Virus genome (UHGV): UHGV-0127988 | Origin: a virus | DNA: 61,599 nucleotides | Strand: one strand, 5' to 3' | Shown: positions 1-61,599 of the stretch, one piece after another | Layout of the letters: each line of letters starts with the position of its first letter | Position numbering within the stretch: the first letter of the stretch is position 1 | Made by a program: the position numbers and the translations under genes | Notes under the pieces: generated by a model | Database searches by the model: none | The model's input: only the letters and a program-made list of their open reading frames with translations | What the model was told of the DNA's origin: nothing

Positions 1-396
1 ACCCAGGTTGTTAAAGGCAGGCGAATTATTGGTTCACAGTCATCAGGTACGTTAGAAGGCTCTGCGGGCGCAACGTTATCGCTGACCAAGACCAACATAT
101 TCCAGAACGCTTACGATACATTCATCACCAGAGCTATCCTGATTGAGTGTCGCATTGGTAGCTCGGGGCTTGGAGACGATATAAAAATCCCGGTCAGATT
201 CAGGCGTGAGGGGAACTATTATCTTGATGTAATTACAGCTGGTATTATTGCAAGCTCTGGACGGATAGGTATTTCTGGAACAGGTGTTACAGTAACGCTA
301 TCAATTGATAGCTCTACGGGATTGATCACGGTACTTTTAACTAACGTTGACGGCCAGGCAAGAACTGTTAACGTTTCTATGTTGCCATCAATGTAG
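1..396 (+). CDS. Partial CDS (3' end only). Possible C-terminus of a tail fibre or tailspike protein.
   Basis: Frame 1 is open from nt 1 to the TAG at 394-396. Gly/Ser/Thr/Val-rich beta-like sequence (ISGTGVTVTLSIDSSTGLITVLL). Context is a receptor-binding protein module. Confidence 0.45.
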   Translation, partial: TQVVKGRRIIGSQSSGTLEGSAGATLSLTKTNIFQNAYDTFITRAILIECRIGSSGLGDDIKIPVRFRREGNYYLDVITAGIIASSGRIGISGTGVTVTLSIDSSTGLITVLLTNVDGQARTVNVSMLPSM

Positions 397-404
397 GAGT
401 GAAT

Positions 405-584
405 ATGGAAGAAGAAACAGAACTGACCGAGCCGCCATTTGAAACCTGGTTCAGAGAAGTGGTCGAACTGGTTAAAAATGGCGGGCATCCTACAGACCTG
501 GTGGCATATAAAGGAGAGTGGATTGATGCATTCTCTGAAGGATTAACACCAGAATATGCGCTTATAAAAAGAATGGCGCCTTAA
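405..584 (+). CDS. Small acidic hypothetical protein (59 aa). Possible fibre-associated chaperone.
   Basis: ATG at 405 with a GGAG box at 396-399. The ORF track gives the same frame from GTG at 399. Confidence 0.45.
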   Translation: MEEETELTEPPFETWFREVVELVKNGGHPTDLVAYKGEWIDAFSEGLTPEYALIKRMAP

Positions 585-958
585 ACAGCCGACCGCAAAT
601 AAATGTCAGAGAATAACGCATAGATAATTTTTCGACAAAACCCCCGTTCATGGAAAAAACCGATTGTGGGTGATGGCTAAGATGGGAGGGTGATCTGATG
701 GGATTTCCTTCACCCGCGACGGATTACGTCGAGCAAAAACTGTCTGTTAACTCGATCTGCAATGTCGGCCGTTTTCGAAAGGGATGGCGGTTACGTTGTG
801 CTTGATATCTACCTGAAACAAAAGCAGGGAAGCCAGGCGCTGATTCAGCATGACGGCGGGACGGAACTCACCACGATGAGGGGTAGGGTCATAATGTCGA
901 GAATTAGATATATACTGAATTTGCCGAACATTTCGGCCAACAAAAAAAGGAAAACAAT

Positions 959-1186
959 ATGGTAGCAGCAACCGCAGTAACCGTAGACCCGATTGATGAT
1001 CTGCCGCTGGACAACCTGCAGAACACCCTGGGTGCCATCTATGGCAAAGCTCAGTATGCAGCCAATGCAGCTGGCGATGCTAAAGGCCAGGCTCAGTGGG
1101 CCGCGAATGGTATTGGCTTCCTGGATTATCACTTGCGACAGATCGCGGATATGGTCGGGTATACTGTACCGCCGATGCCAGCCTAA
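959..1186 (+). CDS. Hypothetical protein (75 aa)
   Basis: ATG preceded by an AAAGGAAA ribosome-binding site. Followed by a strong terminator. Confidence 0.5.
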   Translation: MVAATAVTVDPIDDLPLDNLQNTLGAIYGKAQYAANAAGDAKGQAQWAANGIGFLDYHLRQIADMVGYTVPPMPA

Positions 1187-1210
1187 ACTTTGAAATGGAT
1201 GTTATGATTA

Positions 1211-1231
1211 AGCCCCGAAAGGGGCTTTTTC
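1211..1231 (+). terminator. Rho-independent terminator
   Basis: AGCCCC-gaaa-GGGGCT hairpin followed by TTTTT. Confidence 0.7.
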
Positions 1232-1249
1232 GTATACGGAGCGGGGACT

Positions 1250-4129
1250 ATGACCAGAAAAGCAGTGTTTACCGTGCGGCTTTCCCAGGCCAGCACACAG
1301 CAGGTGCAGATCGACTATGTGACCGTTGACATAACGGCGACGGCACCAGACGACTATACCGCGCAGCGTGGGACGCTGACTTTCCTTCCGGGAGAGGTTG
1401 AGAAGCAAATCACCGTCGATGTGCGTGATGAGCGACCTGGCGAACAGGCGCAGCGCTTCATGACCACCCTTTACCGGGCGCAGAATTGCACCATCGTTGA
1501 CTCTGACGGTATAGCCCTCATTCCTGCTGGTTCGACAGACGGACTCGGCGGGCCGCTTATTCTGCGTGGCCTGATGACTAACGCATTCCACAACGTTGAG
1601 GGGAGAGGCGGCTATTTCCACCATAATTCCGGCACCAGCGAAGGCCAGTCAATCGGCATCGAGGGATCGCTGCTGGCAAGCCAGGTGCTTGCGACCGGCA
1701 CCGCCGACGAAAAAGCCGCAGCTGAGTGGTATAAGGCCAACGGCCAAAACATGCTCGACGCGATGGGCAACGGTTCGCTAACCGGGCCAATGCTGCGCCA
1801 GAAGATCCCCGACGATAAGAACACCATCACGCTGCTGCACTGGCTGTTCGCCGCGCGCGGCGATATCCCGTCACAGGCCATCAACTACTCTTTCCGCGCC
1901 ACCAGGAACGGCAACAAGCTGTATATCCCTGCCAACGTGCCAGGGCATAAAGGCGCGGCTGACGTTTACCGTATCTGGCAGATCTACCCGGCCAGCAGCT
2001 ATCTGCTGTACCAGTCTCCCTACAGCCCGTCATACGACTCCGTTCACCCGGCGGCAGATACCAGCGTCACGCTTACCGATGACGACTGGAGCCTTGACGG
2101 AAGCACGGTGGTCATCACGATCCCGGCTGGCGCACCGTCTGGTGTCTCCGACTGGTGCATCGTCTATGGCTACAACAATGCGGGCACAATCCGCCAGGGA
2201 GAGGCAGAAGAGGCCTATCCTTGCTGGACAAAAATCGACCCAGGCTATTCAGCCTGTGCGCCTGACACGTTCCGCTGGTTCGAGTACGCGATGTCGCTGG
2301 CGATGGAAGTGGATACCCGCACCGGCATGCAGGCGCGCTGGCAGAAGCTGCGCGACGCGATGCGGCGCACGGTGGTGAAAGGGCAGGCTATCAGCGACCT
2401 CCGCGAGATCATCAAACCGATGCCGCAGTTCGACGCCATCCCGGCGAAGGGTGAGCCGTCCGGCATGTTCTGCTATTCGAACCATCCCCAGGCGACTCCG
2501 CCAGGGCCAGGCGCTATTGGCGCTGGGGCAAATGCTGGCTGGATCGGCTATAACTTCTGGTCCCGCGTAGGCGGTTACGGTGGCACCGTGAAGCCTGGCG
2601 AATTCACCTGGACCCCGGCGAACATGGGAGAAGCAGCCAACGGCCGGAACTTCTTCAACGGGGCGATCCGCGCTGACGTACCGGCGGCCGCCACGGTATG
2701 CCGGGTGCAAATCGGGCGCGGCATCAATGACAGCTGGCGGCAGGCGACCGATTACCAGGAAGCCGATCAGTTTATGTTCGTGGCGCTTTCACTCTCCCGG
2801 CGGCCGAACCTGGCGCTGGGTGAGCGTTGCTACGTTTTCATGTCCTCGACCAAATATTATGACGCCTCGACGCGATGGTATGCCGATATCGGGCAGGATG
2901 CGGCACTGATACCGTCCACCAGTCCGGACAAGCCGAGCTATATCCTGATCCCTCGCACGTCATTTCGGCGCAAAGACGGCGATAACAGCGTGCTTCCTGC
3001 GGGCCAGCGGTTCGAGAACTTCGGCATATCGATGGAAATGCGCGACGCGTACCGCCTTCAGATCGTGGCGCTGCGCCCAGTGAGCGGCGCGAGTGAGCAG
3101 TGGGTGAGGGATAACCTGTCAAAAGCGGTCCACGGCTCACCAATGCCGTTTTTCCCCGGCGCGATGCCTTTTGCCATCAACGCCGACACCGTTAAGCAGC
3201 AGTTTGTCGGCTGGAACGGCTCACCTTTCCACGGCTACCAGCTCCCGGATCTCTGGTGGTTCCTGGGTGCCGATGCCGATGCAGTCCACCCGGACCTTAA
3301 TCCGGCCGTCAATATGCCGGTGCCGGACCAGGCCACAGGGGCTATCACCTACCCGATTTCTTTTAGTGCCAACGGTGTTGCCAAAACGAAAAATGCATTG
3401 CTGGCCGAGCAACAGCTGCTATTTCTGAAACATGCACACGATAAGTGGATCTCTGACGGCGGCGCGGCCGGGCCATTCGCGCATACGTTCGTGATGAATA
3501 CCCCGGCACGCATCAGCATCGGTAGTCCGACGCCGCACACATGGGTGTACACTAACGATGACCCGAACACCCGCTGGGTGGGCTACCAGACCCGCGTCGT
3601 TGAGAGCCTGGCGAAGCTCTGCTGGCTGTCCCGCAGTACGCCATCATGGGGAACGGCTCGCGGCCTGGCGCTGGATATGGCGATGAGCTGGATTGAGAGG
3701 ATTAACGTCGTCTGGCCGAACCTGAACGGCACTATCGCGGGTATGCCGACTGACTGGGACGATCCCCGCAAGGGAGCGCCGCAGACGCTCTATGAGGAGC
3801 CGCACGCGCCAGCGCTTATCCTGCGCGCCTGCCTCTGGCTGAAATTGTCCGGCCTGCTGTCATCCGGGCAGCTGGCGACCGTGGAAGCTGTTGGCGAGCG
3901 CTGCTGGACGTACATCGAGAGCCGTTGGCGCACAGGGCAGACCGATGCAATGCGCCATACCTGGGCGAACGATAACCAGGAATGGTTCGGCTTCTGGCAG
4001 TTCGAGATCATCGCCACGATTGCCTACCTGCTGAAGTACCCGGCGGGCATCCCCGGCAATATCAGCATATCAACCATGAGAGAGCGCCTGGTGCAAACCC
4101 AGGGCTGGCTTGAAGATAACGTGAGGTAA
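1250..4129 (+). CDS. Large virion receptor-binding or depolymerase-like protein (959 aa) with an N-terminal Calx-beta-like domain
   Basis: N-terminus VDYVTVDITATAPDDYTAQRGTLTFLPGEVEKQITV matches the Calx-beta signature (DY..x..GTLTF.PGE..K.I.V). Trp/Gly-rich body. It has its own ribosome-binding site downstream of a terminator. Confidence 0.55.
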   Translation: MTRKAVFTVRLSQASTQQVQIDYVTVDITATAPDDYTAQRGTLTFLPGEVEKQITVDVRDERPGEQAQRFMTTLYRAQNCTIVDSDGIALIPAGSTDGLGGPLILRGLMTNAFHNVEGRGGYFHHNSGTSEGQSIGIEGSLLASQVLATGTADEKAAAEWYKANGQNMLDAMGNGSLTGPMLRQKIPDDKNTITLLHWLFAARGDIPSQAINYSFRATRNGNKLYIPANVPGHKGAADVYRIWQIYPASSYLLYQSPYSPSYDSVHPAADTSVTLTDDDWSLDGSTVVITIPAGAPSGVSDWCIVYGYNNAGTIRQGEAEEAYPCWTKIDPGYSACAPDTFRWFEYAMSLAMEVDTRTGMQARWQKLRDAMRRTVVKGQAISDLREIIKPMPQFDAIPAKGEPSGMFCYSNHPQATPPGPGAIGAGANAGWIGYNFWSRVGGYGGTVKPGEFTWTPANMGEAANGRNFFNGAIRADVPAAATVCRVQIGRGINDSWRQATDYQEADQFMFVALSLSRRPNLALGERCYVFMSSTKYYDASTRWYADIGQDAALIPSTSPDKPSYILIPRTSFRRKDGDNSVLPAGQRFENFGISMEMRDAYRLQIVALRPVSGASEQWVRDNLSKAVHGSPMPFFPGAMPFAINADTVKQQFVGWNGSPFHGYQLPDLWWFLGADADAVHPDLNPAVNMPVPDQATGAITYPISFSANGVAKTKNALLAEQQLLFLKHAHDKWISDGGAAGPFAHTFVMNTPARISIGSPTPHTWVYTNDDPNTRWVGYQTRVVESLAKLCWLSRSTPSWGTARGLALDMAMSWIERINVVWPNLNGTIAGMPTDWDDPRKGAPQTLYEEPHAPALILRACLWLKLSGLLSSGQLATVEAVGERCWTYIESRWRTGQTDAMRHTWANDNQEWFGFWQFEIIATIAYLLKYPAGIPGNISISTMRERLVQTQGWLEDNVR

Positions 4130-4131
4130 CA

Positions 4132-4497
4132 ATGAGCCTGAAACTCACCAACAATGCCCGTAGCATCCTGGCTGTATCAATCAGCGACTCCGAGACGGTG
4201 ATCCGCGTGAAAGTCGGCCACGGCGTCAAGTTTCCGGTGCTGACCAATACCGGCGACTGGTTCCCGCTGGCGCTGGAGGATGATTCCGGAAACATCGAGT
4301 ACCTGCGCGCAACCGCCAGGGAAGGGGATAGCATTACTGTTCAGCGCGGGGCTGAAGGTTCCAAGCGTCGGGAATTCAGTGCTGGCGACCTCTGCGAGCT
4401 GCGTTTGACCGCTGGCGCGATGGACGAGCTGCAGAACGGGACGCCAAGTCCCTCAGTGGTGACTGCTGTAATCAGTGACGCGGCGATTTCCTCATGA
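4132..4497 (+). CDS. Hypothetical virion protein (121 aa)
   Basis: Start is 3 nt after the preceding stop. Its end overlaps the next gene (ATGA). Confidence 0.5.
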   Translation: MSLKLTNNARSILAVSISDSETVIRVKVGHGVKFPVLTNTGDWFPLALEDDSGNIEYLRATAREGDSITVQRGAEGSKRREFSAGDLCELRLTAGAMDELQNGTPSPSVVTAVISDAAISS

Positions 4498-6242
4498 GCG
4501 TTCGCATAGCGGCGTTTTCCGGGGAGATACCGCGCGTTATTCCCCGGTTGCTGGACAACAACTATGCGCAGGTGTCGCAGAACACGAAACTGGAAGACGG
4601 CTCGCTGCTGCCTATCCGCCGGGCGCGCTACGTCAACCGGTTCGGTTTCGACTGCAAAACCTTCTACAAAACCACCGATGGGGAGTGGCTGGGCTGGCCA
4701 GGCGTAGTTCGTGTCGCCCCTGGCCCGGTGGCGGAAGACCGTCTTTATGTGACCGGTGACGGCGTACCGAAGGTGATCGCCAACGGCAAGACCTGGCCGC
4801 TGGCGGTGCCGTTTCCCTCTGCAGCGCTGACAACCACTATCGTTTCTGGCGACGTTGACGACGACCTGTCTTCCACCGTTATCTGGACATACACCTGGGT
4901 AACGGAGCTGGACGAGGAATCAGAGCCAGCGCCATTGTCAGCCGGGCTTTTGTGGAGTCCTGGCCTCGATGTTCGCCTGTCTGGATTCCAGTCGCCACCG
5001 GCCGGGCGAGGTATCAACCGCATGCGCATCTACCGGTCACAGACCAGCAGCAGCGGCGTCACCACTCTCTATTTCATCAAAGAGCGCGAAGCGACAGCCG
5101 CCGATTTCGTGGATGTGGTGGCGGATAACCCGATCAACGAAGTGCTTCCGAGCACAGACTACAATGCGCCGCCGGATGGCCTGCAGGGGCTTACCTCCCT
5201 TCCAAACGGCATGATGGCGGCTTTCGTCGGGAAGAAGCTGTATTTCAGTGAGCCATACCGCCCGCATGCGTGGCCGGAAAAGTACATTCTGACCTGCGAC
5301 TATGAGATCGTCGGCCTGGGCGTGTTTGGCACGTCAGTCGCCATCATGACGAAGGGATCGCCGTATGTCGCCCAGGGCACCGCCCCGGAAAACATGACGA
5401 TGGACCGTATCCGGGTGAATTATCCATGCATCGCGGCATCGAGCATCGTTGACCTGGGCTATTCCGTTGCCTACGCGTCGCCGCAGGGGCTGGTCACGAT
5501 CTCGCAGAACGGCGCGGCCGTAGCGACCGCCAGCCTGATGACCCGCGACCAGTGGCGGCAAATGCAGCCAGAGAGCTTTGTCGCCGGGCAGTTCGCCGGG
5601 CGCTACCTGGCGTCTTACGCGTACCTCGATAGCGACAACATCGAGCGGCGCGGCATTATCAGCATCGACCTGTCCGGATCCCAGCCATTCCTGGAGCGAT
5701 ACGCCGACTACGCCAGCGCCATGTTCTTCGAAATTGGCACCGGCGTGCTGTACCTGCTGCGCGGCGGCCGGGAGATTTTCGAGTGGGACGCGATATCCGA
5801 ACCATACGCGGAAATGTACTGGCGCTCTAAGCGGTTTGTCTCGACAAGCTATTACAACTGGGGCGCTATCCTGATCGAAGGCGAAGACGCATCGAGCGAC
5901 GAGCAGATTAAGGAGAGACTGGCTAAAAACGCCGCCGTCCGGGCACGAAACCGCGTCCGGATGAATGCTGATAACTCCGATGGCGCGCTGGCTGATGCCG
6001 CCCTGGGTGTTGTGACATTCGCCGGTAGTCTGCTGGAGCCGCTTGAGGAAGCTGAACCGTCATTCTCCTGTGCCGTCTACGGCGATGGGGTGCTGATCGC
6101 TACTGTCTACCGGATAAACCAGATTGAACGCCTGCCTGGTAAGCGGATGTACACGACGCTGGAGATTGAGATACGCGGCAACCAGCGTATTACCGGCTTA
6201 ACCGTGGCTGGCACACCTGAAGATATTGCAGGGGGTGCGTGA
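4494..6242 (+). CDS. Hypothetical virion or tail structural protein (582 aa)
   Basis: Long ORF translationally coupled within the structural operon. No enzymatic motif recognised. Confidence 0.5.
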   Translation: MSVRIAAFSGEIPRVIPRLLDNNYAQVSQNTKLEDGSLLPIRRARYVNRFGFDCKTFYKTTDGEWLGWPGVVRVAPGPVAEDRLYVTGDGVPKVIANGKTWPLAVPFPSAALTTTIVSGDVDDDLSSTVIWTYTWVTELDEESEPAPLSAGLLWSPGLDVRLSGFQSPPAGRGINRMRIYRSQTSSSGVTTLYFIKEREATAADFVDVVADNPINEVLPSTDYNAPPDGLQGLTSLPNGMMAAFVGKKLYFSEPYRPHAWPEKYILTCDYEIVGLGVFGTSVAIMTKGSPYVAQGTAPENMTMDRIRVNYPCIAASSIVDLGYSVAYASPQGLVTISQNGAAVATASLMTRDQWRQMQPESFVAGQFAGRYLASYAYLDSDNIERRGIISIDLSGSQPFLERYADYASAMFFEIGTGVLYLLRGGREIFEWDAISEPYAEMYWRSKRFVSTSYYNWGAILIEGEDASSDEQIKERLAKNAAVRARNRVRMNADNSDGALADAALGVVTFAGSLLEPLEEAEPSFSCAVYGDGVLIATVYRINQIERLPGKRMYTTLEIEIRGNQRITGLTVAGTPEDIAGGA

Positions 6243-6421
6243 TGGTCAGTGATAGCGAATGGCAGAAGGTGAAAGAGAAGGTCGAAGTTCTCGACGGCAC
6301 TCGCGGCGATAAGGCCAGGCTGAAGCGCGCCGTCCGCGCTGAGGAGCTGGACGCCGCCCTGCGTCGCATCGATCAGCTGGAAAAACAGGTAAAATCGTTA
6401 CTCGCGGCGCAGAATCCGTAA
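6239..6421 (+). CDS. Small coiled-coil protein (60 aa)
   Basis: Start overlaps the upstream stop (GTGATG). Charged helical sequence. Confidence 0.4.
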   Translation: MMVSDSEWQKVKEKVEVLDGTRGDKARLKRAVRAEELDAALRRIDQLEKQVKSLLAAQNP

Positions 6422-6439
6422 ACTTGGTAATGGTCGTGC

Positions 6440-6476
6440 GTTGCCCTTTTGTCTATCATGTTGCTAAAAGGGCAAC
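6440..6476. repeat. Perfect 11-bp inverted repeat with a 15-nt spacer (GTTGCCCTTTT ... AAAAGGGCAAC)
   Basis: Read directly from the sequence, between two structural-module genes. Could be a hairpin or a protein-binding site. Confidence 0.5.
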
Positions 6477-6487
6477 GGGGCAAACGT

Positions 6488-6913
6488 ATGGCAAACATCA
6501 TCTATGGCCGGGATGCCGAGCTGGTCAGCTGGGCCAGCGAGATAATCCACTTCCAGCCGCGTGCCGACGTCAAGGCAATCGGCTGGGAAACTGACGGTAA
6601 ATTACGGGCCGTCACGCTATGGGATGGCTTTTCAGAGTGTGACTGTAACATTCACATCGCCAGCGATGGCGGGCCTAACTGGCTTTCTCGCGCTTTCCTC
6701 TGCGCGAGCTTTTCACACCCTTTCGTACAGTGGGGAATGCGCCGGGTAACTGGTCTGGTCCCTGCAAAGAACGCCGCCGCTCTCCGCTTCGATCTGCACC
6801 TGGGATTTGAGCGTGAGGGCTTTATCCGCCACGCACTGCCCGATGATGACCTGATCGTTCTCGGAATGCTGCGGGAAAATTGCCGTTTCATACCGGAAAA
6901 ATACAGGAAATGA
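6488..6913 (+). CDS. GNAT-like acetyltransferase (about 141 aa)
   Basis: C-terminal RRVTGLVPAKNAAALRFDLHLGFEREG resembles GNAT motifs A/B. The start may instead be TTG at 6449. Confidence 0.45.
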   Translation: MANIIYGRDAELVSWASEIIHFQPRADVKAIGWETDGKLRAVTLWDGFSECDCNIHIASDGGPNWLSRAFLCASFSHPFVQWGMRRVTGLVPAKNAAALRFDLHLGFEREGFIRHALPDDDLIVLGMLRENCRFIPEKYRK

Positions 6914-6916
6914 ACC

Positions 6917-8176
6917 ATGAACGAGATCTCATATATCCTGACCCTGCTGACTGCTGTCTTTTTGTTTACGCAGCCGCAGCTGGCCTATGCGTTTATCTCT
7001 CCTGGCGACCAGGAGCCAGAGAAGAAGCCGAAAGAGAAGCCGTGGGAAAAGCTGCTGATGTTCAAGAAGGGCGGCTACTCGGCACCAGCGCCGGATCCGA
7101 ACATAGGCAAAGCCGCAATGAAGCAGGCAGAGCTTGGTGAAGAATGGCTAAAATTTGCCAATCAGCAATTTGACGTAGCAAATGAGCGCCAGAAACAGCA
7201 GGACATAATCGCCAACCAGGTTACGCAACAGCATCTCGATACCAGTAAGCAGGCTCAGCAGTGGGCGACGGAAGACCGCGACCGCTACAACAACACTTTC
7301 AAGCCGCTCGAAGATCAGTTCATCAATAAGGCCCAAAACTGGGACAGCGCGGAGCGTCAGCAGCAGCAGGCGTCTGAGGCCAAAGCCGATGTGCTGAATA
7401 ATGCCTCTCTGCAGCGCCAGGCGACCGAGCGTAATATGGCGTCTATGGGCGTCAATCCCACCAGCGGCCGGTATGCTGGTGTTGAGCGCTCTGGCGAGAA
7501 TGCCACCGCGCTGGCGGCGGCCGGTGCCGAGAATAACGCCCGTAACACGGTGCGCAATCAGGCGCTTTCCCTGCAGGCCGATGCGGTCAATATGGGTAAG
7601 GGGCTGGCGGTTAACCCGGCGTCGTCGCTGGGCCTATCCACCAGCGCCGGTTCTGCTGCCATGCAGACGACCTCCGGTAACAATGCTCAAGCGGCAGGCC
7701 TGTCCAGTGTCATGGGTCAGGGATACCAGGCTGCGATGACCGGTTACGGCAATCAGGCGAACACCCTGAACCAGCAGTACCAGAACCAGCTCAACGCCTG
7801 GCAGGCAAATCAGAATGCATCCAGTAGTTTATGGGGCGGCATCGGCCAGGTTGGAGGTATGCTTGGCGCGTCAGCAATTATGAGCAGCAGTAAAGAGTAC
7901 AAAGAAGATAAGCGACCGGCGAAAGGATCACTCGAAGCTCTTCGCCGCATGCCGGTTGAACAGTGGAAGTACAAAGACGGCATTGAGGATGGTGGTCAGC
8001 ATATCGGCGCTTATGCCGAAGACTTCCACGCTGCCACAGGCAAGGGCGACGGGAAATCCATCCCTGTAGTTGACGCTATCGGCATCACTATGGGGGCAAT
8101 TCAGGATCTGGATAAGAAGGTTGATGCTCTGGCGAAAGGCCGGGGTCTTCCAAAAAGACAAGGGGAGGCTGCGTAA
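6917..8176 (+). CDS. Virion or ejection-associated protein with N-terminal signal/TM, a Gln/Asn/Ala-rich middle and a C-terminal S74-like intramolecular chaperone domain
   Basis: N-terminal hydrophobic segment LTLLTAVFLFTQPQLAYA. C-terminus ...KEYKEDKRP...RRMPVEQWKYKDG...HIGAYAEDFH...SIPVVDAIGITMGAIQDLDKKVDAL resembles the chaperone of endosialidase (Peptidase_S74 C-terminal domain). Confidence 0.5.
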   Translation: MNEISYILTLLTAVFLFTQPQLAYAFISPGDQEPEKKPKEKPWEKLLMFKKGGYSAPAPDPNIGKAAMKQAELGEEWLKFANQQFDVANERQKQQDIIANQVTQQHLDTSKQAQQWATEDRDRYNNTFKPLEDQFINKAQNWDSAERQQQQASEAKADVLNNASLQRQATERNMASMGVNPTSGRYAGVERSGENATALAAAGAENNARNTVRNQALSLQADAVNMGKGLAVNPASSLGLSTSAGSAAMQTTSGNNAQAAGLSSVMGQGYQAAMTGYGNQANTLNQQYQNQLNAWQANQNASSSLWGGIGQVGGMLGASAIMSSSKEYKEDKRPAKGSLEALRRMPVEQWKYKDGIEDGGQHIGAYAEDFHAATGKGDGKSIPVVDAIGITMGAIQDLDKKVDALAKGRGLPKRQGEAA

Positions 8177-8415
8177 TGGCTGGATTAGGATCGTTTCTTC
8201 AGGGCGCTGCTGGTGGGATTGGCATGGCTAAACAGATGGATAGCATGCAAAAACAGAATGACATGTTAAAAAAACTGGGTGATAGCCAGCCAGGAACACA
8301 ACAGCCTCAACAGCAGGCACCGGGGGGCGCTGGACTGTCAACCACGCAGACCGCACAGCAACAGCCAGCAGATAATTCATGGTCTTTCATTAAATCACTG
8401 TTTGGAGGTAACTGA
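8176..8415 (+). CDS. Small Gln-rich protein (79 aa)
   Basis: Overlapping stop/start (TAATGG). Low-complexity sequence. Confidence 0.4.
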   Translation: MAGLGSFLQGAAGGIGMAKQMDSMQKQNDMLKKLGDSQPGTQQPQQQAPGGAGLSTTQTAQQQPADNSWSFIKSLFGGN

Positions 8416-9593
8416 TGGCTATTGGTGCTGGATTGGGGGCATTCATGTCCGGCCTGACACAGGGTGCCCAGGGCTACGCTCAACTAAAAAGTGATGCTGG
8501 ACGAGCTAAACTGCAGGATATGCAGATCAAAAACCTCGAACAGGAGCAGGCTGACCAGCAGGCGCTGCGCCAGATCGGGCAGGACTACGGAAAGGCAGTG
8601 GAGGGTGAATTCAATCCAGACGCTCAAGCAAAAATCTACAACGAACAATTCGTTCCTCGCTATGTTCAGCAATATCTACAGCAAGGGAAAGTTGCAGAGG
8701 CTCAGGCGTTTCAAAAATACGCTCAAGATGCCAACGTTCAGCAGGGGCTGAAATACGGCTCCTCGTTCATGCGTGCCGTCCAGCTTGGTGACGCTGAAGG
8801 GGCGATGGGCAGCATGGTGAAGATGTTCAATCAGCCGGGATATTTCGAAAATGGGTATTCTGCAGTGGGCGCTAAGCTGACACGCGACAAAGATGGTAAC
8901 GCAGCCGGGATGGATATCACTCTGAGAAACGACGCGACTGGCGAAACCACAACGCATACTTTCAACACGCTGGAAGATGCGTACCGCACGGTTATGCCGT
9001 TCGCCGACCCGAAGAATGTTTTCGACTATGCAATGCAGCAGATCGCCGCCAGCGCGAAGAACAAGGCGGAAGTGCAGAAAGAGGATCGGGCCTGGAACCG
9101 CGACCTGACGAAAATTCAGATCCAGCAAGGGAACACGCTGGAATCCCAGGCGAACCAGTCGCAGCTGCGCCGCGCTGAAGAAGCAGAGAAGCTGCGGAAC
9201 GGCGGCGGAAGCAATGTCGTGCGCGATGCCAAAGCGAAGGAAGAGTACCTGCGCTCTCGCGGCGTTCCAGAGGATCGCATTAAATCTCTTGCTCCTCAGA
9301 TGGTCGGACTGGAAAATCAGGGCGTGCCCATCACGAAGCGCATCGATACCTACGTCATCGAGAAGAACAAAGACATTCTCGATAAGGACTGGCAGAAACT
9401 GAGCGATGCCGAGAAGACCGAGCGCGCAGTGAAAGAGCTAAAAGTGCGTGATGAGGCGGCTAGTGGCTACTATGGCGGACAGGGTGCGGGGCTTACACCA
9501 CAGTCCAGCCAGCAAACGCAGGGTGCGCAGCCGCGTATGGCGCTGGGCTACGACACCAAAACCGGCAAACCGGTAATGATCCCCGTCAAGTGA
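8415..9593 (+). CDS. Internal virion or ejection protein (392 aa)
   Basis: Sits directly upstream of the giant transglycosylase-containing protein, as T7 gp14/gp15 do relative to gp16. Coiled-coil-rich. Confidence 0.45.
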   Translation: MAIGAGLGAFMSGLTQGAQGYAQLKSDAGRAKLQDMQIKNLEQEQADQQALRQIGQDYGKAVEGEFNPDAQAKIYNEQFVPRYVQQYLQQGKVAEAQAFQKYAQDANVQQGLKYGSSFMRAVQLGDAEGAMGSMVKMFNQPGYFENGYSAVGAKLTRDKDGNAAGMDITLRNDATGETTTHTFNTLEDAYRTVMPFADPKNVFDYAMQQIAASAKNKAEVQKEDRAWNRDLTKIQIQQGNTLESQANQSQLRRAEEAEKLRNGGGSNVVRDAKAKEEYLRSRGVPEDRIKSLAPQMVGLENQGVPITKRIDTYVIEKNKDILDKDWQKLSDAEKTERAVKELKVRDEAASGYYGGQGAGLTPQSSQQTQGAQPRMALGYDTKTGKPVMIPVK

Positions 9594-9617
9594 CGGCTAA
9601 TTCTCCGAGGAAATATA

Positions 9618-12600
9618 GTGGCTAAAAACTCTTTGCCGTCTGAGCTGGATCTTGTCCAGCAGCCGTCTTATGGCCTGCCTGACTGGGCGCAGCGCCCGCA
9701 GGCGCAGACCGTCAACACCGGCGGCGCTGTGCCGTTCCAGGCTGAATTCCTCTCTGCATCCCAAAAATACGGCGTGCCGTTTAACGTCCTGATGGGCCTG
9801 GCAGAGCAGGAGTCTTCTTTCAACCCCACCGCTATCGGCGTACCTACCAAATACGGCCGTGCCAAAGGCCTGATGCAGTACATCGATGACACCGCCTCAC
9901 GTATGGGTATCAACCCTTACGATCCTGTGCAGTCCATCGATGCCGCTGCTCGCCAGCTGCGTGAGCGCCTGGATAAAGGCTACTCGATGCAGGAGGCAGT
10001 GCAGGCGCACTTTGGTGGTGATGACCGTGCGCAGTGGGGACCGAAAACAGCGCAGTACGGGAAAGACGTTTTAGGCCGCGCCGAGAAGTTCCTGGGCGGC
10101 GGTCAGTCCGTTGCCGCCGGTCAGCTAACCCAGCAGCAGGAACAGCCACAAACCCGCATGGGGCAGATCGCACAGGATTACCCGCCAGCGCAGAGCGCAA
10201 TGGAGAACCTGGACCAGACGCGCCAGCGCACCCAGGCGCTTCTCGATGAGATGAACAAGGAAGAGCCAGGCCGCTACCGACCTCTCACCGACGAGGAAAT
10301 GCAGCGGCTGTCGCAGCACATCACGCCGGAAATGCAGCAGCAGGCGATGCAGAGCGGCAAGCCTATCGAAATTAATATTCCTGACCTGGTGCAGCCGGGC
10401 CAGGCGGTGACGGCGCAGCAGAGCCAGCAGCAGCCAGAAAAACGGCAGGCAGAGCTTAAACCGTGGGAGCCGACCCTTTGGGAGCGAATTAAAGGCCTCA
10501 TCCCTGGAAATAAAGATGCCGCAACCGTCGAAATGATTGCGCGCGACATTGCCAATCGTGAAGGCGTCTCTGTCGAGGAAGTCTATAAATCGATGGGTGG
10601 CGCACGTCCAATGTGGAACCCGGAAGGCCGAGCACCCATCCAGGCGCTGGCAGAGGGCGCAGGAATTGTTGGAAAACAGCTTCCCAACGTTCCTTCAGCC
10701 GTGGCTAATGCCTCACTTCGCGCTGTTCGTGGTGGTGACATTAGCGCCGATGGCAGCACGATGATGGATCGGGTAATCTCCGCCACCAACGTACCGCAGG
10801 AAGAAAACCAGGACCCTAACTATCAGTCAGTGAGCGGCATCGATCAGTCTCTTGGCTTCTCGCTATCGAATATGGTTCCGAGTATCGCTGCAGGCGCTGC
10901 CGGTAACGTAGTCTCTCCCGGCGTCGGTACTGGCGCTGGCTTTGCTACATCCGCAGCTATCGCCTACCGCGCCAGTAAAGACCAGTTCCTTGATGACGTG
11001 AAGAAAAAGGCCGAGACGGAAAAGGGTAGCAAGCTAACGGAAAAAGAGTGGGAAACGCTGAAAGACACGTCTGAAGCGGCCGCTATGAAGTACGGCGCGT
11101 GGGAAGCGATCCCCGAAGCCCTGTCTAACGTCATAGCTCTGAAAATGATTTCCCACCCGCTGGTGGGTGCTACCAGAGCAGCACGCATTGCGGATGCAGC
11201 TAAACGACTGGGTAAAGAGCAGATTGCCGAGCAGGTGACTGAAACTGCGACAACGCTGGGACAAAATGAGGCCGAAAGAGAAGTAGGCCTGTCCAACGAG
11301 AAAATGAGCGTTGCGGATGCCTTCCGCCAGCAGGCTATTCAAACCGCGCTGGTAAGTGGGATTCAGGGCGGCACCATGCAGGCTGGTCGCGCCATCTATG
11401 ACCGCGTAAGAGGGAATCGCGCAGCATCTACCGAAGAGCGGCCGACAACCGATCCATCTGCTCAGCCGGAAGCGACAGCAACCGATCCGGCACAGGAAGC
11501 CCAGCCAGAACAGGCAGCAACACCGACAGCAGAACAACCACAGGAAGCACAGCCTTCCGGCCCTCTCGGTCGTGCCGTCCAGAACGGTACGCAGCAGGTT
11601 GTTAACGATGTTGCCGCACAGGCAGAGCAGAACACCGCTGCAGCCGAAAACCACACGTCTGATGAGTTCATGGGACCGGTTGGCTCGGAAACAACCGTTC
11701 ATCCGGCTGATGACCCCAATGACAGCTTCCCGGCTGTAGTTCAGGGGTATCGCAACGGAAATGCTATTGTTGTCGATGAAAACGGCGAAATTCTGGAGTT
11801 TGGCCCGCATGAAGTCGTGCGTCCGGACGCCGCTGCCGACGTTGTGCAGCAGCAACCGGAGCAGGAGGTCACTGAGCCAGTTCAGCAGACAGAGAAGGCA
11901 ACTGAAGAGCAGCCACGCCAGCCGAAGGCCGTCAGCGAAATGACTGAGCCAGAGCTACGCGACCGCCTGAAATATCTGCACCAGCAAGCCAAATCATTCG
12001 GCGGCTGGAACGAGCGACTGACGAAAGCCCGCCGGGAAGTCGAGAAGGCTATTGATGCGAAAAACGCACCTGTGCAGGGGGAGATAGATACCGAAGCCGT
12101 TCAGGCTAACGGCCTTACTCCGTCTGAGAATCGCCGCCTGAAAGAGTTGCTGAATAAGGACTCACGCACACAAGCGGAAAGCGCCGAGGCTACCCGACTT
12201 AATGAGAAGTCGCGTGCATCCCTGACCGAAGAAGTACCACAGTCAACCAATGAAAATACCGTTGGTGCTGAAGGTATGACGCTGGTTCACGGCTCAGGAA
12301 ATGGAAACCTGACGCTCGATGATATCCAGATTGTTCGCGCCAATGGTCAGAAACAGGGCAAGAAAGGCCGGGTTTACGGCGGTTTCTACGGCACCTCCGA
12401 GAAAGATTCCGCGCAGGCTGAAGGCTACGCCGGGATGATGGAGGGCACCCCGACCGTCTATGACGTGAAAATCAAGCCCGGCACGAAGGTTTTCCAGAAA
12501 GAAGGGGATATTACCCGCCTTTCCGAGAACACCATCAACGACCTGGTTTCGAAAGGTTACGGCGTTGTCGTCGGTACAGATCCGCGCGGACGTACCGAAT

Positions 12601-15600
12601 ACGCCGTTATCGATAAAAATGCGATCCAGCAGCTATCAAAAAGAGGGGTGGCAAATGCCGAAACCACGAACGTATCAGATGAGCGCAGTGCGCAGCCTGA
12701 AGTTTCTCAGGTCGCGCAATCTGATAACGCGCCAGCAGTACAACCAGATGAAAGCGGAGCTGCTGCACAGTCCGAGCGAGTGGCATCCAATACCGACCAG
12801 CCTGCTGCCGGTAGCGGAGCTGATGCTATTTCTGGACGTACAACCGCCGACACCGACCCTTCACTGAACAAAGACGGCAGTCAGAAATGGTTCGGTACCG
12901 AGCGGAAGGCGAACGAGTACCTGCAGAAGAAAGGTATCACCGGCACGCATGAAATCCGCCTGGTGGATCGTCGCTTCGAAATCCACGCCAAAGGCCAGGA
13001 TGTCAACCAGACGACCGAAACTGTCAACCAAACTGCCGATAATGTTAAGCCAGCGACCAAAAGCGTCAAAGGCAAGAACGGGCCGCGCTACAACCGTGTG
13101 AAGAAGCTGCTGGGCGCTGAAGAGGGCGATATCGTCACTCCGCAGGAGGATATCGGCTATACCACCGCTGGTAGGCAGTACCGCATTTACCAGATCGAGA
13201 AGAACGGTATTGTTCACCTGACCAACCTCGAAACCAATGGCGGCACTACGGTTAGCCTGGCAGACCTGGAGCGTGCCAATTCCCGCAGATCGGGCTTTAA
13301 CCGTGTTGAGGCTGTTGCTGAACCAGCACCGGCGGCACAGGAACAGCAACAAAGCGAACCAGAGGCCGAAGAGAAAACTGCATCTACCCAAACCAGGAGC
13401 GAAAAAAACGTTGCTGCTACGGATGCGGATCGCTTCTCCGGTAACAAGCTGTTTACCGCTGATAAAGTCGCCGCTGCGCGCGCCCGAATGAAGTCGAAAT
13501 TTGGCCAATTGAACAGCGGCCTGGATCCTGAGCTGCTGATTGATGGGATGACTATTGCGGGAGCTTACATCGAGAGCGGTGTTCGCAAGTTCTCTGATTA
13601 TGCAAAATCGATGGTCGATGACTTCGGTGCCGACGTTAAGCCCTACCTGCTGTCATTCTGGGAAGGCGCTCGCAACTATCCAGGCCTGGATACCGAAGGC
13701 ATGACCAGTGTCGAGCAGAGTGCTAAAGAGCATGCTGCGCTGATGCAGCCGGAGGAAACCAAAACCCCGGCAGTGGGAGAGGTGCAGGCGAAGCCTGCAA
13801 GCCGCACGCGTAAGACTGGTAAAGCTGGAGATATGACTATCACCCAGGATTGGGGCGTAGAGCATATTGACGGTTACGGGGAAAACTCATCTGGTCGGGA
13901 AACAGGCAGTGACCTGAAAGACGCGTTCCTGAAGGAAGCCCGCAAATACCTAAACACCGTTGCTGACCAGCTGGAGGATGCAGGCTTTAAACCGACCACA
14001 AACGCAAAAGGTAAGTTTGTTGGGGCTGTGAGTGTCAATGCTGGCGGTGATGCTGTTTCCGGCGATGTAAACCTGGTGATGGATGGTCCGAACGGAATAG
14101 GTGTTTATATCCACATCGGTGGTACATCGTTGCGCGGAGTGGTTCCCACTACCGATAGCGGCATCGGCATTATGATGCGCACCACCACGCCAGAGGACAA
14201 ATACGGCGCGAAATCGCAAAACCTATGGTCCCAGGTAAATATCTCTGCGACCGACATGGCTAAACAGGCTATCCTGTTAGTTGAAAAAAGAGTTGCAGCT
14301 GAGCAGCATAATCGGCAGCAGAACGAAAAATCCCAAGCCCGCGTTACCAATGGGCTTGATGACATGGTATCTAGTTTTGACCGTGAGGTAACACCGAATG
14401 AATCTCAACCACTGGGTGAGCCAGGCGAGGGATCACTGGAAACAGCACCAGCCGACGCTATTCGCGCAGCTGAAAGCGAAGAACCAGCTGGGCAACGCTC
14501 TCCGCGAAGCAGCGGAGAAGACGTATCAGGAAGTGAGCGAGCTGGAGGCTCAGGGCTTCAGCGAGCACGAAGCGTTCGAGATGACGCGGGAGAAGTACCT
14601 GTTTCCACCGGAAGAGGCGAGCCTGCAGGACAGCGAAACCAATCCGGCAGCAGCCAGGATGCAGGACGTAATGCGGATCGTGAACAGCCAGTACGGGGAC
14701 AGCGACCAGCCGCAGGAACAGTAGCGGAAGACCGCCCGGCGCGCGCATTCAACATCGATGCGGACGAGATCGGCAAGGGCGGTAAGAAAACGAAGTTTCG
14801 CAATAACGTCGCGGCAATTCGCCTGCTGAAAGACCTGGAGCGCATGAACCGCCAGGCCACGCAGGAAGAGCAAGCCATCCTCGCCAAATACGTTGGTTGG
14901 GGCGGTATCCCGGAAGCATTCAAGCGCACTGACGGCAGCGCCACCAGCGGCTGGGCGAAAGAGGTCGCGGAGCTGGACGAAATTCTGCAGCCGGAAGAGT
15001 ACCAGGCCGCCGCGTCGTCCACCAAAAACGCCCACTACACCAGCCCGGAGATCGTTTCCGGCATGTGGCAGGCAATGCAGCGCCTGGGCTTCACCGGTGG
15101 ACGCGTGCTTGAGCCGTCTGTCGGCGTGGGTAACTTCTTTGGCCTGATGCCTTCAGACGTGCGCAGCGCGTCAGCGCTCCACGGCGTCGAGCTTGACCGC
15201 ATCACCAGCGGCATAGCTACCCAGCTTTACCCGGAGGCGAAGATCGCCCGCATGGGGTACCAGGACTACGTTATTCCAAATGGCTATTTTGACATCGCAA
15301 TCGGCAACCCGCCGTTCGGTGCTGATAAGCTGTACGATGGCCGCCGCAAAGACCTGTCAGGTTTCAGCATCCATAACTACTTCTTCGCCCGTACCGTCGA
15401 TGCCCTGCGCCCTGGTGGCGTCATGACTATGGTTGTAACGAACCGGTTTATGGATGGGGCGAGCGATAAGGCGCGCCAGTACATTGCCGACCGTGCCGAC
15501 CTGCTGGGGGCTATCCGCCTGCCAAATGACGCCTTTGCGAAAAACGCCGGCACCCAGGTGACGACCGATATTATCTTCCTGCGCAAGCGTCTGCCGGATG

Positions 15601-18600
15601 AAACGCCAAGCGCTATGAACAGTTCCTGGCTTGAAACCGTCGATTTCACCGACAAAAACGGCAAGGTCGTGCCGCTGAACAAATATTTCGTCATGCATCC
15701 TGAAAACATGCTGGGCGAGTTCGGAGCTTTCGGATCGATGTACCGTGAAGGCGACTCGGCGCTGATTGCGCGCGAGGGGCAAAATACCTCGCAGCTGCTG
15801 GGTGAGGCTATTCAGCGTCTGCCGGAAAACATCATCAAGCCGGTGGAAGCTGTGAAGCCAGAAAGCCGCGCCAGCGTGGTGGCAGAGAATGCCCGCGTGG
15901 GTTCCGTCTTCCTGGATGGCGATAACGTCATGATGCGTGACAGCGACGAGCTGGGCGAATCCCGCGCTACGGCGGTCAGCTTCCCGAACGAGAAAGCAAA
16001 AGCCCGCGTCGTCGGCATGATCGGCGTTCGTGACGAGCTGGCGGCGCTGCGCAAGCTGCAGCTGGATCCGAAGGCGGACGATGCAGCTATCGAGTCAGCC
16101 CGCAAGCGTCTGAACCGCGCCTATGACGCTTTCGTTAAAGAGCATGGCTATCTGAACCAGGACGCGAACAAGCGCTTACTGCGTGACGATCCGACCTGGC
16201 CGCAGCTGGCAGCGCTGGAAGACGATTTCGATAAGGGGCTTTCTGCTACTGTCGCCAAAAAGACCGGCGAGGAAGCCCGCCAGCCGAGCGCGAAGAAGGC
16301 CGCTATCTTCAGTCGCCGCACCCAGTCACCATATACCGCGCCCACCAGCGCGGCGACCGCGAAGGATGCCCTCGTTACCTCGCTGGCCGAAAAAGGCCGC
16401 GTTGACATGGAGCTGATGGCGAACCTGTACGGCAAGGAAGAAAGCCAGATTATCCGCGAACTGGATGACCTGGTTTATTCCGATCCGGAAAAAGGCTGGG
16501 TGACGCGCGAAGAATACCTGTCCGGCAACGTGAAAACGAAGCTGGCGCGTGCCCGCGAGAGGGCGATGACCGATGCCGCTTTCAACCGCAACGTTGAAGC
16601 GCTGGAGGCCGTACAGCCGAAAGATATCGAGGCGGTGGATATTAACGTTAAGCCTGGGGCCACCTGGCTACCGGCTGACACGATGGGCGCGTTTGCCGAC
16701 ATGATTGCGGAAACCAGCGGCGCGAAGGCATTCTATAACCCGGTTAGCGCCAAATGGTCATTCCCAGGCCTGGCGTCGTCGGCGGCAGCGCAAACCCGCT
16801 ACGGTACCGACCGCGCGGATGTTCGCACAATCCTCGAAGCAGCTGCGTCGCAGAAGGCGATCCAGATTTTCGATAACCACCGCGACGGCACCCGCACGCT
16901 GAACGAGACGGAAACCCAGCTCGCTAACGACAAGGTGAACGCGGTCAAGGAAGCATTTGGCCGCTGGATCTGGTCTGACGATGCTCGCCGCCAGTCGCTG
17001 GCGCGTATCTATAACGACCAGTTCAATACCGATGTGCCGCGTGAATATGACGGTTCTCACCTGACATTCCCCGGCAAAATCTCCGATGACATTATCCGTC
17101 TGCGTCCGCACCAGGCTAACGCCGTCTGGCGAATTGTGCAGGGCGGTACCACTCTGGCGGATCACGTAGTCGGCGCGGGCAAGACCTTCACCCTGATTGC
17201 TGCAGCGATGGAGTTGCGCCGGATGGGCCTGGCGCGGAAACCGCTGTTTGCGGTGCCGAACCACCTGGTAGGGCAGTGGGCGACTGACTTTGTGAAGCTG
17301 TATCCCGGCGCGAAGGTGCTGGCCGCCACGAAGCGCGATTTTGAGAAGGAAAACCGTAAAAAGCTGTTCGCCCGTATCTCTACCGGTGACTGGGACGCGG
17401 TGATCGTTGCTCACTCGTCGTTTGGCAAGGTGCAGGTAGACCCGGAGCACGAAGCCGAGTTTATCCGCGAGCAGATTGACGATCTGACATCCTCTATCGA
17501 GGCTATCCGGGAGGCTGAAGGCCAAAGCAGCCGCAACGTGAAGGATGCTGCAAAGCGCCGCGATGCACTGAAAGAACGACTGAAAAAGCTGGTGGACAGC
17601 GAAAACAAGGATGATTCCCTGTACTGGTCAGAGCTGGGCGTCGATGCGCTGTTTGTCGATGAAGCGCACGAATTTAAGAACCTGGCTTACTCCACCAGCA
17701 TGCGTAACGTCGCAGGCCTGGGCGATGCGTCCGGCAGTCAGCGCGCGATGGACATGTTCATGAAGGTCCGCCACGTCCTGAAGGCTACCGGCGGCCGGAA
17801 CGTTGTGTTTGCGACCGGTACGCCGATCAGCAACACGATGGCTGAGATGTACACCATGCAGCGCTACATGGATTACGACAACCTGAAGGCGCAGGGGCTT
17901 TCCCACTTCGACGCCTGGGCGCGCATGTTTGGTGAGGTTGTCACCGACTGGGAGCTTTCGCCGTCTGGCAAGTACAAGATGACCGCGCGTTTTGCGAAAT
18001 TCGTGAACATGCCTGAGCTGATGCAGCGTTACACCTCGTTCGCGGACGTTATCAACCGCGACGACATTAACCGCCAGCTGGCCGCCCAGGGCAAAAAGCT
18101 GCCGGTGCCGAAGATGAAGGGCGGGAAGCCGACCAACATCGTTGTGCCGCGCAGCAGCATGCAGGCAACCTATATCGGGGAGCCAATCACGGATAACAAC
18201 GGCATCGAGCAGTATCCGCAGGGATCGCTGGTCTACCGCGCCGAGCACCTGCCGAAGAAGGCAGAAAAGGGCGCGGACAACATGCTCAAAATCATGAGTG
18301 ACGCCCGCAAGGTGGCGCTGGATATGCGCCTCATCGAGCCAGGCGCGCCAGACTTTGAGCGCAGCAAGACCAATGAGGCCGCCCGCCGCATCAAAGAGGA
18401 CTACGATAAGTGGGCCGATGACCGTGGCGCACAGCTGGTGTTTATCGATCTCTCGACGCCAAAGAACGCCAAAACAGCAGAGGCTGCCAGAATCCGTGAC
18501 CTGGTAGAGAAGGCCGAGCAGGGTGACGAGGCCGCCGCCGAGCAGCTGGACAAACTCAGTCCGGACGAGCTGGCCGCGCTCGATGGCGAATTCTCCGTCT

Positions 18601-21600
18601 ACGATGACCTGAAACAGAAGCTGGTGGCGCTGGGCATCCCGGAAAACGAGATCGCCTTCATTCACGACGCTAAAACCGAGCTACAGAAAGAAGAGCTGTT
18701 CGGGAAGGTTCGCTCTGGCCGTGTTCGCGTTCTGCTGGGTTCAACGTCGAAGATGGGCGCTGGTATGAACGTGCAGGATCGCCTGGTTGCGCTTCACCAC
18801 CTCGATGCTCCGTGGCGTCCGTCCGACCTGGAACAGCGTGAAGGGCGCATTATCCGCCAGGGTAACAAGCTCTATGACCGCGATCCGGAAGGCTTCGAAG
18901 TCGGCGTTTACCGCTATGCGACGAAACAGACCCTCGATAGCCGCATGTGGCAGACCCTGGAGGCGAAAGCCCGCTTTATCGAGCAGGTTCGCAAGGGTAA
19001 CACCGCGCAGCGCGAAGTTGAGGATATTGGCGGCGAGGCTGCAAACGCGGCAGAAATGAAAGCGGCATCGAGCGGCAACCCTCTCATCCTGGAAGAGATG
19101 ACCCTGCGCCAGAAAATGCGCCGCCTGGAGAACGAGCGCGCCGGTTTCGACCGCGATCAGTATCGTATCCGCGATACCATCCAGCAGCAGCGCCGTAAAG
19201 CCGAGTGGATGGCGAAGTCTCTGGACGAGCTGCGCCAGGACGTAAACCTGTCGGTGCCGGACAAGTTCGCTATGACCATCAACGGCCAGGAGCTGGAAAA
19301 GCGTAAGGACGCAGGCGAAGCGTTACTGTCTATCGCTGCCGATATGGAGCACAACCACAGCGATGAGCGCCAGATCGGCCAGTACGGCGATTTCCCGATG
19401 AGCATGGAGCGCACCAGCGCCGAGCAGTTCACCATCAACCTGGAGGGCGCTGGTTCCTATACCGTCAATTTCGGTATCGGTGCCGACCCGCTGGGACTGA
19501 CGATGCGTATCAGCAACGCCGTGAAGGATTTGGGCGACGCTATCACCGTCATGGAGCAGGGCCGCGAGAAGGCGCTGGCAGAGATCCCGAAACTGCAGGA
19601 GCAGCTGGCGGAATGGCCAAAAGCGCAGGAGCTGAAAGACACCCGTAAGCGTCATGCCGAAGTGGTGGACCAGCTGAAGCCGAAGAAGGCCGAAAAGCCT
19701 GCCGAAAGTGTTGCTGCCCCGGCAACGCAAGAGCCGAAACCGCAATACTCCGTTGCGACTAACCGCGCTGTTCGTGGTGCCCTGGCGCGCGGAGATGCCG
19801 GTGCGCTGGTGGCGAAACTGCAGAAAGATGGGCGGATCGTTATTCACGACACGCCGCCGGAAAACCGCCGTGCTGACGCTGCCGGTTGGGTAGATCCTGA
19901 CGGAAGTATCCACCTGGCGCTGTCGAACCTGACAGCAGAAACGGCGCAGCCGGTGCTGATGCATGAGCTGTTCCACTCTGGCATGAACGCAATCAGCGGT
20001 TCGCCGCGCTGGAACAACCTTATTTCCCGCCTCAATGAGTACGTGGAGGCCGCCAGCCGTCGCGAGGGCCGCGAAACCGCATGGGATCGCGCCTATACCC
20101 GTATCGAGCAGAGCGAGGAAGGCAGTCGCCGCGCTGAAGAGCTGGGCGCGTATGCCGTCGAGCACTTCGAGCAGATGCCTCCTGGCATCCGGAAGTGGGC
20201 CGAAACCGTGATCGGTACCGTGAAAAACTGGGTGCAGCAGCGGTTTGGTGTGCAGCTGGGCGAAGTTACTCCATCACAGCTTCGCGCGCTGGCCGCCGGT
20301 GCCGTCCGTAACCAAAGCCCCGTAAAAGGGGCCACGGAGACGGCTTACAGCATGAAGCCGGGCGAAGCCAAGAAAGAGGCGGAAGCCTTCTATGGCAAGA
20401 AGATTGACGCAACCCGCGATCTGACCGGCGACGCCCTTACCGCTGCCATGCCGACGCTGCTGCACTGGACGCCTGGCCGCTTCCTGCTGAAGCGCGTGGC
20501 GAAGGATATCCCGGCGCTGGGCGAATACGCCGACATTAAGCTGAAGATGGACACGTTCCGCGATGAATGGCACGCGCTCACCGATAAACTGGCGCAGCGC
20601 TGGCAGAAGTACCGGGCCAAGAACGCTGCCGAGAACAGCCAGCTGATGCAGATCATGCATGAGTCCACGCTGGCGCAGGCTGACCCGTCCGAGAAGTTCG
20701 AAAGCCGCCTGAATGGTGCGGACCTGAAGATCCTCCGGAACAAGAAAACCAGCAGCGATGAATGGCAGCAGGCCAACAAAAAGGCGATGGATGAGTCTGC
20801 CCGCGAGAAGGAATGGACGAGGCTGAATGCCGAGTTCCAGAAGCTGTCTCCGGAAGGTCAGGCGCTCTACCGCGACGTTCGCGACCTGTACAGCAAGCTC
20901 GCCAACACCCAGGAGGCGATCATAGTCGCCAACCTGGAAAAAGCGATGGAGTTCCGCATTAAGGAAGCCCAGCGCGAATTTGAGGACGAGATGCAGGCCA
21001 TCAACGACGAGGGGTTGAAGGGAGAGGATCGCGAAAAAGCCATTACGGCCGCCAAGAAGAAACTCGATAACGCCCGCCGCCGCGATGCGTGGAACCGACG
21101 CGCCCGCGTTAACCAGCTGCGCCAGGAGTTCGAAAGCAACCGCCTGGCCGGGCCTTATTTTCCGCTGGCGCGCTTCGGTGATTACTTCGTCACCGCCCGC
21201 AACAAAAAGACCAATGAGATCGAGGTATTCTCCCGCCAGGAGACGCCTTTCCAGCAGTCTCGCGTAGCGAAGGAGCTGCGTAAGCAGGGGTTTGAGGTTG
21301 AAACTGGTCTGATTTCGAAGACCGCAGAGCTGCGCAAGCAGGTTCCGGCGGAGTTCGTTGCGCGTATCGAGGACATTCTGAAGGGACTGCCAGCCGCGAA
21401 AGAGACGCAGGATCAGGTCTGGCAGCTCTACCTGGAGCGCATGCCGGATATGTCACTGCGCAAAAACCGGATCCACCGTAAAGGCCGAGCCGGTTTTGAA
21501 GAGGATGCGCTGCGTGCGTTCGCCTCTCACATGTTCCACGGCGCACACCAGACCGCCCGCATGAAGTTTGCGATGGATCTGCAGGACCAGCTGGACGAGG

Positions 21601-23216
21601 CGAAGCGCCAGACCAAATATACCCGCAACCCGACACGTAGCGGGCTGGTGCTGGAGCAGGCCGAGAAGAACCACCAGTACGTCATGAACCCGACCAGCAA
21701 CCGCATTGCGCAGGTCGCCACCCAGGGCGCGTTTATGTGGTACCTGGCACAAAGCCCGGCGGCGGCGCTGGTGAACATGGGGCAGACCGTGATCGTCGCA
21801 CCGTCCAAACTGGCCGCATTCTACGACAAGGGAACCGCGCGGGGCATGGCGGTAGCGCTGGGGCAAATCAATAAGGCGATGTTTGACCTTGCCAACGGGC
21901 GCACCTTCGCAGAGCAGTCGCGCCGCGTTACCCCGCAGGAAAAAGCGGCCGTCAGTGAGGCATACCGGATCGGGCTTATCACCCGTACCCAGTCTCATGA
22001 TGTGGCGGGCATTGCGGATAGCGGCATCAAATACCGCCCGACGCGCGCCCGCATCATGGCGGCTATGTCGTTCATGTTCCACCATACTGAGCGCATCAAC
22101 CGCGAAGCGACGTTCCTCGCCGCGTACCGGATTGCGCGTAAGCGTGGCCTGGATCACCAGAACGCGATCCGGAAGGCGTCAGAGCTGACCTGGGATTCCC
22201 ACTATGACTACCAGAACAGCAGCCGCCCGGCGGTGATGCACAGCAATACCGGCAAAGCGCTGCTGGTGTTCCGCAACTACTCGCTGAACATGATTTCGGA
22301 TCTGGCTTACACCACCTACGAGATCATCAACCCACGTAACGCGCAGGAACGTCGCGAGGCACGCACTCAGATGATTGGCCTGCTGGGGTCGCTGGCGTTC
22401 AATACCGGTATTCGTGGCCTGCCGCTGTTCGGCATGCTGATGGTCATCGCCGGTATGTTCTCCGACGATGGCGAGGATCCGGAAGTCGAGCTGAAAAAGA
22501 CCCTTCTCCAGTACCTGCCGCCGTCGATGGTCGGTATCATGATGGACGGCGTACCTGGCTATGCCTTCGGCGTCGAGCTGTCGGGCCGTATCGGCTTCGG
22601 GGATCTATGGTTCCGTTCCGATGACATGGACCGGGAAGGGGATTCCGCATACCTGTACTGGCTGCAGCAGCTGTTAGGCCCGGCATCATCCATTCCGTAC
22701 ACTGCCGTGCGCGGCATTAGCCAGATCCAGGACGGCTACACCTGGCGCGGGATGGAAAACCTGGTGCCGAAGGCAATCCGTGACCCGATGAAGGCCTACC
22801 GCTACTACAGCGAAGGCGTCACCACCAAAAATGGTGACCCTATCGTCGATGAGGTAGGCGGCTGGGACGTGCTCAAGCAGGCGATGGGCTTCACGCCAGC
22901 GCGTGTCACTGAGCAGTACAAGTTGAACAGCTACAACATGAACAAGCAGAAGACGATCACCGAGGAGCGGAGTAAGCTGCTGGGCGATTTTTATAAGGCC
23001 TGGAAAGCTGGTGATGAGAAGAAAGTGGACCAGATTACTGATAAGATGCGTGCATACTCTGAAAAGTACCCGGAAATGCGCATCGATGGTGATGCTGTCC
23101 GCAGTTCGCTTTCAAGACGTGAGAAATATCGCGGTCAAGCCCTGGGTGGCATGAACTATAACCAGAAGCTGATACCGCGTCTCCAGGAGGAGCAGCCTGG
23201 TAAGGTATATCGGTAG
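9618..23216 (+). CDS. Giant multidomain virion or ejection protein (4,532 aa). Domains in order: lytic transglycosylase (SLT), N6-adenine DNA methyltransferase, SNF2-family helicase, HExxH motif, C-terminal TM segments.
   Basis: GTG start with a GAGGAA ribosome-binding site. SLT motif LAEQESSFNP...GLMQY (aa about 60-90). MTase motif I VLEPSVGVGNFFG and motif IV NPPFG (nt about 15306). SNF2 motifs GAGKT (nt about 17172), DEAH (nt about 17658), helicase-C LLGSTSKMGAGMNVQD and QREGRIIRQG (nt about 18730-18865). HELFH at nt about 19961. Hydrophobic helices at nt about 22240-22470. Confidence 0.85.
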   Translation: MAKNSLPSELDLVQQPSYGLPDWAQRPQAQTVNTGGAVPFQAEFLSASQKYGVPFNVLMGLAEQESSFNPTAIGVPTKYGRAKGLMQYIDDTASRMGINPYDPVQSIDAAARQLRERLDKGYSMQEAVQAHFGGDDRAQWGPKTAQYGKDVLGRAEKFLGGGQSVAAGQLTQQQEQPQTRMGQIAQDYPPAQSAMENLDQTRQRTQALLDEMNKEEPGRYRPLTDEEMQRLSQHITPEMQQQAMQSGKPIEINIPDLVQPGQAVTAQQSQQQPEKRQAELKPWEPTLWERIKGLIPGNKDAATVEMIARDIANREGVSVEEVYKSMGGARPMWNPEGRAPIQALAEGAGIVGKQLPNVPSAVANASLRAVRGGDISADGSTMMDRVISATNVPQEENQDPNYQSVSGIDQSLGFSLSNMVPSIAAGAAGNVVSPGVGTGAGFATSAAIAYRASKDQFLDDVKKKAETEKGSKLTEKEWETLKDTSEAAAMKYGAWEAIPEALSNVIALKMISHPLVGATRAARIADAAKRLGKEQIAEQVTETATTLGQNEAEREVGLSNEKMSVADAFRQQAIQTALVSGIQGGTMQAGRAIYDRVRGNRAASTEERPTTDPSAQPEATATDPAQEAQPEQAATPTAEQPQEAQPSGPLGRAVQNGTQQVVNDVAAQAEQNTAAAENHTSDEFMGPVGSETTVHPADDPNDSFPAVVQGYRNGNAIVVDENGEILEFGPHEVVRPDAAADVVQQQPEQEVTEPVQQTEKATEEQPRQPKAVSEMTEPELRDRLKYLHQQAKSFGGWNERLTKARREVEKAIDAKNAPVQGEIDTEAVQANGLTPSENRRLKELLNKDSRTQAESAEATRLNEKSRASLTEEVPQSTNENTVGAEGMTLVHGSGNGNLTLDDIQIVRANGQKQGKKGRVYGGFYGTSEKDSAQAEGYAGMMEGTPTVYDVKIKPGTKVFQKEGDITRLSENTINDLVSKGYGVVVGTDPRGRTEYAVIDKNAIQQLSKRGVANAETTNVSDERSAQPEVSQVAQSDNAPAVQPDESGAAAQSERVASNTDQPAAGSGADAISGRTTADTDPSLNKDGSQKWFGTERKANEYLQKKGITGTHEIRLVDRRFEIHAKGQDVNQTTETVNQTADNVKPATKSVKGKNGPRYNRVKKLLGAEEGDIVTPQEDIGYTTAGRQYRIYQIEKNGIVHLTNLETNGGTTVSLADLERANSRRSGFNRVEAVAEPAPAAQEQQQSEPEAEEKTASTQTRSEKNVAATDADRFSGNKLFTADKVAAARARMKSKFGQLNSGLDPELLIDGMTIAGAYIESGVRKFSDYAKSMVDDFGADVKPYLLSFWEGARNYPGLDTEGMTSVEQSAKEHAALMQPEETKTPAVGEVQAKPASRTRKTGKAGDMTITQDWGVEHIDGYGENSSGRETGSDLKDAFLKEARKYLNTVADQLEDAGFKPTTNAKGKFVGAVSVNAGGDAVSGDVNLVMDGPNGIGVYIHIGGTSLRGVVPTTDSGIGIMMRTTTPEDKYGAKSQNLWSQVNISATDMAKQAILLVEKRVAAEQHNRQQNEKSQARVTNGLDDMVSSFDREVTPNESQPLGEPGEGSLETAPADAIRAAESEEPAGQRSPRSSGEDVSGSERAGGSGLQRARSVRDDAGEVPVSTGRGEPAGQRNQSGSSQDAGRNADREQPVRGQRPAAGTVAEDRPARAFNIDADEIGKGGKKTKFRNNVAAIRLLKDLERMNRQATQEEQAILAKYVGWGGIPEAFKRTDGSATSGWAKEVAELDEILQPEEYQAAASSTKNAHYTSPEIVSGMWQAMQRLGFTGGRVLEPSVGVGNFFGLMPSDVRSASALHGVELDRITSGIATQLYPEAKIARMGYQDYVIPNGYFDIAIGNPPFGADKLYDGRRKDLSGFSIHNYFFARTVDALRPGGVMTMVVTNRFMDGASDKARQYIADRADLLGAIRLPNDAFAKNAGTQVTTDIIFLRKRLPDETPSAMNSSWLETVDFTDKNGKVVPLNKYFVMHPENMLGEFGAFGSMYREGDSALIAREGQNTSQLLGEAIQRLPENIIKPVEAVKPESRASVVAENARVGSVFLDGDNVMMRDSDELGESRATAVSFPNEKAKARVVGMIGVRDELAALRKLQLDPKADDAAIESARKRLNRAYDAFVKEHGYLNQDANKRLLRDDPTWPQLAALEDDFDKGLSATVAKKTGEEARQPSAKKAAIFSRRTQSPYTAPTSAATAKDALVTSLAEKGRVDMELMANLYGKEESQIIRELDDLVYSDPEKGWVTREEYLSGNVKTKLARARERAMTDAAFNRNVEALEAVQPKDIEAVDINVKPGATWLPADTMGAFADMIAETSGAKAFYNPVSAKWSFPGLASSAAAQTRYGTDRADVRTILEAAASQKAIQIFDNHRDGTRTLNETETQLANDKVNAVKEAFGRWIWSDDARRQSLARIYNDQFNTDVPREYDGSHLTFPGKISDDIIRLRPHQANAVWRIVQGGTTLADHVVGAGKTFTLIAAAMELRRMGLARKPLFAVPNHLVGQWATDFVKLYPGAKVLAATKRDFEKENRKKLFARISTGDWDAVIVAHSSFGKVQVDPEHEAEFIREQIDDLTSSIEAIREAEGQSSRNVKDAAKRRDALKERLKKLVDSENKDDSLYWSELGVDALFVDEAHEFKNLAYSTSMRNVAGLGDASGSQRAMDMFMKVRHVLKATGGRNVVFATGTPISNTMAEMYTMQRYMDYDNLKAQGLSHFDAWARMFGEVVTDWELSPSGKYKMTARFAKFVNMPELMQRYTSFADVINRDDINRQLAAQGKKLPVPKMKGGKPTNIVVPRSSMQATYIGEPITDNNGIEQYPQGSLVYRAEHLPKKAEKGADNMLKIMSDARKVALDMRLIEPGAPDFERSKTNEAARRIKEDYDKWADDRGAQLVFIDLSTPKNAKTAEAARIRDLVEKAEQGDEAAAEQLDKLSPDELAALDGEFSVYDDLKQKLVALGIPENEIAFIHDAKTELQKEELFGKVRSGRVRVLLGSTSKMGAGMNVQDRLVALHHLDAPWRPSDLEQREGRIIRQGNKLYDRDPEGFEVGVYRYATKQTLDSRMWQTLEAKARFIEQVRKGNTAQREVEDIGGEAANAAEMKAASSGNPLILEEMTLRQKMRRLENERAGFDRDQYRIRDTIQQQRRKAEWMAKSLDELRQDVNLSVPDKFAMTINGQELEKRKDAGEALLSIAADMEHNHSDERQIGQYGDFPMSMERTSAEQFTINLEGAGSYTVNFGIGADPLGLTMRISNAVKDLGDAITVMEQGREKALAEIPKLQEQLAEWPKAQELKDTRKRHAEVVDQLKPKKAEKPAESVAAPATQEPKPQYSVATNRAVRGALARGDAGALVAKLQKDGRIVIHDTPPENRRADAAGWVDPDGSIHLALSNLTAETAQPVLMHELFHSGMNAISGSPRWNNLISRLNEYVEAASRREGRETAWDRAYTRIEQSEEGSRRAEELGAYAVEHFEQMPPGIRKWAETVIGTVKNWVQQRFGVQLGEVTPSQLRALAAGAVRNQSPVKGATETAYSMKPGEAKKEAEAFYGKKIDATRDLTGDALTAAMPTLLHWTPGRFLLKRVAKDIPALGEYADIKLKMDTFRDEWHALTDKLAQRWQKYRAKNAAENSQLMQIMHESTLAQADPSEKFESRLNGADLKILRNKKTSSDEWQQANKKAMDESAREKEWTRLNAEFQKLSPEGQALYRDVRDLYSKLANTQEAIIVANLEKAMEFRIKEAQREFEDEMQAINDEGLKGEDREKAITAAKKKLDNARRRDAWNRRARVNQLRQEFESNRLAGPYFPLARFGDYFVTARNKKTNEIEVFSRQETPFQQSRVAKELRKQGFEVETGLISKTAELRKQVPAEFVARIEDILKGLPAAKETQDQVWQLYLERMPDMSLRKNRIHRKGRAGFEEDALRAFASHMFHGAHQTARMKFAMDLQDQLDEAKRQTKYTRNPTRSGLVLEQAEKNHQYVMNPTSNRIAQVATQGAFMWYLAQSPAAALVNMGQTVIVAPSKLAAFYDKGTARGMAVALGQINKAMFDLANGRTFAEQSRRVTPQEKAAVSEAYRIGLITRTQSHDVAGIADSGIKYRPTRARIMAAMSFMFHHTERINREATFLAAYRIARKRGLDHQNAIRKASELTWDSHYDYQNSSRPAVMHSNTGKALLVFRNYSLNMISDLAYTTYEIINPRNAQERREARTQMIGLLGSLAFNTGIRGLPLFGMLMVIAGMFSDDGEDPEVELKKTLLQYLPPSMVGIMMDGVPGYAFGVELSGRIGFGDLWFRSDDMDREGDSAYLYWLQQLLGPASSIPYTAVRGISQIQDGYTWRGMENLVPKAIRDPMKAYRYYSEGVTTKNGDPIVDEVGGWDVLKQAMGFTPARVTEQYKLNSYNMNKQKTITEERSKLLGDFYKAWKAGDEKKVDQITDKMRAYSEKYPEMRIDGDAVRSSLSRREKYRGQALGGMNYNQKLIPRLQEEQPGKVYR

Positions 23217-23343
23217 GACGGAACACACCTACGCTGGCGCGTGATCCGGCCTGGTGTGTGGGCTTTCGGGCCTTTCCTCCCCGCGTTTGCTTCGGCGCGG
23301 GTATGCGCGTGACGGCGGCACGTAATCATCGCGAACCGCCACT

Positions 23344-23376
23344 AGCCCCTGGTTTCAGCCGGGGGCTTTTTATTTT
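23344..23376 (+). terminator. Rho-independent terminator after the giant gene
   Basis: AGCCCC ... GGGGCT hairpin followed by TTTTTATTTT. Confidence 0.65.
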
Positions 23377-23382
23377 GTGTGT

Positions 23383-23453
23383 TGTGGTTATAGCAACGCT
23401 CGGTCTAAAATCGAAACATACCCAATAAGCTGCGCAAGACGTGCGGCGATCCC
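23383..23453 (+). promoter_or_regulatory. Late promoter candidate (TTGTGG-N18-TAAAAT) plus a conserved leader motif, upstream of the lysis operon. Copy 1 of 3.
   Basis: Shares AGCAAC..AATCGAAAC..GCTGCGCAAGACGTGCGGCGATCCC with 53029-53084. The 25-mer is identical at 23429-23453 and 53060-53084. Confidence 0.5.
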
Positions 23454-23467
23454 TCAAGGAGTCGCGC

Positions 23468-24040
23468 ATGTCGCAGTCGCTTACAGAGAAAGACTATCAG
23501 GCCGCCGCCAGTAAGCTCGGTGTTCCTGTTGCAGCAGTGAAGGCGGTTTCTTCCGTCGAAAGTTCGGGAAACGGCTTCCTGGCAGACGGCCGCCCGAAAA
23601 TTCTTTTCGAACGTCACATCTTCAAAAAGCGGCTCATCGCCAAAGGCATCGATACCAGCAAGATCCCCTCCGGTATCTGTAGCTCAACCCCTGGCGGCTA
23701 TCTCGGTGGGGCGGACGAACACGAACGTCTCGATACCGCAGCCAAATACGACCGCGATTGCGCGCTGGAGTCCGCCTCCTGGGGATCGTTTCAGGTCATG
23801 GGATACCACTGGAAAGCGCTCGGCTATCCGACCCTCCAGGCGTTCATTAACGACCAGTACAAGGCCGCAGGTCAGCTCGATACGTTCGTTCGCTTCATCA
23901 AGGCCGATCCGCGCCTGGTGAAAGCGCTGAAAGCGAAAGACTGGACGTCGTTCGCCAGCATCTACAACGGCCCGGCATACGCGAAGAACGCCTATCACAC
24001 GAAAATGGCCTCCGCTTACAAACAGTTCGGAGGTGTCTGA
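23468..24040 (+). CDS. Endolysin, N-acetylmuramidase-like family
   Basis: AAGGAG ribosome-binding site. Motifs SSVESSGNGF...ILFERHIF...WGSFQVMGYHW are typical of the phage N-acetylmuramidase endolysin family. Confidence 0.8.
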   Translation: MSQSLTEKDYQAAASKLGVPVAAVKAVSSVESSGNGFLADGRPKILFERHIFKKRLIAKGIDTSKIPSGICSSTPGGYLGGADEHERLDTAAKYDRDCALESASWGSFQVMGYHWKALGYPTLQAFINDQYKAAGQLDTFVRFIKADPRLVKALKAKDWTSFASIYNGPAYAKNAYHTKMASAYKQFGGV

Positions 24041-24390
24041 TGGACGAGTTCAACCCTGGTGGTGGTACTCTTGGCGCAATTGGTGCAGCCATTACCGCTT
24101 TTATCGGCGGATTTTTTTGGCTCCGAAAGACCCTCGCCAGCACGGCGGCGGACGTGGCTGGGGATCGTGCAGAAGTTAACATGATTCAGGTTCTTCAGGA
24201 GGAAAACGCCCGCCTCCGGGAGCGCCTTACCGCAGTGGAGCAGGAGCGCAACGAGCAGTTTAAGCAGATTGCAGACCTGTCCGCTCAGCTCCAGATCATC
24301 CAGGACAAGGTTCAGACACTGACGACGACAAATCAGCAATTGTCTGAAGAGGTCCAGAGACTCCGGGCCGCCGTGGAGAGAACATCATGA
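24040..24390 (+). CDS. Lysis-associated membrane protein (holin candidate; single N-terminal TM helix plus coiled coil)
   Basis: TM segment GTLGAIGAAITAFIGGFFWL. ATGA overlap with the endolysin gene. Confidence 0.5.
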   Translation: MDEFNPGGGTLGAIGAAITAFIGGFFWLRKTLASTAADVAGDRAEVNMIQVLQEENARLRERLTAVEQERNEQFKQIADLSAQLQIIQDKVQTLTTTNQQLSEEVQRLRAAVERTS

Positions 24391-24716
24391 CAGACGAAAA
24401 GAAAATCCGTCACAGCCGGGCTGTGTGGGGGATCGCTGCGCTGTTCAGCATTGCCGGTGCTTGCGCCGGTTTTGCCGCGAGCCACCTGCTGATTTCTACG
24501 CGAGCCGCGTCGGAGATTACCAGCATACGAGCAGCCTATGAAGAGTCCCGCCAGTCGAGACAGGCCGCGCTTGATATGTGCCTTACCATTGCGCCGCAAG
24601 CAGCGCAAAAAGCCGCAGCAGCAGCCACAAAGGCCGCAGATGCCGCAGAAGCAGCAAAGAAAGCAGCCGGGAAGGTCGCCACCGATGAAGAGCGCATAGA
24701 GGGCGAAATTAAATGA
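24387..24716 (+). CDS. Lysis-associated membrane protein (holin or antiholin candidate)
   Basis: N-terminal TM segment AVWGIAALFSIAGACAGFAASHLLI with an Ala-rich C-terminus. Overlapping start and stop codons with both neighbours. Confidence 0.5.
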   Translation: MTDEKKIRHSRAVWGIAALFSIAGACAGFAASHLLISTRAASEITSIRAAYEESRQSRQAALDMCLTIAPQAAQKAAAAATKAADAAEAAKKAAGKVATDEERIEGEIK

Positions 24717-25279
24717 CTATCCCGTCCCTTATCTCCGCAAAAATAACCGCCGCAATGTGCATTATCTGCACATTATTGGGGTGTCTCGCCGTGTGGTATG
24801 TGCAGGAATTGCGCATTGACGCAAAAACATCATCCCTCAACTCAGCGCACGCTGAAGAGAAGGCGAAGTGGGACCGCGAGAAGATAGCGATCACCACCAA
24901 AGCCCAGCAGGATACTGCCGAAGCCCTGGAGCGCCAGAAACAGGCCCAGGCCGCCGCCGCTGCTGCCGATAAAGAAGCCCAGGAGAAATTAGCAAATGCC
25001 GAACGTGAAAATGCTGCTCTGCGCTATGACGTTGCCACTGGCAATAAGCGGGTGCGGCTCCTTGAAGCAAACCTCGCCACAGCCAACCTTGCAGCCCGTC
25101 AGCACGCCGCAGGCGGAAGTACCAGCGCCAGCAGCGTGGGCGATGGAGAAGGAGCCGAGCTTACTGCCGAAGCTGGATCAGTTGTTCTCGATATCCGGGC
25201 CGGAATCCAGCGACGGGAAACCAAAATAGAGTACCTGCAGAGCTACATCAATGATGTAGTGAAGCAGTGCAAACGGTAA
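24713..25279 (+). CDS. rz: Rz-like i-spanin
   Basis: N-terminal TM helix, coiled coil, and an RYDVATGNKRVRL motif typical of Rz. Confidence 0.75.
   Translation: MTIPSLISAKITAAMCIICTLLGCLAVWYVQELRIDAKTSSLNSAHAEEKAKWDREKIAITTKAQQDTAEALERQKQAQAAAAAADKEAQEKLANAERENAALRYDVATGNKRVRLLEANLATANLAARQHAAGGSTSASSVGDGEGAELTAEAGSVVLDIRAGIQRRETKIEYLQSYINDVVKQCKR
24996..25229 (+). CDS. rz1: Rz1-like o-spanin lipoprotein embedded in the +1 frame of Rz
   Basis: Lipobox LAISGC and a Pro-rich mature part. Fully nested in the Rz gene. Confidence 0.7.
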   Translation: MPNVKMLLCAMTLPLAISGCGSLKQTSPQPTLQPVSTPQAEVPAPAAWAMEKEPSLLPKLDQLFSISGPESSDGKPK

Positions 25280-25324
25280 GCAGCGATGCTATAGTTACTT
25301 TGCCTGAACAACATCCCATTGCTC

Positions 25325-25349
25325 GACTTCCATGCCCGCCGCCCAGCGG
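25325..25349 (+). terminator. Rho-independent terminator of the lysis operon
   Basis: GCCCGC-cgccca-GCGGGC followed by CTTTTTTT. Confidence 0.7.
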
Positions 25350-25350
25350 G

Positions 25351-25388
25351 CCTTTTTTTGTTCTAAATTTGCAATCATTCGTTCTACT
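25351..25388 (+). promoter_or_regulatory. Duplicate of the immunity-region PR-like promoter/operator (TTGCAA-N18-TATATT), rightward
   Basis: GTTCTAAATTTGCAATCATTCGTT is near-identical to GTTGCTAAATTGCAATCATGCGTT at 34794-34817 in the cI/cro intergenic region. Confidence 0.45.
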
Positions 25389-25766
25389 ATGCTATATTTT
25401 CACCGTTGTACGTTGCATGGCACATGTGACGTTAGCGGTCTGAACGGGCCTTTGCTTCCATCATCCCCGTAGCAGGTAGCCGGAATGTGCAAGCCGCGTG
25501 TTTACCCGGCACGAACGAGCGATTCACCATCGTGGCGATACGGTGTGGCACCCTGGAAGCAGACAGGGGACAACAGGTAAGTGATTCCAGATAGGGTTGC
25601 GACTCTAACTGTTAATAGCAGGGGTATCACTTTCCGTTGTGGCAATTGCGGCTATGCGCACGCGGCGAGGCCAAACCATTCAACGTTAAAAATGAATGCG
25701 TTCTTAATAGTGTGACGCCGCCGGGTCTGGCCGTTCCGGCAGGTGGAGGCACCACCGCCACAACGC

Positions 25767-25847
25767 ATAACGCAGGGCATCTTTCAGGAACTCCATCTCT
25801 CAATGAGGTTTTGGCGTTAAATCAGCCTGGAGGGTGCCCTGCGTTAT
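25767..25847. repeat. Perfect 13-bp inverted repeat (ATAACGCAGGGCA / TGCCCTGCGTTAT) separated by 55 nt, within the attP candidate region
   Basis: Read directly from the sequence. Noncoding region between the lysis module and int. Confidence 0.5.
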
Positions 25848-25955
25848 GGCGCGGTATCCATAACAGTCGTTTGATTGGTCTATTCGCCCTGGCGGGGTCT
25901 TCCACCAACCACACAGGAGGAAGAGGATAAATGTTCTGACCGCCAGGGTCGCTTT

Positions 25956-27221
25956 TTAGGCCGCTTCAGTACCGGCGATGACCGTCAACCTGGGCGGCGT
26001 CTTGTCCCGGATCATGTCCCGCACGAACTTATCCCAAATCTCCATCGCCTCGCGCTTCTCTGCCATGTATGAATAGCGGTCATAGTGCTTCGAGCTGACA
26101 CCAGCCCGGCTATGGTTCTGCAGCCTGTCCCTTATTTCTTGGGTTAATCCGGCCTTGCCTGCCAGGGTTTTGAACGTTCTGCGGCAGTCCCTATTGGTGA
26201 AATGCGGGATAACTCCCCGGTCGCGCTGACGCCAAAGGAATGAATAAAGCGTCGAGTGCTGCACAGGCTTAGAAGGGTCTTTATCACCAGGGAAGTACCA
26301 GCCGAACTCGTTGGGCGTAATGCTATCCAGCAGCTCGATAGCCAGGCCGGGCAGGGGGATGGCATGCGGGCGGCCGTTCTTGGTTTTCTGCCAGTCGATA
26401 ATGCCTTCATCACGGCTGAATTGGTCAACGTGCAGGGTGCATATCTCCTGGACCCTTTGTCCGGTCAGTAAAAGCAACTGCATTGCTTTGGGGTATGACG
26501 GGTGAACATCAACGTCTGGATATTCAAGCCAGCGCCATAGCTTCACCCACTCCTCTTCTCGCAGCCAGCGCTCACCAGAAACTTTCGGCTCAGTGGGGAT
26601 ATCAGCTGCCGGATTATGCACGATATTGAATCGGCGCGGACTTGAGCTGCGATAATCCAGCTCAGAACGCAGACCCCAGCCGTAGGCGCTGCGAATATAT
26701 GATCGAACGTGGTCACTCATAGATTTCGCCCCACGCTCATAAATAGGACGCAGGACGTTCAGCACGTCAATCGGCTCGATATCTCGCGCCAAGCGGTTGC
26801 GCCCCAGCTCATCGGCAATCTTGTTCAGTCCCTTTCTGGCCTCCTTGTGGCTGGACTTTCCGCTATCCCGTAGCCAGTCCGCATAGGCTTCAAAAAGGTC
26901 GCCCACGGTGCCTGGCCGGGTATCGCCCTGGACCTTGATCGATGCCCCCTTATTGATGGTGGCGGAAAAGTCGCGGGTGAATACCTCGCGGGCATCCGCC
27001 AGGGTCATGTGCGGGTACTCGCCCAGCTTCTTCAGCTTGCGCTTCCCGTCGCGCCACTGCTGAGCGAACCAGTTCGACGTGACGCGGGTCGGCATAGGCT
27101 TAATGACCAGCACAAGGCGTCCGGTGCCGCGCCCTTCGCCGTCTGGCAGGGTTTCAGGTTTCTGTGATTTGGCGACGCGTTTCAGTGCGTTTTTTATCTG
27201 TCCGTCCGTGAGTGCTGGCAT
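25956..27221 (-). CDS. int: Tyrosine integrase, P4-type
   Basis: N-terminal arm-binding-like region. Catalytic-core motifs ...TGQRVQEI..., NRDCRRTF, HSRAGVSSKHYDRYS (Tyr nucleophile). Confidence 0.85.
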   Translation of the reverse strand: MPALTDGQIKNALKRVAKSQKPETLPDGEGRGTGRLVLVIKPMPTRVTSNWFAQQWRDGKRKLKKLGEYPHMTLADAREVFTRDFSATINKGASIKVQGDTRPGTVGDLFEAYADWLRDSGKSSHKEARKGLNKIADELGRNRLARDIEPIDVLNVLRPIYERGAKSMSDHVRSYIRSAYGWGLRSELDYRSSSPRRFNIVHNPAADIPTEPKVSGERWLREEEWVKLWRWLEYPDVDVHPSYPKAMQLLLLTGQRVQEICTLHVDQFSRDEGIIDWQKTKNGRPHAIPLPGLAIELLDSITPNEFGWYFPGDKDPSKPVQHSTLYSFLWRQRDRGVIPHFTNRDCRRTFKTLAGKAGLTQEIRDRLQNHSRAGVSSKHYDRYSYMAEKREAMEIWDKFVRDMIRDKTPPRLTVIAGTEAA

Positions 27222-27477
27222 TCTTCGGTAGTCCTCGCTGGTGGCAGTTAGGGGGTGGCTGGTGGTGCTGTAATTGGTGTTGGTTTGCCCGATGCACCCC
27301 GTTTATTGATCGGGAGCCGCTACCAGTCAATATCTTAAAAAAAGTCCGGTAATCAAAGGGTTTGAACGTGAACCAGCGTGAACTAAAAACTGGCAGTAGG
27401 GTGATTATGTACCACACTTACCCGTTCTAAATTCCGCTGTGTTTTCAAACCCTTTAGCCTGTTATGCCGCCTAACTG

Positions 27478-27572
27478 GTGTAGCGGACTGGTGCTGGTTT
27501 CGTTTTGACCTCTCGCATATTCCCGTTCAGCACCAGACCGTCACCAGCATTACCGCTACATATCTTTCAACG
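27478..27572. repeat. Long imperfect inverted repeat (CTGGTGTAGCGGACTGGTGCTGG ... CAGCACCAGACCGTCACCAGCATTACCGCTACA) upstream of int
   Basis: Read from the sequence. Nearby direct repeats of CGTGAAC at 27355-27375. Candidate Int/IHF arm sites or a structured element. Confidence 0.35.
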
Positions 27573-27624
27573 CCAGGCCGATGCAAATCAGGGCTGAATT
27601 GCGATGAGGATATCCAGCAGATCG

Positions 27625-27870
27625 CTACCCGTGAACACGCTCACCCCCACGCACATCGAACCAGTCTCCCCACATCACCGCTGAGCCACCACGAAAATCA
27701 GGCACGCCGTCGCGCAGCTGCTCCCTTCCGTCGCCAAACTTCCGGTACTGCGTCAGAAAACGCAGCTGCGGACCTCTCGGAAACCCGTCAACAATTACCG
27801 GCTCGACTGCCATCTGACGTTTCGCTGATTTGCGACCCCAGCGCTTCGCTTTGATATCTCGTTTACTCAT
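27625..27870 (-). CDS. Hypothetical basic protein (81 aa)
   Basis: ATG with an AGGATGG box 6 nt upstream. The ORF track extends it to 27954, but that start has no ribosome-binding site. Confidence 0.45.
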   Translation of the reverse strand: MSKRDIKAKRWGRKSAKRQMAVEPVIVDGFPRGPQLRFLTQYRKFGDGREQLRDGVPDFRGGSAVMWGDWFDVRGGERVHG

Positions 27871-27964
27871 ATTCACCATCCTGAAAACATGCCGAACGTC
27901 GCGGCGGTTTTTGCTACGGTCAGGCCAATCGTAAAACCAATAATCAGCCCCCATTGTAATTTTG

Positions 27965-28135
27965 TCACATATTCCCCTTACGCCGGAAAACGCGGTTAAA
28001 TATCCAAGTCACACCGTCACAGATATAGGCGGCGAACATCATTACGACGTACAGCAAATACCCGCCCAGCGCGAAGACAGCGACCAGAACAATGATTCCA
28101 AAAACCAGCACGTCACCAATCGTATAGACAAACAT
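27965..28135 (-). CDS. Small membrane protein (56 aa)
   Basis: GGGGTGAGT ribosome-binding site then ATG. Translates to MFVYTIGDVLVFGIIVLVAVFALGGYLLYVVMMFAAYI..., two predicted TM helices. Below the ORF-track size cutoff. Confidence 0.4.
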   Translation of the reverse strand: MFVYTIGDVLVFGIIVLVAVFALGGYLLYVVMMFAAYICDGVTWIFNRVFRRKGNM

Positions 28136-28137
28136 AC

Positions 28138-28302
28138 TCACCCCTTACCGCCAGGCTGGCAGCTATCATTTTCACGACGACGGCGCAGCTCGATAAGCAG
28201 CATCAGCAGGTCAATTTCATCGCTGTCACGCTGGGAATCCTCCAGAACCTCGATCCATGCTTGCAGGCCGCCGTCTGGTTTTCTTTCATCGGTTATGCTC
28301 AC
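28138..28302 (-). CDS. Small acidic protein (54 aa; GTG start), translationally coupled to the downstream membrane peptide
   Basis: AAGGGGAG box before GTG. Stop TGA lies 2 nt before the next ATG. Hand translation only. Confidence 0.25.
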   Translation of the reverse strand: MSITDERKPDGGLQAWIEVLEDSQRDSDEIDLLMLLIELRRRRENDSCQPGGKG

Positions 28303-28490
28303 TTTCTCCCCTTAGCGCGGCGACGGCGCTTTGCTTCACGGCGTTCTTTGGCCTTTCCGGTATGGCGATCAGTGACCGGATAGCCGCCGGTAGGTTCAGC
28401 CAGAACCTGGGGCTGCGGCGTAGGCGTCCACTTCACCGGCGCGCCAACCAGGCCCAGCACGGCCACCATGCACATCTTCAGTCTGTTCAC
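28299..28490 (-). CDS. Small secreted basic protein (63 aa)
   Basis: N-terminal signal-peptide-like MNRLKMCMVAVLGLVGAPV. Lys/Arg-rich C-terminus. Confidence 0.45.
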   Translation of the reverse strand: MNRLKMCMVAVLGLVGAPVKWTPTPQPQVLAEPTGGYPVTDRHTGKAKERREAKRRRRAKGRK

Positions 28491-28780
28491 GTTTTATCCT
28501 CACCCCGGCAACCGGGGCACTCTGCGTAAATGTCGTAGGGGAAGCTGCTGCCCAGCTCATCGACCCATTGGTGATGCTCAGCGCACCAGAAAATCTCCCA
28601 CGGCAGTTTATATTCCAGCATCCACTTTTTGACGCTGTTGGTCATGCCGTCCGGTGCCAGCTCTTCCGGAAGGAGTTTCCCATCCAGCTCGCGCTCTGCC
28701 CTGGCAAGCATGCGCCGCAGATCGTGATTTTCGTTCTCCAGCGCATCCACGCGTAGCTGTAGCTCTGCTTTGGTTGCCAT
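28487..28780 (-). CDS. Hypothetical protein with Cys/His cluster (97 aa)
   Basis: N-terminal coiled coil. C-terminal CAEHH...CPGCRG motif. Confidence 0.5.
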   Translation of the reverse strand: MATKAELQLRVDALENENHDLRRMLARAERELDGKLLPEELAPDGMTNSVKKWMLEYKLPWEIFWCAEHHQWVDELGSSFPYDIYAECPGCRGEDKT

Positions 28781-29025
28781 CAGGCCACCTTGCCGCTAAA
28801 CGGCCAGTCCCGCAGCCGCCGCACGCCGATTTTGCGGAACCCCGCGCTGCACATCTTGTACCGGCGGTCGATAGAGGCGTCGCTTATCGCTTCCAGATAG
28901 GCCAGAAGCGTTTTCGGGCTGATCCCGTAGTCATCCGGGGAGAACTCCATGCACTGGCCTGGCTTCAGGAGCAGGAGCCAGTAGGCGATGCGCTCTCTGG
29001 TGGACGCTCTGATTTTATCGGTCAC
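28780..29025 (-). CDS. Hypothetical protein (81 aa)
   Basis: ORF with overlapping start and stop in the minus-strand operon. Confidence 0.45.
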   Translation of the reverse strand: MTDKIRASTRERIAYWLLLLKPGQCMEFSPDDYGISPKTLLAYLEAISDASIDRRYKMCSAGFRKIGVRRLRDWPFSGKVA

Positions 29026-29033
29026 AAGTCTCC

Positions 29034-29504
29034 CTAACGGTCGCTCGGACCGAAAGTAGGTTTCCCAACTGTGAAGGTGTCACCGCTTTTCGTCGCTGCC
29101 AGGCCTTCTTTCACGCTGTCGAAGGTTTTAGGCTCGCGCGGCAGGCGTGCCTCCATGATGGCGCGGACCAGGAAGAACGCATTATCGTTCGTGGCGTCGT
29201 CAGTGAAGGCACGCAGCGCGGCATCGACCGCTGGCGCATCCACTACGCCCTGAACGGTTTCGGCGGGGATTTCTGCATTCTCGACGCGAAGGCGGATAAG
29301 CTCCCAAACGTGCTCATATTCGGGCCAGTCGCTTTCGACGACGATGCACTTTAGCGGCTGCTTTTCCCGCTCGAACCGCATCCTGTCAACGCAGGTTTCA
29401 ATGTAGTTGAGCGCTGCAATCTCTATATTCCCAACATGACCAGCAGCCTGTGCAGCTTCTAAATCGATGCGCTTGATAACAATATAACGGTCTTCACGTT
29501 TCAT
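29034..29504 (-). CDS. Hypothetical protein (156 aa)
   Basis: GGGAG ribosome-binding site before ATG (MKREDRYIVIK...). Confidence 0.5.
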   Translation of the reverse strand: MKREDRYIVIKRIDLEAAQAAGHVGNIEIAALNYIETCVDRMRFEREKQPLKCIVVESDWPEYEHVWELIRLRVENAEIPAETVQGVVDAPAVDAALRAFTDDATNDNAFFLVRAIMEARLPREPKTFDSVKEGLAATKSGDTFTVGKPTFGPSDR

Positions 29505-29506
29505 AC

Positions 29507-29713
29507 TCACTCCCGCACCGATGGTGCGCATTTAACGGTATTACGTTCATCCCACGCGTCCAGCTCTGCTTCGTCATAGAGAACGGTTTTGCCTACCTTC
29601 GTGAACCTGGGGCCGATGCGCAACGAGCGCCAATTCGCCAGCGTGCGCACCGAGATAAGCCCCCGGTACCGGTCTGCTACTTCGTCCTGCGTGAGATACC
29701 TTTTCTTGCTCAT
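29507..29713 (-). CDS. AlpA/Xis-family excisionase-like DNA-binding protein (68 aa)
   Basis: MSKKRYLTQDEVADRYRGLISVRTLANWRSLRIGPRFTKVGKTVLYDEAELDAW is typical of AlpA-type HTH proteins. Confidence 0.65.
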   Translation of the reverse strand: MSKKRYLTQDEVADRYRGLISVRTLANWRSLRIGPRFTKVGKTVLYDEAELDAWDERNTVKCAPSVRE

Positions 29714-29845
29714 CCTGATTCGCTCCTGTTGCTGTTTCAGCAACGCTATTAACAAGGGCGAAACAGTCTGAAAAGGGGGAAGCGTGAACTTCCCCACCAT
29801 CCTACTTAAAGAGACTTTCTCTTTAGACTTGGGGCGATTGGTTGG

Positions 29846-30238
29846 TTAGTCGATCTCACTGCCGTGGTCTTCCATCGCCTGCCGCAAAATCGGCAGCGCC
29901 TCCGTCCAGGGCAATTCGATTGCTTTCTCTATTGCCCGGTAAAGCCCTATTGCGTCACACTCCCAGCTTTCTGCGGTGCTCTGCCAGTCGCCTTCCTCCT
30001 CCAGCTCAGTTTCAAGTTGCGATATCTGGTTTTCGTAGTCTGCACGCACCTCGTCACGTACTTCGCTGCGAACGTGGTCTTTGAGGACTTCGATGATCTC
30101 CTCAGTGGTGCATACCCCCAGCATTTGCTCAGGGTCCGGCTTGCCACAATATTTAAGAATTAGCGCCTGGCACATTGTCACCAGCCTTAGCCGCGCGCTC
30201 AGCTGCGGCGTATTCACTTCCGAGAATTTCCACGCCAC
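29846..30238 (-). CDS. Hypothetical acidic protein (up to 130 aa; start uncertain)
   Basis: The longest ORF overlaps the upstream gene by 85 nt. An internal Met at about 30175 is the more likely start. Confidence 0.4.
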   Translation of the reverse strand: MAWKFSEVNTPQLSARLRLVTMCQALILKYCGKPDPEQMLGVCTTEEIIEVLKDHVRSEVRDEVRADYENQISQLETELEEEGDWQSTAESWECDAIGLYRAIEKAIELPWTEALPILRQAMEDHGSEID

Positions 30239-30689
30239 CGGCTTCCGGCTTCGGCGTGGCCCCAGTTCCGACGTAGATCACGTCGCCATGACGGAACGCG
30301 GCAAAACCGCAAAACATGAGGTTTCCCCAGTCCAGACCGACAGACTCATAGAACGCTTCACGGTCGGCGGTGATATGCGGCCGCTGGTCATTCCACAGCT
30401 GCCACAGTGCCTCTGATTCACGCTTCAGGTTGGCAGGCACCTTAACGCGAGGCTGGCGCGCGCCGCCGTTCTTGCTGGTACCCTTCGTCCACAGGTCTTC
30501 GTGTCCATACGCGCGGCCGAAGAACACGACGCCATAAAAGCGCCAGTCGCACATGGTCTTTTGATAGGCCGGATTACCGCCGAACAGGGCCGCAAACGTC
30601 GATCCCTGCTTCTTCAGCTCTTCTTCCTGGCGCACCATTTCATCCCAGGCGGCCAGGGCTTCAGCGCTGGTAAATTTCCAGTAGCTCAT
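30153..30689 (-). CDS. Hypothetical protein (178 aa)
   Basis: ORF in the leftward early operon. No motif recognised. Confidence 0.5.
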   Translation of the reverse strand: MSYWKFTSAEALAAWDEMVRQEEELKKQGSTFAALFGGNPAYQKTMCDWRFYGVVFFGRAYGHEDLWTKGTSKNGGARQPRVKVPANLKRESEALWQLWNDQRPHITADREAFYESVGLDWGNLMFCGFAAFRHGDVIYVGTGATPKPEAGGVEILGSEYAAAERAAKAGDNVPGANS

Positions 30690-30931
30690 TTCCCCTCCGT
30701 GACTTCACCGATAATGTCGTCTTCGCCGTGGTGCTCGTGGCGGCTCGATGTCGGATGTGTCAGCGCATACGTCAGCGTGAATGCTTCCCCATCGTGATAG
30801 CCGAACCAGTTAGCAGTAGCTGATACGATGGTCCCTCGTACTTCTTTGCCGCGATGGTCGCGGTAGTTCACCTTTGCGCCGATGTGATATTTCGGCTGGG
30901 CCGGTGCGCCCAGGTGGCGTTTCTTGAGCAT
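30686..30931 (-). CDS. Hypothetical protein (81 aa)
   Basis: GGGGGG ribosome-binding site before ATG (MLKKRHLG...). The ORF track extends it to 31048. Confidence 0.45.
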   Translation of the reverse strand: MLKKRHLGAPAQPKYHIGAKVNYRDHRGKEVRGTIVSATANWFGYHDGEAFTLTYALTHPTSSRHEHHGEDDIIGEVTEGK

Positions 30932-31078
30932 AACCCCCCCGTCAAATGAGAGTAAAAAAGACGGCGGCCGCCGAACCGCACACGATGGTGATAGCCAGAT
31001 CACTCCAGAAAGTGCGGCGCTCTTTTGCATCGCGAAAGCGGGATGCATCGATCATGAGCTGACGATTATTCATTTTCT

Positions 31079-31261
31079 TCAGCCCTTCTCATTCCAGCGC
31101 TCAGCGGCGCGCGCTGGCTGCTTACTGATTGGACCGGAACGCCCACAAGCGGAGCAGCTGACGTAATACTTTGTCTTGCCACCTTCGCTGGTGATGTTCA
31201 TTTTTGGCGTAGCACCGCACTGGCAGTGCAGCTCTGGCAATTTTTCCACAATAGACCTCAA
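31079..31261 (-). CDS. lar: Lar-family restriction-alleviation protein-like zinc ribbon (60 aa)
   Basis: C.C ... YYVSCSACG ... AAERWN pattern (CxC...CxxC zinc ribbon with a C-terminal WN), as in Rac-prophage Lar (TIGR03655 type). Confidence 0.5.
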   Translation of the reverse strand: MRSIVEKLPELHCQCGATPKMNITSEGGKTKYYVSCSACGRSGPISKQPARAAERWNEKG

Positions 31262-31671
31262 TTAAATTCGTCAATATAAAGCCCGGCAGCGATAAGCCTC
31301 GCCCGGCGTTTTGCGCGCTCAGTGTTGAGGCGCTTGGTTTCCTTACTGGCGGTGAGGAAGGTCTTTCGCGTGTATCGAGGCGTTTCGCCGCTCGGTGTTA
31401 CCCGTCTCGGCTTGCGCTCCAGGCTGTAAGTCCTGTCTCTGCCGCCGTCCGGAAGCTGGAACCACTCAGACGCTTTGATCGAGATGGTGGCTTCATCAGG
31501 CTTCCACTTCGAGGCGATGTGATTCATCTGCACTCTGGTGATACCGAAAATTTCCGCCAGCTCGGTGCCGGTGGCTGGGCCTTTGGATAAGCGCCAGGCA
31601 ACCCGTTCTTTCGTACCCGCCAGGCTGGTGGTCTGATCCCCAGCGCGGCGGTAAAAGGCTACCCGCTTCAT
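31258..31671 (-). CDS. HTH DNA-binding protein (137 aa)
   Basis: Helix-turn-helix-like ATGTELAEIFGITRVQMNHI. Basic C-terminus. Confidence 0.5.
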   Translation of the reverse strand: MKRVAFYRRAGDQTTSLAGTKERVAWRLSKGPATGTELAEIFGITRVQMNHIASKWKPDEATISIKASEWFQLPDGGRDRTYSLERKPRRVTPSGETPRYTRKTFLTASKETKRLNTERAKRRARLIAAGLYIDEFN

Positions 31672-32477
31672 CAGTCCACCGACGGGTAATAAATATCGTC
31701 TGCATCGCGCGCATCGAGGATCAGCAGGCTATCGCCGTAGTAGAGCGCCCCCACCAGCTTTTCGAACTTGCCGCGGAATTGAACCGGCTTTTTCCCCAGT
31801 GCGTCGCCATACTCAAGCTTACCGCTGAAAAGCGAGTAGACAGGGTGTCCATCCTGCATAACAGGCTTGTCAGTACGCTCCTCTCTAATGGTCTTTTGAT
31901 GGAAGCCTAAATAGACCTCGCAAGAATGCGCCTTCTCTTTCCGCTCTTTTCGCAGGAAACCATAGGAGCTTTCAGATGCTGGTTCTTTTTCGAAACCGAT
32001 GTAGAAAAATCCGTCGCGTTCATCATCATTGATAACTACCTGCGGAGCTTCCCACCCTTCGTGTGCCGCCTCTTCCTGGTTATCTTCAATGTACGCCGCC
32101 CACAGGTCAGACGCTTTGATGAATTTCGGCGTCTGATCCTGCTCAATGAAGCCCTTCACCAGCTCCTGCATCTGCGTTACCAGGTGCTCGCTGACGGCGT
32201 TGGCCTTCCACTGCTCATCGAGCGTGCGCGCCAGCAGGAGGTTATATCGAGGAAGATCACACACGGCAGTGATGTTGGCAGGTAATGCCTCTTTCAGCGC
32301 TTCCTTCACTGCATCGGGGAATTTCCCCCAGCTGAACGTGTCTTTGATAGCGCTTTCGTACAGCTTGCGCACATGAGTGCGGATCATATCGTTAAATTCG
32401 TCTGACGCTTCAAACTGGCGGCAGTGCTCATTGATGGCATTCGCCAGGCTGGTAGAAATATTGTTTTCGGTAGACAT
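31671..32477 (-). CDS. Hypothetical protein (268 aa)
   Basis: Long ORF in the early operon. No recognised motif. Confidence 0.5.
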   Translation of the reverse strand: MSTENNISTSLANAINEHCRQFEASDEFNDMIRTHVRKLYESAIKDTFSWGKFPDAVKEALKEALPANITAVCDLPRYNLLLARTLDEQWKANAVSEHLVTQMQELVKGFIEQDQTPKFIKASDLWAAYIEDNQEEAAHEGWEAPQVVINDDERDGFFYIGFEKEPASESSYGFLRKERKEKAHSCEVYLGFHQKTIREERTDKPVMQDGHPVYSLFSGKLEYGDALGKKPVQFRGKFEKLVGALYYGDSLLILDARDADDIYYPSVD

Positions 32478-32486
32478 ATCCTTTCC

Positions 32487-32696
32487 TCAGACAGAAGCCG
32501 GGCCGATGTAGGCGAAAGAATTCACGTTGAGCACTTCGACGCGGATCCCCAGGTCGTTCGCGATAGCCTGGCGGGCCGCGAAATAGCTTTCGGTATTGCT
32601 GATAACCGGCAGCAGCAGAACGCCGTCATGATGGACGGTGCCGCGTGCGTTGTTGAACCATGCGGAGTAGTGATAGACCGCTATTTCATTTCCCAT
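32487..32696 (-). CDS. Hypothetical protein (69 aa)
   Basis: ORF in the operon. Confidence 0.4.
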   Translation of the reverse strand: MGNEIAVYHYSAWFNNARGTVHHDGVLLLPVISNTESYFAARQAIANDLGIRVEVLNVNSFAYIGPASV

Positions 32697-32925
32697 TGCC
32701 TTTCCTTACTAATTTTCCGGTTGCGGTATCGAAGCGGTGATCGCTCTCGAATGGCCGGATACGGTTATATTTCCGGGGAGGCTCGTTCACATAGGTGAGC
32801 TTGCCCGGCGTAAAAATCGCGATGTCAGCTATTTCGAAGTGGGCGGCCACCTTGCGGATCATGTCCTGCAGGTCGGCTTCTTCTGCATGCTGCCATACAG
32901 CGGCGCGCCCCACTTCGATTTTCAT
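32686..32925 (-). CDS. Hypothetical protein (79 aa)
   Basis: ORF in the operon. Confidence 0.4.
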   Translation of the reverse strand: MKIEVGRAAVWQHAEEADLQDMIRKVAAHFEIADIAIFTPGKLTYVNEPPRKYNRIRPFESDHRFDTATGKLVRKGNGK

Positions 32926-33716
32926 CAGAACGCCCTGATACGTTCCAGCAGCACGCGCTGGTATTCAGCCATAAACAGGGACTGCTCTTTGAGACGGTTG
33001 CGCTCTTCGACGCTCAGGGAGCGATACAGGTCGGTGTCGAAGAACTTCGTCAGATCCTGGTGGCGGTTAAAAAGCTGGTCGTAATCTTCGATCACGCGGC
33101 GCTGGTGCGGGAGAGTGTTGCTAACAAAATTCAGCGTTTCACGGCCATCGCTGGAAACAGTGCGATAGCTTGGCTCGTCCACATTTTTTCCAACAACCTG
33201 CCAGTCATCAGCCATAAGGTCGCCAATTGAAGGCACCCACTGAACGACGATACCCTGCGCATTTTTCAGAACCAGGCCATCGGCAACGGAAAACGCGGTA
33301 CTGTCGTGCTCAGAACGGAAAACCAGCCCGGAGTTTCTGACCAGTTCCACCCACTGATTAGAGCCGTTCCACCCAGCGCGCTGCACGCGCTTACCCTCTT
33401 TCAGGCACATCAGGGCGTCGGAGAAGTCGGCAGCGTTCAAGTCAATCTCAGCTTCAGGGATATAGGCGGAATAGCCAGCTTCGAAGGCAGCCGCCGGTGA
33501 GTAGGACAGATATCCGTCCTCATAAGCGACGAGATAGCCGCCAATATCCGGGTTATGTTTGTTAAGCCACCCAGTTGGCGCAAAAAGCCATTTATTAACC
33601 ACCCCATCAACATCAAGAAAAACGGCATCTTCATTGGGGTTGCGGGCGGTCGCAAGAATCTTGCCAGCGCGAACTACCTTATGGCATTTGTACTGCGGAA
33701 GTTCATTAACGTTCAT
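32925..33716 (-). CDS. DUF2829-domain protein (Tad2-like fold) with extra N- and C-terminal regions (263 aa)
   Basis: Central FSDALMCLKEGKRVQRAGWNGSNQWVELV...QWVPSIGDLMADDWQVV matches the DUF2829 signature (F.eAl..lk.GkkV.R.GWng...). The N-terminus has a degenerate echo (YKCHKVVRAGKIL). Confidence 0.6.
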   Translation of the reverse strand: MNVNELPQYKCHKVVRAGKILATARNPNEDAVFLDVDGVVNKWLFAPTGWLNKHNPDIGGYLVAYEDGYLSYSPAAAFEAGYSAYIPEAEIDLNAADFSDALMCLKEGKRVQRAGWNGSNQWVELVRNSGLVFRSEHDSTAFSVADGLVLKNAQGIVVQWVPSIGDLMADDWQVVGKNVDEPSYRTVSSDGRETLNFVSNTLPHQRRVIEDYDQLFNRHQDLTKFFDTDLYRSLSVEERNRLKEQSLFMAEYQRVLLERIRAF

Positions 33717-33724
33717 ACCTTTCC

Positions 33725-34048
33725 TTAGCCCTGTAGGGCGGTGAATTTTCTTCGTTTGGGTCCGGTGAGGATCCCGTCAGTCTGCGCTTTATAAACCACC
33801 TGCGCTTTATCTTTCCCCAGCGAGTCAGCTATTTCTCTCGCTGTCATCAGCGCTGCATTCTTACGTAAGAAGCGGATATCTTCGTCTGGCCACCGGGTAA
33901 AGCGGACGCCCATCCTCTCCGCTTTGCATCTTACGGCCTCTGCTGTGCGTTTCAGGCGCAGCCCGATGTATTCAGCAGAGAACCGGTGAGCATTGGAGGC
34001 CAACCAGGCCTTTTCCTCGTCGGTCCAGGGCCGCCAGGTTTCCGGCAT
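33725..34048 (-). CDS. Tandem Myb/SANT-like HTH DNA-binding protein (107 aa)
   Basis: AAGGGGG ribosome-binding site. Two W..(E/D)E..W-type repeats (WTDEEKAWLA... and WPDEDIRFLR...). Confidence 0.45.
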   Translation of the reverse strand: MPETWRPWTDEEKAWLASNAHRFSAEYIGLRLKRTAEAVRCKAERMGVRFTRWPDEDIRFLRKNAALMTAREIADSLGKDKAQVVYKAQTDGILTGPKRRKFTALQG

Positions 34049-34150
34049 ACATCCCCCTTTGTTGGTGGTGATTATGTGAGCGGTCATCATTTAACCGCTG
34101 CAATCCTGTGTTGCTATATTAGAACAATATATTTGAGAACAGCAACACTT

Positions 34151-34747
34151 TTAGGCGTGTTGCGTGAAATAAATCCTACGAACCCAATCGACTTTCATGC
34201 TCTGCCTGGCGATGCCCGCCGCGCCGGTGACGTTGTATGTCCCGCGCTGATAGCCCTTCGAAAGCGTGCCGATTATCTTGTCTCCGCCCTCGACGTGCGC
34301 CACGCAGTAGCTGCCGATCTCGTCGCTGGCATCCACCCTTGGGCCGACAAAGAACACCCATCCATCCAGAAAGGAGAACGGCGTATTCGCTGTGCGGGCC
34401 TGTATAGCTACGGTATCCGGCGGCAGGTCTGCTATCGGAAGTGGCACCCGTTCCCGAACGTCATCGGGGACAGGGGAGACGGTCAAATCCCCTTTCAGGA
34501 AGCCGATCACTTTGGCGTACTTCCGCTCACCCCGCACTTCCTCGATACCGGCATTCACCATGACCTCAACCACCGGTACGCCGAGCATTCTGGCGATGGT
34601 TGCGGCTTCTGCCAGCTGCATGCGCCGGTACCCGCCGAACGTTCTGGAGAGCTGGGACGGTGAGCAGTTCATTTCCCTGGCGATAGCCCGAAGGGAGATC
34701 CGGCGATCTTTCATCAGGTCGTCAAAATATTTTTTGTTCACAGGCAT
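34151..34747 (-). CDS. cI: CI-like repressor (N-terminal HTH_XRE; C-terminal domain without an S24 Ser/Lys motif)
   Basis: GGGAGG ribosome-binding site. HTH ISLRAIAREMNCSPSQLSRTFGG. Divergent to a cro-like gene. Confidence 0.65.
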   Translation of the reverse strand: MPVNKKYFDDLMKDRRISLRAIAREMNCSPSQLSRTFGGYRRMQLAEAATIARMLGVPVVEVMVNAGIEEVRGERKYAKVIGFLKGDLTVSPVPDDVRERVPLPIADLPPDTVAIQARTANTPFSFLDGWVFFVGPRVDASDEIGSYCVAHVEGGDKIIGTLSKGYQRGTYNVTGAAGIARQSMKVDWVRRIYFTQHA

Positions 34748-34794
34748 ACGCGCCTCCCGGTACTTCACTTTGGATCACGTTCCTACCCGTTGCG

Positions 34795-34832
34795 TTGCTA
34801 AATTGCAATCATGCGTTTGCTTTTGGCATTAT
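34795..34832 (+). promoter_or_regulatory. PR-like promoter (TTGCAA-N18-CATTAT) overlapping a TTGC-N6-GCAA operator-like palindrome
   Basis: Read from the sequence in the cI/cro intergenic region. TTGCTAAATTGCAA at 34795-34808. Confidence 0.45.
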
Positions 34833-34876
34833 TTTTTGCCAACATAGTTGCTATGAGGACAACACGGCGAGGCAAC

Positions 34877-35161
34877 ATGAATTTTAAATCGATTAACGAC
34901 ATCACCCCGATCACGCTGCGGCAGTACCGCAAAGAGAAGGGCATTTCTCAGCGTGATTTTTGGGAGGCTATCCACGTATCGAAAGGTACGGGATGCCGGA
35001 TTGAAAGCGGGCAGAAGATACTGACGGATTCACTGCGTCTTCTGGTTCTTGAAACTTACGGGGAGAAAGATGATGCCGTGACCAAGGCAAGGAAATTACT
35101 TGCGGAGGCTGTAGCGCTTCTTTCGCCTGGCACACCAGAAGTCAATGAGGTGAAGAAATGA
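34877..35161 (+). CDS. cro: Cro/CII-like HTH regulator (94 aa)
   Basis: GAGG ribosome-binding site. HTH ISQRDFWEAIHVSKGTGCRIESGQ. Divergent from cI. Confidence 0.6.
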   Translation: MNFKSINDITPITLRQYRKEKGISQRDFWEAIHVSKGTGCRIESGQKILTDSLRLLVLETYGEKDDAVTKARKLLAEAVALLSPGTPEVNEVKK

Positions 35162-35292
35162 GCGGAGATAGCATTTTCGCCCTGTGCATGACTGTAGCGG
35201 CCGTATTTTTCTTTATCGGCTACTTCAGCGGGCGTTCTGACGAGCGCGATGCGGAAATTCGCCGCGCTATAGTTAGAAACGCGAAAAAGTAG
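35158..35292 (+). CDS. Small membrane protein (44 aa)
   Basis: ATGA overlap with the cro stop. One TM helix (IFALCMTVAAVFFFIGYF). Confidence 0.35.
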   Translation: MSGDSIFALCMTVAAVFFFIGYFSGRSDERDAEIRRAIVRNAKK

Positions 35293-35350
35293 TCATCACA
35301 TAAGTATATGGTGTACACTATCTGTGTGATAACTGAATAGGTGCGCCAAT

Positions 35351-35875
35351 GTGAAAGAAGAAATATGGGTTAACGCTTACGAGTGGGAAGATTTTTACGA
35401 AGTATCTGATGCAGGAAGAGTTAGATCGAAAGTCAGAGAGGGAAAAACAACTCTTGGCTTTCGTAAGTACGGCGGGAAAATACTTCAACCAGTGAAGAAA
35501 ACTAACGGCTACCTGGCCGTGAACTTCACCAGAAAGGGGGCTAGGCGGCAGGTTGCAATTCATCGGTTAGTTCTTTCGTCCTTCGTTGAACCAGCCCCAT
35601 CAGGAATGGAAGCATGTCACAACGATGGAGATCGGGAGAATAACAGGCTTGAAAACCTTAGATGGGATACGCGGAAGGAAAATCACGCAGACAAGAAGAA
35701 GCACGGCACCTGGCAGGGCGGAGAAAAATCCGGGACGAGTAAGTTAACGGACGATTTGGTTCGTTACATTCGCGCTTCTTCAGAAAGTCACGAAACACTC
35801 GCGAATGAAATTGGTGTTCATAAGAGCTGCATTGAAAAGGTTAGATACGGCGAAACGTGGAGGCACGTTAAATAA
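35351..35875 (+). CDS. HNH homing-endonuclease-like protein (NUMOD4 plus HNH)
   Basis: WEDFYEVSDAGRVRS (NUMOD4) and ACHNDGDRENNRLENLRWDTRKENHAD (HNH). Confidence 0.7.
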   Translation: MKEEIWVNAYEWEDFYEVSDAGRVRSKVREGKTTLGFRKYGGKILQPVKKTNGYLAVNFTRKGARRQVAIHRLVLSSFVEPAPSGMEACHNDGDRENNRLENLRWDTRKENHADKKKHGTWQGGEKSGTSKLTDDLVRYIRASSESHETLANEIGVHKSCIEKVRYGETWRHVK

Positions 35876-36183
35876 TGGCAACAAAACACAGAACCAAAGG
35901 GGATAACGCCTGGATGGGGGCTATCGTAGAAATTGGCTGTATTGCCTGTTTGGTCCAAGGTACGCCGGGAACAATCCCTGAAATTCATCATATCCGGGCG
36001 GGCCAGGGGCGAGGGCAACGTTCCGATCATCAGAAAAGCATCGCGCTTTGCCCGGCGCACCATCGCGGCACGCATCACCCGGACATTGCCAGCATCCACA
36101 TGGCGAAACGCGCCTTCATTGAGCAGTTCGGCACCGAAGAAGAGCTGTTTGAGCGCACTAAACAGGAGCTGGGCTGGGAATGA
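35875..36183 (+). CDS. Ref-like RecA-dependent nuclease / HNH-fold protein (102 aa)
   Basis: CIAC...IHHIR...LCPAHHRGTHH Cys/His pattern. Confidence 0.45.
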   Translation: MATKHRTKGDNAWMGAIVEIGCIACLVQGTPGTIPEIHHIRAGQGRGQRSDHQKSIALCPAHHRGTHHPDIASIHMAKRAFIEQFGTEEELFERTKQELGWE

Positions 36184-36614
36184 GATTTACCGAAGAGGAA
36201 TTCAACCAGCTGCAGGCCCGCCAGGCGAAGAGCAAAACCCCGGCACCGAAGCAGTCCACCAGCAAGGCGAAGCTGCACGCGCTGGGCCGCAAAAAGAAAG
36301 GCGAAATGAATGCCACCGAAGCGAAGTTCGCGAACTACCTGCGCGGGCTGGAGATCACCGGTGAAATTCTCTGGTGGAGGCATGAGGGTATTAAGCTGCA
36401 GCTGGCTGACAACACGACGCTGACCGTCGATTTTAACGTCATGTACGCCGATGGCCTGCTGGTGATGATCGACGTGAAGGGGGCGAAGGCCATCATAGAA
36501 GAAGATGCCAAAGTGAAACTTAAAGTGGCGGCCGGGCAGTTTCCCTTTGTGTTCCGGTACGCCTTCCCACGTCAGAAGAAAGACGGCGGCGGCTGGATTT
36601 TCGAAGAAATTTAG
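36180..36614 (+). CDS. PD-(D/E)xK-fold nuclease-like protein (DUF1064/VRR-NUC-like)
   Basis: E...D...D-V-K spacing (ATEAKF...TVDFNV...MIDVKG). Confidence 0.4.
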   Translation: MRFTEEEFNQLQARQAKSKTPAPKQSTSKAKLHALGRKKKGEMNATEAKFANYLRGLEITGEILWWRHEGIKLQLADNTTLTVDFNVMYADGLLVMIDVKGAKAIIEEDAKVKLKVAAGQFPFVFRYAFPRQKKDGGGWIFEEI

Positions 36615-36654
36615 TTGTAATGTAATACATCGATAACTACAATCAGAGGTAAGC

Positions 36655-36849
36655 ATGACACCGTGCGATAAAGCTCTCCCCCTGAAAGAATACATTGACC
36701 TGAATTTCGCCGGTAATCGCGCGGCGTTTGCCAGAAGCATTGGCACCACCCGCCAGCACGTCAACAAGATGCTTAACGGCGAGTGGATTGTTTTTCAGGG
36801 CAAGCTCTGGAGTTCTCTGAAGGGTCGAGCAAAAACTACGAATGACTGA
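36655..36849 (+). CDS. YdaS/Cro-like HTH protein (64 aa)
   Basis: FAGNRAAFARSIGTTRQHVNKMLNG. Confidence 0.5.
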   Translation: MTPCDKALPLKEYIDLNFAGNRAAFARSIGTTRQHVNKMLNGEWIVFQGKLWSSLKGRAKTTND

Positions 36850-36863
36850 TATCAGGCGGATTT

Positions 36864-37643
36864 ATGAAAGGACAAGATATTGCAGTAAACAACCCTACGA
36901 TGACCAGCGTGGAAATTTCGGAGCTGGTGGGGTCGCGTCACGATAGCGTTAAGCGCACCGTTGAGCGTCTTGCTGAAAGCGGCGTTATTCAATTTCCTCC
37001 GTTGGTGAAAGTTGAGAATAAACAATCAAATAGCCCAAATCGATTTTCTGATGCATATCATTTCGAAGGTGAGCGGGGTAAGCGAGACAGCATCATCGTT
37101 GTCGCTCAGCTATCCCCTGAGTTTACCGCCCGGCTAGTGGATCGCTGGCAGGAGCTGGAGAGCAAAATCGCTGCAACCCCTCCCGCAAACCTGAGTGATG
37201 GTGTGCAGGCCAGTCTTATGCTGGTCGAGTCAATGAAGCGGACATTGAACCTGTCCAACAGCTCCACCCTGGGCGCATATCGCAAAATCGAAAGCCATTT
37301 CGCTCTTCCGAGTCTTACCCCGGCCTACGCCATCGACGCGCCGTCCGATGCTGCCGACGGATCCAGCCGCACCACTTCTGCCCTGCGCACTATCCTGCAG
37401 CAGCGCGATTTCCCGGTGAAGGTCCAGTATGCCTATCAGCGCCTGCAGGAGCTTGGCATCGTCAAGCGGATGAGCCGCCCGTCGTCTCGCGGCACTGAAA
37501 AGCAGTTCTGGTCGATCACCGCCAGCGGCCTGCTGTTCGGCAAAAACATGACATCACCCGGCAACCCGCGCGAGACACAACCTCACTTCTTCGACTCGCG
37601 CGCCGATGAGCTGCTGGCGATGATTCTGGCTGAAAAACGATAA
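36864..37643 (+). CDS. Rha-family regulatory protein / antirepressor
   Basis: N-terminal MTSVEISELVGSRHDSVKRTVERLAE (Phage_pRha) plus a C-terminal antirepressor-like domain. Confidence 0.65.
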   Translation: MKGQDIAVNNPTMTSVEISELVGSRHDSVKRTVERLAESGVIQFPPLVKVENKQSNSPNRFSDAYHFEGERGKRDSIIVVAQLSPEFTARLVDRWQELESKIAATPPANLSDGVQASLMLVESMKRTLNLSNSSTLGAYRKIESHFALPSLTPAYAIDAPSDAADGSSRTTSALRTILQQRDFPVKVQYAYQRLQELGIVKRMSRPSSRGTEKQFWSITASGLLFGKNMTSPGNPRETQPHFFDSRADELLAMILAEKR

Positions 37644-37722
37644 TTTCCACGCGCTGGGTGTTGCTGTTTTGGCAACGCACAGTGCAGATTAGCAATTACG
37701 ATTCGCCATATGGCGATAGGGA

Positions 37723-38067
37723 ATGTTCATGCAACCAAACTACCTTTCGACGTTCAAGCCAGCCCTGAATCATGAGCCGGGCGGTGTGAAGGTCATCCAG
37801 GTCGGCAAACACGTCGTTGCCGTTGCCGTGGGTACCTACCCGCTGGATTTGAGCCAGCAGGCCCGCGACATTCACCAGTGGCTGGTGGAGCAGGGCGGCC
37901 CGGTGCTGGTGGGCGACGTCATCAAGAAGCACGGCTACAAGCTGAAGCGCCCGTATGGCATGCCGGACACAAAGACCCTGCGCGGCTTCCCCCTGGAAGA
38001 GCTTTACGACCACTCGCTGGTGTACATCGAGGAAGAGCGCCGCCCGGAAGAGGGGGAGGCTGAATGA
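37723..38067 (+). CDS. Hypothetical protein (114 aa)
   Basis: ORF coupled to the next gene. Confidence 0.45.
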   Translation: MFMQPNYLSTFKPALNHEPGGVKVIQVGKHVVAVAVGTYPLDLSQQARDIHQWLVEQGGPVLVGDVIKKHGYKLKRPYGMPDTKTLRGFPLEELYDHSLVYIEEERRPEEGEAE

Positions 38068-38741
38068 AGCGCTACTCCCTGATTTATGCCGATCCGCCGT
38101 GGAACTACCAGAACAAGGCCAGCAACGGCGCAGCCAGCGACCACTACGACACCATGAAAATCGAGGACATCAAGCGCCTGCCGGTGTGGGAGCTTGCCGC
38201 CGACGATGCCGTGCTGGCGATGTGGTACACCAGCACGCACATCGAGGAGGCCCACCAGCTGGCGAAGGCCTGGGGCTTCGACGTGCGCACCATTAAGGGC
38301 TTTACCTGGGTGAAGCTGAACGAGCTGGCCGACCAGCATTTCAATAAGGCGCTGCGCGAAGGCCAGATCCAGGACTTCTACGACCTGCTGGACATGCTGA
38401 ATAAGCAATCCCGCATGAACGGCGGTAATTACACGCGCGCCAACACTGAGGACGTGCTTTTCGCGGTTCGCGGTGCCGGTCTGGAGCGCCAGGCGCGGAA
38501 CATCAAACAGGTGGTCTACAGCTGCCTGGGCGAGCACAGCGAGAAGCCCTGGGAGGTTCGCCACCGGCTGGAGCTGCTTTACGGCGACGTGCCGCGCATC
38601 GAGCTTTTCAGTCGCGGCGACGCGCCAGGCTGGGACCACTGGGGCAACGAAAACCCCCGCAACGATATCGCCCTGCTGCCCGGCACCGTCATGGGCATTG
38701 ACTGGGCCAACGACAACAACCCCCTCAAACGGGAGGCATAA
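38064..38741 (+). CDS. MT-A70 family N6-adenine DNA methyltransferase (orphan)
   Basis: LIYADPPWNY (DPPW catalytic motif). Confidence 0.8.
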   Translation: MKRYSLIYADPPWNYQNKASNGAASDHYDTMKIEDIKRLPVWELAADDAVLAMWYTSTHIEEAHQLAKAWGFDVRTIKGFTWVKLNELADQHFNKALREGQIQDFYDLLDMLNKQSRMNGGNYTRANTEDVLFAVRGAGLERQARNIKQVVYSCLGEHSEKPWEVRHRLELLYGDVPRIELFSRGDAPGWDHWGNENPRNDIALLPGTVMGIDWANDNNPLKREA

Positions 38742-39046
38742 TGAAAACCATACCGATCCAGAAGCAAACCATCAACGCGCGCACCGGCGTAGTCCTGAGC
38801 ACCGAAACAGTCGAAGCGGCGATCCTGCCGCCGGGCAAAGGCAAATGCCAGGAATGCGGACGCGACCACGATCCTCGCCAGCCGCACGACGCGCAATCCC
38901 TGTACTACCAGTATTCGTTTTACGGGCAGCATCGCCGTTGGCCAACCTGGGCCGACGCGCTGGCGCACTGCGACGAACAGACCCGCGCAACCTGGACGAA
39001 GGCGTTGGAAGAGAAAGGCATCGATGTAACGGGCGGTGCAGCATGA
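38741..39046 (+). CDS. Hypothetical Cys/His-containing protein (101 aa)
   Basis: CQECGRDH...H...HCDE. Confidence 0.45.
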   Translation: MKTIPIQKQTINARTGVVLSTETVEAAILPPGKGKCQECGRDHDPRQPHDAQSLYYQYSFYGQHRRWPTWADALAHCDEQTRATWTKALEEKGIDVTGGAA

Positions 39047-39534
39047 AATTCTCAAGATTTACTGAGCTGGTGGCCCGTATCTGGTCAAATCCAACCACGC
39101 ACCGGCGCGACCCGGAGATTACAATTCTTGTCCACTCGCCGGGCAGTATCGGTGCGTCGCCCTCTGTAGAGGTTCAGGGAATTTATGCTGGTTCCGACTG
39201 GGACGCCGGACAGGTGCTGATTTACCCGGATCAGCCACTGACCACGCTGACGCCTGAACAGGTAGCGGACATCACCGCCAGCGTGCGCAAAGGCCAGTCA
39301 TGGCACGCATACGAGGCATACAAGAAGCACAAAGCCCAGCTGGAAAACGCTGCGCTTGAGCATGCGAAGGTTGCTGGTCAGCGCGACAAACTACTGGCCG
39401 CGCTGGAAGATGTTATCGCTATGGCACGCTCTTTGGGTGACGTTCAGAGCGAATACATTGAAGAAGCTGTGAGCGAATTTATCGAAGGCGATATCGAAGA
39501 TCTGATTACCAGCATCAAAGGCGGTGCCGAATGA
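39046..39534 (+). CDS. Hypothetical protein (162 aa)
   Basis: ATG at 39046 overlapping the upstream stop. The ORF-track entry 38473..39534 includes an out-of-frame 5' extension over the MTase gene. Confidence 0.5.
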   Translation, partial: KFSRFTELVARIWSNPTTHRRDPEITILVHSPGSIGASPSVEVQGIYAGSDWDAGQVLIYPDQPLTTLTPEQVADITASVRKGQSWHAYEAYKKHKAQLENAALEHAKVAGQRDKLLAALEDVIAMARSLGDVQSEYIEEAVSEFIEGDIEDLITSIKGGAE

Positions 39535-39683
39535 ACAACGAAATCGAGCAATTCAAAGCAGAAAACGCGCGCATGTGGCGCTCTCTGGTTATCGCGATTG
39601 TGGTCTGCGTGCTTGGTGCCTGGATCCCTGGCGCCATCCTGACCATGAAGGTTATCGAGCTGATTCAGCAGGTGAAGCCATGA
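39531..39683 (+). CDS. Small membrane protein (50 aa)
   Basis: ATGA overlaps. TM segment LVIAIVVCVLGAWIPGAIL. Confidence 0.35.
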   Translation: MNNEIEQFKAENARMWRSLVIAIVVCVLGAWIPGAILTMKVIELIQQVKP

Positions 39684-39820
39684 GCATCATGTATGGCCTG
39701 ATTTTGGGCTGGCTCTTTTACCAGAATTGCCATGCGGACACCATGATAAAAAAGTGCGCCGTATTCATCATCACAGCATCAATTTCATTAATTTTCGGCG
39801 GCCTGGCTGCCAGAGGATAA
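39680..39820 (+). CDS. Small membrane protein (46 aa)
   Basis: ATGA overlap. Two hydrophobic helices. AT-rich codons. Confidence 0.35.
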   Translation: MSIMYGLILGWLFYQNCHADTMIKKCAVFIITASISLIFGGLAARG

Positions 39821-39824
39821 ACCC

Positions 39825-40037
39825 ATGTTCGGGAAGTTAACCGCGCTTATTGCGCTATTCATCATCCCTGCCGCAATGGCGGCAGACAACCCCCACTGCA
39901 TAACAGGCAAGAACGGCTTCGGTGCCACGACTACGCAATGCGATGACGGCACAGTTACTGTCACTACCGGCCAGAAGGTAATTGTTTGCGGGAAGTCTCT
40001 TAACGGCAGCCATAACTGCGAGGAGATTAAGTTATGA
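39825..40037 (+). CDS. Small secreted 4-Cys protein (70 aa)
   Basis: Signal peptide with an AMA-AD cleavage site. Four Cys. Confidence 0.5.
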   Translation: MFGKLTALIALFIIPAAMAADNPHCITGKNGFGATTTQCDDGTVTVTTGQKVIVCGKSLNGSHNCEEIKL

Positions 40038-40735
40038 CCAAATCAACCATAACCAGAGAGCGAGTTGTCGCTCTCATCGCAGAGCACTCTTACGATAGTG
40101 CGTTAGTTGATGCTCTTGAACATCTGCTGGCCGCAATGGACAGCGAGCCGGTGGCGTACATGTACGATGGCGAAGATGGTACTGAGTACAACGGGCATAA
40201 CGAATTTTCCGGTGGCGGGAAAGGTATCCCGCTCTATCGCCACGCGCAGCCAGCGCTGGTAGTGCCGGAGAATTACGTAACAGCAGAACACCGTCGCGTT
40301 ATTGAAATGCTTCTAAACGTTTGCGGGGCCGCATTCGAACTCGCCGATGATAGTTGTCAGCAAGATGTTGACGGGGAAGATTGCCATGTTGTTCCAGACG
40401 ACGCATTTCAGAAGCTAAGTGATGCGCTGGACGAAATCGAAAACACTCTCCCGACCGAGGATATCGACAGGCCTAGCGTATTTCTTGCCTGGTCGGCAAT
40501 GCCGAGGGCAGCGCTGAAATCTCTTCTTCAGGGTGGCAACTCTCCGGTAATTCCGGATAGTTCAGTCATTGGCTGGCTTCGCTACGACTATCAGGAAACC
40601 TTCAAGAAGATAGGCGGGCCGCTATTCATCCTGGGTGCCAATGACCCGTCAGATGCATGGGGTCTACGGTATATCCCAGTAATTAAGGCTGCCGATAGTG
40701 TTGCTGTTTCGTCAACGGAGGGCACAGAAGAGTGA
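40034..40735 (+). CDS. Strongly acidic protein (233 aa). Candidate DNA mimic or anti-restriction protein.
   Basis: Asp/Glu-rich throughout. ATGA overlap with the downstream C5-MTase. Confidence 0.5.
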   Translation: MTKSTITRERVVALIAEHSYDSALVDALEHLLAAMDSEPVAYMYDGEDGTEYNGHNEFSGGGKGIPLYRHAQPALVVPENYVTAEHRRVIEMLLNVCGAAFELADDSCQQDVDGEDCHVVPDDAFQKLSDALDEIENTLPTEDIDRPSVFLAWSAMPRAALKSLLQGGNSPVIPDSSVIGWLRYDYQETFKKIGGPLFILGANDPSDAWGLRYIPVIKAADSVAVSSTEGTEE

Positions 40736-42192
40736 CAAACAACACGATAAGTTATGGTTCTGTGTGCAGCGGCATCGAAGCGGCCAGCGTGGCGTGGGAG
40801 GTTCTGGGATTTAGCCCGGCGTGGTTCTCTCAGTTCGATCCTGAGCACAAATACAAAAACGGACCTGACTTCCCGTCTGCCGTTCTGGCGCACCACTGGC
40901 CTGAAGTCCCGAACCTGGGTGACATGACCAAACTCGCAGCCAAAATGCGCGCAGGGGAAATGGATGCGCCGGATATTCTCGTCGGCGGCACTCCTTGCCA
41001 GGCGTTTTCTGTGGCCGGTGCTCGCGCTGGCCTTTCAGACCCTCGCGGTCAACTCACTATTTCATACGGAGAATTAGCGGATGCCATCGACGACCGCAGA
41101 GCAGCAGCAGGACTTCCACCAGCTATTATCGCTTGGGAAAACGTTCCCGGAGTACTCAGCTCAAAAGATAACGCTTTCGGAGCCTTCCTTGGACTGCTTG
41201 CCGGCGAAGACTGTGAGCTACAGCCACCAGGGAAGCGCTGGGAGAACGCTGGTTATGTGCGCGGTCCCAAAAGAACAATCGCGTGGCGGATCCTTGATGC
41301 CCAATATTTCGGAGTGGCCCAACGACGCCGCCGTGTGTTTGTTGTCGCAAGTGCTCGAACCGATATCGATCCCACCAAAATACTTTTTGAGTCCGATGGC
41401 GTGCGCCGGGATATTGCGCCGAGCAGAAGCGCGGGGCAGACAACTGCCGGAACTACTGGAGACGGCATTAAAGTCGGTAGCCACTGGGACAACCCAGCAA
41501 ACCAACACCCAACCCTCAACCAGTCACACAACATCGGAGGAATAGGCCAGAGCAATCAGGAGCTATTCAGCCAGCGCGGTTGCGGGATCATTTCAATGGC
41601 TCACGGGCAGGGCGGAGCCGAGATTAAAACGGACGATTCCGCGCCTACGCTCACCTGCAACCATGAAGCGCCGATAGCGGCTTACAGCCTCCAGCACGCT
41701 CAAATAGGCCGCAAAGACAGCGCTGGCCCACAAGGGAAAGGCTGGCAGGAAGAGGTGGGATTTACGCTAGACTCTCGTGCCGATGCCGATGCCATTGCCT
41801 ACGGCATCCGCACAGCTAACACAAGCAGTAATGGCTGGGGCGTCCAAGAGAACATTACTCACACACTCGACACGGCACAAGGGATAGCTGTTTCCCATCA
41901 GATGGCAGTTCGTCGCCTAACGCCAGTGGAGTGCGAGCGCCTTCAGGGCTTCCCGGATAACCACACCCTGATCCCTACAGAGAAGCGCAAGCAGATCACC
42001 GCTGAGGAATACGCCTACCTGCGCCACCATTTCCCGAACATGACGGCGGAGGAAGCTCACCGCCTGGCGGCTGACGGGCCTCGCTACAAGGCTATTGGCA
42101 ATTCAATGGCAGTACCGGTGATGCGCTGGATAGGAAACAGGATCCTTTCAGCTATTCACGCAACTAGTGTTGCTATTCCAGCAACTGAATAA
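40732..42192 (+). CDS. DNA cytosine-5 methyltransferase (orphan)
   Basis: Motif I SVCSGIEAA, motif IV GGTPCQAFS, ENV, QRRRVFVVA, GNSMAVPV. Confidence 0.85.
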   Translation: MTNNTISYGSVCSGIEAASVAWEVLGFSPAWFSQFDPEHKYKNGPDFPSAVLAHHWPEVPNLGDMTKLAAKMRAGEMDAPDILVGGTPCQAFSVAGARAGLSDPRGQLTISYGELADAIDDRRAAAGLPPAIIAWENVPGVLSSKDNAFGAFLGLLAGEDCELQPPGKRWENAGYVRGPKRTIAWRILDAQYFGVAQRRRRVFVVASARTDIDPTKILFESDGVRRDIAPSRSAGQTTAGTTGDGIKVGSHWDNPANQHPTLNQSHNIGGIGQSNQELFSQRGCGIISMAHGQGGAEIKTDDSAPTLTCNHEAPIAAYSLQHAQIGRKDSAGPQGKGWQEEVGFTLDSRADADAIAYGIRTANTSSNGWGVQENITHTLDTAQGIAVSHQMAVRRLTPVECERLQGFPDNHTLIPTEKRKQITAEEYAYLRHHFPNMTAEEAHRLAADGPRYKAIGNSMAVPVMRWIGNRILSAIHATSVAIPATE

Positions 42193-42238
42193 TCAGAACA
42201 GCAATGGATCGCCGCCGTAGAGCGGCTAAGGCAAAAGC

Positions 42239-42598
42239 ATGAGCAAACGATTTGGTCGAAACCAGCGCCGGAAAATGCGTGAGAAAATATATGGGCTGGA
42301 GCTTAGGCTGTATGAAATTCGCCTTTGGATGGAGGAAAACTCACTTCGAGAGAAATCCATTCCGAAAGCACACCGTTCGCACCGCACGTATTTCGGTGGT
42401 GAGCAGTGCATGAGTTGTGGGGCCATGCTCGGTGGAAAGGCTGCTTCTGAGCCTTGCATGGGGCCGGAGCCTATGCGTCAGCAGAAGGAAAAATACGACG
42501 CGCTGCTGGCCTGCCTGTACGACGATCCACTTAGCAACACGGTCAAGGTTGACCAGGATCGTTTCAGAGCTGCGTTCATGAAGGGGGTGCGCCTATGA
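42239..42598 (+). CDS. Hypothetical CxxC protein (119 aa)
   Basis: CMSCGA...C motif. Basic N-terminus. Confidence 0.45.
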   Translation: MSKRFGRNQRRKMREKIYGLELRLYEIRLWMEENSLREKSIPKAHRSHRTYFGGEQCMSCGAMLGGKAASEPCMGPEPMRQQKEKYDALLACLYDDPLSNTVKVDQDRFRAAFMKGVRL

Positions 42599-42807
42599 AA
42601 GTCTGGCGTTTTTGTCACCGCATGGCGGGCAGACTTCGGCCATATGCCTACATCCGGGCGGAAAACCCATGCGAATATCGGGCCATCATGCGCATTATCG
42701 CAAGCGGTAAGAACCCCTCCCTACGCGTGGCAACAGCATCAGCACCTGGCCCACGCAACTACCGCGCGCAGTTCGTCATGTACCCACGCAGGGGGGCACT
42801 GCAATGA
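42595..42807 (+). CDS. Hypothetical protein (70 aa)
   Basis: Coupled ORF. Confidence 0.35.
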   Translation: MKVWRFCHRMAGRLRPYAYIRAENPCEYRAIMRIIASGKNPSLRVATASAPGPRNYRAQFVMYPRRGALQ

Positions 42808-43748
42808 GCCTCCTGTTCAATCGCAAGCCCATCGTCATTAACGCGGAGCTGGCCGACCGTATCGGCCTGAACGAAGCCATCGTGCTGCAGCAGCTGAACT
42901 ACTGGATCCAGGATTCGACCGCTGGCGAGGTTCACGACGGCCGAAAATGGGTCTACAACACGTTCGAGGAATGGCAGCGCGATAACTTCCCGTTCTGGTC
43001 CGTGGACACCATCAAGCGGACGTTGACGAAGCTGAAAAAGCTGGGGCTGGTGGACGTTAAGCAGCTGCGAAAATCGAAGCACGACCACACCAATTTTTAC
43101 ACAATTGAGTACCGGCACGCGCTTCTCTCCGATCAGGGCAATTTGCACCAATCGAATGGGGCAGACTGCGCCAACCCATCAGGGCAAAATGCACCAGCCG
43201 TTAAGGGCAAAAAGCCCCTACCCAACGGGGCAAAATGCACCGATCTTCATACAGAGACTACTACAGAGACTACCTCAGAGAATCTCACCGGCGGCGAAAA
43301 ATCGCCACCGGCCGCTGGTGGTTTGCCTACTGTGTTGTCGTCACAACAACAGAGTAGTCAGGAGGAGCACAAAGAGCCGTCATATGAGAAAATTCGCACA
43401 GTGTTTTGGGAGCGGTTCGATCCAGCTTATGCGCAGCGTTACGCTGGTGCCGTTCTGCCGAGGAACACAAAAATCAACTCGCTGGTGAAGCAGCTTATTA
43501 CCCGGCTTGGGAAAGAAGCCCCAGCGGTAGCCGTGTTCTACGTAACAAGCGTGAACGAGCCGAGGGCAACGATGTCCCAGCACTCACTGGATGTTCTGGT
43601 GAAAAATGCTGAGGGCTATCGAACGCAGTGGTTTACAGGCCGCGCAATGACAAACACCCGCGCCAGACAGCTCGACCAGACACAGGCAAACGCGAACGCC
43701 GCCGATGAAGCTATCCGCATGCTGAGGGAGCGGGAGGGCAGAGAATGA
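42804..43748 (+). CDS. Replication initiator / replisome organiser (O-like)
   Basis: N-terminal winged-helix-like LNEAIVLQQLNYWIQ...FWSVDTIKRTLTKLKKLGLV, as in phage replisome organisers. Confidence 0.55.
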   Translation: MSLLFNRKPIVINAELADRIGLNEAIVLQQLNYWIQDSTAGEVHDGRKWVYNTFEEWQRDNFPFWSVDTIKRTLTKLKKLGLVDVKQLRKSKHDHTNFYTIEYRHALLSDQGNLHQSNGADCANPSGQNAPAVKGKKPLPNGAKCTDLHTETTTETTSENLTGGEKSPPAAGGLPTVLSSQQQSSQEEHKEPSYEKIRTVFWERFDPAYAQRYAGAVLPRNTKINSLVKQLITRLGKEAPAVAVFYVTSVNEPRATMSQHSLDVLVKNAEGYRTQWFTGRAMTNTRARQLDQTQANANAADEAIRMLREREGRE

Positions 43749-44497
43749 CGCTCGAAGAGAAAGAACACGTCCTGCGCACGCTGGTGGCGACCGCCGAAGT
43801 GATGGGGGGCGAGATGAAGCCCACCACCGCGCTGGTGATGGCGCAGGATCTGGACGAATACCCTTTCCACGAAGTGATGACCGCACTGAACCGCGTCCGG
43901 AAGGAGGCGACCGGCAAGCTGACACTGAAGGCGATCATCGACATGTTGTCACCGGGCAGGGACTGGCTGTCAGCTAATGAGGCCTGGTCACTGGCGCTGC
44001 CTGCTGCTGACGAGCGCAACACGGTGGTGTGGACCAGGGAGGCGCGGGACGCTTTCAATATCGCGCTGCCGCTGCTGGAGGAGGGAGACAAGATTGGGGC
44101 GCGCATGGCCTTCATCGCCGCTTACGACCGCAGTGTGTCAATCGCAAAGGCAGCTGGTGGCGCTCCGAACGTCGAGGTTTCCGAGGGCTGGGATCAGCAG
44201 CTGCGTGCCGTCGCCGTCGATCAGGCTGTTAACCGGGGGCTTTTGCCTCCGCCGCGCCAAGAGGAGGCGCTGGCACTGCCGAATCTAAGCCCGGAGCAGG
44301 TGAAGGACAATCGCGCCCGCATGGCGGAGCTTATGCGAACCTGGCGTGAGTCGATGCGCCAGGCGGAAGCGGAGGCCGAAGCAGAAAGGGCCAGGCAGCG
44401 CGAAGAGGAGAAGCGGAAATTCGAGGAGTACAGGGATCAGGTAGTAGCTGAGGCGCTGGCGATGGATGAAGAGCGAAAACGGGAGGATGCCCCATAA
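43745..44497 (+). CDS. Hypothetical replication-associated protein (P-like helicase loader candidate)
   Basis: Coupled downstream of the O-like gene. Charged coiled-coil C-terminus. No phage-encoded helicase is visible in the window. Confidence 0.35.
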   Translation: MTLEEKEHVLRTLVATAEVMGGEMKPTTALVMAQDLDEYPFHEVMTALNRVRKEATGKLTLKAIIDMLSPGRDWLSANEAWSLALPAADERNTVVWTREARDAFNIALPLLEEGDKIGARMAFIAAYDRSVSIAKAAGGAPNVEVSEGWDQQLRAVAVDQAVNRGLLPPPRQEEALALPNLSPEQVKDNRARMAELMRTWRESMRQAEAEAEAERARQREEEKRKFEEYRDQVVAEALAMDEERKREDAP

Positions 44498-44532
44498 AAC
44501 GAAACAGGAGCGCTTACGGGCGCTCCTGCTGT

Positions 44533-44754
44533 TTATTCGTGGGGTTGGGTTACTGGTCTGGTTTTAAACTCGATGTAGCCGTTACAGATGCGCTCTATCA
44601 ACTCATCGCGCGTGACTCCCTCCTGCTTCGCCATCTCCTGAATGACAGCATTTGTCTTTCCTTTCAGCCACACGGTGGTTTTTACGTCTCCCTGCTCCTG
44701 GCGACGTTTGGTGTAACTCCGCGCTCGCAGCGCGCCTGGATTTGGTTTAATCAC
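44533..44754 (-). CDS. Ribbon-helix-helix (Arc/CopG-like) DNA-binding protein (73 aa; GTG start)
   Basis: GGAGGG box then GTG. TTVWLKGKTNAVIQEMAKQEGVTRDELIERI fits the RHH strand-helix-helix pattern. Confidence 0.45.
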   Translation of the reverse strand: MIKPNPGALRARSYTKRRQEQGDVKTTVWLKGKTNAVIQEMAKQEGVTRDELIERICNGYIEFKTRPVTQPHE

Positions 44755-44993
44755 ATGCCCTCCACGTCGATCATACGCGCCAGTGCCTGGCCGGTGCCGT
44801 CTTCTGATACGGTGATGCCGGAAAGGCTCTGGCACTGCGCGCCAGGGATATTTGCGTGCTTCAGCTCTTCCTGGCAGCGCTGGGCATTGGCCCACACATA
44901 GCCGGTAGCCAGCTGCTCGATGCAATCCGGCGTGCCAGCGTTAATTGAGCACGCCAGGACGATTGCGTAGCCGGTGACGGGGATCGTAATCAT
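44751..44993 (-). CDS. Hypothetical 4-Cys protein (80 aa)
   Basis: ORF coupled (GTGA overlap) to the RHH gene. Confidence 0.4.
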   Translation of the reverse strand: MITIPVTGYAIVLACSINAGTPDCIEQLATGYVWANAQRCQEELKHANIPGAQCQSLSGITVSEDGTGQALARMIDVEGM

Positions 44994-45256
44994 GACCGCT
45001 TACCCCGCTTCACCATTTTTTCGCAGAAGTCGATGCGATTCAGATAATACGGTACGCGCTTCTCAGCTTCCCAGTGGCTCAACTGTTCCACGATCTGGAT
45101 GGCGAAGCGCCACATGCGGATCGCGTATTCGTAATCGGTATCCTGCTCGCCCTTGCGGGCGCTTTCGACAAAGCCATTCAACTTTTCAATCAGGCTCTGG
45201 TTAACCTCCAGCGGTGGCTGGCGTCTGCGCTGGGTGCGCGGTGTAGTGCTGTTCAC
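44990..45256 (-). CDS. Hypothetical basic protein (88 aa; GTG start)
   Basis: AAGGA box before GTG. Confidence 0.4.
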   Translation of the reverse strand: MNSTTPRTQRRRQPPLEVNQSLIEKLNGFVESARKGEQDTDYEYAIRMWRFAIQIVEQLSHWEAEKRVPYYLNRIDFCEKMVKRGKRS

Positions 45257-45290
45257 ATATGATCCTTAGCCCTGCAGGCTGTAAGAGGTT

Positions 45291-45455
45291 CTATCCGCGA
45301 TATCCGGAGATAACGACGCGCCAGCCGCGACCGGCAGGGCGCACAAGTTTTGCAGACCAGCCGCCTTTCACCAGGGACAGGCAGTGACGCTCCGCGCTTT
45401 TGGCATCGGTGCCGTGGTCATGAATAATGGGGAAAACGCTTGGTAATTTTGGCAT
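45291..45455 (-). CDS. Small hypothetical protein (54 aa)
   Basis: AGGTG box 6 nt before ATG. Hand-translated as MPKLPSVFPIIHDHGTDAKSAERHCLSLVKGGW... Confidence 0.3.
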   Translation of the reverse strand: MPKLPSVFPIIHDHGTDAKSAERHCLSLVKGGWSAKLVRPAGRGWRVVISGYRG

Positions 45456-45467
45456 GTTGGCACCTGC

Positions 45468-45791
45468 TCAGTAATCAGCCCGAATTTCTCTCATAACATC
45501 TGCACGCGCTTCGTCAGCGCGTTCCAGCTCTTCATCGTTCAGCGTCAATCCTCTCTTTTCAGCGGCAGCGATGAACGTCTGACGGTCTTTCTGAGGCAGC
45601 AATTCAAGATGGGCGATGGCCATACCTAACAGCCGGGCATCATAAATCTCATAGTACAGGCCACAGCCCTGGTAAGCCTGCTTATGCAGCCGTTCCAGCA
45701 CTACATCGGCGCGGATAACATCGAATGGATTGCGTGATTTGATGTTGGTTATAAAGCCATCAGTACGCAGAGCGGTGCATTCGGTAGTCAT
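45468..45791 (-). CDS. Hypothetical protein (107 aa)
   Basis: GAGGT ribosome-binding site before ATG (MTTECTALRTDGF...). Confidence 0.45.
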   Translation of the reverse strand: MTTECTALRTDGFITNIKSRNPFDVIRADVVLERLHKQAYQGCGLYYEIYDARLLGMAIAHLELLPQKDRQTFIAAAEKRGLTLNDEELERADEARADVMREIRADY

Positions 45792-45958
45792 GGGTGTTAC
45801 CTCGTTGTTATTGGCGCATATTGCGCGGTACAAGGTAATCATAATATGGCGTTAGCGGTAACGCCAGAAAAGTATTGTAAATATGCAATCAAACAGTGCG
45901 ATAAGGCAACAAATAGCTCAACAAGTGTTGCCTATCCACGGGCAATAGCCGTCGCGCA

Positions 45959-46225
45959 TCACGATATCATCCAGGCGATACCGTGACAGATGCCGTCTAT
46001 AGTCTTTCCGAAGCCAGCCCATTTACCAAACATGTACGCGCCCAGCATTTCGAGAGCCAGGCCGATCTCTTCTTCCAGCTGCGCCGAACCGGTCCAGTCA
46101 ACCCATTCGGTTAAGTCTGGACATTCCGTGCGCCATTCAGCGCCCTGCACGCGGAAAACGCCGTTTGCCAGGTCTACCTGCTGCCAGTAAAGCCACCGCC
46201 CATCTATCGGCTTGAGTGTTTGCAT
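45959..46225 (-). CDS. Hypothetical protein (88 aa)
   Basis: AGGGG box before ATG at 46225. The longer ORF-track version would overlap terS. Confidence 0.4.
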   Translation of the reverse strand: MQTLKPIDGRWLYWQQVDLANGVFRVQGAEWRTECPDLTEWVDWTGSAQLEEEIGLALEMLGAYMFGKWAGFGKTIDGICHGIAWMIS

Positions 46226-46300
46226 TTCGTAACCCCTGTTTCTACAATCGCAACAAAGCGATCCGGGAGCGATTCCCGATGCATGCGGATATGTCAACCC
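46219..46300 (+). promoter_or_regulatory. Late promoter candidate (TTGCAT-N18-TACAAT) with a diverged leader motif upstream of terS. Copy 3.
   Basis: TGCATTTC, AATCGCAAC, GCGATCC, GCGATTCCC and CACATTATGA are shared with the capsid-upstream copy. Confidence 0.4.
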
Positions 46301-46313
46301 GCAAGGACACATT

Positions 46314-47096
46314 ATGAACAGGAAACAAACCAAGACGCCTACAGCAAAGGCCACAAAGCTATCAGCACGCGATAAACGCTTTGTGGACGAATATCTAATC
46401 GATTTGTCACCGGAACGGGCTGCACTTGCGGCCGGTTATAGCGCCACCGTTGCCCGAACGAAAGCCTACATGTGGGTCAGCAATGGTAAGGTGAAGCCTC
46501 TGGTCTACGCTGCGATCCTGGCTGGCATGGAGAAGCGCTCAGAGCGCACCAAAATCACCCAGGACATGGTGTTACAGCGGTACTGGATGATAGCCACCGC
46601 TAATCCGAACGAGCTGACACAGCTGCGCCGGACGTGCTGCCGTCACTGCTATGGTGTAGAGCATGAGTTTCAGTGGAAGGATGAGGCGGAGTTTAAGTCG
46701 GCGCTGGCCAGAGAAGCCGCCGCAGCCGCAGAAGAGGGTCGCCCTCCGCGAATTCTGAACGATTTAGGCGGGTATGGCTTTGATAGCTCTCTATCTCCAC
46801 ACGCCAAATGCCCGGAGTGTCACGGCGACGGCCACCTGAGCACCTACTTTCAGGACACCCGCAACCTTTCACCGGCAGCGCTGGCTCTATTCGCAGGCGT
46901 GAAGCAGTCGAAAGAGGGGCTGGAAGTAAAAATGCATGACCAGAAAGCCGCGCTCGATCAGATTGCGAGGCACCTGGGCATGTTCAATGATAAGCTGACA
47001 CTTAAAGGGGATGAGCAGAACCCATTGCAAGTTCTGCTCCAGCAGCTGCCCGGCGCGCTTATCACCCCAGTTAAGCAGGACAAAGAGGATACTTAG
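46314..47096 (+). CDS. Terminase small subunit
   Basis: RFVDEYLIDLSPERAALAAGYSA is typical of the terminase small subunit HTH region. Confidence 0.75.
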   Translation: MNRKQTKTPTAKATKLSARDKRFVDEYLIDLSPERAALAAGYSATVARTKAYMWVSNGKVKPLVYAAILAGMEKRSERTKITQDMVLQRYWMIATANPNELTQLRRTCCRHCYGVEHEFQWKDEAEFKSALAREAAAAAEEGRPPRILNDLGGYGFDSSLSPHAKCPECHGDGHLSTYFQDTRNLSPAALALFAGVKQSKEGLEVKMHDQKAALDQIARHLGMFNDKLTLKGDEQNPLQVLLQQLPGALITPVKQDKEDT

Positions 47097-47311
47097 TGTT
47101 TCGCGAGAGTGGACAGCCTATTCAGCTTTTTGGCGGTTTCAGGCCATTCGGCTTTGATGGACAGCGCCTGCGTGGCAAGTTCGACCACGCGGGAGGTGCC
47201 TTTCTGTTCCCACGTAAGGTAAGTCCGTCTGCTCACTCCCAGCTCTTCAGCTGCCCGTTCCTGCGACCATCCCAGGCCATTGCGCCAGAGTTTCAGTTCA
47301 AATCCGCCCAT
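47093..47311 (-). CDS. XRE-family HTH protein (72 aa) antisense between terS and terL
   Basis: GAGGAT box 8 nt before ATG. LWRNGLGWSQERAAEELGVSRRTYLTWEQ. Confidence 0.5.
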   Translation of the reverse strand: MGGFELKLWRNGLGWSQERAAEELGVSRRTYLTWEQKGTSRVVELATQALSIKAEWPETAKKLNRLSTLAKH

Positions 47312-47409
47312 ATTCGATATCCTCAAAGTGAAAGAAATGCACATGCCTCACCGCATTATAGCGGTTTTCTGTGCAATATCTTCACATCGTTGCTTTTCGA
47401 GGGGGCGCG

Positions 47410-49029
47410 ATGAGTTTGCAGGCAGCTAAACCCGGCTCAGTGCCGCTCGATTTCGTGCCATCGAATGATGACGAGCTGTTCCAGTGCCTCAGTGACCCAT
47501 ACTGGCGGCTGTGCTCCGGGCAGCTATACAAAATCAAGACCAAACCGCGCGATGAGTTCGGGGATGAGGATGAAAGCGAAGTTCGTATTGTGCCATTCAA
47601 GCCTAACCGGGCGCAGCGGAAGCTGCTGAAGAGACTGCACAAGCGCAATATCATCTTAAAGGCGCGCCAGCTGGGCTTCACGACGTTCATCGCCATCCTG
47701 TTTCTCGACTGTGCTTTGTTCGCCCCAGCCAATAACCCGACGACAGCGGCTATCGTCGCGCATAATCAGGACATGGCTGAGGAGATATTCAGGGACAAGG
47801 TGAAGTTCGGCTATGACAACCTGCCGGATGTTCTGCGTGCGGTGATGCCGCTGGTACGCGACCGCGCCGACGCGCTGGAATTCGCCCACAACGGCAGCAA
47901 GGTGAGCGTTGCTACCTCATTCCGTGGCGGTACGCTGACTCACCTGCACATTTCCGAGTTCGGTAAAATCTGCGCCAAGTTCCCTGACCGCGCCAATGAG
48001 GTAGTGACCGGCTCAATCCCTGCGGCTGAAATGGGCATGATTTTCATCGAATCCACCGCTGAAGGCCGGGAAGGTGAGTTCTTCATGATGTGCCAGCGGG
48101 CGCAGAAGATTGCAGCCCTGGGGCGCAGGCTCACGAACAAGGAATTCGCCTTCCACTTCTACCCCTGGTGGGAGGACATGCAGTACCGCATGGATCCGGA
48201 GCTGGTAGATATCTCGAAGACAGAGCACGAATATTTTGACGAGATAGAAGCCAAAATGGACACCATGATCGATATCGAACAGCGGGCATGGTGGGTGAGC
48301 ACGCGTGATAACGTCTATTCCGGCCAGGACGAGAAGATGTGGCAGGAATACCCCAGTTCGCCGGAAGAGGCTTTCCAGAAATCGACAGAGGGCTGCTACT
48401 ACACCAAACAGATGGTCAAGATGCGCAAGGAGAAGCGCATTACCACCGTGCCATATACGCCCGGCTATCCAGTCAACACGTTTTGGGACATTGGCAGCGG
48501 CGACGGAACGGCTATCTGGCTGCACCAGCACATCGGGCAGGAGCATCGTTTCATCGGCTTCATTGAGGGCTGGGACGAACCATACGGCTATTACGTCCGG
48601 GAGCTGGACAAGCTGGGTTACGTTTGGGGCACTGACTACCTGCCTCACGACGGCAACCATGTACGGCAGGGGCAGAATGCCAACCTGACACCGAAAGAAA
48701 TGCTGGAGAAGGAAGGCCGCCGCCGCATCGAGATCGTTGAGCGCGTCTCCGAGCTGCAGCACGGCATCCAGATAACCAGGAACATGCTGGCAACAGCCTG
48801 GATCGACAAGGACGCCTGTAAAGAGGGCATCGCTCATCTGGATAGCTACCGGAAAAAATACAATAACCGGATGCAGACATTCACCGACCAGCCAGAGAAA
48901 GACGACGGGCACAGTGAGGCCGCCGACGCATTACGTCAGTGGGCGCAGGTGTACGGTTCGGACCCGAACGCTGGCCGCCGCCGCACAAAGGCGAAACCGA
49001 GACGAAATACTTCGGGTATGGCTGTGTGA
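47410..49029 (+). CDS. Terminase large subunit
   Basis: GAGGGGG ribosome-binding site. Deviant Walker-A-like LKARQLGFTTF. Size and position fit. Confidence 0.75.
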   Translation: MSLQAAKPGSVPLDFVPSNDDELFQCLSDPYWRLCSGQLYKIKTKPRDEFGDEDESEVRIVPFKPNRAQRKLLKRLHKRNIILKARQLGFTTFIAILFLDCALFAPANNPTTAAIVAHNQDMAEEIFRDKVKFGYDNLPDVLRAVMPLVRDRADALEFAHNGSKVSVATSFRGGTLTHLHISEFGKICAKFPDRANEVVTGSIPAAEMGMIFIESTAEGREGEFFMMCQRAQKIAALGRRLTNKEFAFHFYPWWEDMQYRMDPELVDISKTEHEYFDEIEAKMDTMIDIEQRAWWVSTRDNVYSGQDEKMWQEYPSSPEEAFQKSTEGCYYTKQMVKMRKEKRITTVPYTPGYPVNTFWDIGSGDGTAIWLHQHIGQEHRFIGFIEGWDEPYGYYVRELDKLGYVWGTDYLPHDGNHVRQGQNANLTPKEMLEKEGRRRIEIVERVSELQHGIQITRNMLATAWIDKDACKEGIAHLDSYRKKYNNRMQTFTDQPEKDDGHSEAADALRQWAQVYGSDPNAGRRRTKAKPRRNTSGMAV

Positions 49030-49082
49030 TAAGTGTTGCTATACTGGCAACGCATAAGACATAAACGCAACAGAGGGCAATC

Positions 49083-49514
49083 ATGGCAGAGCACGTTTTA
49101 GACCTGACTCAGTACCATTTCGTGCATACGCGCGGGGATCTGACCATTTACGGTACATGGTACGGGGTCGAGCATCAGCCGTGCCTCGTTGTCGTTCCTA
49201 CTTACCGCATCGGCGCTGACCGCTGCCGCCCGCTCATTATCGATCTCGATGACGCATGGCAGTGGAACCCGGAAGACCCCCAGTCAATGCCGCAACTGAA
49301 CCGCGTCATGTGCATGGCCTTCCTCGATATGAACAACATGGACACCGGCAACGTGTTCGCCGCCATGAAGATAGTGACCCTCATTCACGACCACCTGGGC
49401 GACCTGATCGCTATCCCTCCCAAGCCGACAACCGGCGTCGTCGTCGCAGATGCATTCCGCACCGACCACGACACAGGGAAAACCCATCACTCTGAGGTAA
49501 TCGAACGTGTTTGA
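49083..49514 (+). CDS. Hypothetical protein (143 aa)
   Basis: ORF between terL and the portal gene. Confidence 0.5.
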   Translation: MAEHVLDLTQYHFVHTRGDLTIYGTWYGVEHQPCLVVVPTYRIGADRCRPLIIDLDDAWQWNPEDPQSMPQLNRVMCMAFLDMNNMDTGNVFAAMKIVTLIHDHLGDLIAIPPKPTTGVVVADAFRTDHDTGKTHHSEVIERV

Positions 49515-51849
49515 TAAACCAGATACGGGCTTTGACCTGCGCGACGCCAGACATGTGCCGCTCGATGACTTACCGGACGCAGCATACGCCAGCGAGGAAG
49601 AGCGCGGGAAACCCGACCATGAATTAGACCATCCCGATATGGTCAATCGCTATGCCCGTCTACTGGGAATATTCCAGGATGAGCTGGCCCGCCAGGCAGA
49701 TAACCGCCAGCAGCAGGCAAAAGACGCAGATTTCTACGATGGCATCCAGTGGCGTGAGCAGGATGCCGCAGCGCTGAGAGAACGCGGCCAGGTGCCTCTG
49801 GTATATAACGTCATCGCCACCAGCATCAACTGGATACTCGGTTCTGAGGCGAGAGGGCGGACGGACTGGAAGATTCTGCCGCGTCGCAAAGAGGCGGGGA
49901 AGGCTGCAGAGCGCAAGACCCAGCTCATGAAGTATCTGAGCGACGTCAACCGCACGCCATTCAACCGTAGCCGGGCATTCGCTGACTGCGTGAAGGTCGG
50001 CGTAGGCTGGATGGAGGAAGGCCTGCAGCAGCCTGAAGACGGCGAACCGGTCTATGACCGCTATGAGAGCTGGCGAAACATCCTGTGGGACAGCGCCTGT
50101 ACCGAAGATGACATTTCCGACGCCCGCTATGTGTTCCGCTTTAAGTGGGTGGACCTCGATGTAGCCGAAGCCATGTTCCCCGACCGCGCCGGGCTGCTGC
50201 GCCTGTGCGCCCGCGCCGCCAATGACTGGGAGATCGATGACTACGGCGACGACGCGTCAGACAGCCAGGAACGCCTCAACGAGACATCGCACTACCGCAA
50301 TGCCGTCACCACGTTTAAACGTGAGCGTGTCCGCATTATTGAAGCCTGGCACAAAGTCACCGAAGAAGTGGAGAAAATGCGCGGTGGTGACTTCAACGGC
50401 GAGATCTTCAACCCCGATGACCCGGCACCAGGCCACCAGGCGGATATTGACGCCCAGCGCGCTTACCCTGTCACTGTTCCCCGCGCCATGCGTATGCGCG
50501 TCTCGATATTCTGCGTCGGTGGCATGCTTTGGGATGGTCCAAGCCCATACCGGCACAACTCATTCCCGTTTACGCCAATCTGGTGCTATCGCCGCGACCG
50601 CGACAACCTGCCTTATGGCGTAATCCGCAACCTGCGCGACATGCAGGAGGACATCAATAAGCGTGCCAGTAAGGCGCTGCACATCATTTCCACGAACAAA
50701 ACCATCATGGAAGAGGGTGCAGTAGACGATATCGATGAATACCGGGAAGAGATTGCCCGCCCGGATGCCGTGATCGTCACGAAGCCTAACAAAAAGCTGG
50801 AGATTAACGCTAACCGTGAGTTAGCCCCGGCGCACCTGGAAATGATGAGCCGTTCTATCGGCATGATTCAGCAGATTTCCGGCGTAACCGATGAGAACCT
50901 GGGCCGCCAAACCAACGCGTCGAGCGGCAAGGCGATCACCGCGCGCCAGGAGCAGGGCGGACTGGCTACAACGCTCATCTTCGACAACCTGCGCTTTTCC
51001 GTACAGGTGCATGGTGAGAAGCTGCTTTCAGCAATCGAGCAGTTCTACAGCGAAGAGAAGCAGTTCCGCATCACGAACATGCGCAACAGCCCGGAATACA
51101 TCACCATCAACGATGGGGATCCGGACAACGATATCATCAGGACAAAGGCCGATTTCGTTATCGGTGAGGAAGACTGGCGCAATACCATCCGCAAGGCGCA
51201 GACCGAAGAGCTTTTCGGCCTGCTGCAGCAGCTGGCACCGGTAGCGCCGCAGCTGGCACTGGTCATGATGGATATTCTGGTCGAAGGGATGGATATCGCC
51301 AGCCGTGAAGAGCTGGTTAAGCGTATCCGCCAGGTCACTGGTATGCGCGACCCGGATGCCGAAGAGCCAACACCGGAAGAGATTGCCGCCGAGAAGGCCA
51401 AGCAGGCACAGGCGGAGCTGCAGCAACGGGCACAGCTGGCCGCCATTGCCAAAGACGAGGCAGACGCCGCGCTCAAACAGAGCAATGCGCAGAAAAACGC
51501 CGCGTCAGCTGGCAAAGAACAAGCCCAGGCTCAGCAGATCCTCGCGTCAATGGCCGGTCAGAACGTCAATACCCAAAAAGCTGCACTGGAAGCCGCACTT
51601 ATGGCGCTGTCACAGCCTGCCGCCGTTCCGGTCGCAGACAACATTCTCCACGAATCCAGCTTCCTCTCGCGAACAGAAGGCGAGGAAGAAGCCCGCCAGG
51701 CTGCAGTGATGCAGGCCGAGCAGCAACAGCAAGCCGCTGCCGAGCAGCAGGCTATGCAGGAGCAACAGGCCCAGCAGGAACAGGCCGCCCAGCAGCAACA
51801 GCAGGAACAGCAGCCCGCTGGCCTGCCTCAACCACAACCACAGCAGTGA
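49507..51849 (+). CDS. Portal protein (780 aa) with a Gln/Ala-rich C-terminal extension
   Basis: Position after terL, size, and a FYDGIQW-type motif. C-terminal low-complexity helical region. Confidence 0.7.
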   Translation: MFDKPDTGFDLRDARHVPLDDLPDAAYASEEERGKPDHELDHPDMVNRYARLLGIFQDELARQADNRQQQAKDADFYDGIQWREQDAAALRERGQVPLVYNVIATSINWILGSEARGRTDWKILPRRKEAGKAAERKTQLMKYLSDVNRTPFNRSRAFADCVKVGVGWMEEGLQQPEDGEPVYDRYESWRNILWDSACTEDDISDARYVFRFKWVDLDVAEAMFPDRAGLLRLCARAANDWEIDDYGDDASDSQERLNETSHYRNAVTTFKRERVRIIEAWHKVTEEVEKMRGGDFNGEIFNPDDPAPGHQADIDAQRAYPVTVPRAMRMRVSIFCVGGMLWDGPSPYRHNSFPFTPIWCYRRDRDNLPYGVIRNLRDMQEDINKRASKALHIISTNKTIMEEGAVDDIDEYREEIARPDAVIVTKPNKKLEINANRELAPAHLEMMSRSIGMIQQISGVTDENLGRQTNASSGKAITARQEQGGLATTLIFDNLRFSVQVHGEKLLSAIEQFYSEEKQFRITNMRNSPEYITINDGDPDNDIIRTKADFVIGEEDWRNTIRKAQTEELFGLLQQLAPVAPQLALVMMDILVEGMDIASREELVKRIRQVTGMRDPDAEEPTPEEIAAEKAKQAQAELQQRAQLAAIAKDEADAALKQSNAQKNAASAGKEQAQAQQILASMAGQNVNTQKAALEAALMALSQPAAVPVADNILHESSFLSRTEGEEEARQAAVMQAEQQQQAAAEQQAMQEQQAQQEQAAQQQQQEQQPAGLPQPQPQQ

Positions 51850-51856
51850 GGAACTT

Positions 51857-52795
51857 ATGGCTGATATCGATGAAAGCATTCTGGCTAACCTGACAGAAGA
51901 AGAGCGCGCCGCCCTGGAAGCGCCGGATAGTGATTCCGAGCACCAGGAGGTAGATTTGGATCAGGTTGCCGCCCAGCAGCAACAGCAGCAGGAAGAAGAG
52001 CAGGACACCGATCCGGACAAGAATCCAGATCCGGAGAAAGACGGGAAGCCGGAAGAGCGGCAGCAGGAAGAGCAGCAGCAGGAAGAGCAGCAGGACCAAC
52101 AGGAGCAGCAGAAAGCCCAGCAGCCTGAAGCGCAGGTGCCACAGCCGGTATTTAAGCCGGTGGCAACCGAAGAGCTGAAGGCTAAGTATGACGATATCGA
52201 TAAGCGAGAAGAAGAGCTGATCGAGAAGTTCGAAGAGGGAGAGCTTACCACCCGCGAATATAATGCCCAGCTGCGCGCCCTGAACAAAGAGCGCGGCGAT
52301 CTGGACTGGCTGCAGCGCAAAGACGAGCTGAACCGCGAGAGCGTGGAGCAGATGGTAGTGCGTCAGTGGGCCGATGACGTTAACGCATTCCTTCCAAAAC
52401 ACCCGGAAATCAGCGAAAACGAAGAAAACTGGAACAGCTTTGACGTGGTTCTTCGTCAGGTGACTGCCGTCCGGATGGCGGAGGGTAAGCCATATGGCAC
52501 CCCTGAGCTTGAGCGCGCGTATCGCATTTGGGCCGATGAGCGCGGAATTGCACCTCCGAAACCGGCGAGCGAAAATCCGAAGCAGGAGCAGGCGGCCCAG
52601 CAGCAGCCGAAGCAGCAGCAAAAGGCGCTGGATATTCCCCCGACACTGGCGAAGGTTCCCGCCGCCGCGCCGGAAGATACCGACGATGGCAAGTTCGCAG
52701 CACTCGACCGCCTGGCTGAAAGCGATCCTCAGAAGTACCAGGAGACTATCGCCCGTATGAGCGCCGACGAATACGACGCCTATTCAAGTCGCTAA
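51857..52795 (+). CDS. Scaffolding protein (acidic, Glu/Gln repeat-rich)
   Basis: Between portal and capsid genes. EEQQQ repeats. Confidence 0.6.
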   Translation: MADIDESILANLTEEERAALEAPDSDSEHQEVDLDQVAAQQQQQQEEEQDTDPDKNPDPEKDGKPEERQQEEQQQEEQQDQQEQQKAQQPEAQVPQPVFKPVATEELKAKYDDIDKREEELIEKFEEGELTTREYNAQLRALNKERGDLDWLQRKDELNRESVEQMVVRQWADDVNAFLPKHPEISENEENWNSFDVVLRQVTAVRMAEGKPYGTPELERAYRIWADERGIAPPKPASENPKQEQAAQQQPKQQQKALDIPPTLAKVPAAAPEDTDDGKFAALDRLAESDPQKYQETIARMSADEYDAYSSR

Positions 52796-52805
52796 GGAGA
52801 GCAGC

Positions 52806-53015
52806 GTGGGGGCACTTAAAATCGATTTGCGTGATGGTGACGTTCTCAGAATTGGCGATACCACCGTGCGCATGGTGTACAAAGCTGGCAGGCGGTGCGG
52901 TCTGGTCATCGACGCGCCAGATGAAGTTATTATTCACTGCGATAAGCGCCCCGACGCAAAAGAAGGGCAACAGGAGGTTGACATTCAAAGCAAAAACGCC
53001 ATTGGCATGACATGA
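52806..53015 (+). CDS. Hypothetical protein (69 aa)
   Basis: ORF with a GGAG ribosome-binding site. Confidence 0.4.
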   Translation: MGALKIDLRDGDVLRIGDTTVRMVYKAGRRCGLVIDAPDEVIIHCDKRPDAKEGQQEVDIQSKNAIGMT

Positions 53016-53019
53016 GTGT

Positions 53020-53084
53020 TTGCATTTCAGCAACAGTCATTCGATAATCGAAACGTAATGCTGCGCAAGACGTGCGGCGATCCC
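53020..53084 (+). promoter_or_regulatory. Late promoter candidate (TTGCAT-N17-GATAAT) plus a conserved leader motif upstream of the capsid gene. Copy 2.
   Basis: Near-consensus sigma70 hexamers. Leader 25-mer is identical to 23429-23453. Followed by a CGTGCGG...CCGCACG 7-bp stem. Confidence 0.55.
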
Positions 53085-53113
53085 GACACACCGCACGTTC
53101 TTGAGGGCACATT

Positions 53114-54217
53114 ATGAGCCAAACCACTATCACCTGGGGCAATGATGTCCAGGCGCAGAAAAAATGGTCGGCGCGTCTCTACGCGGAAACGCTGGGGAAG
53201 AGCTACTGGGAAAAATTCATCGGTAAAGGTGATGACGCAGTAATCCAGCGCAAGACCGAACTCGATGCTGACGTGGGCGACCGCATTAGCTTCGATCTCT
53301 CCGTCCAGTTACGCGGCGGCCCGGTTTCCGGCGACCAGCGTCTGGAAGGCAACGAAGAACAGCTGAAGTTCTTCTCCGACGAAATCATCATTGACCAGCT
53401 GCGTAAGTCTGTTTCCTGCGGCGGCAAGATGACCCGCAAGCGTACCGCTCACGATCTGCGTGACGTCGCGAAAAAACGCCTATCCGAATGGTGGGGCCAG
53501 TACATCGATCAGATGTTCTTCATCTACCTGTCGGGCACTCGCGGCATGAACGAGAACTATGAATCGTTCCCGGCCAACTACTCCGGTCACGCAGGAAACC
53601 CGATCCGCACCCCGGACGGCCAGCACCTGCTGTTCGGTGGTTCCGCCACCAGCAAAGCCACCCTGACTGCTGACGACAAAATGACTCGCCTGCTGATTGA
53701 GAAAGCGAGCCATAAGGCAGCGATGATGCGTGCGCTGGACCCGCGTAGCGCCAACCTGCTCCCGATCCCTATCGGCGGCAGCGACCACTACGTGCTGGTG
53801 ATGAACCCGACCCAGGCGTTTGACCTGCGTACCGAAGCCGGTGCGGGCTGGCTGGATATCCAGAAAGCCGCCGCTGCTGCTGAAGGTAAAGCCAACGTCA
53901 TCTTCAAAGGTGGCCTGGGCATGATCGATGACATTGTGCTGCACAAGCACCGCGACGTTATCCGCTTCAGCGACTACGGCGCAGCGTCCAACGTCAAAGC
54001 CTCCCGCGCGCTCTTCCTGGGCCGCCAGGCTGGTGTGGTTGCTTATGGCACCACCAAAGGCCTGAACTTCACCTGGAAAGAGAAGCTGGCTGACTACGAC
54101 AACGAGCCGTCTGTTGCCGCCGGTACCATCATCGGCATCAGCAAGACCCGTTTCAACAAGCGCGATTTCGGCGTGGTGGCAATCGACACCGCAGCGAAAG
54201 ACCCGAACGCAGCATAA
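53114..54217 (+). CDS. Major capsid protein
   Basis: GAGGG ribosome-binding site. 367 aa, immediately after the scaffold gene. Confidence 0.65.
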   Translation: MSQTTITWGNDVQAQKKWSARLYAETLGKSYWEKFIGKGDDAVIQRKTELDADVGDRISFDLSVQLRGGPVSGDQRLEGNEEQLKFFSDEIIIDQLRKSVSCGGKMTRKRTAHDLRDVAKKRLSEWWGQYIDQMFFIYLSGTRGMNENYESFPANYSGHAGNPIRTPDGQHLLFGGSATSKATLTADDKMTRLLIEKASHKAAMMRALDPRSANLLPIPIGGSDHYVLVMNPTQAFDLRTEAGAGWLDIQKAAAAAEGKANVIFKGGLGMIDDIVLHKHRDVIRFSDYGAASNVKASRALFLGRQAGVVAYGTTKGLNFTWKEKLADYDNEPSVAAGTIIGISKTRFNKRDFGVVAIDTAAKDPNAA

Positions 54218-54229
54218 GGGGACCACCAC

Positions 54230-54694
54230 ATGGCACTGTTTCAATCTCCGTGGGCAACCGGCATGCTGTTGCCCGCGCGTCCGCAGACCGCATTTGCGAC
54301 GCACAGCCAGCTGTACATCATGGATATTCCTGCAGCTGGTATCGCTGCGAACGATATTCTGGAGCTGGCGATCCTTCCTCCGTATGCCCGCATCGTTGAT
54401 GCGAAGCTGATCACGGTGGGAAGCCTGGGCGCGGCGACCGTTGATGTTGGCCTTATGTCCGGCCTCACCGGTGAGCCGACCAACGAAGACGGTTCCGCCC
54501 GTACCGTTGGCACCGAGCTGTTCGCAGCTGCTGCGCTGACTGCTGAAGTCACCCAGCTGGCGAAGTCGGCCGCCCTGCTGGTCGAACCGACGCAGAAAGA
54601 CCGCTCCATCGGCGTGAAGTTCTCCGCAGCTGTCACCGCCGGTGCAGGCAAGAAGATCGGTCTGCTGCTCTCCATCGCGCAGTACCAGCAGTAA
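54230..54694 (+). CDS. Head-associated protein (decoration or auxiliary; 154 aa)
   Basis: Immediately after the capsid gene. Confidence 0.45.
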   Translation: MALFQSPWATGMLLPARPQTAFATHSQLYIMDIPAAGIAANDILELAILPPYARIVDAKLITVGSLGAATVDVGLMSGLTGEPTNEDGSARTVGTELFAAAALTAEVTQLAKSAALLVEPTQKDRSIGVKFSAAVTAGAGKKIGLLLSIAQYQQ

Positions 54695-54745
54695 TCACCA
54701 GCAGGGGCGAAAGCCCCTGTCTTTTCATCGTTCCGAGGAATATCC

Positions 54746-55399
54746 ATGAAAATTGAATGCATCCTCCATCGCCCTGGCGGTTCCCGCGTACAGCTCGAAG
54801 CCCCGCGCGTTGAGTACCATTTCAAGCCGAGCGAGTCCGATCCGCGCCATATCGCTGATGTGGTCGAAGCCTCTCACATTTCCACGCTGCTGCGCATCAC
54901 TGAGGGCTATCGCTCCGCTGAAGGCGAGCAGGAAGAAGAGAAGCCGCGCGTTAAAATCGACCTGAAAACCAGCGCACTTCATAGCCCGGTCTACAATATC
55001 CCCGGTGGCACCATTGAGCTGGCTGACGTTGTGGAAATGGCACAGAAGGATTCCGGCAAGACCCCGGACGAATGGAACGAGCTGGACGACGAAGACCGTA
55101 CCGAGTGGATCGACCAGGTGCTGCTGGAGCTGCAGGCCACGGTACCGACCGCCCCGGCGGTTGTCGCTGGCACTCCTGCCGCTGCTGAAGACGGCGAAAA
55201 CGAAGACAGCGCCGATGATTCTGCCGACGCTGGTCATAACGGCGGCGATGTCGGTGAGCAGTCCTCTAACGGCCCGGACCAGATCGACACCGAAGACGAG
55301 CTGGAAACCCTGCGCGCTGAATACAAGAAAGTGTTCAAGCGTAACCCGGCCAAGAGCATGACCGCCGCCAACCTGAAGCGCGCAATCAGCGAAGCGTAA
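54746..55399 (+). CDS. Acidic virion-associated protein (217 aa)
   Basis: ORF in the structural operon. Asp/Glu-rich C-terminal half. Confidence 0.45.
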   Translation: MKIECILHRPGGSRVQLEAPRVEYHFKPSESDPRHIADVVEASHISTLLRITEGYRSAEGEQEEEKPRVKIDLKTSALHSPVYNIPGGTIELADVVEMAQKDSGKTPDEWNELDDEDRTEWIDQVLLELQATVPTAPAVVAGTPAAAEDGENEDSADDSADAGHNGGDVGEQSSNGPDQIDTEDELETLRAEYKKVFKRNPAKSMTAANLKRAISEA

Positions 55400-55408
55400 G
55401 GGGAAACC

Positions 55409-55996
55409 ATGATCGATGCTTGCAAAGTTATCTCCGCTGACGGCCTGGACCGTCTGAACGGCCTTATCGCTGCTGCTGTCACTGACGGCTTTTCCCCGCA
55501 TGGCTCGATAATCCCGATCTCCAACGGCGATGTGAGCATCGTCATGGTTGATACCGGCACGCCGGTCGATGCCTGCAAAGTCATTAAGGCTGTGGGTCTG
55601 GTGCGTTTCAACCAGGCGCTTGCCGATGCCATTAACGATGGGTTTTACCCGGTAGGTCGTGGCGAGACTGGACCAGGGAATACATTCTTCATGGTGCTGG
55701 CAAAGGGCGGCGATACCGGTGGCGGTGGAGCGGTAACAGTCACCAGCGACCAAATCACCGACGCCTCAACAGTTGGCAAGAATGTACTGAAGGCAGCAGA
55801 TGCAGCCGCAGCGCGCGCAGCCATCGGCGCGGGGATTGGTAACTCGAACCTGGTGATCGGCACCACCGCCACCCAGGCGAAAGCAGGTAACTGGAAGCCA
55901 GCAGCAATCGACGTAACAGACTCCGGCGCGTTTGGGCGTCAGCTGCTGCAGGCCGCTAATCAGGCCGCTGCTAAAACCCTGCTGGGGATCTCCTGA
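55409..55996 (+). CDS. Virion protein with an internal tandem duplication and a C-terminal tail-fibre-N-terminus-like motif
   Basis: Repeats MIDACKVISADGLDRLNGLIAAAVTDGF / PVDACKVIKAVGLVRFNQALADAINDGF. C-terminal ITDASTVGKNVLKAADAAAARAAIGAG. Confidence 0.45.
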   Translation: MIDACKVISADGLDRLNGLIAAAVTDGFSPHGSIIPISNGDVSIVMVDTGTPVDACKVIKAVGLVRFNQALADAINDGFYPVGRGETGPGNTFFMVLAKGGDTGGGGAVTVTSDQITDASTVGKNVLKAADAAAARAAIGAGIGNSNLVIGTTATQAKAGNWKPAAIDVTDSGAFGRQLLQAANQAAAKTLLGIS

Positions 55997-56724
55997 TGAA
56001 GACCGCGAAAGAGCTTCTGGACAGGGCGGGAATTCTCCTGCTCGATGAGGGCTACGTTCGCTGGGATTTGCCGGAGCTGCTGAAGTGGCTGAATGATGGC
56101 CTGCTGGCTATTGTGACGCAGAAGCCCAGCGCGACGGCGGTAACTGTCACGCTGCCGCTGGCCGAAGGCACCTATCAGAGCATCCCGTCGAAATATAACG
56201 GCATTCTCCGCGTGGTGCGAAATATGCGCGGCGATAAGTCGGACCGGATGCCGCGTAAGATCGTCTCTGTGGTCGGCGTCGATGCGCTCGATGCCGTCAA
56301 TCCGTCCTGGCATGACCCTGATTCCGTGCGGTACCGCCAGCAGGCGAAGCACATCGTTTTCGATGAGGCTAACCCGCGCGCATTCTATGTCTATCCCGGC
56401 AACGACGGCACAGGCTACATCGAGGCGGTTTTGTCGGAGATCCCGCAGGCTATCGTCCTGGCTGATGGCTCTGACGCTCACAGCCTCGAAAGCTACGACC
56501 TGCCGCTCACCGTCAATGACATCTACTCGAACGCGCTGCTGTATTTCGTCCTCCACCGCGCTTACGCGAAGGATGCCCAGGTAGCAGGTGCCGCAGCACG
56601 CGCCGCAGCCTGGTATCAGCAGTACGCTAACGAACTGGGTATTCAGGTCACGGTCGAAACCAACATGTCGCCTAACGTCAAATCCGGCGTTGGTCGCGGT
56701 GCTGTGGGGGTAACGCAGCAATGA
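55996..56724 (+). CDS. Hypothetical virion protein (adaptor candidate; 242 aa)
   Basis: Coupled ORF. Confidence 0.45.
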   Translation: MKTAKELLDRAGILLLDEGYVRWDLPELLKWLNDGLLAIVTQKPSATAVTVTLPLAEGTYQSIPSKYNGILRVVRNMRGDKSDRMPRKIVSVVGVDALDAVNPSWHDPDSVRYRQQAKHIVFDEANPRAFYVYPGNDGTGYIEAVLSEIPQAIVLADGSDAHSLESYDLPLTVNDIYSNALLYFVLHRAYAKDAQVAGAAARAAAWYQQYANELGIQVTVETNMSPNVKSGVGRGAVGVTQQ

Positions 56725-57338
56725 TGCCTCCCAACAGACCGATTGAAGACCTGTATCCGAAAGTCCTCATGTACGCGCCGGGTTGCCCGGAGCCGCTGGC
56801 CGTCGATCACCTTCGCGACGCCGCAATCACGTTATGTGAGCGCACGCGCTGCTGGCGCGACGTGGACGAATTCGAGACAGACGGCGAAAGCCGTGTCGTT
56901 ATCCCGGCTATCGTGCCGGGCACAGCACTTTATGAGATCGAAAAGGCCTGGTTCGAAGAGCAGGAGCTGGAGCCGACTGGCTACGCAGAAGATATGCTGT
57001 TTCACGACAATGGCTATCCACGCCGGTTCTCGCAGCAGCTGCCGGATACCCTTCTGCTGATGCCTGCAGGCAGTCCTGGAACGGTTCGCCTCTCGATGTG
57101 GCTGAAACCGTCGCAGACTGCTGACGAGCTGCCGCAGTTCTTTTTTGAGCAGTTCGCGCAGGCGCTGGCGGATGGTGCCCTGTCCACACTCCTGCTTATC
57201 CCGAACCAGCCATTCACTAACCCGCAGATGGCGGCGGTGTTCGATTCCAGGTTCACCGCAATGCTTGACCGGAATTTTGCCTACAACATGCGAGGGCAGC
57301 AGCGTGCCAGAAAGCGCACCAAAGCCAGCTTTTTCTGA
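56721..57338 (+). CDS. Hypothetical virion protein (205 aa)
   Basis: Coupled ORF. Confidence 0.45.
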   Translation: MMPPNRPIEDLYPKVLMYAPGCPEPLAVDHLRDAAITLCERTRCWRDVDEFETDGESRVVIPAIVPGTALYEIEKAWFEEQELEPTGYAEDMLFHDNGYPRRFSQQLPDTLLLMPAGSPGTVRLSMWLKPSQTADELPQFFFEQFAQALADGALSTLLLIPNQPFTNPQMAAVFDSRFTAMLDRNFAYNMRGQQRARKRTKASFF

Positions 57339-57417
57339 GTACCAGGGCCGCCCGATATTTCCGGGCAATCTCCCCGTATCTCAGTATGATGCCGTCCTGC
57401 ATATCGGTAACGGCATT

Positions 57418-59835
57418 ATGGAGCGCCAGGTAAAACGGGCGGAAGAGACGCACGCATGGGCTTTCGATGCCAAAAGCTGGATCGAGCCGAGCGAGCGCAT
57501 TACCGCCTGCGCCGCGCGCACGGGAGACGGTCCGCTGACCATCACGAACCTGCAATTCACTGATGCCGCCATTGTTATCTGGCTGGCAGGTGGTGGCGAT
57601 GATGCCCGCCAGCTGGTGATCGTGGAGTTCATGACCAGCGAGTGCCGCGTACTGCAGTATCAATTCGCGTGCTTCACGCACGGCACTGCGCCGATGATCG
57701 TTCGGGTAGAGCTACTGGGGCCGCCGGTGGTTCTGGTAGGCTTCATTCATCAGGACAAGCAGCCTGAACCTGTTCAGCTGCCTGAAATCACCGTCACTCC
57801 GTCTTCTCTGGCATTCCCGCTCACCGGCGTGAACCAGGTTTCAGCGCCCCAGGTGCTGACCATGACGAATACGGGTGAAGTCCCGGTATTTCTGCGTGCT
57901 ATCAACGTCGCTGGAGCCTTCCACCAGAAGAACGGCAGCGAAGAAATTCTCCAGCCAGGTGATTCATATCCCCTGTCGGTGACATTCGCGCCGAAGGCTG
58001 CAGGTGATTTTGCTGGTTCGATCTCCATCGATATCAACGACGGCGGCAAGAAGTACGCTACGTTCACCGGCACCGCAGAAATCGGCACACGCATCACTAC
58101 CAGCGGGAACCAGCTGATTACCGGCGCTGGCGAAAACTTCCGCCTGCGCTCTATCAACTGGTTTGGTGCAGAAACTGATGTTTACGTGCCGCATGGGCTT
58201 TGGGCGCGCAGCTATAAGGCCATCATCGACCAGATTAAGGCGATGGGCTTTAACTCCGTCCGCCTGCCTTTCAGTGGCGATCTGCTGACCGCCGGGCGAG
58301 GCGTGTCCGCTGGGGTCATCAATTACGACCTGAACCCGGCGTTGGTAGGCAAGACGGCTTTTGAAGTCCTGGCCGCCATCATCGCGTACTGCGAAGAGAA
58401 AGAAATTTACGTTATCCTTGACCACCACCGCCGCACAGCCGGGAGTGGCGCTGATGGTTCACCGGTCAGTGACACGTACCCCCTGGCAACGTGGATCGCC
58501 AACTGGAAGGCGCTGGCGCAGCAGTTCGGTGAAAACAAATATGTGCTGGGTGCTGACCTTCATAATGAGCCGTATTCTCTGCCCTGGCAGGTATGGGCTG
58601 ATTATGCCGAGCAATGCGGCAATACCATCCATCAGGTTGCGCCTCACTGGCTAATTTTTGTTGAGGGTGTCGGTTCGTTTAACGGCGAAAGCTACTGGTG
58701 GGGCGGGCAGCTCGCTGGCGTGGCGTCTCGACCGGTTAAGCTGAACCAGGCGAACCGCGTCGTCTACTCGCCTCACGAATACGGCCAGTCGGTAGGTCAG
58801 CAATCCTGGCTTGCCTACGACGGCGAGGCGCTTCCGGAAAACTGGCCCATGAATCTCTATGAGGTATGGCGCTCACACTGGGGCTTTATCGTTGAGAACG
58901 GCATTGCGCCGGTCTGGATTGGCGAGTTCGGCGGTAAGTTCGGCACCAATGGTGATGGAGCGCTGGGGATTGCCCCGCACGCGGAATACGAGTGCCAGTG
59001 GCTTTATCACCTTGAGCTGTACATGAACGGCGATTTCGACGGCTACGGCGATATCGATCTTCCCGCTGGCAGCGAAGGTATCAGCTTCTGTTACTGGGCA
59101 TTCAACCCGAACAGCAGCGACACAGGCGGCATAGTCCAGGACGACTGGACGACCGCACAGACTTTCAAACTCAGACTACTGGATCCTATTATGGCTGGTG
59201 TATCCCTCGACTATCTGACTTCGCTCAACCCGATTTCAGCGTCGGAAGTTGCCGATGCTGATCTGCTGCTGGTCAACCATAACGGCACTGACTACAGCCT
59301 GCGCGTAAGCGAGCTTATGGCTCTCACACGCAACAAGACCTTTGAGCCTGGTGTGGTTCACTGGTTCGCAACCAACGTTAACCCGAACGCCAAATACAGC
59401 GGTCAGACCTGGATCCTGGTTCCTGGACTGGAGAAGACGGTACGACTGGCTAAAGCGGACGGCAGCGACCTGCTATCTACCGGCGGCGCTGACAGCGTAA
59501 CCATCGCCCGCGCGAATCTCCCGGCAGCACAGGTAGCGATTAGCGGCACCGCGCAGAATAAAGACCTGGGTACGAAAACCACGTCGAACAACGGCCAGCA
59601 TACCCACACATGGGGTACTGGCGTGCAGAAACAGGGTGGTAGCGATAACCCTGTCGCCGGTTCAGCAGAAGGCGGATTTGGCACAACGTCGGCTGCTGGT
59701 GCGCACGATCATACCGTCGCTCTCGGCGCGCACGACCACTCAGTTACTGGTCAAACAGAGAACTTGGGTAGCGGTCAATCACTGGGCGTGAAGAACGCCT
59801 ACGTTGTTCTGGCCGCCTGGTATCGCCTTTCTTAA
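57418..59835 (+). CDS. Tail fibre with an Ig-like region, a GH5 (cellulase-family) glycoside hydrolase domain and a His-box C-terminal tip
   Basis: FRLRSINWFGAETDVYVPHGLW, LHNEP (acid/base Glu) and IGEFGG (nucleophile Glu) are GH5 signatures. C-terminal HTHTW/HDHT/HDHS boxes. The ORF-track start at 57145 overlaps the upstream gene and was rejected. Confidence 0.65.
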   Translation: MERQVKRAEETHAWAFDAKSWIEPSERITACAARTGDGPLTITNLQFTDAAIVIWLAGGGDDARQLVIVEFMTSECRVLQYQFACFTHGTAPMIVRVELLGPPVVLVGFIHQDKQPEPVQLPEITVTPSSLAFPLTGVNQVSAPQVLTMTNTGEVPVFLRAINVAGAFHQKNGSEEILQPGDSYPLSVTFAPKAAGDFAGSISIDINDGGKKYATFTGTAEIGTRITTSGNQLITGAGENFRLRSINWFGAETDVYVPHGLWARSYKAIIDQIKAMGFNSVRLPFSGDLLTAGRGVSAGVINYDLNPALVGKTAFEVLAAIIAYCEEKEIYVILDHHRRTAGSGADGSPVSDTYPLATWIANWKALAQQFGENKYVLGADLHNEPYSLPWQVWADYAEQCGNTIHQVAPHWLIFVEGVGSFNGESYWWGGQLAGVASRPVKLNQANRVVYSPHEYGQSVGQQSWLAYDGEALPENWPMNLYEVWRSHWGFIVENGIAPVWIGEFGGKFGTNGDGALGIAPHAEYECQWLYHLELYMNGDFDGYGDIDLPAGSEGISFCYWAFNPNSSDTGGIVQDDWTTAQTFKLRLLDPIMAGVSLDYLTSLNPISASEVADADLLLVNHNGTDYSLRVSELMALTRNKTFEPGVVHWFATNVNPNAKYSGQTWILVPGLEKTVRLAKADGSDLLSTGGADSVTIARANLPAAQVAISGTAQNKDLGTKTTSNNGQHTHTWGTGVQKQGGSDNPVAGSAEGGFGTTSAAGAHDHTVALGAHDHSVTGQTENLGSGQSLGVKNAYVVLAAWYRLS

Positions 59836-59850
59836 AAGGAAATTTGAATC

Positions 59851-61599
59851 ATGACCAACTTATCTGGCGCAACCACTGCCGTCTTTATCATTAGTCTTTC
59901 AGCTGCGCTGGAAGTCCCTGTTAATGTCGCATGGGAAACGAAGGATGGCACCGCTAAATCAGGAACAGATTACGAGGCTGCAAGCGGATCTGTGACCTTC
60001 GAAGCTGGCGATACGCAGAAGCAAATTCAGGTTACTGTCTATGGGCGTGAGACCGTGGATGCCGCCACTCGCAAATTCAGCATCCTTCTTTATCCGCCGG
60101 AAAACGCAATTCTCGACCAGACGCTAACTGAAGTTGAAATTCAGGTTACTGACAGCGAAGGCGTGTCGGTTACATCGCTGGTAGTAGCAACAGGTCCCCG
60201 AGGACTGAAAGGCGATCCAGGCCTTAGTGCTTATGAGTTAGCAAAAATTCATGGCTATACTGGTACGCTTCAAGAATGGCTTGAGAACCAGAATCCGGTC
60301 GCCGCAATGCTACAAAAGACGATTAGGGTATCTGAATCAAGTATTCCTATGCTTCCAGATGTGGAGGAAAGGAAAAATAAAATATTGGCTTTCGATAACA
60401 ACGGAAGTCCGATGGTAACATTACCAGAGTCTGGATCTGCTGCTGATGTTCTTATTGAACTTAGATCAAGCTCAGGTGCTACGAAGGTGTACAAAAATAA
60501 ATCACCGCTGGAAAGAATTATCCGCGCATCAATCTTCGAATACCTGACAGAAGCAGACCAGCAAACGCTAATGACCTCTCCCGGTGCTGATGTAATAGCT
60601 GATTATGCATTGAAACAAGCTATTGATGATGGCGTGATGGTGCTGGACATTCCGTGGAACGTCGGTGCGCTCAATTTCGGGCTTGATCCAGCAACACTTC
60701 CATTGGGCTTCTCGCTAATAGGATGGGGGTGTCGTCGACCTTACACTATAGCAGGCGATAGTAGCTTTATTAATTGTGGTGTCGTCATCCGCGTAGCAGC
60801 TGGTGCAAGCTTTCCATTTTATTCAACAAGCAGGCATGTATTCCGGGATATTGTTTTTGATGGCCGAGATAAAACAACGTACCTTTTTTATTCGCCGAGT
60901 ACTGCAACCCAGTTCAACGGCACCCGACTTGAGGGGTGCGGATTTTATCGGTTTGCGATCGGGATTGGCTGGGCTTCAGGAGGAACAGCCAGGTACATCG
61001 GAACAATGAAAGCATATTTCTGTTCAATATCCGGAAACGGGGATGGAGTCAGGAATTTAATAGACTCCATGATGTTTGGTTGCACAATCAATGCTAATGA
61101 TCGAGGAGTGGCCCTTACCGGTGGGGCAAACAATAACTTTTTCGGAGGATGCCGGAACGAATGGAACACCGGCGATAACTGGTATGCGTACCAGGCGGGG
61201 GAGAACCAGATTTGCGGTGAGCTTTGCGACAGGGCGGGAAGGGGTGGTGTAGTTGCCGCTAAGGGGGCATCATGGATTTTAAACGGCGTTAACGTCCGGC
61301 GCAGTGGTGCTAATCAGACTGTGGGGGATGATTATTCTGCAAACTTTATTATTATAGACGACGGTAAAATCATACTTTCAGGGGTCAGAACTGGTGTCGG
61401 TGCGAATGACAGCGGTGATGGGGGGACAATCTCGCCATCCTACAACGTATCGGCTCTTGGCTCTGGCGGGGGGACTTTGCTGGTTTCCGGAAGTGATATG
61501 ACTGGTTTTGTTACTTCGGCAATTAACAAGAAGGCGGCCACGTTAAATAAGTCGATAACCGGCAACCTCGGTATGGACGATGATGTAAATGTTGGCATG
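59851..61599 (+). CDS. Tailspike (partial, 5' end only; no stop in window). N-terminal Calx-beta-like domain, collagen-like GxxG/SAYELA motif, parallel beta-helix (pectate-lyase-like).
   Basis: AAAGGAAA ribosome-binding site. TKDGTAKSGTDYEAASGSVTFEAGDTQKQIQV is the Calx-beta signature. GPRGLKGDPGLSAYELA. Repetitive NG/GG beta-helix rungs. Open to the window end. Confidence 0.65.
   Translation, partial: MTNLSGATTAVFIISLSAALEVPVNVAWETKDGTAKSGTDYEAASGSVTFEAGDTQKQIQVTVYGRETVDAATRKFSILLYPPENAILDQTLTEVEIQVTDSEGVSVTSLVVATGPRGLKGDPGLSAYELAKIHGYTGTLQEWLENQNPVAAMLQKTIRVSESSIPMLPDVEERKNKILAFDNNGSPMVTLPESGSAADVLIELRSSSGATKVYKNKSPLERIIRASIFEYLTEADQQTLMTSPGADVIADYALKQAIDDGVMVLDIPWNVGALNFGLDPATLPLGFSLIGWGCRRPYTIAGDSSFINCGVVIRVAAGASFPFYSTSRHVFRDIVFDGRDKTTYLFYSPSTATQFNGTRLEGCGFYRFAIGIGWASGGTARYIGTMKAYFCSISGNGDGVRNLIDSMMFGCTINANDRGVALTGGANNNFFGGCRNEWNTGDNWYAYQAGENQICGELCDRAGRGGVVAAKGASWILNGVNVRRSGANQTVGDDYSANFIIIDDGKIILSGVRTGVGANDSGDGGTISPSYNVSALGSGGGTLLVSGSDMTGFVTSAINKKAATLNKSITGNLGMDDDVNVGM

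Follow-up and report, generated by a model that had tools for sequence, protein, structure and literature searches.

The DarB protein of phage P1 (2,255 aa) is packaged in the phage head, is co-ejected and protects against EcoB and EcoK; in this myovirus its packaging requires DarA, Hdf and other proteins. Within the DarB family, protection of incoming DNA in cis from type I restriction is known for P1 only. A second reference system is T7 gp16, a large protein with an SLT domain at its extreme N-terminus, whose gene lies late in the virion module. Virion-delivered chains of this general kind were brought together in the polyvalent-protein framework of Iyer, Burroughs, Anand, de Souza and Aravind 2017 (PMC5512222), in which at least two unrelated effector or enzymatic domains are found per chain and the gene lies in a late, packaging or virion setting. 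The proteins described there include a methyltransferase-helicase dyad, MPTase (HExxH), ADP-ribosyltransferase (ART), LPD and lysozyme/transglycosylase domains. In that work the helicase of the dyad was classed as SWI2/SNF2, and LPD39 was flagged as possibly enzymatic. Phage-type representatives, such as the N4 virion RNA polymerase and the packaged ART T4 Alt, likewise place unrelated enzymes on one virion-delivered chain.

Giant proteins with a DarB-type pair have been described in podophages. For the Lessievirus proteins Bcep22 gp75, JC1 gp69 and BcepIL02 gp70 (~4,500-4,600 aa), the gene comes last in the virion module, and mass spectrometry of CsCl-purified JC1 virions identified gp69 (4,515 aa) from 51 unique peptides (PMC9144972). 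The same paper reports that the Bcep22 and BcepIL02 counterparts are also found in virions. The reading of this family as injected anti-restriction proteins goes back to Gill et al. 2011, as cited in PMC6630229 and PMC9144972. In the literature searched, we found neither virion proteomics for the genus Lastavirus nor a giant DarB-like protein shown to counter restriction.

Here we analysed a stretch of viral DNA of 61,599 nt (UHGV-0127988, hereafter the window), which belongs to a Klebsiella podophage of the genus Lastavirus. One of its genes encodes the already described DarB-like protein of Bcep22/PEp14/Lastavirus-type podophages, a striking protein but not a new one.

Results

The gene extends from position 9618 to 23216 of the window and encodes 4,532 aa (~500 kDa), a giant polyvalent protein of the "DarB-like / PLxRFG" type; this gene and all features located below are on the + strand. 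It starts with GTG, has a GAGG sequence 7 nt 5′ of the start, lies 24 nt after the preceding stop codon, and accounts for 22.1% of the window. At the given base composition, 4,532 stop-free codons are expected by chance with a probability of ~1e-76. A frameshift is not indicated, since the counterparts in LASTA, PEp14 and Bcep22 are also uninterrupted single ORFs (4,433-4,914 aa). The single long ORF proposed in the initial annotation, occupying 22% of the genome, is thus real and intact. At the nucleotide level the gene is ~96% identical to those of LASTA, SJM3 and SopranoGao, whose orthologues carry the annotation "DarB-like antirestriction / PLxRFG protein", and its product matches PHROG 10089, "DarB-like antirestriction", with 5243 bits. 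Along the chain we found SLT, N6-adenine methyltransferase, SF2 helicase, LPD39 and PLxRFG modules together with an HExxH and an ART-like module, a set of unrelated effector or enzymatic domains on one polypeptide. In contrast to the N4 virion RNA polymerase, the giant protein contains no RNA polymerase. Pfam searches at E ≤ 10 of aa 140-800, 780-1060, 1051-1720, 1701-1861, 1990-2500 and 3240-3600 gave only noise, and a search of PDB sequences with the whole protein gave only weak methyltransferase and SLT matches.

Upstream of the giant gene, PHROG matches identified genes for an internal virion protein (4494-6242), an acyl-CoA N-acyltransferase (6449-6913) and two virion structural proteins (6917-8176 and 8415-9593), the acetyltransferase gene falling between the internal virion protein gene and the two structural genes. 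The upstream virion genes (4494..9593) are syntenic with those of LASTA, PEp14 and Bcep22. Downstream lies a lysis cassette (23441..25279) with PHROG matches for an endolysin, a holin-like protein, an unknown protein and an Rz-like spanin. The giant gene therefore closes a virion module, in agreement with its initial placement in the virion/internal-protein region and with the late gene setting of polyvalent proteins (PMC5512222). The window also encodes a separate stand-alone DNA methyltransferase.

The N-terminus carries an SLT lytic transglycosylase domain (aa 46-137; 9753..10028; PF01464, E 4.6e-14). The catalytic-type ES motif, already noted in the initial annotation, corresponds to E65-S66 and is followed by GLMQ, so that both the fold model and the catalytic Glu of family 1 lytic transglycosylases are found. 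This domain aligned with aa 12-90 of T7 gp16 (34% identity, E 9e-5), with E65-S66 placed on the gp16 "TES". The two proteins share the extreme N-terminal location of SLT, a large size and a late position in the virion module, but the likeness ends after these ~90 residues, and we found neither homology past SLT nor a shared fold with the channel part. At the sequence level, the proposed analogy with gp16 is borne out for the SLT domain and not for the remainder of the chain.

The central part of the protein contains a methyltransferase followed by a helicase. In the methyltransferase (aa ~1730-1991; 14805..15590), Pfam Eco57I matched aa 1887-1963 with 37.5 bits (cutoff 25.3; E 3.3e-9), and motif I (EPSVGVGNF, 1832-1840) comes before motif IV (NPPF, 1897-1900), as in the gamma class of N6-adenine methyltransferases to which the domain had been assigned. 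Weak PDB sequence matches were to BsaXI and M.TaqI. In the helicase/translocase (aa 2443-3136; 16944..19025), ResIII (aa 2493-2689) and Helicase_C (aa 3011-3082) both exceeded their Pfam cutoffs, the motifs GAGKT (2519), DEAH (2681) and QREGR (3073) are present, and the two lobes are separated by an insert of ~200 aa. The SNF2-rel_dom score was 21.2 bits, just under the cutoff of 24.9, with similar values for PEp14 and Bcep22. What had been read as a full SNF2 helicase core is therefore confirmed as SF2 with its motifs, whereas membership of the SNF2 family is borderline.

Both enzymes are homologous to P1 DarB and collinear with it. BLASTP aligned the methyltransferase with DarB aa 41-275 (E 5e-22), the helicase N-lobe with aa 784-1184 (E 3e-18) and the C-lobe with aa 1439-1564 (E 1e-8), and tblastn also recovered darB of P1 and P7. 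In these three blocks methyltransferase motifs I and IV and helicase motifs I, II and VI were aligned, which substantiates the initial recognition of the DarB domain pair, albeit at an identity of only ~24-27%. The proteins differ in that DarB lacks the SLT, ART-like, HExxH, LPD39 and PLxRFG modules carried by the giant protein. In tblastn searches of the window, DarA, Hdf, DdrA and DdrB of P1 gave only noise (E ≥ 0.076). The Dar-dependent packaging of the DarB family thus finds no counterpart in the window, a result that fits a self-contained packaging of the giant protein.

Between the helicase and the C-terminal domains we located an HExxH module (aa ~3400-3570; 19815..20327) with the motifs HELFH (3449-3453) and EELGAYAVE (3507-3515). 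About 0.05 HELFH-type motifs are expected by chance, and H3449, E3450, H3453, E3507, E3508 and E3515 are kept without exception across nine homologues (35-51% identity). Because of this invariance the motif is considered real, contrary to the earlier suspicion that it had arisen by chance. HExxH with a conserved downstream Glu is a zincin-like signature, and the module is probably a zincin-like metallopeptidase. It was present in 55 phage records and, in other proteins, it precedes PBECR1, PBECR3 and ART-PolyVal domains. Neither the module in Pfam and PDB sequences nor its consensus in Pfam gave a match, and it falls below the Pfam threshold for MPTase-PolyVal; one family member matched WLM at E 0.17. 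In a search of PDB sequences with the family profile, matches to "HEMWHEG" of the mTOR FRB were judged spurious. Comparison with the motif region of P1 DdrB by hhalign covered 22 columns with a probability of 1.7%. A word-indexed homologue search with the module alone gave no matches, and a profile query returned four short proteins from a homologue database whose matches were all ~1,200 aa or shorter and which may lack full-length giant proteins.

A further module, absent from the initial annotation and identified in this analysis, was recognised at aa 885-1010 (12270..12647), which from its sequence is probably an ART-PolyVal-like ADP-ribosyltransferase. The family comprises 179 relatives at E ≤ 1e-3, most of them within proteins of 1,000-5,400 aa; in this family H, GFY, Y, R and G hardly vary. 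The residues H891, Y924 (within GGFY, 921-924) and E994 are conserved in an H-Y-E pattern (H-Y-[E/D] in ART-PolyVal). Pfam ART-PolyVal was weakly matched by 15 of 31 relatives (best E 6.4e-6); one listed PF18760 score among them was 17.6 bits, well under the cutoff of 31.2 bits, and other relatives matched DUF3990, Exotoxin A catalytic, Arr-ms and PARP. In global mode, hhalign against three ART-PolyVal domains gave a probability of 89% (E 2.6e-7), and a probability of 12% was obtained against one sequence. The segment of the window itself had no Pfam match and stays below the ART-PolyVal threshold, an hmmsearch with the family profile missed three bona fide ART-PolyVal proteins, BLASTP of the module against ART-PolyVal proteins was negative, and the profile found nothing relevant among PDB sequences. 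By tblastn, aa 881-1009 were not found in phages Bcep22, JC1 and BcepIL02. The nearest sequence to aa ~800-1050 of the window was that of phage ZX1 (98.8%).

The ART-like module is followed by a mosaic variable region (aa 1011-1570; 12648..14327), defined from BLASTP and MAFFT maps, which is diverged or replaced with respect to LASTA and is PEp14-like from aa 1225. This region contains no known domain and no Pfam match.

The C-terminal part, which we add to the initial annotation, consists of LPD39 (aa 3597-3806; 20406..21035; PF18858, E 7e-66) followed by PLxRFG (aa 3845-4518; 21150..23171; NCBIfam NF032893, E 2.3e-201), the latter match covering profile positions 1-679 of 681. PLARFG is found at 3849-3854 and a conserved HHTERINRE at 4155-4163. 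The AlphaFold parsing proposed for this end of the protein was successful for the C-terminal module (aa 3597-4518; AF2 pLDDT 84, pTM 0.81), an all-alpha model in which LPD39 is also helical, but not for the HExxH module, for which a five-sequence alignment gave an unusable model (pLDDT 45). The C-terminal model had 82 matches in BFVD and no fold match in the PDB, including T7 gp14, gp15 and gp16. The C-terminal membrane helices initially suggested are weakly founded: in Kyte-Doolittle profiles with 19-residue windows none reached 1.6, the best values being 1.54 at aa 4263-4281 and 1.17 at 4043-4068, and classical transmembrane helices were ruled out on this basis. The most hydrophobic helix is conserved family-wide. 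Among 74 homologues recovered with the C-terminal module, nearly all were LPD39+PLxRFG proteins. The pair recurs at the C-terminus of many giant phage proteins, behind ART-PolyVal, MuF_C, RadC, HIRAN, methyltransferase and helicase cargo. It is conserved across 73 phage records and is kept even in proteins of 850-1,200 aa with little or no other cargo. In these sequences LPD39+PLxRFG behaves as a constant part behind variable cargo. Since the module has neither a structural match nor classical transmembrane segments, its putative role as a chassis is read from conservation alone.

Comparison with relatives revealed that modules are swapped in a cassette-like manner. The gp01 proteins of LASTA, SJM3 and SopranoGao are orthologues at the same genome position, 84% identical to the giant protein over aa 1-1236 and 98% over aa 1567-4532, and they differ from it at aa 1011-1570, with a net length difference of 99 aa. 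In the Pavtokvirus proteins PEp14 gp27 (4,914 aa) and Pavtok, SLT is present, the block aa 1225-3378 including methyltransferase and helicase is 69% identical, and LPD39+PLxRFG of PEp14 is 48% identical; on the other hand, LPD37 occupies the HExxH slot in gp27 and the ART-like module is missing, which indicates that this module is accessory. The Lessievirus proteins share the order of N-terminal SLT, DarB-type methyltransferase and helicase, and the same HExxH module, but have LPD3 and a C-terminal LPD38 in place of LPD39+PLxRFG. A link between the Bcep22-type C-terminus and PLxRFG was discarded, as hhalign gave only a faint match (probability 6%).

Discussion

The giant gene product is probably a ~500-kDa polyvalent virion protein, made late, packed in the head and expelled with the DNA, with several unrelated enzymes on one chain. 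Its presence in the virion would follow by analogy with the Lessievirus proteins, relatives with virion proteomics that have ~34% identity in the methyltransferase-helicase pair (Bcep22 gp75, ~1,680 aa) and a different C-terminal module. We infer that the protein would be ejected, cleave the wall, counter restriction, ADP-ribosylate and process itself. The SLT domain would cut peptidoglycan while the ejection conduit crosses the wall, in the manner of T7 gp16, and LPD39+PLxRFG, as the conserved chassis, would direct packaging of the protein and its passage through, or entry into, the ejection apparatus. The DarB-type pair would act in cis on the entering genome, blunting type I restriction before phage genes are expressed. 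The ART-like module probably modifies some host target, and the HExxH module probably cleaves the chain, thereby freeing or activating modules.

A different emphasis is possible, though we give it clearly less weight, in which the protein is primarily an essential core protein of the ejection apparatus, the analogue of gp16 in the trans-envelope conduit, and the enzymes are dispensable passengers. The SLT alignment with gp16, the position of the gene after those of structural and internal proteins, the retention of LPD39+PLxRFG in small low-cargo proteins and the conserved C-terminal hydrophobic helix all speak for such a role. Sequence similarity to gp16, however, stops at SLT, all hydropathy windows are under the transmembrane threshold, and the C-terminal module differs in Bcep22-type relatives; moreover, a core-protein role is compatible with a polyvalent virion protein rather than exclusive of it. 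Podophages such as T7 and N4 often need an enzyme that pulls in most of the genome. In the giant protein, such a motor might be provided by the SNF2-like translocase, with the C-terminal module tethering it where the DNA enters; it would then reel in the genome while methylating it. The same chain combines a methyltransferase and a helicase of dsDNA-translocase type with an N-terminus of ejection type and a C-terminal module that is conserved, and no virion RNA polymerase was found among ~20 window ORFs scanned. We nevertheless regard the motor as improbable: many LPD39+PLxRFG proteins lack a helicase, the position of the helicase relative to the C-terminal module varies among relatives, and on non-restricting hosts P1 can do without DarB. 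It is just as improbable that LPD39+PLxRFG is an unrecognised, structurally new podophage delivery chassis that anchors the translocase, making import and anti-restriction one machine.

Host takeover as the main function appears unlikely, although less so than a motor. As injected effectors, the ART-like and peptidase modules, and possibly LPD39, would then modify proteins of the host in the manner of T4 Alt, while the methyltransferase-helicase pair would serve phage DNA metabolism, the role guessed in the ZX1 paper. The conserved H-Y-E pattern, the occurrence of the HExxH module beside nuclease and ART effectors in other proteins, and the possible enzymatic nature of LPD39 (PMC5512222) agree with this proposal. 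Against it, the largest and best conserved block of the protein is the DarB-homologous pair (69% in PEp14, 34% in Bcep22), the ART-like module is dispensed with in PEp14, and the window has its stand-alone methyltransferase for ordinary modification. Finally, the enzymatic content taken by itself would suggest an unpackaged, late cytoplasmic complex for DNA modification or repair. This is very improbable given the particle-borne JC1, Bcep22 and BcepIL02 homologues (PMC9144972), an N-terminal SLT that would be useless in the cytoplasm, the location of the gene within the virion module and the polyvalent architecture (PMC5512222).

The reading of the initial annotation, in which an ejection protein carries a fused anti-restriction enzyme into the cell, is partly supported and coincides with a published hypothesis. 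The contrast that it drew with the P1 system is not a new idea: this interpretation of the family has already been published (PMC6630229 and PMC9144972, citing Gill et al. 2011; PMC5512222), and in GenBank the orthologue of LASTA bears the name "DarB-like antirestriction". The present data extend the published annotation by the HExxH module as a conserved part of the family, the ART-like module in Lastavirus proteins, and a confident model of LPD39+PLxRFG, with no solved counterpart and constant behind variable cargo. These additions refine the known picture of DarB-like giant proteins and do not constitute a discovery. Such proteins fill a fifth of the genome in a widespread group of podophages, both temperate and lytic, among them Klebsiella phages that have been proposed for therapy. 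If the standard reading is true, the phage brings with it a pre-made counter-defence kit of methyltransferase, translocase, ART and peptidase, which would shape its host range against restriction systems.

The giant gene and its genomic setting

The gene analyzed here is a single ORF on the + strand (9618..23216), with a GTG start codon and 4,532 codons, in agreement with the position and length proposed in the initial annotation. With a predicted product of ~500 kDa, it represents 22.1% of the window. A GAGG sequence is located 7 nt upstream of the start, and 24 nt separate the start from the end of the previous gene. Given the base composition of the window, the probability of such a stop-free run arising by chance is ~1e-76, and the counterparts in the related phages LASTA (4,433 aa), Erwinia phage PEp14 (4,914 aa) and Burkholderia phage Bcep22 (4,602 aa) are likewise unbroken, so a sequencing frameshift or a fusion of two genes is very unlikely.

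Megablast comparison revealed 95.7% identity over 82-90% of the gene length with the Klebsiella podophages LASTA, SJM3 and SopranoGao (Lastavirus), along with more remote matches to ZX1, to Erwinia phages Pavtok, Stean and PEp14, and to Serratia phage Parlo. Labels given to the matched gene are "DarB-like antirestriction", "PLxRFG protein", "lytic transglycosylase" or "DNA methylase". LASTA and SJM3, the closest relatives, are podoviruses by electron microscopy and were described as having a strictly lytic lifestyle (PMC10052179); ZX1 has been classed as temperate (PMC9505181). An integrase gene (25956-27221, − strand; PHROG 1, E 7e-52) is found in the window directly after the lysis cassette.

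The virion module ends with the giant gene, which is preceded by genes for a tail protein, a tail-fibre N-terminal protein, an "internal virion protein" (PHROG 511), an acyl-CoA N-acyltransferase and two "virion structural proteins", and followed by endolysin, holin-like and spanin genes, an order shared with LASTA, PEp14 and Bcep22. The acyltransferase gene (6449-6913, + strand), placed between the internal virion protein and structural protein genes, is kept in LASTA (gp05) and Bcep22 (gp69). Genes for a large terminase, portal, major head protein and tail proteins also occur in the window, where no tRNA genes were found. A stand-alone DNA methyltransferase gene (40732-42192, + strand; PHROG 116, E 1e-83) provides the phage with a second, conventional DNA-modification enzyme beside that of the giant protein.

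Transglycosylase and DarB-like domains

The N-terminal transglycosylase with an ES motif was confirmed as an SLT domain at aa 46-137 (PF01464, E 4.6e-14), with E65-S66 and GLMQ motifs. The proposed analogy with T7 gp16 holds for this domain, which aligns to gp16 aa 12-90 (34% identity, E 9e-5), but the rest of gp16 showed no alignment to the giant protein. The predicted gamma-class N6-adenine methyltransferase is also borne out: an Eco57I match above the Pfam cutoff spans aa 1887-1963, and motif I (EPSVGVGNF, aa 1832-1840) precedes NPPF (aa 1897-1900), the arrangement typical of the gamma class. In the helicase, ResIII (aa 2493-2689) and Helicase_C (aa 3011-3082) were both above the Pfam cutoff, and the motifs GAGKT (aa 2519), DEAH (aa 2681) and QREGR (motif VI, aa 3073) are present. 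The protein thus certainly contains an SF2 helicase, but the SNF2-specific model scored 21.2 bits, below its 24.9-bit cutoff, with similar scores in PEp14 and Bcep22; the SNF2 membership first assigned to it is based on published classification (PMC5512222).

BLASTP against P1 DarB, a capsid-packaged anti-restriction protein, yielded three collinear blocks corresponding to the methyltransferase (E 5e-22) and the helicase N-lobe (3e-18) and C-lobe (1e-8), with the catalytic motifs aligned. The resemblance to DarB noted initially is real homology, beyond a shared domain pair. The closest phage pairs are those of PEp14 and Stean (73% identity), Vibrio phage VvAW1 (64%), and Microcystis and Ochrobactrum phages (58-60%), with only ~36% for the Bcep22 and Ralstonia group.

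HExxH and ART-like modules

The HELFH motif had been considered a possible chance occurrence, a view not sustained here: chance alone would yield ~0.05 HExxH motifs in the protein, and the surrounding module (aa ~3400-3570) was detected by tblastn in 55 phage records, always within giant proteins, from phages of Ralstonia, Burkholderia, Pseudomonas, Serratia and Klebsiella. Zincins are characterized by an HExxH helix and a downstream glutamate. Residues H3449, E3450, H3453, E3507-E3508 and E3515 (in "EELGAYAVE") were invariant in an alignment of nine homologues (35-51% identity). A zincin fold is putative for the module, which had no Pfam or PDB sequence match; AF2 modeling, for which the only usable alignment contained five sequences, gave a pLDDT of 45, and hhalign against P1 DdrB matched only 22 columns around the motif. 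Profile searches revealed four short proteins in which the module lies just upstream of a PBECR1 or PBECR3 nuclease or an ART-PolyVal domain. MPTase modules of this kind are reported to be the commonest polyvalent-protein domain, and chain processing has been proposed as their role (Iyer et al., PMC5512222); a location ahead of effector domains fits this role.

A second module of ~125 aa (aa 885-1010, window 12270-12647), overlooked initially, was found in 179 protein clusters, mostly within proteins of 1,000-5,400 aa, with some stand-alone forms (105-230 aa). It is common to the giant proteins of Salmonella phages 7-11 and SE131, Aeromonas phiARM81mr, Pseudomonas PspYZU01 and Arthrobacter Atuin. 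Its near-invariant residues comprise a His ("LYHG"), "GGFY", another Tyr, an Arg, a Gly and then "xEYV", a pattern that we liken to the H-Y-E pattern of ADP-ribosyltransferases. Weak Pfam ART-PolyVal matches were obtained for 15 of 31 relatives (best E 6.4e-6; the one score given individually was far under the cutoff), DUF3990 for seven, and Exotoxin A catalytic, Arr-ms and PARP for single members. Profile-profile comparison gave 89% probability in global mode against three true ART-PolyVal domains and only 12% against one sequence, and hmmsearch of ART-PolyVal proteins with the family profile gave no match. The module is probably a divergent ART-PolyVal-like ADP-ribosyltransferase.

The C-terminal LPD39-PLxRFG module

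The last 940 aa correspond to two known, uncharacterized domains missed in the initial annotation, LPD39 (aa 3597-3806; PF18858, E 7e-66) and PLxRFG (aa 3845-4518; NF032893, E 2e-201). Nearly all of 74 homologues carry both, in some cases preceded by ART-PolyVal, MuF_C, RadC, HIRAN or LPD37, and tblastn located the module in 73 phage records, among them the Pseudomonas F116 group, PBC5, Atu_ph08, and Vibrio and Microcystis phages. Given this wide recurrence with differing N-terminal partners, the module behaves like a constant element to which variable cargo is joined. LPD39-PLxRFG proteins of ~380-1,100 aa are also encoded in genomes of Paracoccus, Brucella and Martelella (P0020, P0031, P0046), presumably in prophages, so the chassis also exists with little or no cargo.

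The AF2 model of aa 3590-4532 (55-sequence alignment; pLDDT 84, pTM 0.81) is nearly all helix, with a small beta unit shortly after the PLxRFG motif, and matches 82 predicted viral structures. Among the 50 matches listed, most targets bear the suffixes _2, _3 or _4, which we read as later pieces of proteins split for modeling; methyltransferase, helicase, "chromatin remodeling ATPase" and ART are among the target names. Within the otherwise structural-looking, helical PLxRFG domain, invariant charged residues (E4158, R4162, R4171) cluster around HHTERINRE (aa 4155-4163, window 22080-22106); this cluster could serve in catalysis or as an interaction site.

C-terminal membrane helices had been predicted, but no evident transmembrane helix was found: along the full length of the protein, every 19-residue window scored under 1.6, the Kyte-Doolittle threshold commonly used. 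The maximum (1.54, aa 4263-4281) lies in a segment that is hydrophobic across the family too (mean 1.36), followed by aa 4043-4068 (1.17); both may be membrane-active segments.

Modularity among relatives

Identity to LASTA is 84% over aa 1-1236 and 98% over aa 1567-4532, whereas aa 1011-1570 are diverged or replaced. The latter segment (window 12648-14327) is a mosaic, diverged or replaced with respect to both LASTA and SJM3 and PEp14-like from aa 1225; the adjoining aa 800-1050 share 98.8% identity with phage ZX1. The sequences suggest recombination among giant genes of separate Lastavirus lineages. PEp14 matches at aa 1-272, 616-815, 1028-3378 and 3597-4532; its protein (L002 3967-18711) lacks the ART-like and HExxH modules and carries LPD37 in the HExxH slot, after the helicase. 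In Bcep22 (L003 4240-18048), LPD3 follows the helicase and a C-terminal LPD38 replaces LPD39-PLxRFG, with no more than a faint PLxRFG profile match, which falls on the HHTERINRE stretch. Such cassette behavior is the defining trait of polyvalent proteins (PMC5512222).

Functional interpretation

The published reading of an injected, virion-borne DarB-like protein is the best supported. Bcep22-type giant proteins combine an N-terminal transglycosylase with a DarB-like methyltransferase-helicase in phages lacking DarA (PMC6630229), and they are virion components: in CsCl-purified particles of JC1, gp69 was represented by 51 unique peptides, a number exceeded by the capsid protein alone, and the Bcep22 and BcepIL02 proteins behaved similarly (PMC9144972). 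A non-packaged enzyme is very unlikely. P1 DarB is required for protection against EcoB and EcoK (PMC12810830; PMC5512222). No homologues of the other P1 Dar-system proteins DarA, Hdf, DdrA or DdrB were found in the window; packaging must therefore depend on the giant protein itself or unrelated partners.

The reading as an injected DarB-like protein leaves room for a mainly structural, gp16-like role, which is unsupported beyond the SLT domain. The helicase might also act as a translocase that drives genome import, a reading of low probability for which no positive evidence emerged, and only for the accessory modules is a role as host-takeover effector plausible. For the injected DarB-like protein, the SLT domain would open the cell wall, LPD39-PLxRFG would serve as packaging and ejection chassis, and the methyltransferase-helicase pair would protect the entering DNA, while the ART-like module would probably act on a host target and the HExxH module would probably process the chain.

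The initial annotation was largely correct in its observations, and its interpretation agrees with the literature. The arrangement, contrasted there with the P1 Dar system, is not new: it belongs to a family known since 2011 and framed as polyvalent proteins in 2017 (PMC5512222), and GenBank already carries a name for the orthologue. The additions made here are modest: a conserved HExxH module, a probable ART-like module and, for the LPD39-PLxRFG module as a proposed constant chassis, a confidently predicted yet orphan fold.

Follow-up and report, generated by a model that had tools for sequence, protein, structure and literature searches.

The window analysed here, by which we mean the whole stretch of 61,599 nucleotides (61.6 kb), is to all appearances the complete genome of a Lastavirus-type Klebsiella phage; over the regions compared it is 93-98% identical to SopranoGao, vB_KpnP_ZX1 (ZX1), LASTA and SJM3. 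The gap between its lysis operon and its integrase gene (int) holds the following features.

25334-25358, plus strand: intrinsic terminator of the lysis operon, a GC hairpin (25334-25351) followed by T7, conserved in relatives
25360-25383, plus strand: copy 1 of a 24-mer, GTTCTAAATTTGCAATCATTCGTT, with GTTCT-N6-GCAAT (25360-25375), then 5 nt and a third half-site, GTTCT
25369-25398, plus strand: sigma-70 promoter of the RNA unit, with a -35 TTGCAA (25369-25374), an 18-nt spacer and a -10 TATATT
25390-25398, plus strand: extended -10 TGCTATATT, with TG upstream of TATATT
25416-25572, plus strand: module A, a multi-helix fold with a pseudoknot, from covariation in 29 sequences
25570-25642, plus strand: bracket hairpin c, ACAACAGGTAAGTG ... 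CACTTTCCGTTGTGG, where relatives carry different, larger inserts
25636-25764, plus strand: module B, with a closing stem, an internal helix and a pseudoknot, from covariation in 17 sequences
25765-25886, plus strand: domain D, Lastavirus-specific, holding a 14-bp inverted repeat
25887-25957, plus strand: module E, the terminator, with arms CCCTGGCGGGGTC (25887-25899) and GACCGCCAGGG (25938-25948), then TTTTT
25915-25920, plus strand: Shine-Dalgarno (SD) sequence AGGAGG, within the arms of module E
25931-25939, plus strand: two-codon minigene ATG TTC TGA, 10 nt after the SD and in the terminator hairpin loop
25956-27221, minus strand: int, a tyrosine integrase (Phage_integrase, Arm-DNA-bind_3), convergent with the RNA unit

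The promoter at 25369-25398 had 9 of 12 matches in a promoter scan, to which the TG of the extended -10 is added, and it is retained in all Lastavirus relatives; its hexamers are invariant in five relatives while the spacer diverges. We infer a start site near 25405. The original prediction had proposed two rightward promoters, one here, driving noncoding DNA, and a PR (TTGCAA-18-CATTAT) in the immunity region; the promoter at copy 1 is borne out, with a noncoding RNA as its likely product, but the proposed PR has 8 of 12 matches and was not returned by the scan. The lysis terminator insulates the unit from late transcription. At the other end, the hairpin and T-run of module E, which the original prediction had missed, overlap only the stop codon of int (TAA); both are kept in LASTA, ZX1, L262 and L263, with the sequence changed in two of these. 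The predicted unit, ~550 nt in length (~25405-25957, plus strand), would be insulated on both sides.

We think it probable that 25360-25398 is the promoter of an autonomous, modular noncoding RNA unit of ~550 nt that belongs to a widespread set of enterobacterial-phage RNAs. Its predicted promoter and intrinsic terminator, together with compensatory changes in base pairs, are what would be expected of a structured RNA gene. The ~560 nt that had been described as noncoding do lack a credible protein gene, but they appear to encode a structured modular RNA and not to be mere spacer. When the unit was folded and compared to shuffled sequence, the plus strand gave z = -4.9 and the minus strand z = -2.4. 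Rfam 15 returned no family at gathering threshold in the window and, at a permissive threshold, just noise at E < 10 in 25200-26100; on ten related loci it returned tRNAs only. ARAGORN found no tRNA or tmRNA in the window.

The proposed structure of module A comprises seven helices, with a pseudoknot formed between the hairpin loop UCACC and a downstream GGUG. In the 29-sequence alignment of this module (A1), 90% of cells were paired, compared to 24-44% when the partners were slid, and 14 pairs were changed on both sides; examples are one pair that is C-G 16 times and U-A 13 times, another that is C-G 17 times and G-C 10 times, and a pseudoknot pair that is C-G 27 times and A-U twice. None of 500 shuffles reached the observed value in four of five measures, with 5 of 500 doing so for further standard pair types. 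Module B is closed by a 7-bp stem (GUUGUGG/CCACAAC) adjoining a GGUGG-AGGCA-CCACC hairpin, and contains an internal helix (CGYGRCG/CGYCGC) and a pseudoknot in which RGCCA pairs with the loop UGGCY of a later hairpin. Here 94% of cells were paired in the 17-sequence alignment (A2), versus 30-60% in slid controls, and 9 pairs were changed on both sides. Of 56 distinct sequences, 54 retain five or more complementary bases in the module B pseudoknot, with the variants GGCCA/UGGCC, AGCCA/UGGCU, GACCA/UGGUC and GGCAU/GUGCC, and none of 500 partner shuffles did as well. Helices containing the patterns used to fetch sequences are invariant by construction and carry no weight in the covariation. As a separate observation, the end of module B, where the 7-bp closing stem comes right after a 5-bp hairpin, looks like the acceptor/T-arm half of a tRNA, although this is a resemblance only.

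BLAST searches with the region picked out two blocks, 25417-25579 and 25630-25764, which are 67-80% identical in otherwise unrelated phages: the plasmid prophages D6, P1 and P7, the epsilon15-like phages SPN1S and phiV10, the lambdoid phages mEp390 and LLS, and others. The matches in these phages lie nearly always in gaps without annotation. An exact 19-mer of module A and an exact 27-mer of module B were each found in more than 120 IMG/VR contigs, and the region matches 1317 of 5426 complete E. coli genomes, with 468 of the places on plasmids; no annotated feature lay under the E. coli matches among the top ones listed. A complete module A lies in the trnI-ban gap of P1 (286 nt) and is unannotated in a record with 534 features. 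CRISPRi of tciA, tciB, tciC, trnI and ban in P1 caused no plating defect (PMC10695390), which fits an accessory role for the RNA.

Same-strand tRNAs accompany 59 of 236 distinct arrays (25%) and opposite-strand tRNAs none. Over the 236 arrays the anticodons are CAT (32), TCT (27) and TGA (7), that is, the rare-codon types Ile2-CAU, Arg-UCU and Ser-UGA. Insertions and deletions between the Lastavirus relatives involve whole cassettes and fall exactly at conserved CACAAC/GTTGTGG stems: ~230 additional nt and a tRNA-like element are found in SopranoGao, a tRNA-Arg(TCT) follows module B in LASTA and ZX1, inserted precisely after CCACAAC, and ZX1 has an extra 5' module. The unit in the window appears to be a tRNA-less member of this phage RNA array family.

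Several other explanations for the conservation of this gap were weighed. It could encode one or more small proteins, in which case the conservation would be that of coding sequence; the window does hold a 97-codon TTG ORF (25637-25930), and hypothetical proteins are annotated over parts of the homologous regions in SopranoGao, ST11-OXA245phi3.2 and mEp390. We consider this very improbable, given that Pfam returned no match for the ORF, that its frame is disrupted in relatives by indels of 1 nt and other lengths, that the annotated ORFs vary in frame and position between phages, and that substitutions in the RNA helices are compensatory. A different case can be made for domains D and E (25765-25957). 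In L262 they keep ~98% identity, against 81% for int, and therefore appear to be under strong constraint of some kind; divergent sequences of the two domains are too few for covariation analysis. They might be mainly attP, with the inverted repeat serving as a core or arm-type DNA element and not as RNA, and their position adjoining the 3' end of int (as in lambda), their conservation far above that of int itself in L262 and the confinement of domain D to Lastaviruses (its patterns matched Lastavirus contigs only) are all in keeping with this. The inverted repeat, put earlier at 13 bp (25767-25847), is real, but it measures 14 bp and pairs 25766-25779 with 25835-25848. It sits inside the predicted transcription unit, before the terminator, and the lone substitution seen in its stem, A to G in L263, leaves a G-U pair; both points count against a mainly attP role. 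BLAST of 25765-25960 and 27222-27640 against E. coli genomes returned a prophage copy of the minigene element or nothing, with no host-gene match, and attP could equally well lie in the 400-bp gap upstream of int (27222-27624). Integrase relatives in species-representative genomes were all alphaproteobacterial and without an adjacent tRNA, and the exact Int protein was found only on free phage contigs of 61.6 kb. On balance we think it unlikely that domains D and E are mainly attP; the two readings are compatible, and domain D may serve as an RNA stem, as part of attP or in both ways.

The original prediction was that a repressor-controlled antisense or noncoding RNA runs across attP into int and controls integration or excision in the manner of lambda sib or of P2. 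The RNA promoter and int are indeed convergent, and since int has no T-run of its own past the shared hairpin, read-through from int would be antisense to the noncoding RNA, such that RNase III substrates could form; the ~98% conservation of domains D and E beside a less conserved int could be read in the same way. Nevertheless, the plus-strand terminator (hairpin plus T5) ends the predicted transcript at 25957, where the overlap with int is confined to the stop codon, and antisense transcription into int is not upheld. Modules A and B also occur away from int in SPN1S (in the terminase-portal gap), in the lambdoid phages mEp390 and LLS (in the PL leader), in P1 (upstream of ban) and in D6. 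In ZX1, LASTA and L263 another ORF lies between the RNA and int, and LASTA has kept the RNA unit even though its repressor gene is absent and its int is truncated, with most of it lost. Because of termination at the int stop codon and the presence of homologous RNAs far from int, we find no support for a sib-like or P2-like role, regard such a mechanism as improbable and take the position of the unit beside int to be incidental.

Returning to the noncoding RNA unit as the favored reading, the question of whether its promoter is under repressor control involves three further sites in the window.

27424-27433, plus strand: GTTCTAAATT, the same as the first 10 nt of copy 1, overlapping the -35 (TTTAGA) of a minus-strand promoter-like site upstream of int
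34110-34125, plus strand: GTTGCTATATTAGAAC, just after the repressor stop codon, in an OL-like position
34794-34817, plus strand: copy 2 of the 24-mer, GTTGCTAAATTGCAATCATGCGTT, in the repressor/cro intergenic region, with GTTGC-TAAATT-GCAAT...

Repressor control was originally suggested on the strength of two near-identical 24-mers. Copy 2 is located as reported; copy 1 had been placed at 25351-25374 and is present, but 9 nt further right. A gapped local alignment of the two gives 22 matches in 25 columns, with 1 mismatch and two 1-base gaps, and of all sequence elsewhere in the window, copy 1 is what the cI/cro intergenic region (34748-34867) matches best in local alignment, with a score of 31. 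This score was equalled by 19 of 300 dinucleotide shuffles of 34748-34867 (6%) and by 86 of 300 random real 119-mers from the window (29%), and the similarity is therefore not beyond what is expected by chance; the raw 24-nt similarity alone is no evidence of anything. In addition, SopranoGao and ZX1 have not kept ATCAT.CGTT, one part of the match, at their RNA promoters, even though OR is the same in both as in the window. OR is in fact identical in all relatives compared with the window, which makes operator covariation among them uninformative.

Shorter shared elements give some indication of control, weaker than in the phages discussed below. In the 61.6-kb window, GTT[GC][CT]-(A/T)6-GCAA[CT] occurs only at 25360 (the RNA promoter), 34110 and 34794 (OR), and T[GT]CTA[AT]ATT occurs five times versus 0.8 expected, always in regulatory gaps (twice at the RNA promoter, at 27424-27433 on the int promoter-like -35, at 34112 and at 34796), although both patterns were written after the sites had been seen and their rarity is overstated as a result. 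The reverse complement of GTTGCTATATTAGAAC, GTTCT-AATATA-GCAAC, is built in the same way as the site at the RNA promoter. Among the relatives, the RNA promoters conserve GTTCT, N6, GCAA(T/C), N5, GTT(C/G)(T/C) and the extended -10, with spacers that differ. The variant in SopranoGao and L263 (GTTCT-ATAGTT-GCAAC-AACTC-GTTGC) has half-sites shifted towards GTTGC/GCAAC; the GTTCT-N6-GCAAT of the window deviates from GTTGC-N6-GCAAC at 3 of 10 positions, and the GTTCT-N6-GCAAC of the variant is nearer. The candidate operator at copy 1 spans -46 to -31, including the -35, and a second copy of the motif lies on the extended -10, an overlap such that binding would repress the promoter. However, TGCTAWATT doubles as a plain extended -10 and GCAA falls within the -35, and it follows that conservation of half-sites and motif could come from promoter function alone. 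A further palindrome, GTTGC-N7-GCAAC, is present in six perfect copies in the window compared to 0.17 expected, and one more copy, with a single mismatch, lies between PR and cro. This palindrome, absent from the RNA promoter, may be the actual operator. The repressor of the window (34151-34747), which is followed by a Cro-like protein (34868-35161), has a Cro/C1-type HTH. All in all, we give about an even chance to the RNA promoter being a target of the immunity regulator that the phage itself encodes, with GTTGC-type half-sites as the points of binding.

There is precedent for such an arrangement in phages with homologous RNAs. In SPN1S, a perfect copy of a 17-bp palindrome (ATTACC-N5-GGTAAT) lies exactly over -10/+1 of the RNA-operon promoter, and the same palindrome is found in three copies after the repressor gene and in two to three copies between repressor and cro. 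The RNA of mEp390 comes after the repressor gene, and GTAAGATATCCTAC, a 14/14 reverse-complement copy of the OR site, lies in its promoter; in LLS, an ACTAAG-N4-CTTAGT family is likewise common to the RNA promoter and the immunity region. In both of these phages the PL operon begins with the RNA and has OL operators, and the layout is the same in an E. coli prophage. Judged from their operators, the homologous RNA operons of SPN1S, mEp390 and LLS clearly look tied to the immunity system. Repressor control across the family as a whole rests on these three hand-checked phages: when 150 arrays were screened automatically for perfect palindromes that recur upstream of them, no enrichment was seen (4/150 versus 6/347 controls), and no match to the P1 C1 operator consensus turned up at distances of up to 1.5 kb from the P1 copy. 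The repressor of the window has no detectable homology to that of SPN1S and, consequently, the analogy to SPN1S is organisational only.

The alternative to be set against repressor control is that the promoter is constitutive and the unit a moron expressed in the lysogen, its likeness to the immunity region being due to chance or to generic promoter parts. Consistent with this idea, the similarity is not significant, the 24-mer at copy 1 is not a dyad, and the shared bases amount to the -35 TTGCAA, the extended -10 and an A/T-rich stretch; the over-represented GTTGC-N7-GCAAC is missing from the RNA promoter, and the terminator just upstream is that of a classic insulated moron. Several observations are harder to accommodate: (i) the GTTCT/GCAAY/GTTSY half-sites are kept in two promoter variants with different spacers, the second of which is nearer to GTTGC/GCAAC; (ii) the 10-mer at the start of copy 1 is found again at the promoter-like site upstream of int, where it faces the other way with respect to the promoter; and (iii) homologous operons elsewhere clearly carry operators. 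We consider a constitutive promoter a real possibility, albeit a somewhat doubtful one. What is left of the proposal of repressor-coupled control is the sharing of half-sites and motif with both flanks of the repressor gene and the rule seen in three other phages; the 24-nt identity, being insignificant, and the unconserved ATCAT.CGTT no longer contribute to it.

As a working model, the lysis-int gap would be transcribed as a chain of independently folding RNA modules, with ends as predicted, in which modules A and B represent an unannotated enterobacterial-phage RNA set that is mixed with rare-codon tRNAs at CACAAC/GTTGTGG stems. With the regulator bound to its promoter, the RNA would be kept off in the lysogen and produced straight after infection or induction, as would be the case in SPN1S, mEp390 and LLS; we give this the same even chance as binding of the regulator. 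The precursor might also be cut at the bracket stems and tRNA-like ends to yield stable RNAs acting in trans beside the phage tRNAs, which seems to us unlikely, with host tRNA metabolism or translation, or an RNA-targeting defence, as proposed targets that are a guess; self-cleaving or protein-sponging roles for the modules are equally open. In its fullest form the model, which we put forward tentatively and at somewhat less than an even chance, is that modules A and B are two undescribed pseudoknotted RNA classes, possibly self-processing or acting as tRNA-like mimics or decoys, and that with the rare-codon tRNAs they make up a cassette-built, repressor-controlled immediate-early operon that P1-like, epsilon15-like, lambdoid and Lastavirus phages have in common and that is found in roughly one in four complete E. 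coli genomes.

Should the transcript prove real, two RNA folds that are both very common and strongly conserved have so far escaped annotation even in P1 and in RefSeq E. coli genomes. The tRNA neighbours and, in three phages, the operator-bearing early promoters suggest an RNA-level function at the onset of infection, and P1, the lambdoid phages and SPN1S are tractable systems. For annotation, it would mean that the lysis-int gap of Lastavirus phages that are therapeutic candidates is a gene and not spacer or att DNA, and that its variable inserts, the tRNA included, are exchangeable cassettes. In a text-based search of the literature, which took in the prophage sRNAs Pas and STnc6030, put, structured phage RNAs and the ban region of P1, we came upon no account of these RNAs; sRNA catalogues of EHEC and Salmonella may list fragments under other names.

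With regard to known systems, the unit is like lambda sib in that int has a structured RNA region directly on its downstream side, which int transcripts would enter, but the structure in the window belongs to a convergent RNA with its own predicted promoter and terminator, and its modules occur elsewhere without int. The minigenes of lambda bar are two-codon ORFs with an SD near attP and with AUA as the sense codon. The sequence at 25915-25939 has the elements of a bar-type minigene (an SD, AUG, one sense codon and a stop), with AGGAGG, 10 nt and ATG TTC TGA beside int and a possible attP; it differs in that its sense codon is UUC and that it lies in a terminator hairpin loop. A 43-nt core of module E recurs at 93% identity in an E. 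coli prophage, where it lies in the leader of the PL operon. Operons in which phage tRNAs are transcribed together with other stable RNAs include the T4 tRNA cluster (species 1 and 2 RNAs, rnaC/rnaD) and the ileZ-argN-argO genes of Stx phages. The phage RNA arrays resemble these in that one promoter would drive a polycistronic noncoding precursor mixing rare-codon tRNAs with other structured RNAs; unlike them, the window has no tRNA, modules A and B are pseudoknotted and have no sequence or Rfam relation to the T4 RNAs, and the homologous arrays are built from cassettes exchanged at conserved stems.

As in the case of the dispersed operators of P1 C1, the single operator copy on the promoter of an accessory unit in SPN1S would tie that unit to the lysis-lysogeny switch, whereas the candidate site in the window is a degenerate set of half-sites with no clean copy. 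The put sequence of HK022 acts as an antiterminator RNA (PMC9378689), and the modules are likewise the first RNA from PL in mEp390, LLS and the E. coli prophage. They are much larger than put and pseudoknotted, and the units of SPN1S and of the window end in terminators with no downstream genes; a put-like antiterminator role was set aside on the latter ground. Finally, ROOL and GOLLD are large structured phage-associated RNAs of unknown function that are often found beside tRNAs (PMC12286853). The RNA described here would likewise be long, ornate, supported by covariation, carried by phages and neighboured by tRNAs, but it is found in enterobacterial phages, as opposed to Firmicute or rumen phages, and appears to be made of separable modules of 130-160 nt in place of one large fold.

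LASTA and SJM3, two Lastavirus relatives, have retained cro and OR, the intergenic region between the repressor gene and cro (LASTA sequence L246 compared with window 34151-34747). Unrelated sequence stands in place of the repressor gene in both phages, and int, the tyrosine integrase gene, has been cut down to 273 nt (L001 3169-3441). The repressor replacement and int truncation fit the lytic behaviour reported for both.

The second-best match of OR is a 32-nt similarity (score 29) between window 34760-34791 (+), upstream of the proposed promoter PR, and 27385-27354 (-), just upstream of int. This similarity includes the direct repeats TTCAC-N5-(T/A)TCAC and looks like a candidate common site for a CII-type activator. 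Further sequence elements in the window are as follows:

34091-34150, gap of 60 bp where the repressor gene has ended, containing GTGTTGCT-N25-AGCAACAC
6460, 19710, 29728, 37660, 42169 and 49035, perfect copies of GTTGC-N7-GCAAC
34847-34863, copy of GTTGC-N7-GCAAC with one mismatch, between PR and the cro start
25915-25939, strong SD (AGGAGG) and two-codon minigene (ATG TTC TGA) in the terminator hairpin loop, adjoining int

The gap holds a promoter-like site on the + strand (TTAACC-18-TATATT, with TG) that would transcribe antisense into the repressor gene. As for the perfect 17-bp palindrome, its six copies compare with 0.17 expected, and four of them are located in short intergenic gaps whose flanking genes lie on the same strand. 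A regulator may bind this palindrome, which could then be the true operator; alternatively, it may act as a hairpin signal in RNA.

The nearest relatives of the integrase (25956-27221) in a one-genome-per-species collection were all from Alphaproteobacteria (65-69% identity), a surprising result for a Klebsiella phage; no tRNA gene was found adjacent to these relatives (L247-L255). Elsewhere in the window, a single 4532-codon ORF (9618-23216), annotated in relatives as a PLxRFG protein, gave SLT, Eco57I-like, helicase and LPD39 domain matches.

Module A of the predicted noncoding transcription unit convergent with int is present, complete and without annotation, in phage P1 between trnI and ban:

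L260 1428-1598 (AF234173.1 about 70710-70880), P1 module A

In the relative SopranoGao, module B of this unit is followed by a tRNA-like sequence, GTGGTGTAGCTCAGGGTAGTAGAGCG... (L003 about 3230-3330), which was not called a tRNA by Rfam or by the record's annotation and may represent a degenerate or unusual tRNA cassette.

The 43-nt SD/minigene element, which resembles the bar minigenes of lambda, has a 93% identical copy outside the window: an E. coli prophage carries it in the leader of its PL operon (L261 2501-2542).

Follow-up and report, generated by a model that had tools for sequence, protein, structure and literature searches.

The leaders of the major capsid and endolysin genes of the phage analysed here are read as a bistable 5′-UTR switch that keeps translation off by default and operates in addition to a class of four late promoters, and we give this reading a probability of roughly 0.55. 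The window, by which we mean the whole 61,599-nt stretch of DNA that was analysed, belongs to a Lastavirus, a Bcep22-like temperate podophage of Klebsiella. We envisage two layers of control. In the first, four sigma70-type promoters (lysis, terS, portal-region and capsid) would direct late transcription, each with its -35 hexamer set in a GTTGC-N7-GCAAC-like dyad and with CGNAAC at the start site. In the second, confined to the capsid and endolysin leaders, a 13-nt hairpin would compete with a long-range helix formed by the Shine-Dalgarno (SD)/AUG region. The leader element most likely gates translation rather than transcription. The device was found neither in Rfam nor in any paper searched, and phages of a large related group have retained it.

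The two leaders share a 25-mer, GCTGCGCAAGACGTGCGGCGATCCC, which occurs exactly twice in the window (0 expected), at 23429–23453 in front of the muramidase (endolysin) gene (23468–24040) and at 53060–53084 in front of the major capsid protein gene (53114–54217). The sequence-only reading had pointed out this identity, and both the mismatch search and the shuffles agree: no third copy was found in the window at up to three mismatches, and none appeared in 100 shuffled sequences. In the capsid transcript, a local hairpin, GCUGCGC-AAGAC-GUGCGGC, can form at 53060–53078 (plus strand; -10.0 kcal/mol when folded alone) around an invariant 13-nt core, GCGCAAGACGUGC, at 53063–53075, with the 25-mer extending to 53084. 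The endolysin leader carries an identical hairpin at 23429–23447 (plus strand; core 23432–23444, 25-mer to 23453), preceded by a C/A-rich unpaired 5′ segment at 23416–23428. Core matches with two or fewer mismatches occur in the window at chance frequency (46 versus 39), which provides no additional hairpin copies, and minus-strand matches, which could have indicated an antisense or sRNA partner within the window, are likewise at chance.

When the leaders of related phages are compared, the conserved core is a 13-nt hairpin of the form GCGC-ANGA(N)-GUGC. Its four core pairs never vary, and covariation rests on two outer pairs, which alternate among U.G, C-G, G-C and U-A, together with one-sided variants that retain the stem (GCGU..GUGC, GCAC..GUGC, GCGC..GCGC and GCGC..GUGU). 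The covariation score of the local hairpin is reached by 17 of 500 shuffles, and its comparative support is weaker than that for the long-range helix described below. The loop is A-N-G-A-(N), rarely U-G-G-A-N and never with G first. An invariant G.U position is unaltered in the 27 core-motif leaders compared, while rare variants elsewhere change it, and the linker that separates the hairpin from CGNAAC differs among leaders in both sequence and length, placing the hairpin at about +9 to +20. A leader peptide starting from the AUG of AUGAC loops was considered and set aside, as frame and stop are inconsistent, AAGAC loops contain no AUG, and no SD is present.

The hairpins lie downstream of promoters that share one design. 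The sequence AATCGMAAC occurs three times, in each case immediately 3′ of a proposed -10 hexamer, and the promoters described here are all on the plus strand. The capsid promoter (53018–53055) consists of a -35 TTGCAT (53020–53025) enclosed by the dyad GTTTGCATTTCAGCAAC (53018–53034), a -10 GATAAT (53043–53048) and CGAAAC (53049–53054), with transcription predicted to start at about 53053–53055; the same layout is repeated in PEp14, Itty13, Parlo and metagenomic relatives. The endolysin promoter (23381–23418), which opens the lysis cassette, combines TTGTGG (23382–23387), the dyad GTTGTGGTTATAGCAAC (23381–23397), TAAAAT (23406–23411) and CGAAAC (23412–23417), and is kept in Stean, PEp14, Parlo, Bcep22 and metagenomic relatives. 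In Bcep22 the lysis cassette begins with a pinholin gene, and there the promoter class is present and the hairpin absent. Upstream of the terminase small subunit gene (terS, 46314–47096), a promoter at 46213–46255 (TTGCAT 46220–46225, TACAAT 46243–46248, CGCAAC 46249–46254) is kept in Parlo and PEp14. A fourth member of the class, at 49033–49071, contains the dyad GTTGCTATACTGGCAAC (49035–49051), CATAAA at the -10 position (49060–49065) and CGCAAC (49066–49071); it stands before ORF 49083–49514 and the portal gene, has no hairpin, and is kept in PEp14.

A weight matrix trained solely on non-Lastavirus relatives scored these sites at 47.6 (capsid), 35.6 (endolysin), 32.2 (terS) and 23.4 bits (fourth promoter), compared with a shuffle maximum of 12.2. 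A generic sigma70 consensus scan called the capsid and terS promoters (9/12 each) and missed the endolysin promoter, with its weak -35 TTGTGG, yet its TTGTGG-18-TAAAAT arrangement is kept in relatives. By their hexamers and 16–18 bp spacing, these three would be classed as sigma70-type, and the -35/-10 spacing is invariant across 29 aligned promoters. The earlier proposal of sigma70-like promoters before the late genes is borne out by the scores of the capsid, endolysin and terS promoters (32.2–47.6 bits) and by their retention in relatives. Its view that conservation begins at the -10 proved too narrow, as the conserved block comprises the -35, the spacer dyad, the -10 and CGNAAC. The 'diverged copy' of the leader element reported upstream of terS holds for the promoter, which has an exact 16-mer, TGAGTGTTTGCATTTC, in common with that of the capsid gene, and fails for the leader, which contains neither the 25-mer nor the 13-nt hairpin, is GGA-rich and has no significant fold (z -0.7); the terS leaders of relatives carry another conserved 5′ hairpin, unlike that of the capsid and endolysin leaders. 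The earlier reading had also discounted a simple protein-binding site. The GTTGC-N7-GCAAC dyad overlaps each of the four -35 hexamers and is found again at other places in the genome, which makes a layer of protein-operator control at these promoters plausible. Pfam and PHROGs scans of the candidate regulators for a dyad-binding protein returned only generic HTH, anti-repressor and replication matches.

The capsid promoter serves a short transcription unit, the capsid gene and ORF 54230–54694, which is closed by a convincing terminator-like hairpin and T-run at 54701–54730 (plus strand); in Bcep22 a terminator is annotated at the equivalent position. An intrinsic terminator at 23344–23377 precedes the endolysin promoter. 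In the late region as a whole (46000–61599), terminator-like sites number 16 versus 14.5 by chance, and the promoter-to-first-gene intervals of the late operons contain no terminator.

The loop and 3′ arm of the hairpin can alternatively pair with the SD/start-codon region of the downstream gene. In the capsid ribosome-binding region (53091–53116, plus strand), CCGCACGUUCUUG at 53091–53103 pairs with CAAGACGUGCGG, the SD being GAGGG at 53103–53107, and CAUUAUG at 53110–53116, which contains the start codon, pairs with CGUAAUG at 53054–53060. In the endolysin leader (region 23456–23472, plus strand; SD AAGGAG 23456–23461, start codon 23468–23470), CGCAUGUC at 23465–23472 pairs with GACGUGCG of the hairpin element at 23438–23445. 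The two pairings share nucleotides and are predicted to be mutually exclusive, with one of them lying over the SD/AUG, as expected of a bistable leader. Minimum free energies are -27.7 kcal/mol for the capsid leader (z -3.5) and -25.3 for the endolysin leader (z -2.8), where the closed form is favoured by 7.2 kcal/mol. Opening the capsid ribosome-binding site was calculated to cost 16.1 kcal/mol against a mean of 9.4, which ranks fourth among 50 gene starts of LASTA; this ranking is against annotated LASTA starts, since a comparison with all SD-preceded ATG/GTG sites is uninformative because most of these lie within coding sequence.

The comparative evidence for the long-range helix is extensive. 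For each of 33 leaders, the hairpin segment was paired with that leader's own downstream sequence, and the best duplex ends at -8 to +9 relative to the AUG. When partners were swapped among leaders, cognate duplexes averaged -18.6 kcal/mol versus -13.2 for non-cognate ones, and 0 of 20000 permutations was as good. The same held for 60 distinct leaders selected through the capsid protein (-13.6 versus -9.8; 0 of 5000 permutations; median shuffle p 0.0125). A MAFFT alignment made blind to structure had 91.8% of its cells paired, compared with 20–61% when the partners were slid. Three long-range pairs change on both sides (for example UA 7 times and CG 6 times), and 0 of 500 shuffles reached the covariation score. 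Explicit compensation is seen in POI1126 (CAUGACGUG/CACGUCAUG), PBC5 (CAUGAGUGC/GCACUCAUG), Bcep22 (GGAUGUG/CACAUCC) and GP4 (GGAGUGUG/CACACUCC). The phages in which this long-range pairing co-varies are only distantly related and infect alpha-, beta- and gamma-proteobacteria. Covariation of the leader sequence with the downstream ribosome-binding site indicates translational control.

The element is also kept at homologous positions in related phages, in keeping with the earlier suggestion of a conserved transcribed leader. Among 80 loci chosen through the capsid protein alone, the strict motif lies 36–76 nt upstream of the ATG in 60. Pattern scans of genome and metagenome contigs gave mostly chance matches, and only hits that lay in the promoter context and were followed by the start of a capsid or endolysin gene were retained. 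A search of the whole window against Rfam at gathering thresholds gave no match, and region 52950–53200 at E <= 10 gave two chance-level matches only. The literature searched, covering the motif strings, phage CsrA and Lastavirus/Bcep22-like phages, does not describe the element.

The closed fold is favoured by 3–14 kcal/mol across leaders, and in the minimum free energy folds of all capsid and endolysin leaders the hairpin element is paired with the SD/AUG. Such a fold should block 30S binding, and the default state would therefore be translation off. Translation would come on once the local hairpin is held or trapped while the transcript is still emerging, for which a trans-acting factor is postulated; given the energy difference, the switch would need a strong binder or kinetic trapping. 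The most concrete candidate for this factor is the phage's own CsrA-like protein. Being a product of the terS-portal-scaffold operon upstream, it could hold back the capsid and endolysin until the earlier late proteins have been made. This is the weakest step of the model, above all for this phage. The diverged CsrA-like gene (69 aa; 52806–53015, plus strand) ends 5 nt before the capsid -35, and most relatives likewise have a CsrA-like gene directly beside the capsid leader. Against Pfam CsrA (PF02599), whose threshold is 27 bits, the window protein scores 16 bits, compared with 29.8, 30.4 and 32.3 bits for its orthologues in Itty13, Parlo and Bcep22; among PDB chains it matches those of CsrA best, at E about 0.1. 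Arg44 of CsrA is essential for RNA binding. The residue aligned with it (E. coli numbering) is Cys in the window protein and R, G, K, T or L in relatives, with no correlation between this residue and the loop sequence.

Both loops in the window are AAGAC and lack the GGA of a CsrA-site loop. GGA loops occur in relatives, including Bcep22 (AGGAU), Skulduggery (UGGAU), the Parlo endolysin leader (UGGAC) and about 30 of 72 capsid-selected loci, and BcepIL02 and many metagenomic relatives have AGGAU/AGGA; judged by sequence, the Bcep22-type AGGAU loops would qualify as canonical CsrA sites with GGA in the loop. A CsrA-like ORF is present at 27/30 loci with GGA loops versus 22/42 without (Fisher p = 0.0008), an association that falls to p = 0.013 after de-replication at 90% and 0.06 at 85%, in statistics that ignore phylogeny. 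The hairpin is also found where a CsrA-like gene is not detectable, in PBC5, Atu_ph08, POI1126 and 20 metagenomic loci. F116/H66-type phages were set aside as uninformative on this link because their CsrA-like gene is not beside the capsid gene. We regard it as possible, and on balance doubtful, that the 'CsrA-like morons' of Bcep22-like podophages serve not as accessories for manipulating the host but as late translational activators of the phages themselves. The protein would attach to the A-N-G-A hairpin while the capsid and endolysin leaders are being transcribed, keep the start unsequestered, and time head assembly and lysis. In phages whose hosts possess a CsrA, this Klebsiella phage among them, the loop (GGA to AGA or UGA) and the protein (loss of Arg44) would then have drifted to a private specificity insulated from host CsrA.

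It is odd, and counts against the switch, that the most highly expressed gene would be off by default, and invariance of the sequence could arise from three-way pairing constraints alone, with no protein needed. The leaders may instead contain a constitutive cis structure that is not regulated, with the closed helix shielding the 5′ end from RNase E and/or fixing a damped translation rate. Ribosomes would enter through C/A-rich single-stranded standby segments, for which the unpaired C/A-rich 5′ stretch of endolysin leaders and the A/C-rich apical loops of capsid leaders are possible sites; the local hairpin would be incidental and its invariance a product of overlapping pairing constraints. 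Strong preference for the closed fold in every leader, core hairpin pairs that never vary, and occurrence of the hairpin in phages without a CsrA-like gene would all be accommodated. Double changes in the outer pairs and one-sided variants that keep the stem are nonetheless unexpected if the closed fold alone mattered, and the loop G-A (mostly the first A too) is invariant even where the closed fold leaves the loop unpaired, as in the Itty13 and Parlo capsid leaders. Occlusion of the capsid start by -25 to -42 kcal/mol is also hard to square with the required capsid output, and we consider a purely constitutive structure unlikely. A very small metabolite or ion riboswitch, tying late translation to host physiology, would share the bistable architecture with its SD-sequestering alternative and the invariant loop nucleotides. 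Only about 13 nt are conserved, however, the linker varies in length and sequence, and there is no Rfam riboswitch match even at E <= 10; we regard this as extremely improbable.

Two further alternatives would place the function in transcription. A phage repressor or activator might recognise the 13-bp core (about +10 to +30) in double-stranded DNA, acting as a roadblock or from downstream, with the RNA pairings as by-products. The sequence is near-invariant beyond what conservation of structure would ask, the core is a near-palindrome, and another DNA dyad is in use at these promoters. Against this, the invariant G.U is a palindrome mismatch in DNA that none of the 27 core-motif leaders 'repairs', the hairpin lies at a variable distance from the promoter (about +9 to +20) but keeps its relation to the AUG, and a DNA operator would not impose position-by-position covariation with a partner 20–50 nt downstream. 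We judge it very unlikely. The sequence-only reading had favoured antitermination, with the conserved initially transcribed sequence serving as a qut-like pause/loading site or a put/nut-like RNA for read-through of late operons. Its position directly 3′ of the -10, the run of five or six U that follows the capsid hairpin in Parlo and PEp14, and the terminator-like site after the capsid two-gene unit are compatible with this proposal. The leader alignment, however, contains no conserved -10-like pause element (TANNNT-like hexamer) between CGNAAC and the hairpin, and the two promoters at the head of the long operons, that of terS and the fourth, lack the hairpin. Nor is the U-run a conserved feature (GCGAUCC in the window, UCAAUG in L014); only the hairpins of Parlo, PEp14 and Itty13 have one behind them, and a leader attenuator or terminator was likewise rejected for this reason. 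HK022 put RNA has two adjacent stem-loops of about 65–70 nt that act on RNA polymerase, whereas only one hairpin of 4–7 bp is conserved here and the rest varies or pairs with the ribosome-binding site; for lambda nut (boxA + boxB), loops begin with A or U rather than with the G of boxB GNRA-like pentaloops, and no boxA-like block is conserved. No Q-like protein was found among about 20 small or regulatory ORFs scanned by Pfam and/or PHROGs, no N-like protein was recognised among the regulator candidates, and Rfam gave no match. Antitermination does not require the observed covariation with the ribosome-binding site, and we hold it to be highly improbable.

The switch proposed here has partial parallels in known systems. 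In phage Mu com/mom, the Com protein binds a hairpin beside a translation-inhibiting stem. As there, we find a late leader with the start region in a stem and an adjacent short hairpin as the proposed handle for a small phage protein, and control would be post-transcriptional with the default off, activation being predicted in our case. The present phage has no zinc-finger Com homologue and no sequence similarity to that system, its hairpin and inhibitory helix share nucleotides so that the folds are mutually exclusive, and the element is present in many genera, at two genes that are not linked to each other. Lambda cIII mRNA likewise has two mutually exclusive leader folds in which the SD/AUG is hidden or exposed, but these are nearly equal in energy and are set by temperature, Mg and RNase III, whereas the closed fold here is strongly favoured, and there is no sequence relationship. 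CsrA/RsmA-regulated leaders resemble ours in displaying a short hairpin with an A-N-G-A loop near the SD, with a CsrA-family gene adjoining here, and the closest sub-case is ymdA, which is activated by opening an SD-sequestering hairpin. They differ in that the window loops are AAGAC, the adjacent protein falls below the Pfam CsrA threshold and lacks Arg44, and the hairpin is also present in phages without a CsrA-like gene. With lambdoid qut and HK022 put the element shares a conserved sequence 3′ of a late promoter -10, in the initially transcribed region, and it differs from them in having no -10-like pause element, no Q gene among the candidates scanned and no second stem, and in being absent from the long-operon promoters. 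The coat-protein operators of the RNA phages MS2 and PP7 and the translational operators of T4 (gene 32, regA, gene 43) are also short, sequence-specific hairpins used for translational control, located at a start codon or close to it; those proteins repress through a hairpin that contains the start, whereas the hairpin here excludes it, and binding would be expected to activate.

If this reading is correct, a large, widespread group of temperate podophages, including Lastavirus, Pavtokvirus, Parlovirus, Lessievirus and Ralstonia, Pseudomonas and rhizobial relatives, would time synthesis of capsid and lysis enzyme, the late products of greatest consequence, at the level of translation with one small RNA device. 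The 13-nt motif together with its start-site complement would constitute a compact, portable, off-by-default translational module, and the motif could be used as an annotation marker of capsid and lysis gene starts in this group. Phage CsrA homologues are currently regarded as unexplained 'moron' genes (PMC9144972, PMC7366521), and the device would give them a testable function. It may also provide a handle on the latent period of LASTA and SJM3, which at 80 min is unusually long (PMC10052179). Selection on the 131-nt capsid leader region is suggested by LASTA, SJM3 and ZX1, in which it is 100% identical while the flanking 3 kb are about 96% identical.

The window matches Klebsiella phages LASTA, SJM3, SopranoGao and ZX1 (genus Lastavirus) at about 96% identity and is a member of the Bcep22-like group, podophages of about 61 kb with a giant DarB-like gene (ORF 9618-23216). 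Gene names assigned from sequence alone to the endolysin, terS and capsid were upheld by Pfam, which identified an N-acetylmuramidase (23468-24040, with the Rz spanin next), Terminase_2 (46314-47096), a P22-type portal (49507-51849) and Phage_capsid_3 (53114-54217). It also identified a full-length tyrosine integrase (25956-27221, minus strand; 421 aa) in which the arm-binding, central and catalytic domains are all present. LASTA and SJM3 were described as having a truncated integrase and virulent behaviour (PMC10052179); unlike them, the window phage, with its full-length gene, may still be temperate.

The sequence-only reading had placed one leader motif in front of three late operons, for lysis, capsid and packaging. 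A mismatch search found exactly two copies of the 25-mer, at 23429 in the endolysin leader and 53060 in the capsid leader, with no others at up to 3 mismatches in the window and none in 100 shuffles. The terS leader (46255-46313) lacks it, and its relatives in Parlo (L205 2396-2458) and PEp14 (L206 781-815 and L204 1-32; L-numbers denote relatives' sequences) carry a different conserved 5′ hairpin (GCGAUCCGG...). What the three sites do share is the promoter. An exact 16-mer spanning the -35, TGAGTGTTTGCATTTC, is common to the capsid and terS sites, AATCGMAAC occurs three times in the window, each time directly 3′ of a proposed -10, and the terS promoter is conserved in Parlo and PEp14 with a common 18-mer block containing GTTTCTACAATCGCAAC. 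A weight matrix trained on 24 promoters from non-Lastavirus relatives gave the three known sites 47.6, 35.6 and 32.2 bits and a further one at 49033 23.4 bits; no shuffle exceeded 12.2 bits. This fourth promoter (49033-49085; GTGTTGCTATACTGGCAAC-N8-CATAAA-CGCAAC) lies just 3′ of terL, before ORF 49083-49514 and the portal gene, and is kept at the equivalent place in PEp14 (L204 4241-4295); its leader is short and very open (~3 kcal/mol to open). Four late units thus have the promoter, and two of them the leader element as well. Convincing intrinsic terminators follow the 4532-aa DarB-like gene, immediately 5′ of the endolysin promoter (23344-23377), and the two-gene capsid unit (54701-54730), where Bcep22 has an equivalently placed annotated terminator.

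Two minor features of the terS region were also recorded. Its leaders are GGA-rich (~2-3 GGA per 60-70 nt, including GGAGUCAA(C/U) common to PEp14 and Parlo), and host CsrA or the phage CsrA-like protein could recognize them as canonical targets. The CAT of the terS -35, TTGCAT, is an in-frame ATG (46224-46226, minus strand) of the divergent ORF 45959-46354, roughly where LASTA gp27 starts as estimated from coordinates, which would put the terS promoter across the beginning of the small-gene cluster that runs leftward.

In related phages the element is kept at homologous positions. Sensitive blastn with only the short leaders as query recovered homologous intergenic regions in Erwinia phages PEp14 and Stean, Serratia phage Parlo and Pseudomonas phage Itty13. 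Scanning viral, genome and metagenome collections for the pattern turned up numerous chance matches; filtering by promoter context and downstream gene reduced them to 22 distinct sequences of capsid type and 11 of endolysin type, or 18 and 10 distinct leaders once trimmed, with a Pantoea leporis chromosome among the sources. Loci of more distant relatives, fetched via the capsid protein, carry the 13-nt core 5′ of the capsid gene in Skulduggery, Ralstonia GP4, Ochrobactrum POI1126, Bcep22, Agrobacterium Atu_ph08 and Sinorhizobium PBC5; in the last two it also precedes the endolysin, which is divergently transcribed from the other strand. As an unbiased sample we took 80 viral contigs chosen solely by capsid-protein profile (55-71% identity). 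The strict motif GCGC-NN-GA-(N)-GTGC lies 36-76 nt 5′ of the start codon in 60 of them, and most others have variants.

The core, G-C-G-C-A-N-G-A-(N)-G-U-G-C, has 10 invariant columns among 27 sequences (alignment A2). Locally it forms a hairpin with a 4-bp core stem that includes an invariant G.U pair, extended in the window to 7 bp (-10 kcal/mol). The outer two pairs alternate among U.G, C-G, G-C and U-A (score 0.170 versus 0.122, reached by 17 of 500 shuffles); statistical support is weaker here because the four core pairs never vary. Rare variants in the capsid-selected sample keep the stem through one-sided changes (GCGU..GUGC, GCAC..GUGC, GCGC..GCGC, GCGC..GUGU).

In every leader, however, the minimum free energy fold is not this hairpin. 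Instead, its loop and 3′ arm pair with a segment in or beside the Shine-Dalgarno (SD)/AUG region. In the capsid leader of the window (-27.7 kcal/mol, z = -3.5), the partner of CAAGACGUGCGG is CCGCACGUUCUUG, which directly adjoins the SD GAGGG on its 5′ side, and the start codon is enclosed in a basal helix, CGUAAUG/CAUUAUG. The endolysin leader (-25.3 kcal/mol, z = -2.8) joins GACGUGCG to the AUG-containing CGCAUGUC, and its SD falls in the apical portion of that stem. The terS fold was not significant. Among distant phages the partner changes along with the core: CAUGACGUG/CACGUCAUG in POI1126, CAUGAGUGC/GCACUCAUG in PBC5, CAUGAGUG/CACUCAUG in Atu_ph08, GGAUGUG/CACAUCC-AUG in Bcep22, GGAGUGUG/CACACUCC-C-AUG in GP4 and CUGGAUGUGCGG/CCGCAUAUCUGG in Skulduggery.

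In 33/33 leaders, the most stable duplex that the hairpin segment forms with downstream leader sequence terminates at -8 to +9 relative to the AUG, and about 21 of the 33 reach p ≤ 0.05 against shuffles. When partners were swapped among 12 diverse leaders, cognate pairs averaged -18.6 kcal/mol versus -13.2 for non-cognate pairs, a difference matched by 0 of 20000 permutations. The 60 distinct capsid-selected leaders gave p ≤ 0.05 in 68% (median p 0.0125) and swap means of -13.6 versus -9.8 (0 of 5000 permutations). In a MAFFT alignment made with no structural input, the two annotated helices are 91.8% paired, versus 20-61% with the 3′ partners slid by 1-3 columns; three pairs vary on both sides (columns 13-81, for example, with seven UA and six CG), and 0 of 500 shuffles reached the covariation score.

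The closed, start-site-occluding fold is the ground state: a leader constrained to the local hairpin is 3-14 kcal/mol less stable. Opening the capsid ribosome-binding site costs 16.1 kcal/mol, fourth highest among 50 annotated LASTA gene starts (mean 9.4, SD 3.65), and the endolysin start of the window costs 14.5 kcal/mol; terS and the genes behind the fourth promoter rank with the most open, needing ~3-7 kcal/mol (window 3.2 and 5.1; LASTA 3.3 and 7.4). Judged by coordinates, some other top-ranked genes start before the preceding ORF has ended and may be coupled to it in translation; roughly 90-250 nt of non-coding RNA precedes the capsid and endolysin starts (98 nt and ~250 nt). So strongly occluded a major capsid start argues for a structure that would be opened at the right time rather than a passive one. 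Endolysin leaders open with a conserved unpaired C/A-rich stretch that resembles a ribosome standby site (window 23416-23428; also Stean, PEp14, Parlo (ACACACACAC) and the relatives L013 and L018), and apical loops of capsid leaders are A/C-rich.

We favor the view, at a probability of roughly 0.55, that the leader element acts as a translational switch whose default state is off. During transcription the hairpin would emerge 20-50 nt ahead of the competing segment, and a factor bound to it while nascent would leave the ribosome-binding site free. Two sequence features would fit such a design: the invariant U of the G.U pair must find a G partner in one fold and an A in the other, a constraint that suits a bistable element, and loop residues G7 and A8 are invariant, and A5 mostly so, even in leaders whose closed fold leaves the loop unpaired, consistent with sequence-specific recognition. 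The sequence-only reading had instead proposed qut- or put-like antitermination, from the placement of conserved sequence just downstream of the -10. The evidence runs against it: the initially transcribed region has no conserved pause element (alignment A1), the leader structure is not put-like, promoters heading long operons lack the hairpin, the U-run 3′ of the hairpin is not conserved, and the leader covaries with the ribosome-binding site. No Q-like protein was recognized among the candidate regulators scanned, and a boxB-like reading was rejected because no loop starts with G. Mechanisms of this class are known already, in Mu com/mom, lambda cIII and leaders under CsrA control. What appears undescribed is the RNA family itself, together with its joint use on the capsid and lysis genes and its wide distribution. 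Rfam had no match, and full-text literature searches covering the motif, phage CsrA and these phage genera turned up no description of the element. The LASTA/SJM3 paper gives only an unrelated PHIRE consensus, along with an unusually long 80-min latent period (PMC10052179).

If the leader is a translational switch, a trans-acting opener is likely. The most concrete candidate is a CsrA-like protein whose gene (52806-53015) ends 5 nt 5′ of the capsid -35, with counterparts equivalently placed in PEp14, Itty13, Parlo, Skulduggery and Bcep22; orthologues exceed the Pfam CsrA threshold and the window copy falls below it. Such phage genes have been called 'morons' without known role, and Burkholderia hosts lack chromosomal csrA (PMC9144972, PMC7366521). 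The Bcep22-type loop, AGGAU/AGGA, is a canonical CsrA site, and among 72 capsid-selected loci a CsrA-like ORF lies upstream of 27/30 with a GGA loop versus 22/42 without (Fisher p = 0.0008, or 0.013 and 0.06 after de-replication at 90% and 85%, kinship being ignored); the two states alternate between close relatives within one clade. But the gene was undetected in hairpin-bearing PBC5, Atu_ph08, POI1126 and others, both window loops are AAGAC, the window protein has Cys at the Arg44 position, and the residue there shows no correlation with loop type. We therefore regard this protein as a doubtful opener in the window.

All four promoters share GTGTT(T)GC-N6/7-GCAAC over the -35 and spacer, followed by the -10 and CGNAAC. 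The 17-bp dyad GTTGC-N7-GCAAC has seven perfect copies in the window (6460, 19710, 29728, 37660, 42169, 49035, 51965) against 0.3 expected, and imperfect copies at 23381, 34847, 40700, 46218 and 53018. Some stand where no promoter fits, such as directly 5′ of an SD at 6460 and 40700, and the halves vary symmetrically among relatives (GTTTGC/GCAAAC, GTTGTT/AACAAC). At capsid-type promoters the dyad is nested in a longer inverted repeat (window 53005-53041; ~-45 to -14 in relatives L124, L166, L014, L028, L021 and L003) whose outer arms vary between phages yet stay complementary (ATGCAGTG..CACTGCAT versus ATCCAGTG..CACTGGAT; -12 to -19 kcal/mol), which suggests a possible hairpin, either in RNA reading through from the CsrA-like gene or in extruded DNA. 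The dyad could serve a putative regulator as an operator, centred near -29, could form an RNA hairpin where transcripts read through it, or could do both; any regulation of late transcription would more likely act here than at the leader. Pfam and PHROGs allowed no dyad-binding protein to be assigned among the scanned candidates.

Three further loci deserve mention. An acyltransferase-like gene start (6449-6500, ATG 6488) costs more to open than any other of the 50 starts annotated in LASTA (19.1 kcal/mol); the dyad copy at 6460 (GTTGCTAAAAGGGCAAC) contains its SD region. A small HTH_3 protein (47093-47344, minus strand; Pfam E = 1.7e-6; PHROG 6962), encoded antisense between terS and terL within the late operon, is a possible late-region regulator; its ORF overlaps the sense ORF 47096-47413, the antisense ORF being annotated in LASTA and PEp14 and the sense ORF in Parlo. 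Finally, an endolysin-type promoter with a hairpin leader lies in a bacterial chromosome, on a 1.5-Mb Pantoea leporis contig (L032, NZ_JALMEU010000001.1, 7692-7730, minus strand), which suggests an integrated prophage relative; its dyad is a perfect palindrome, GTTGTTAAAACAACAAC.
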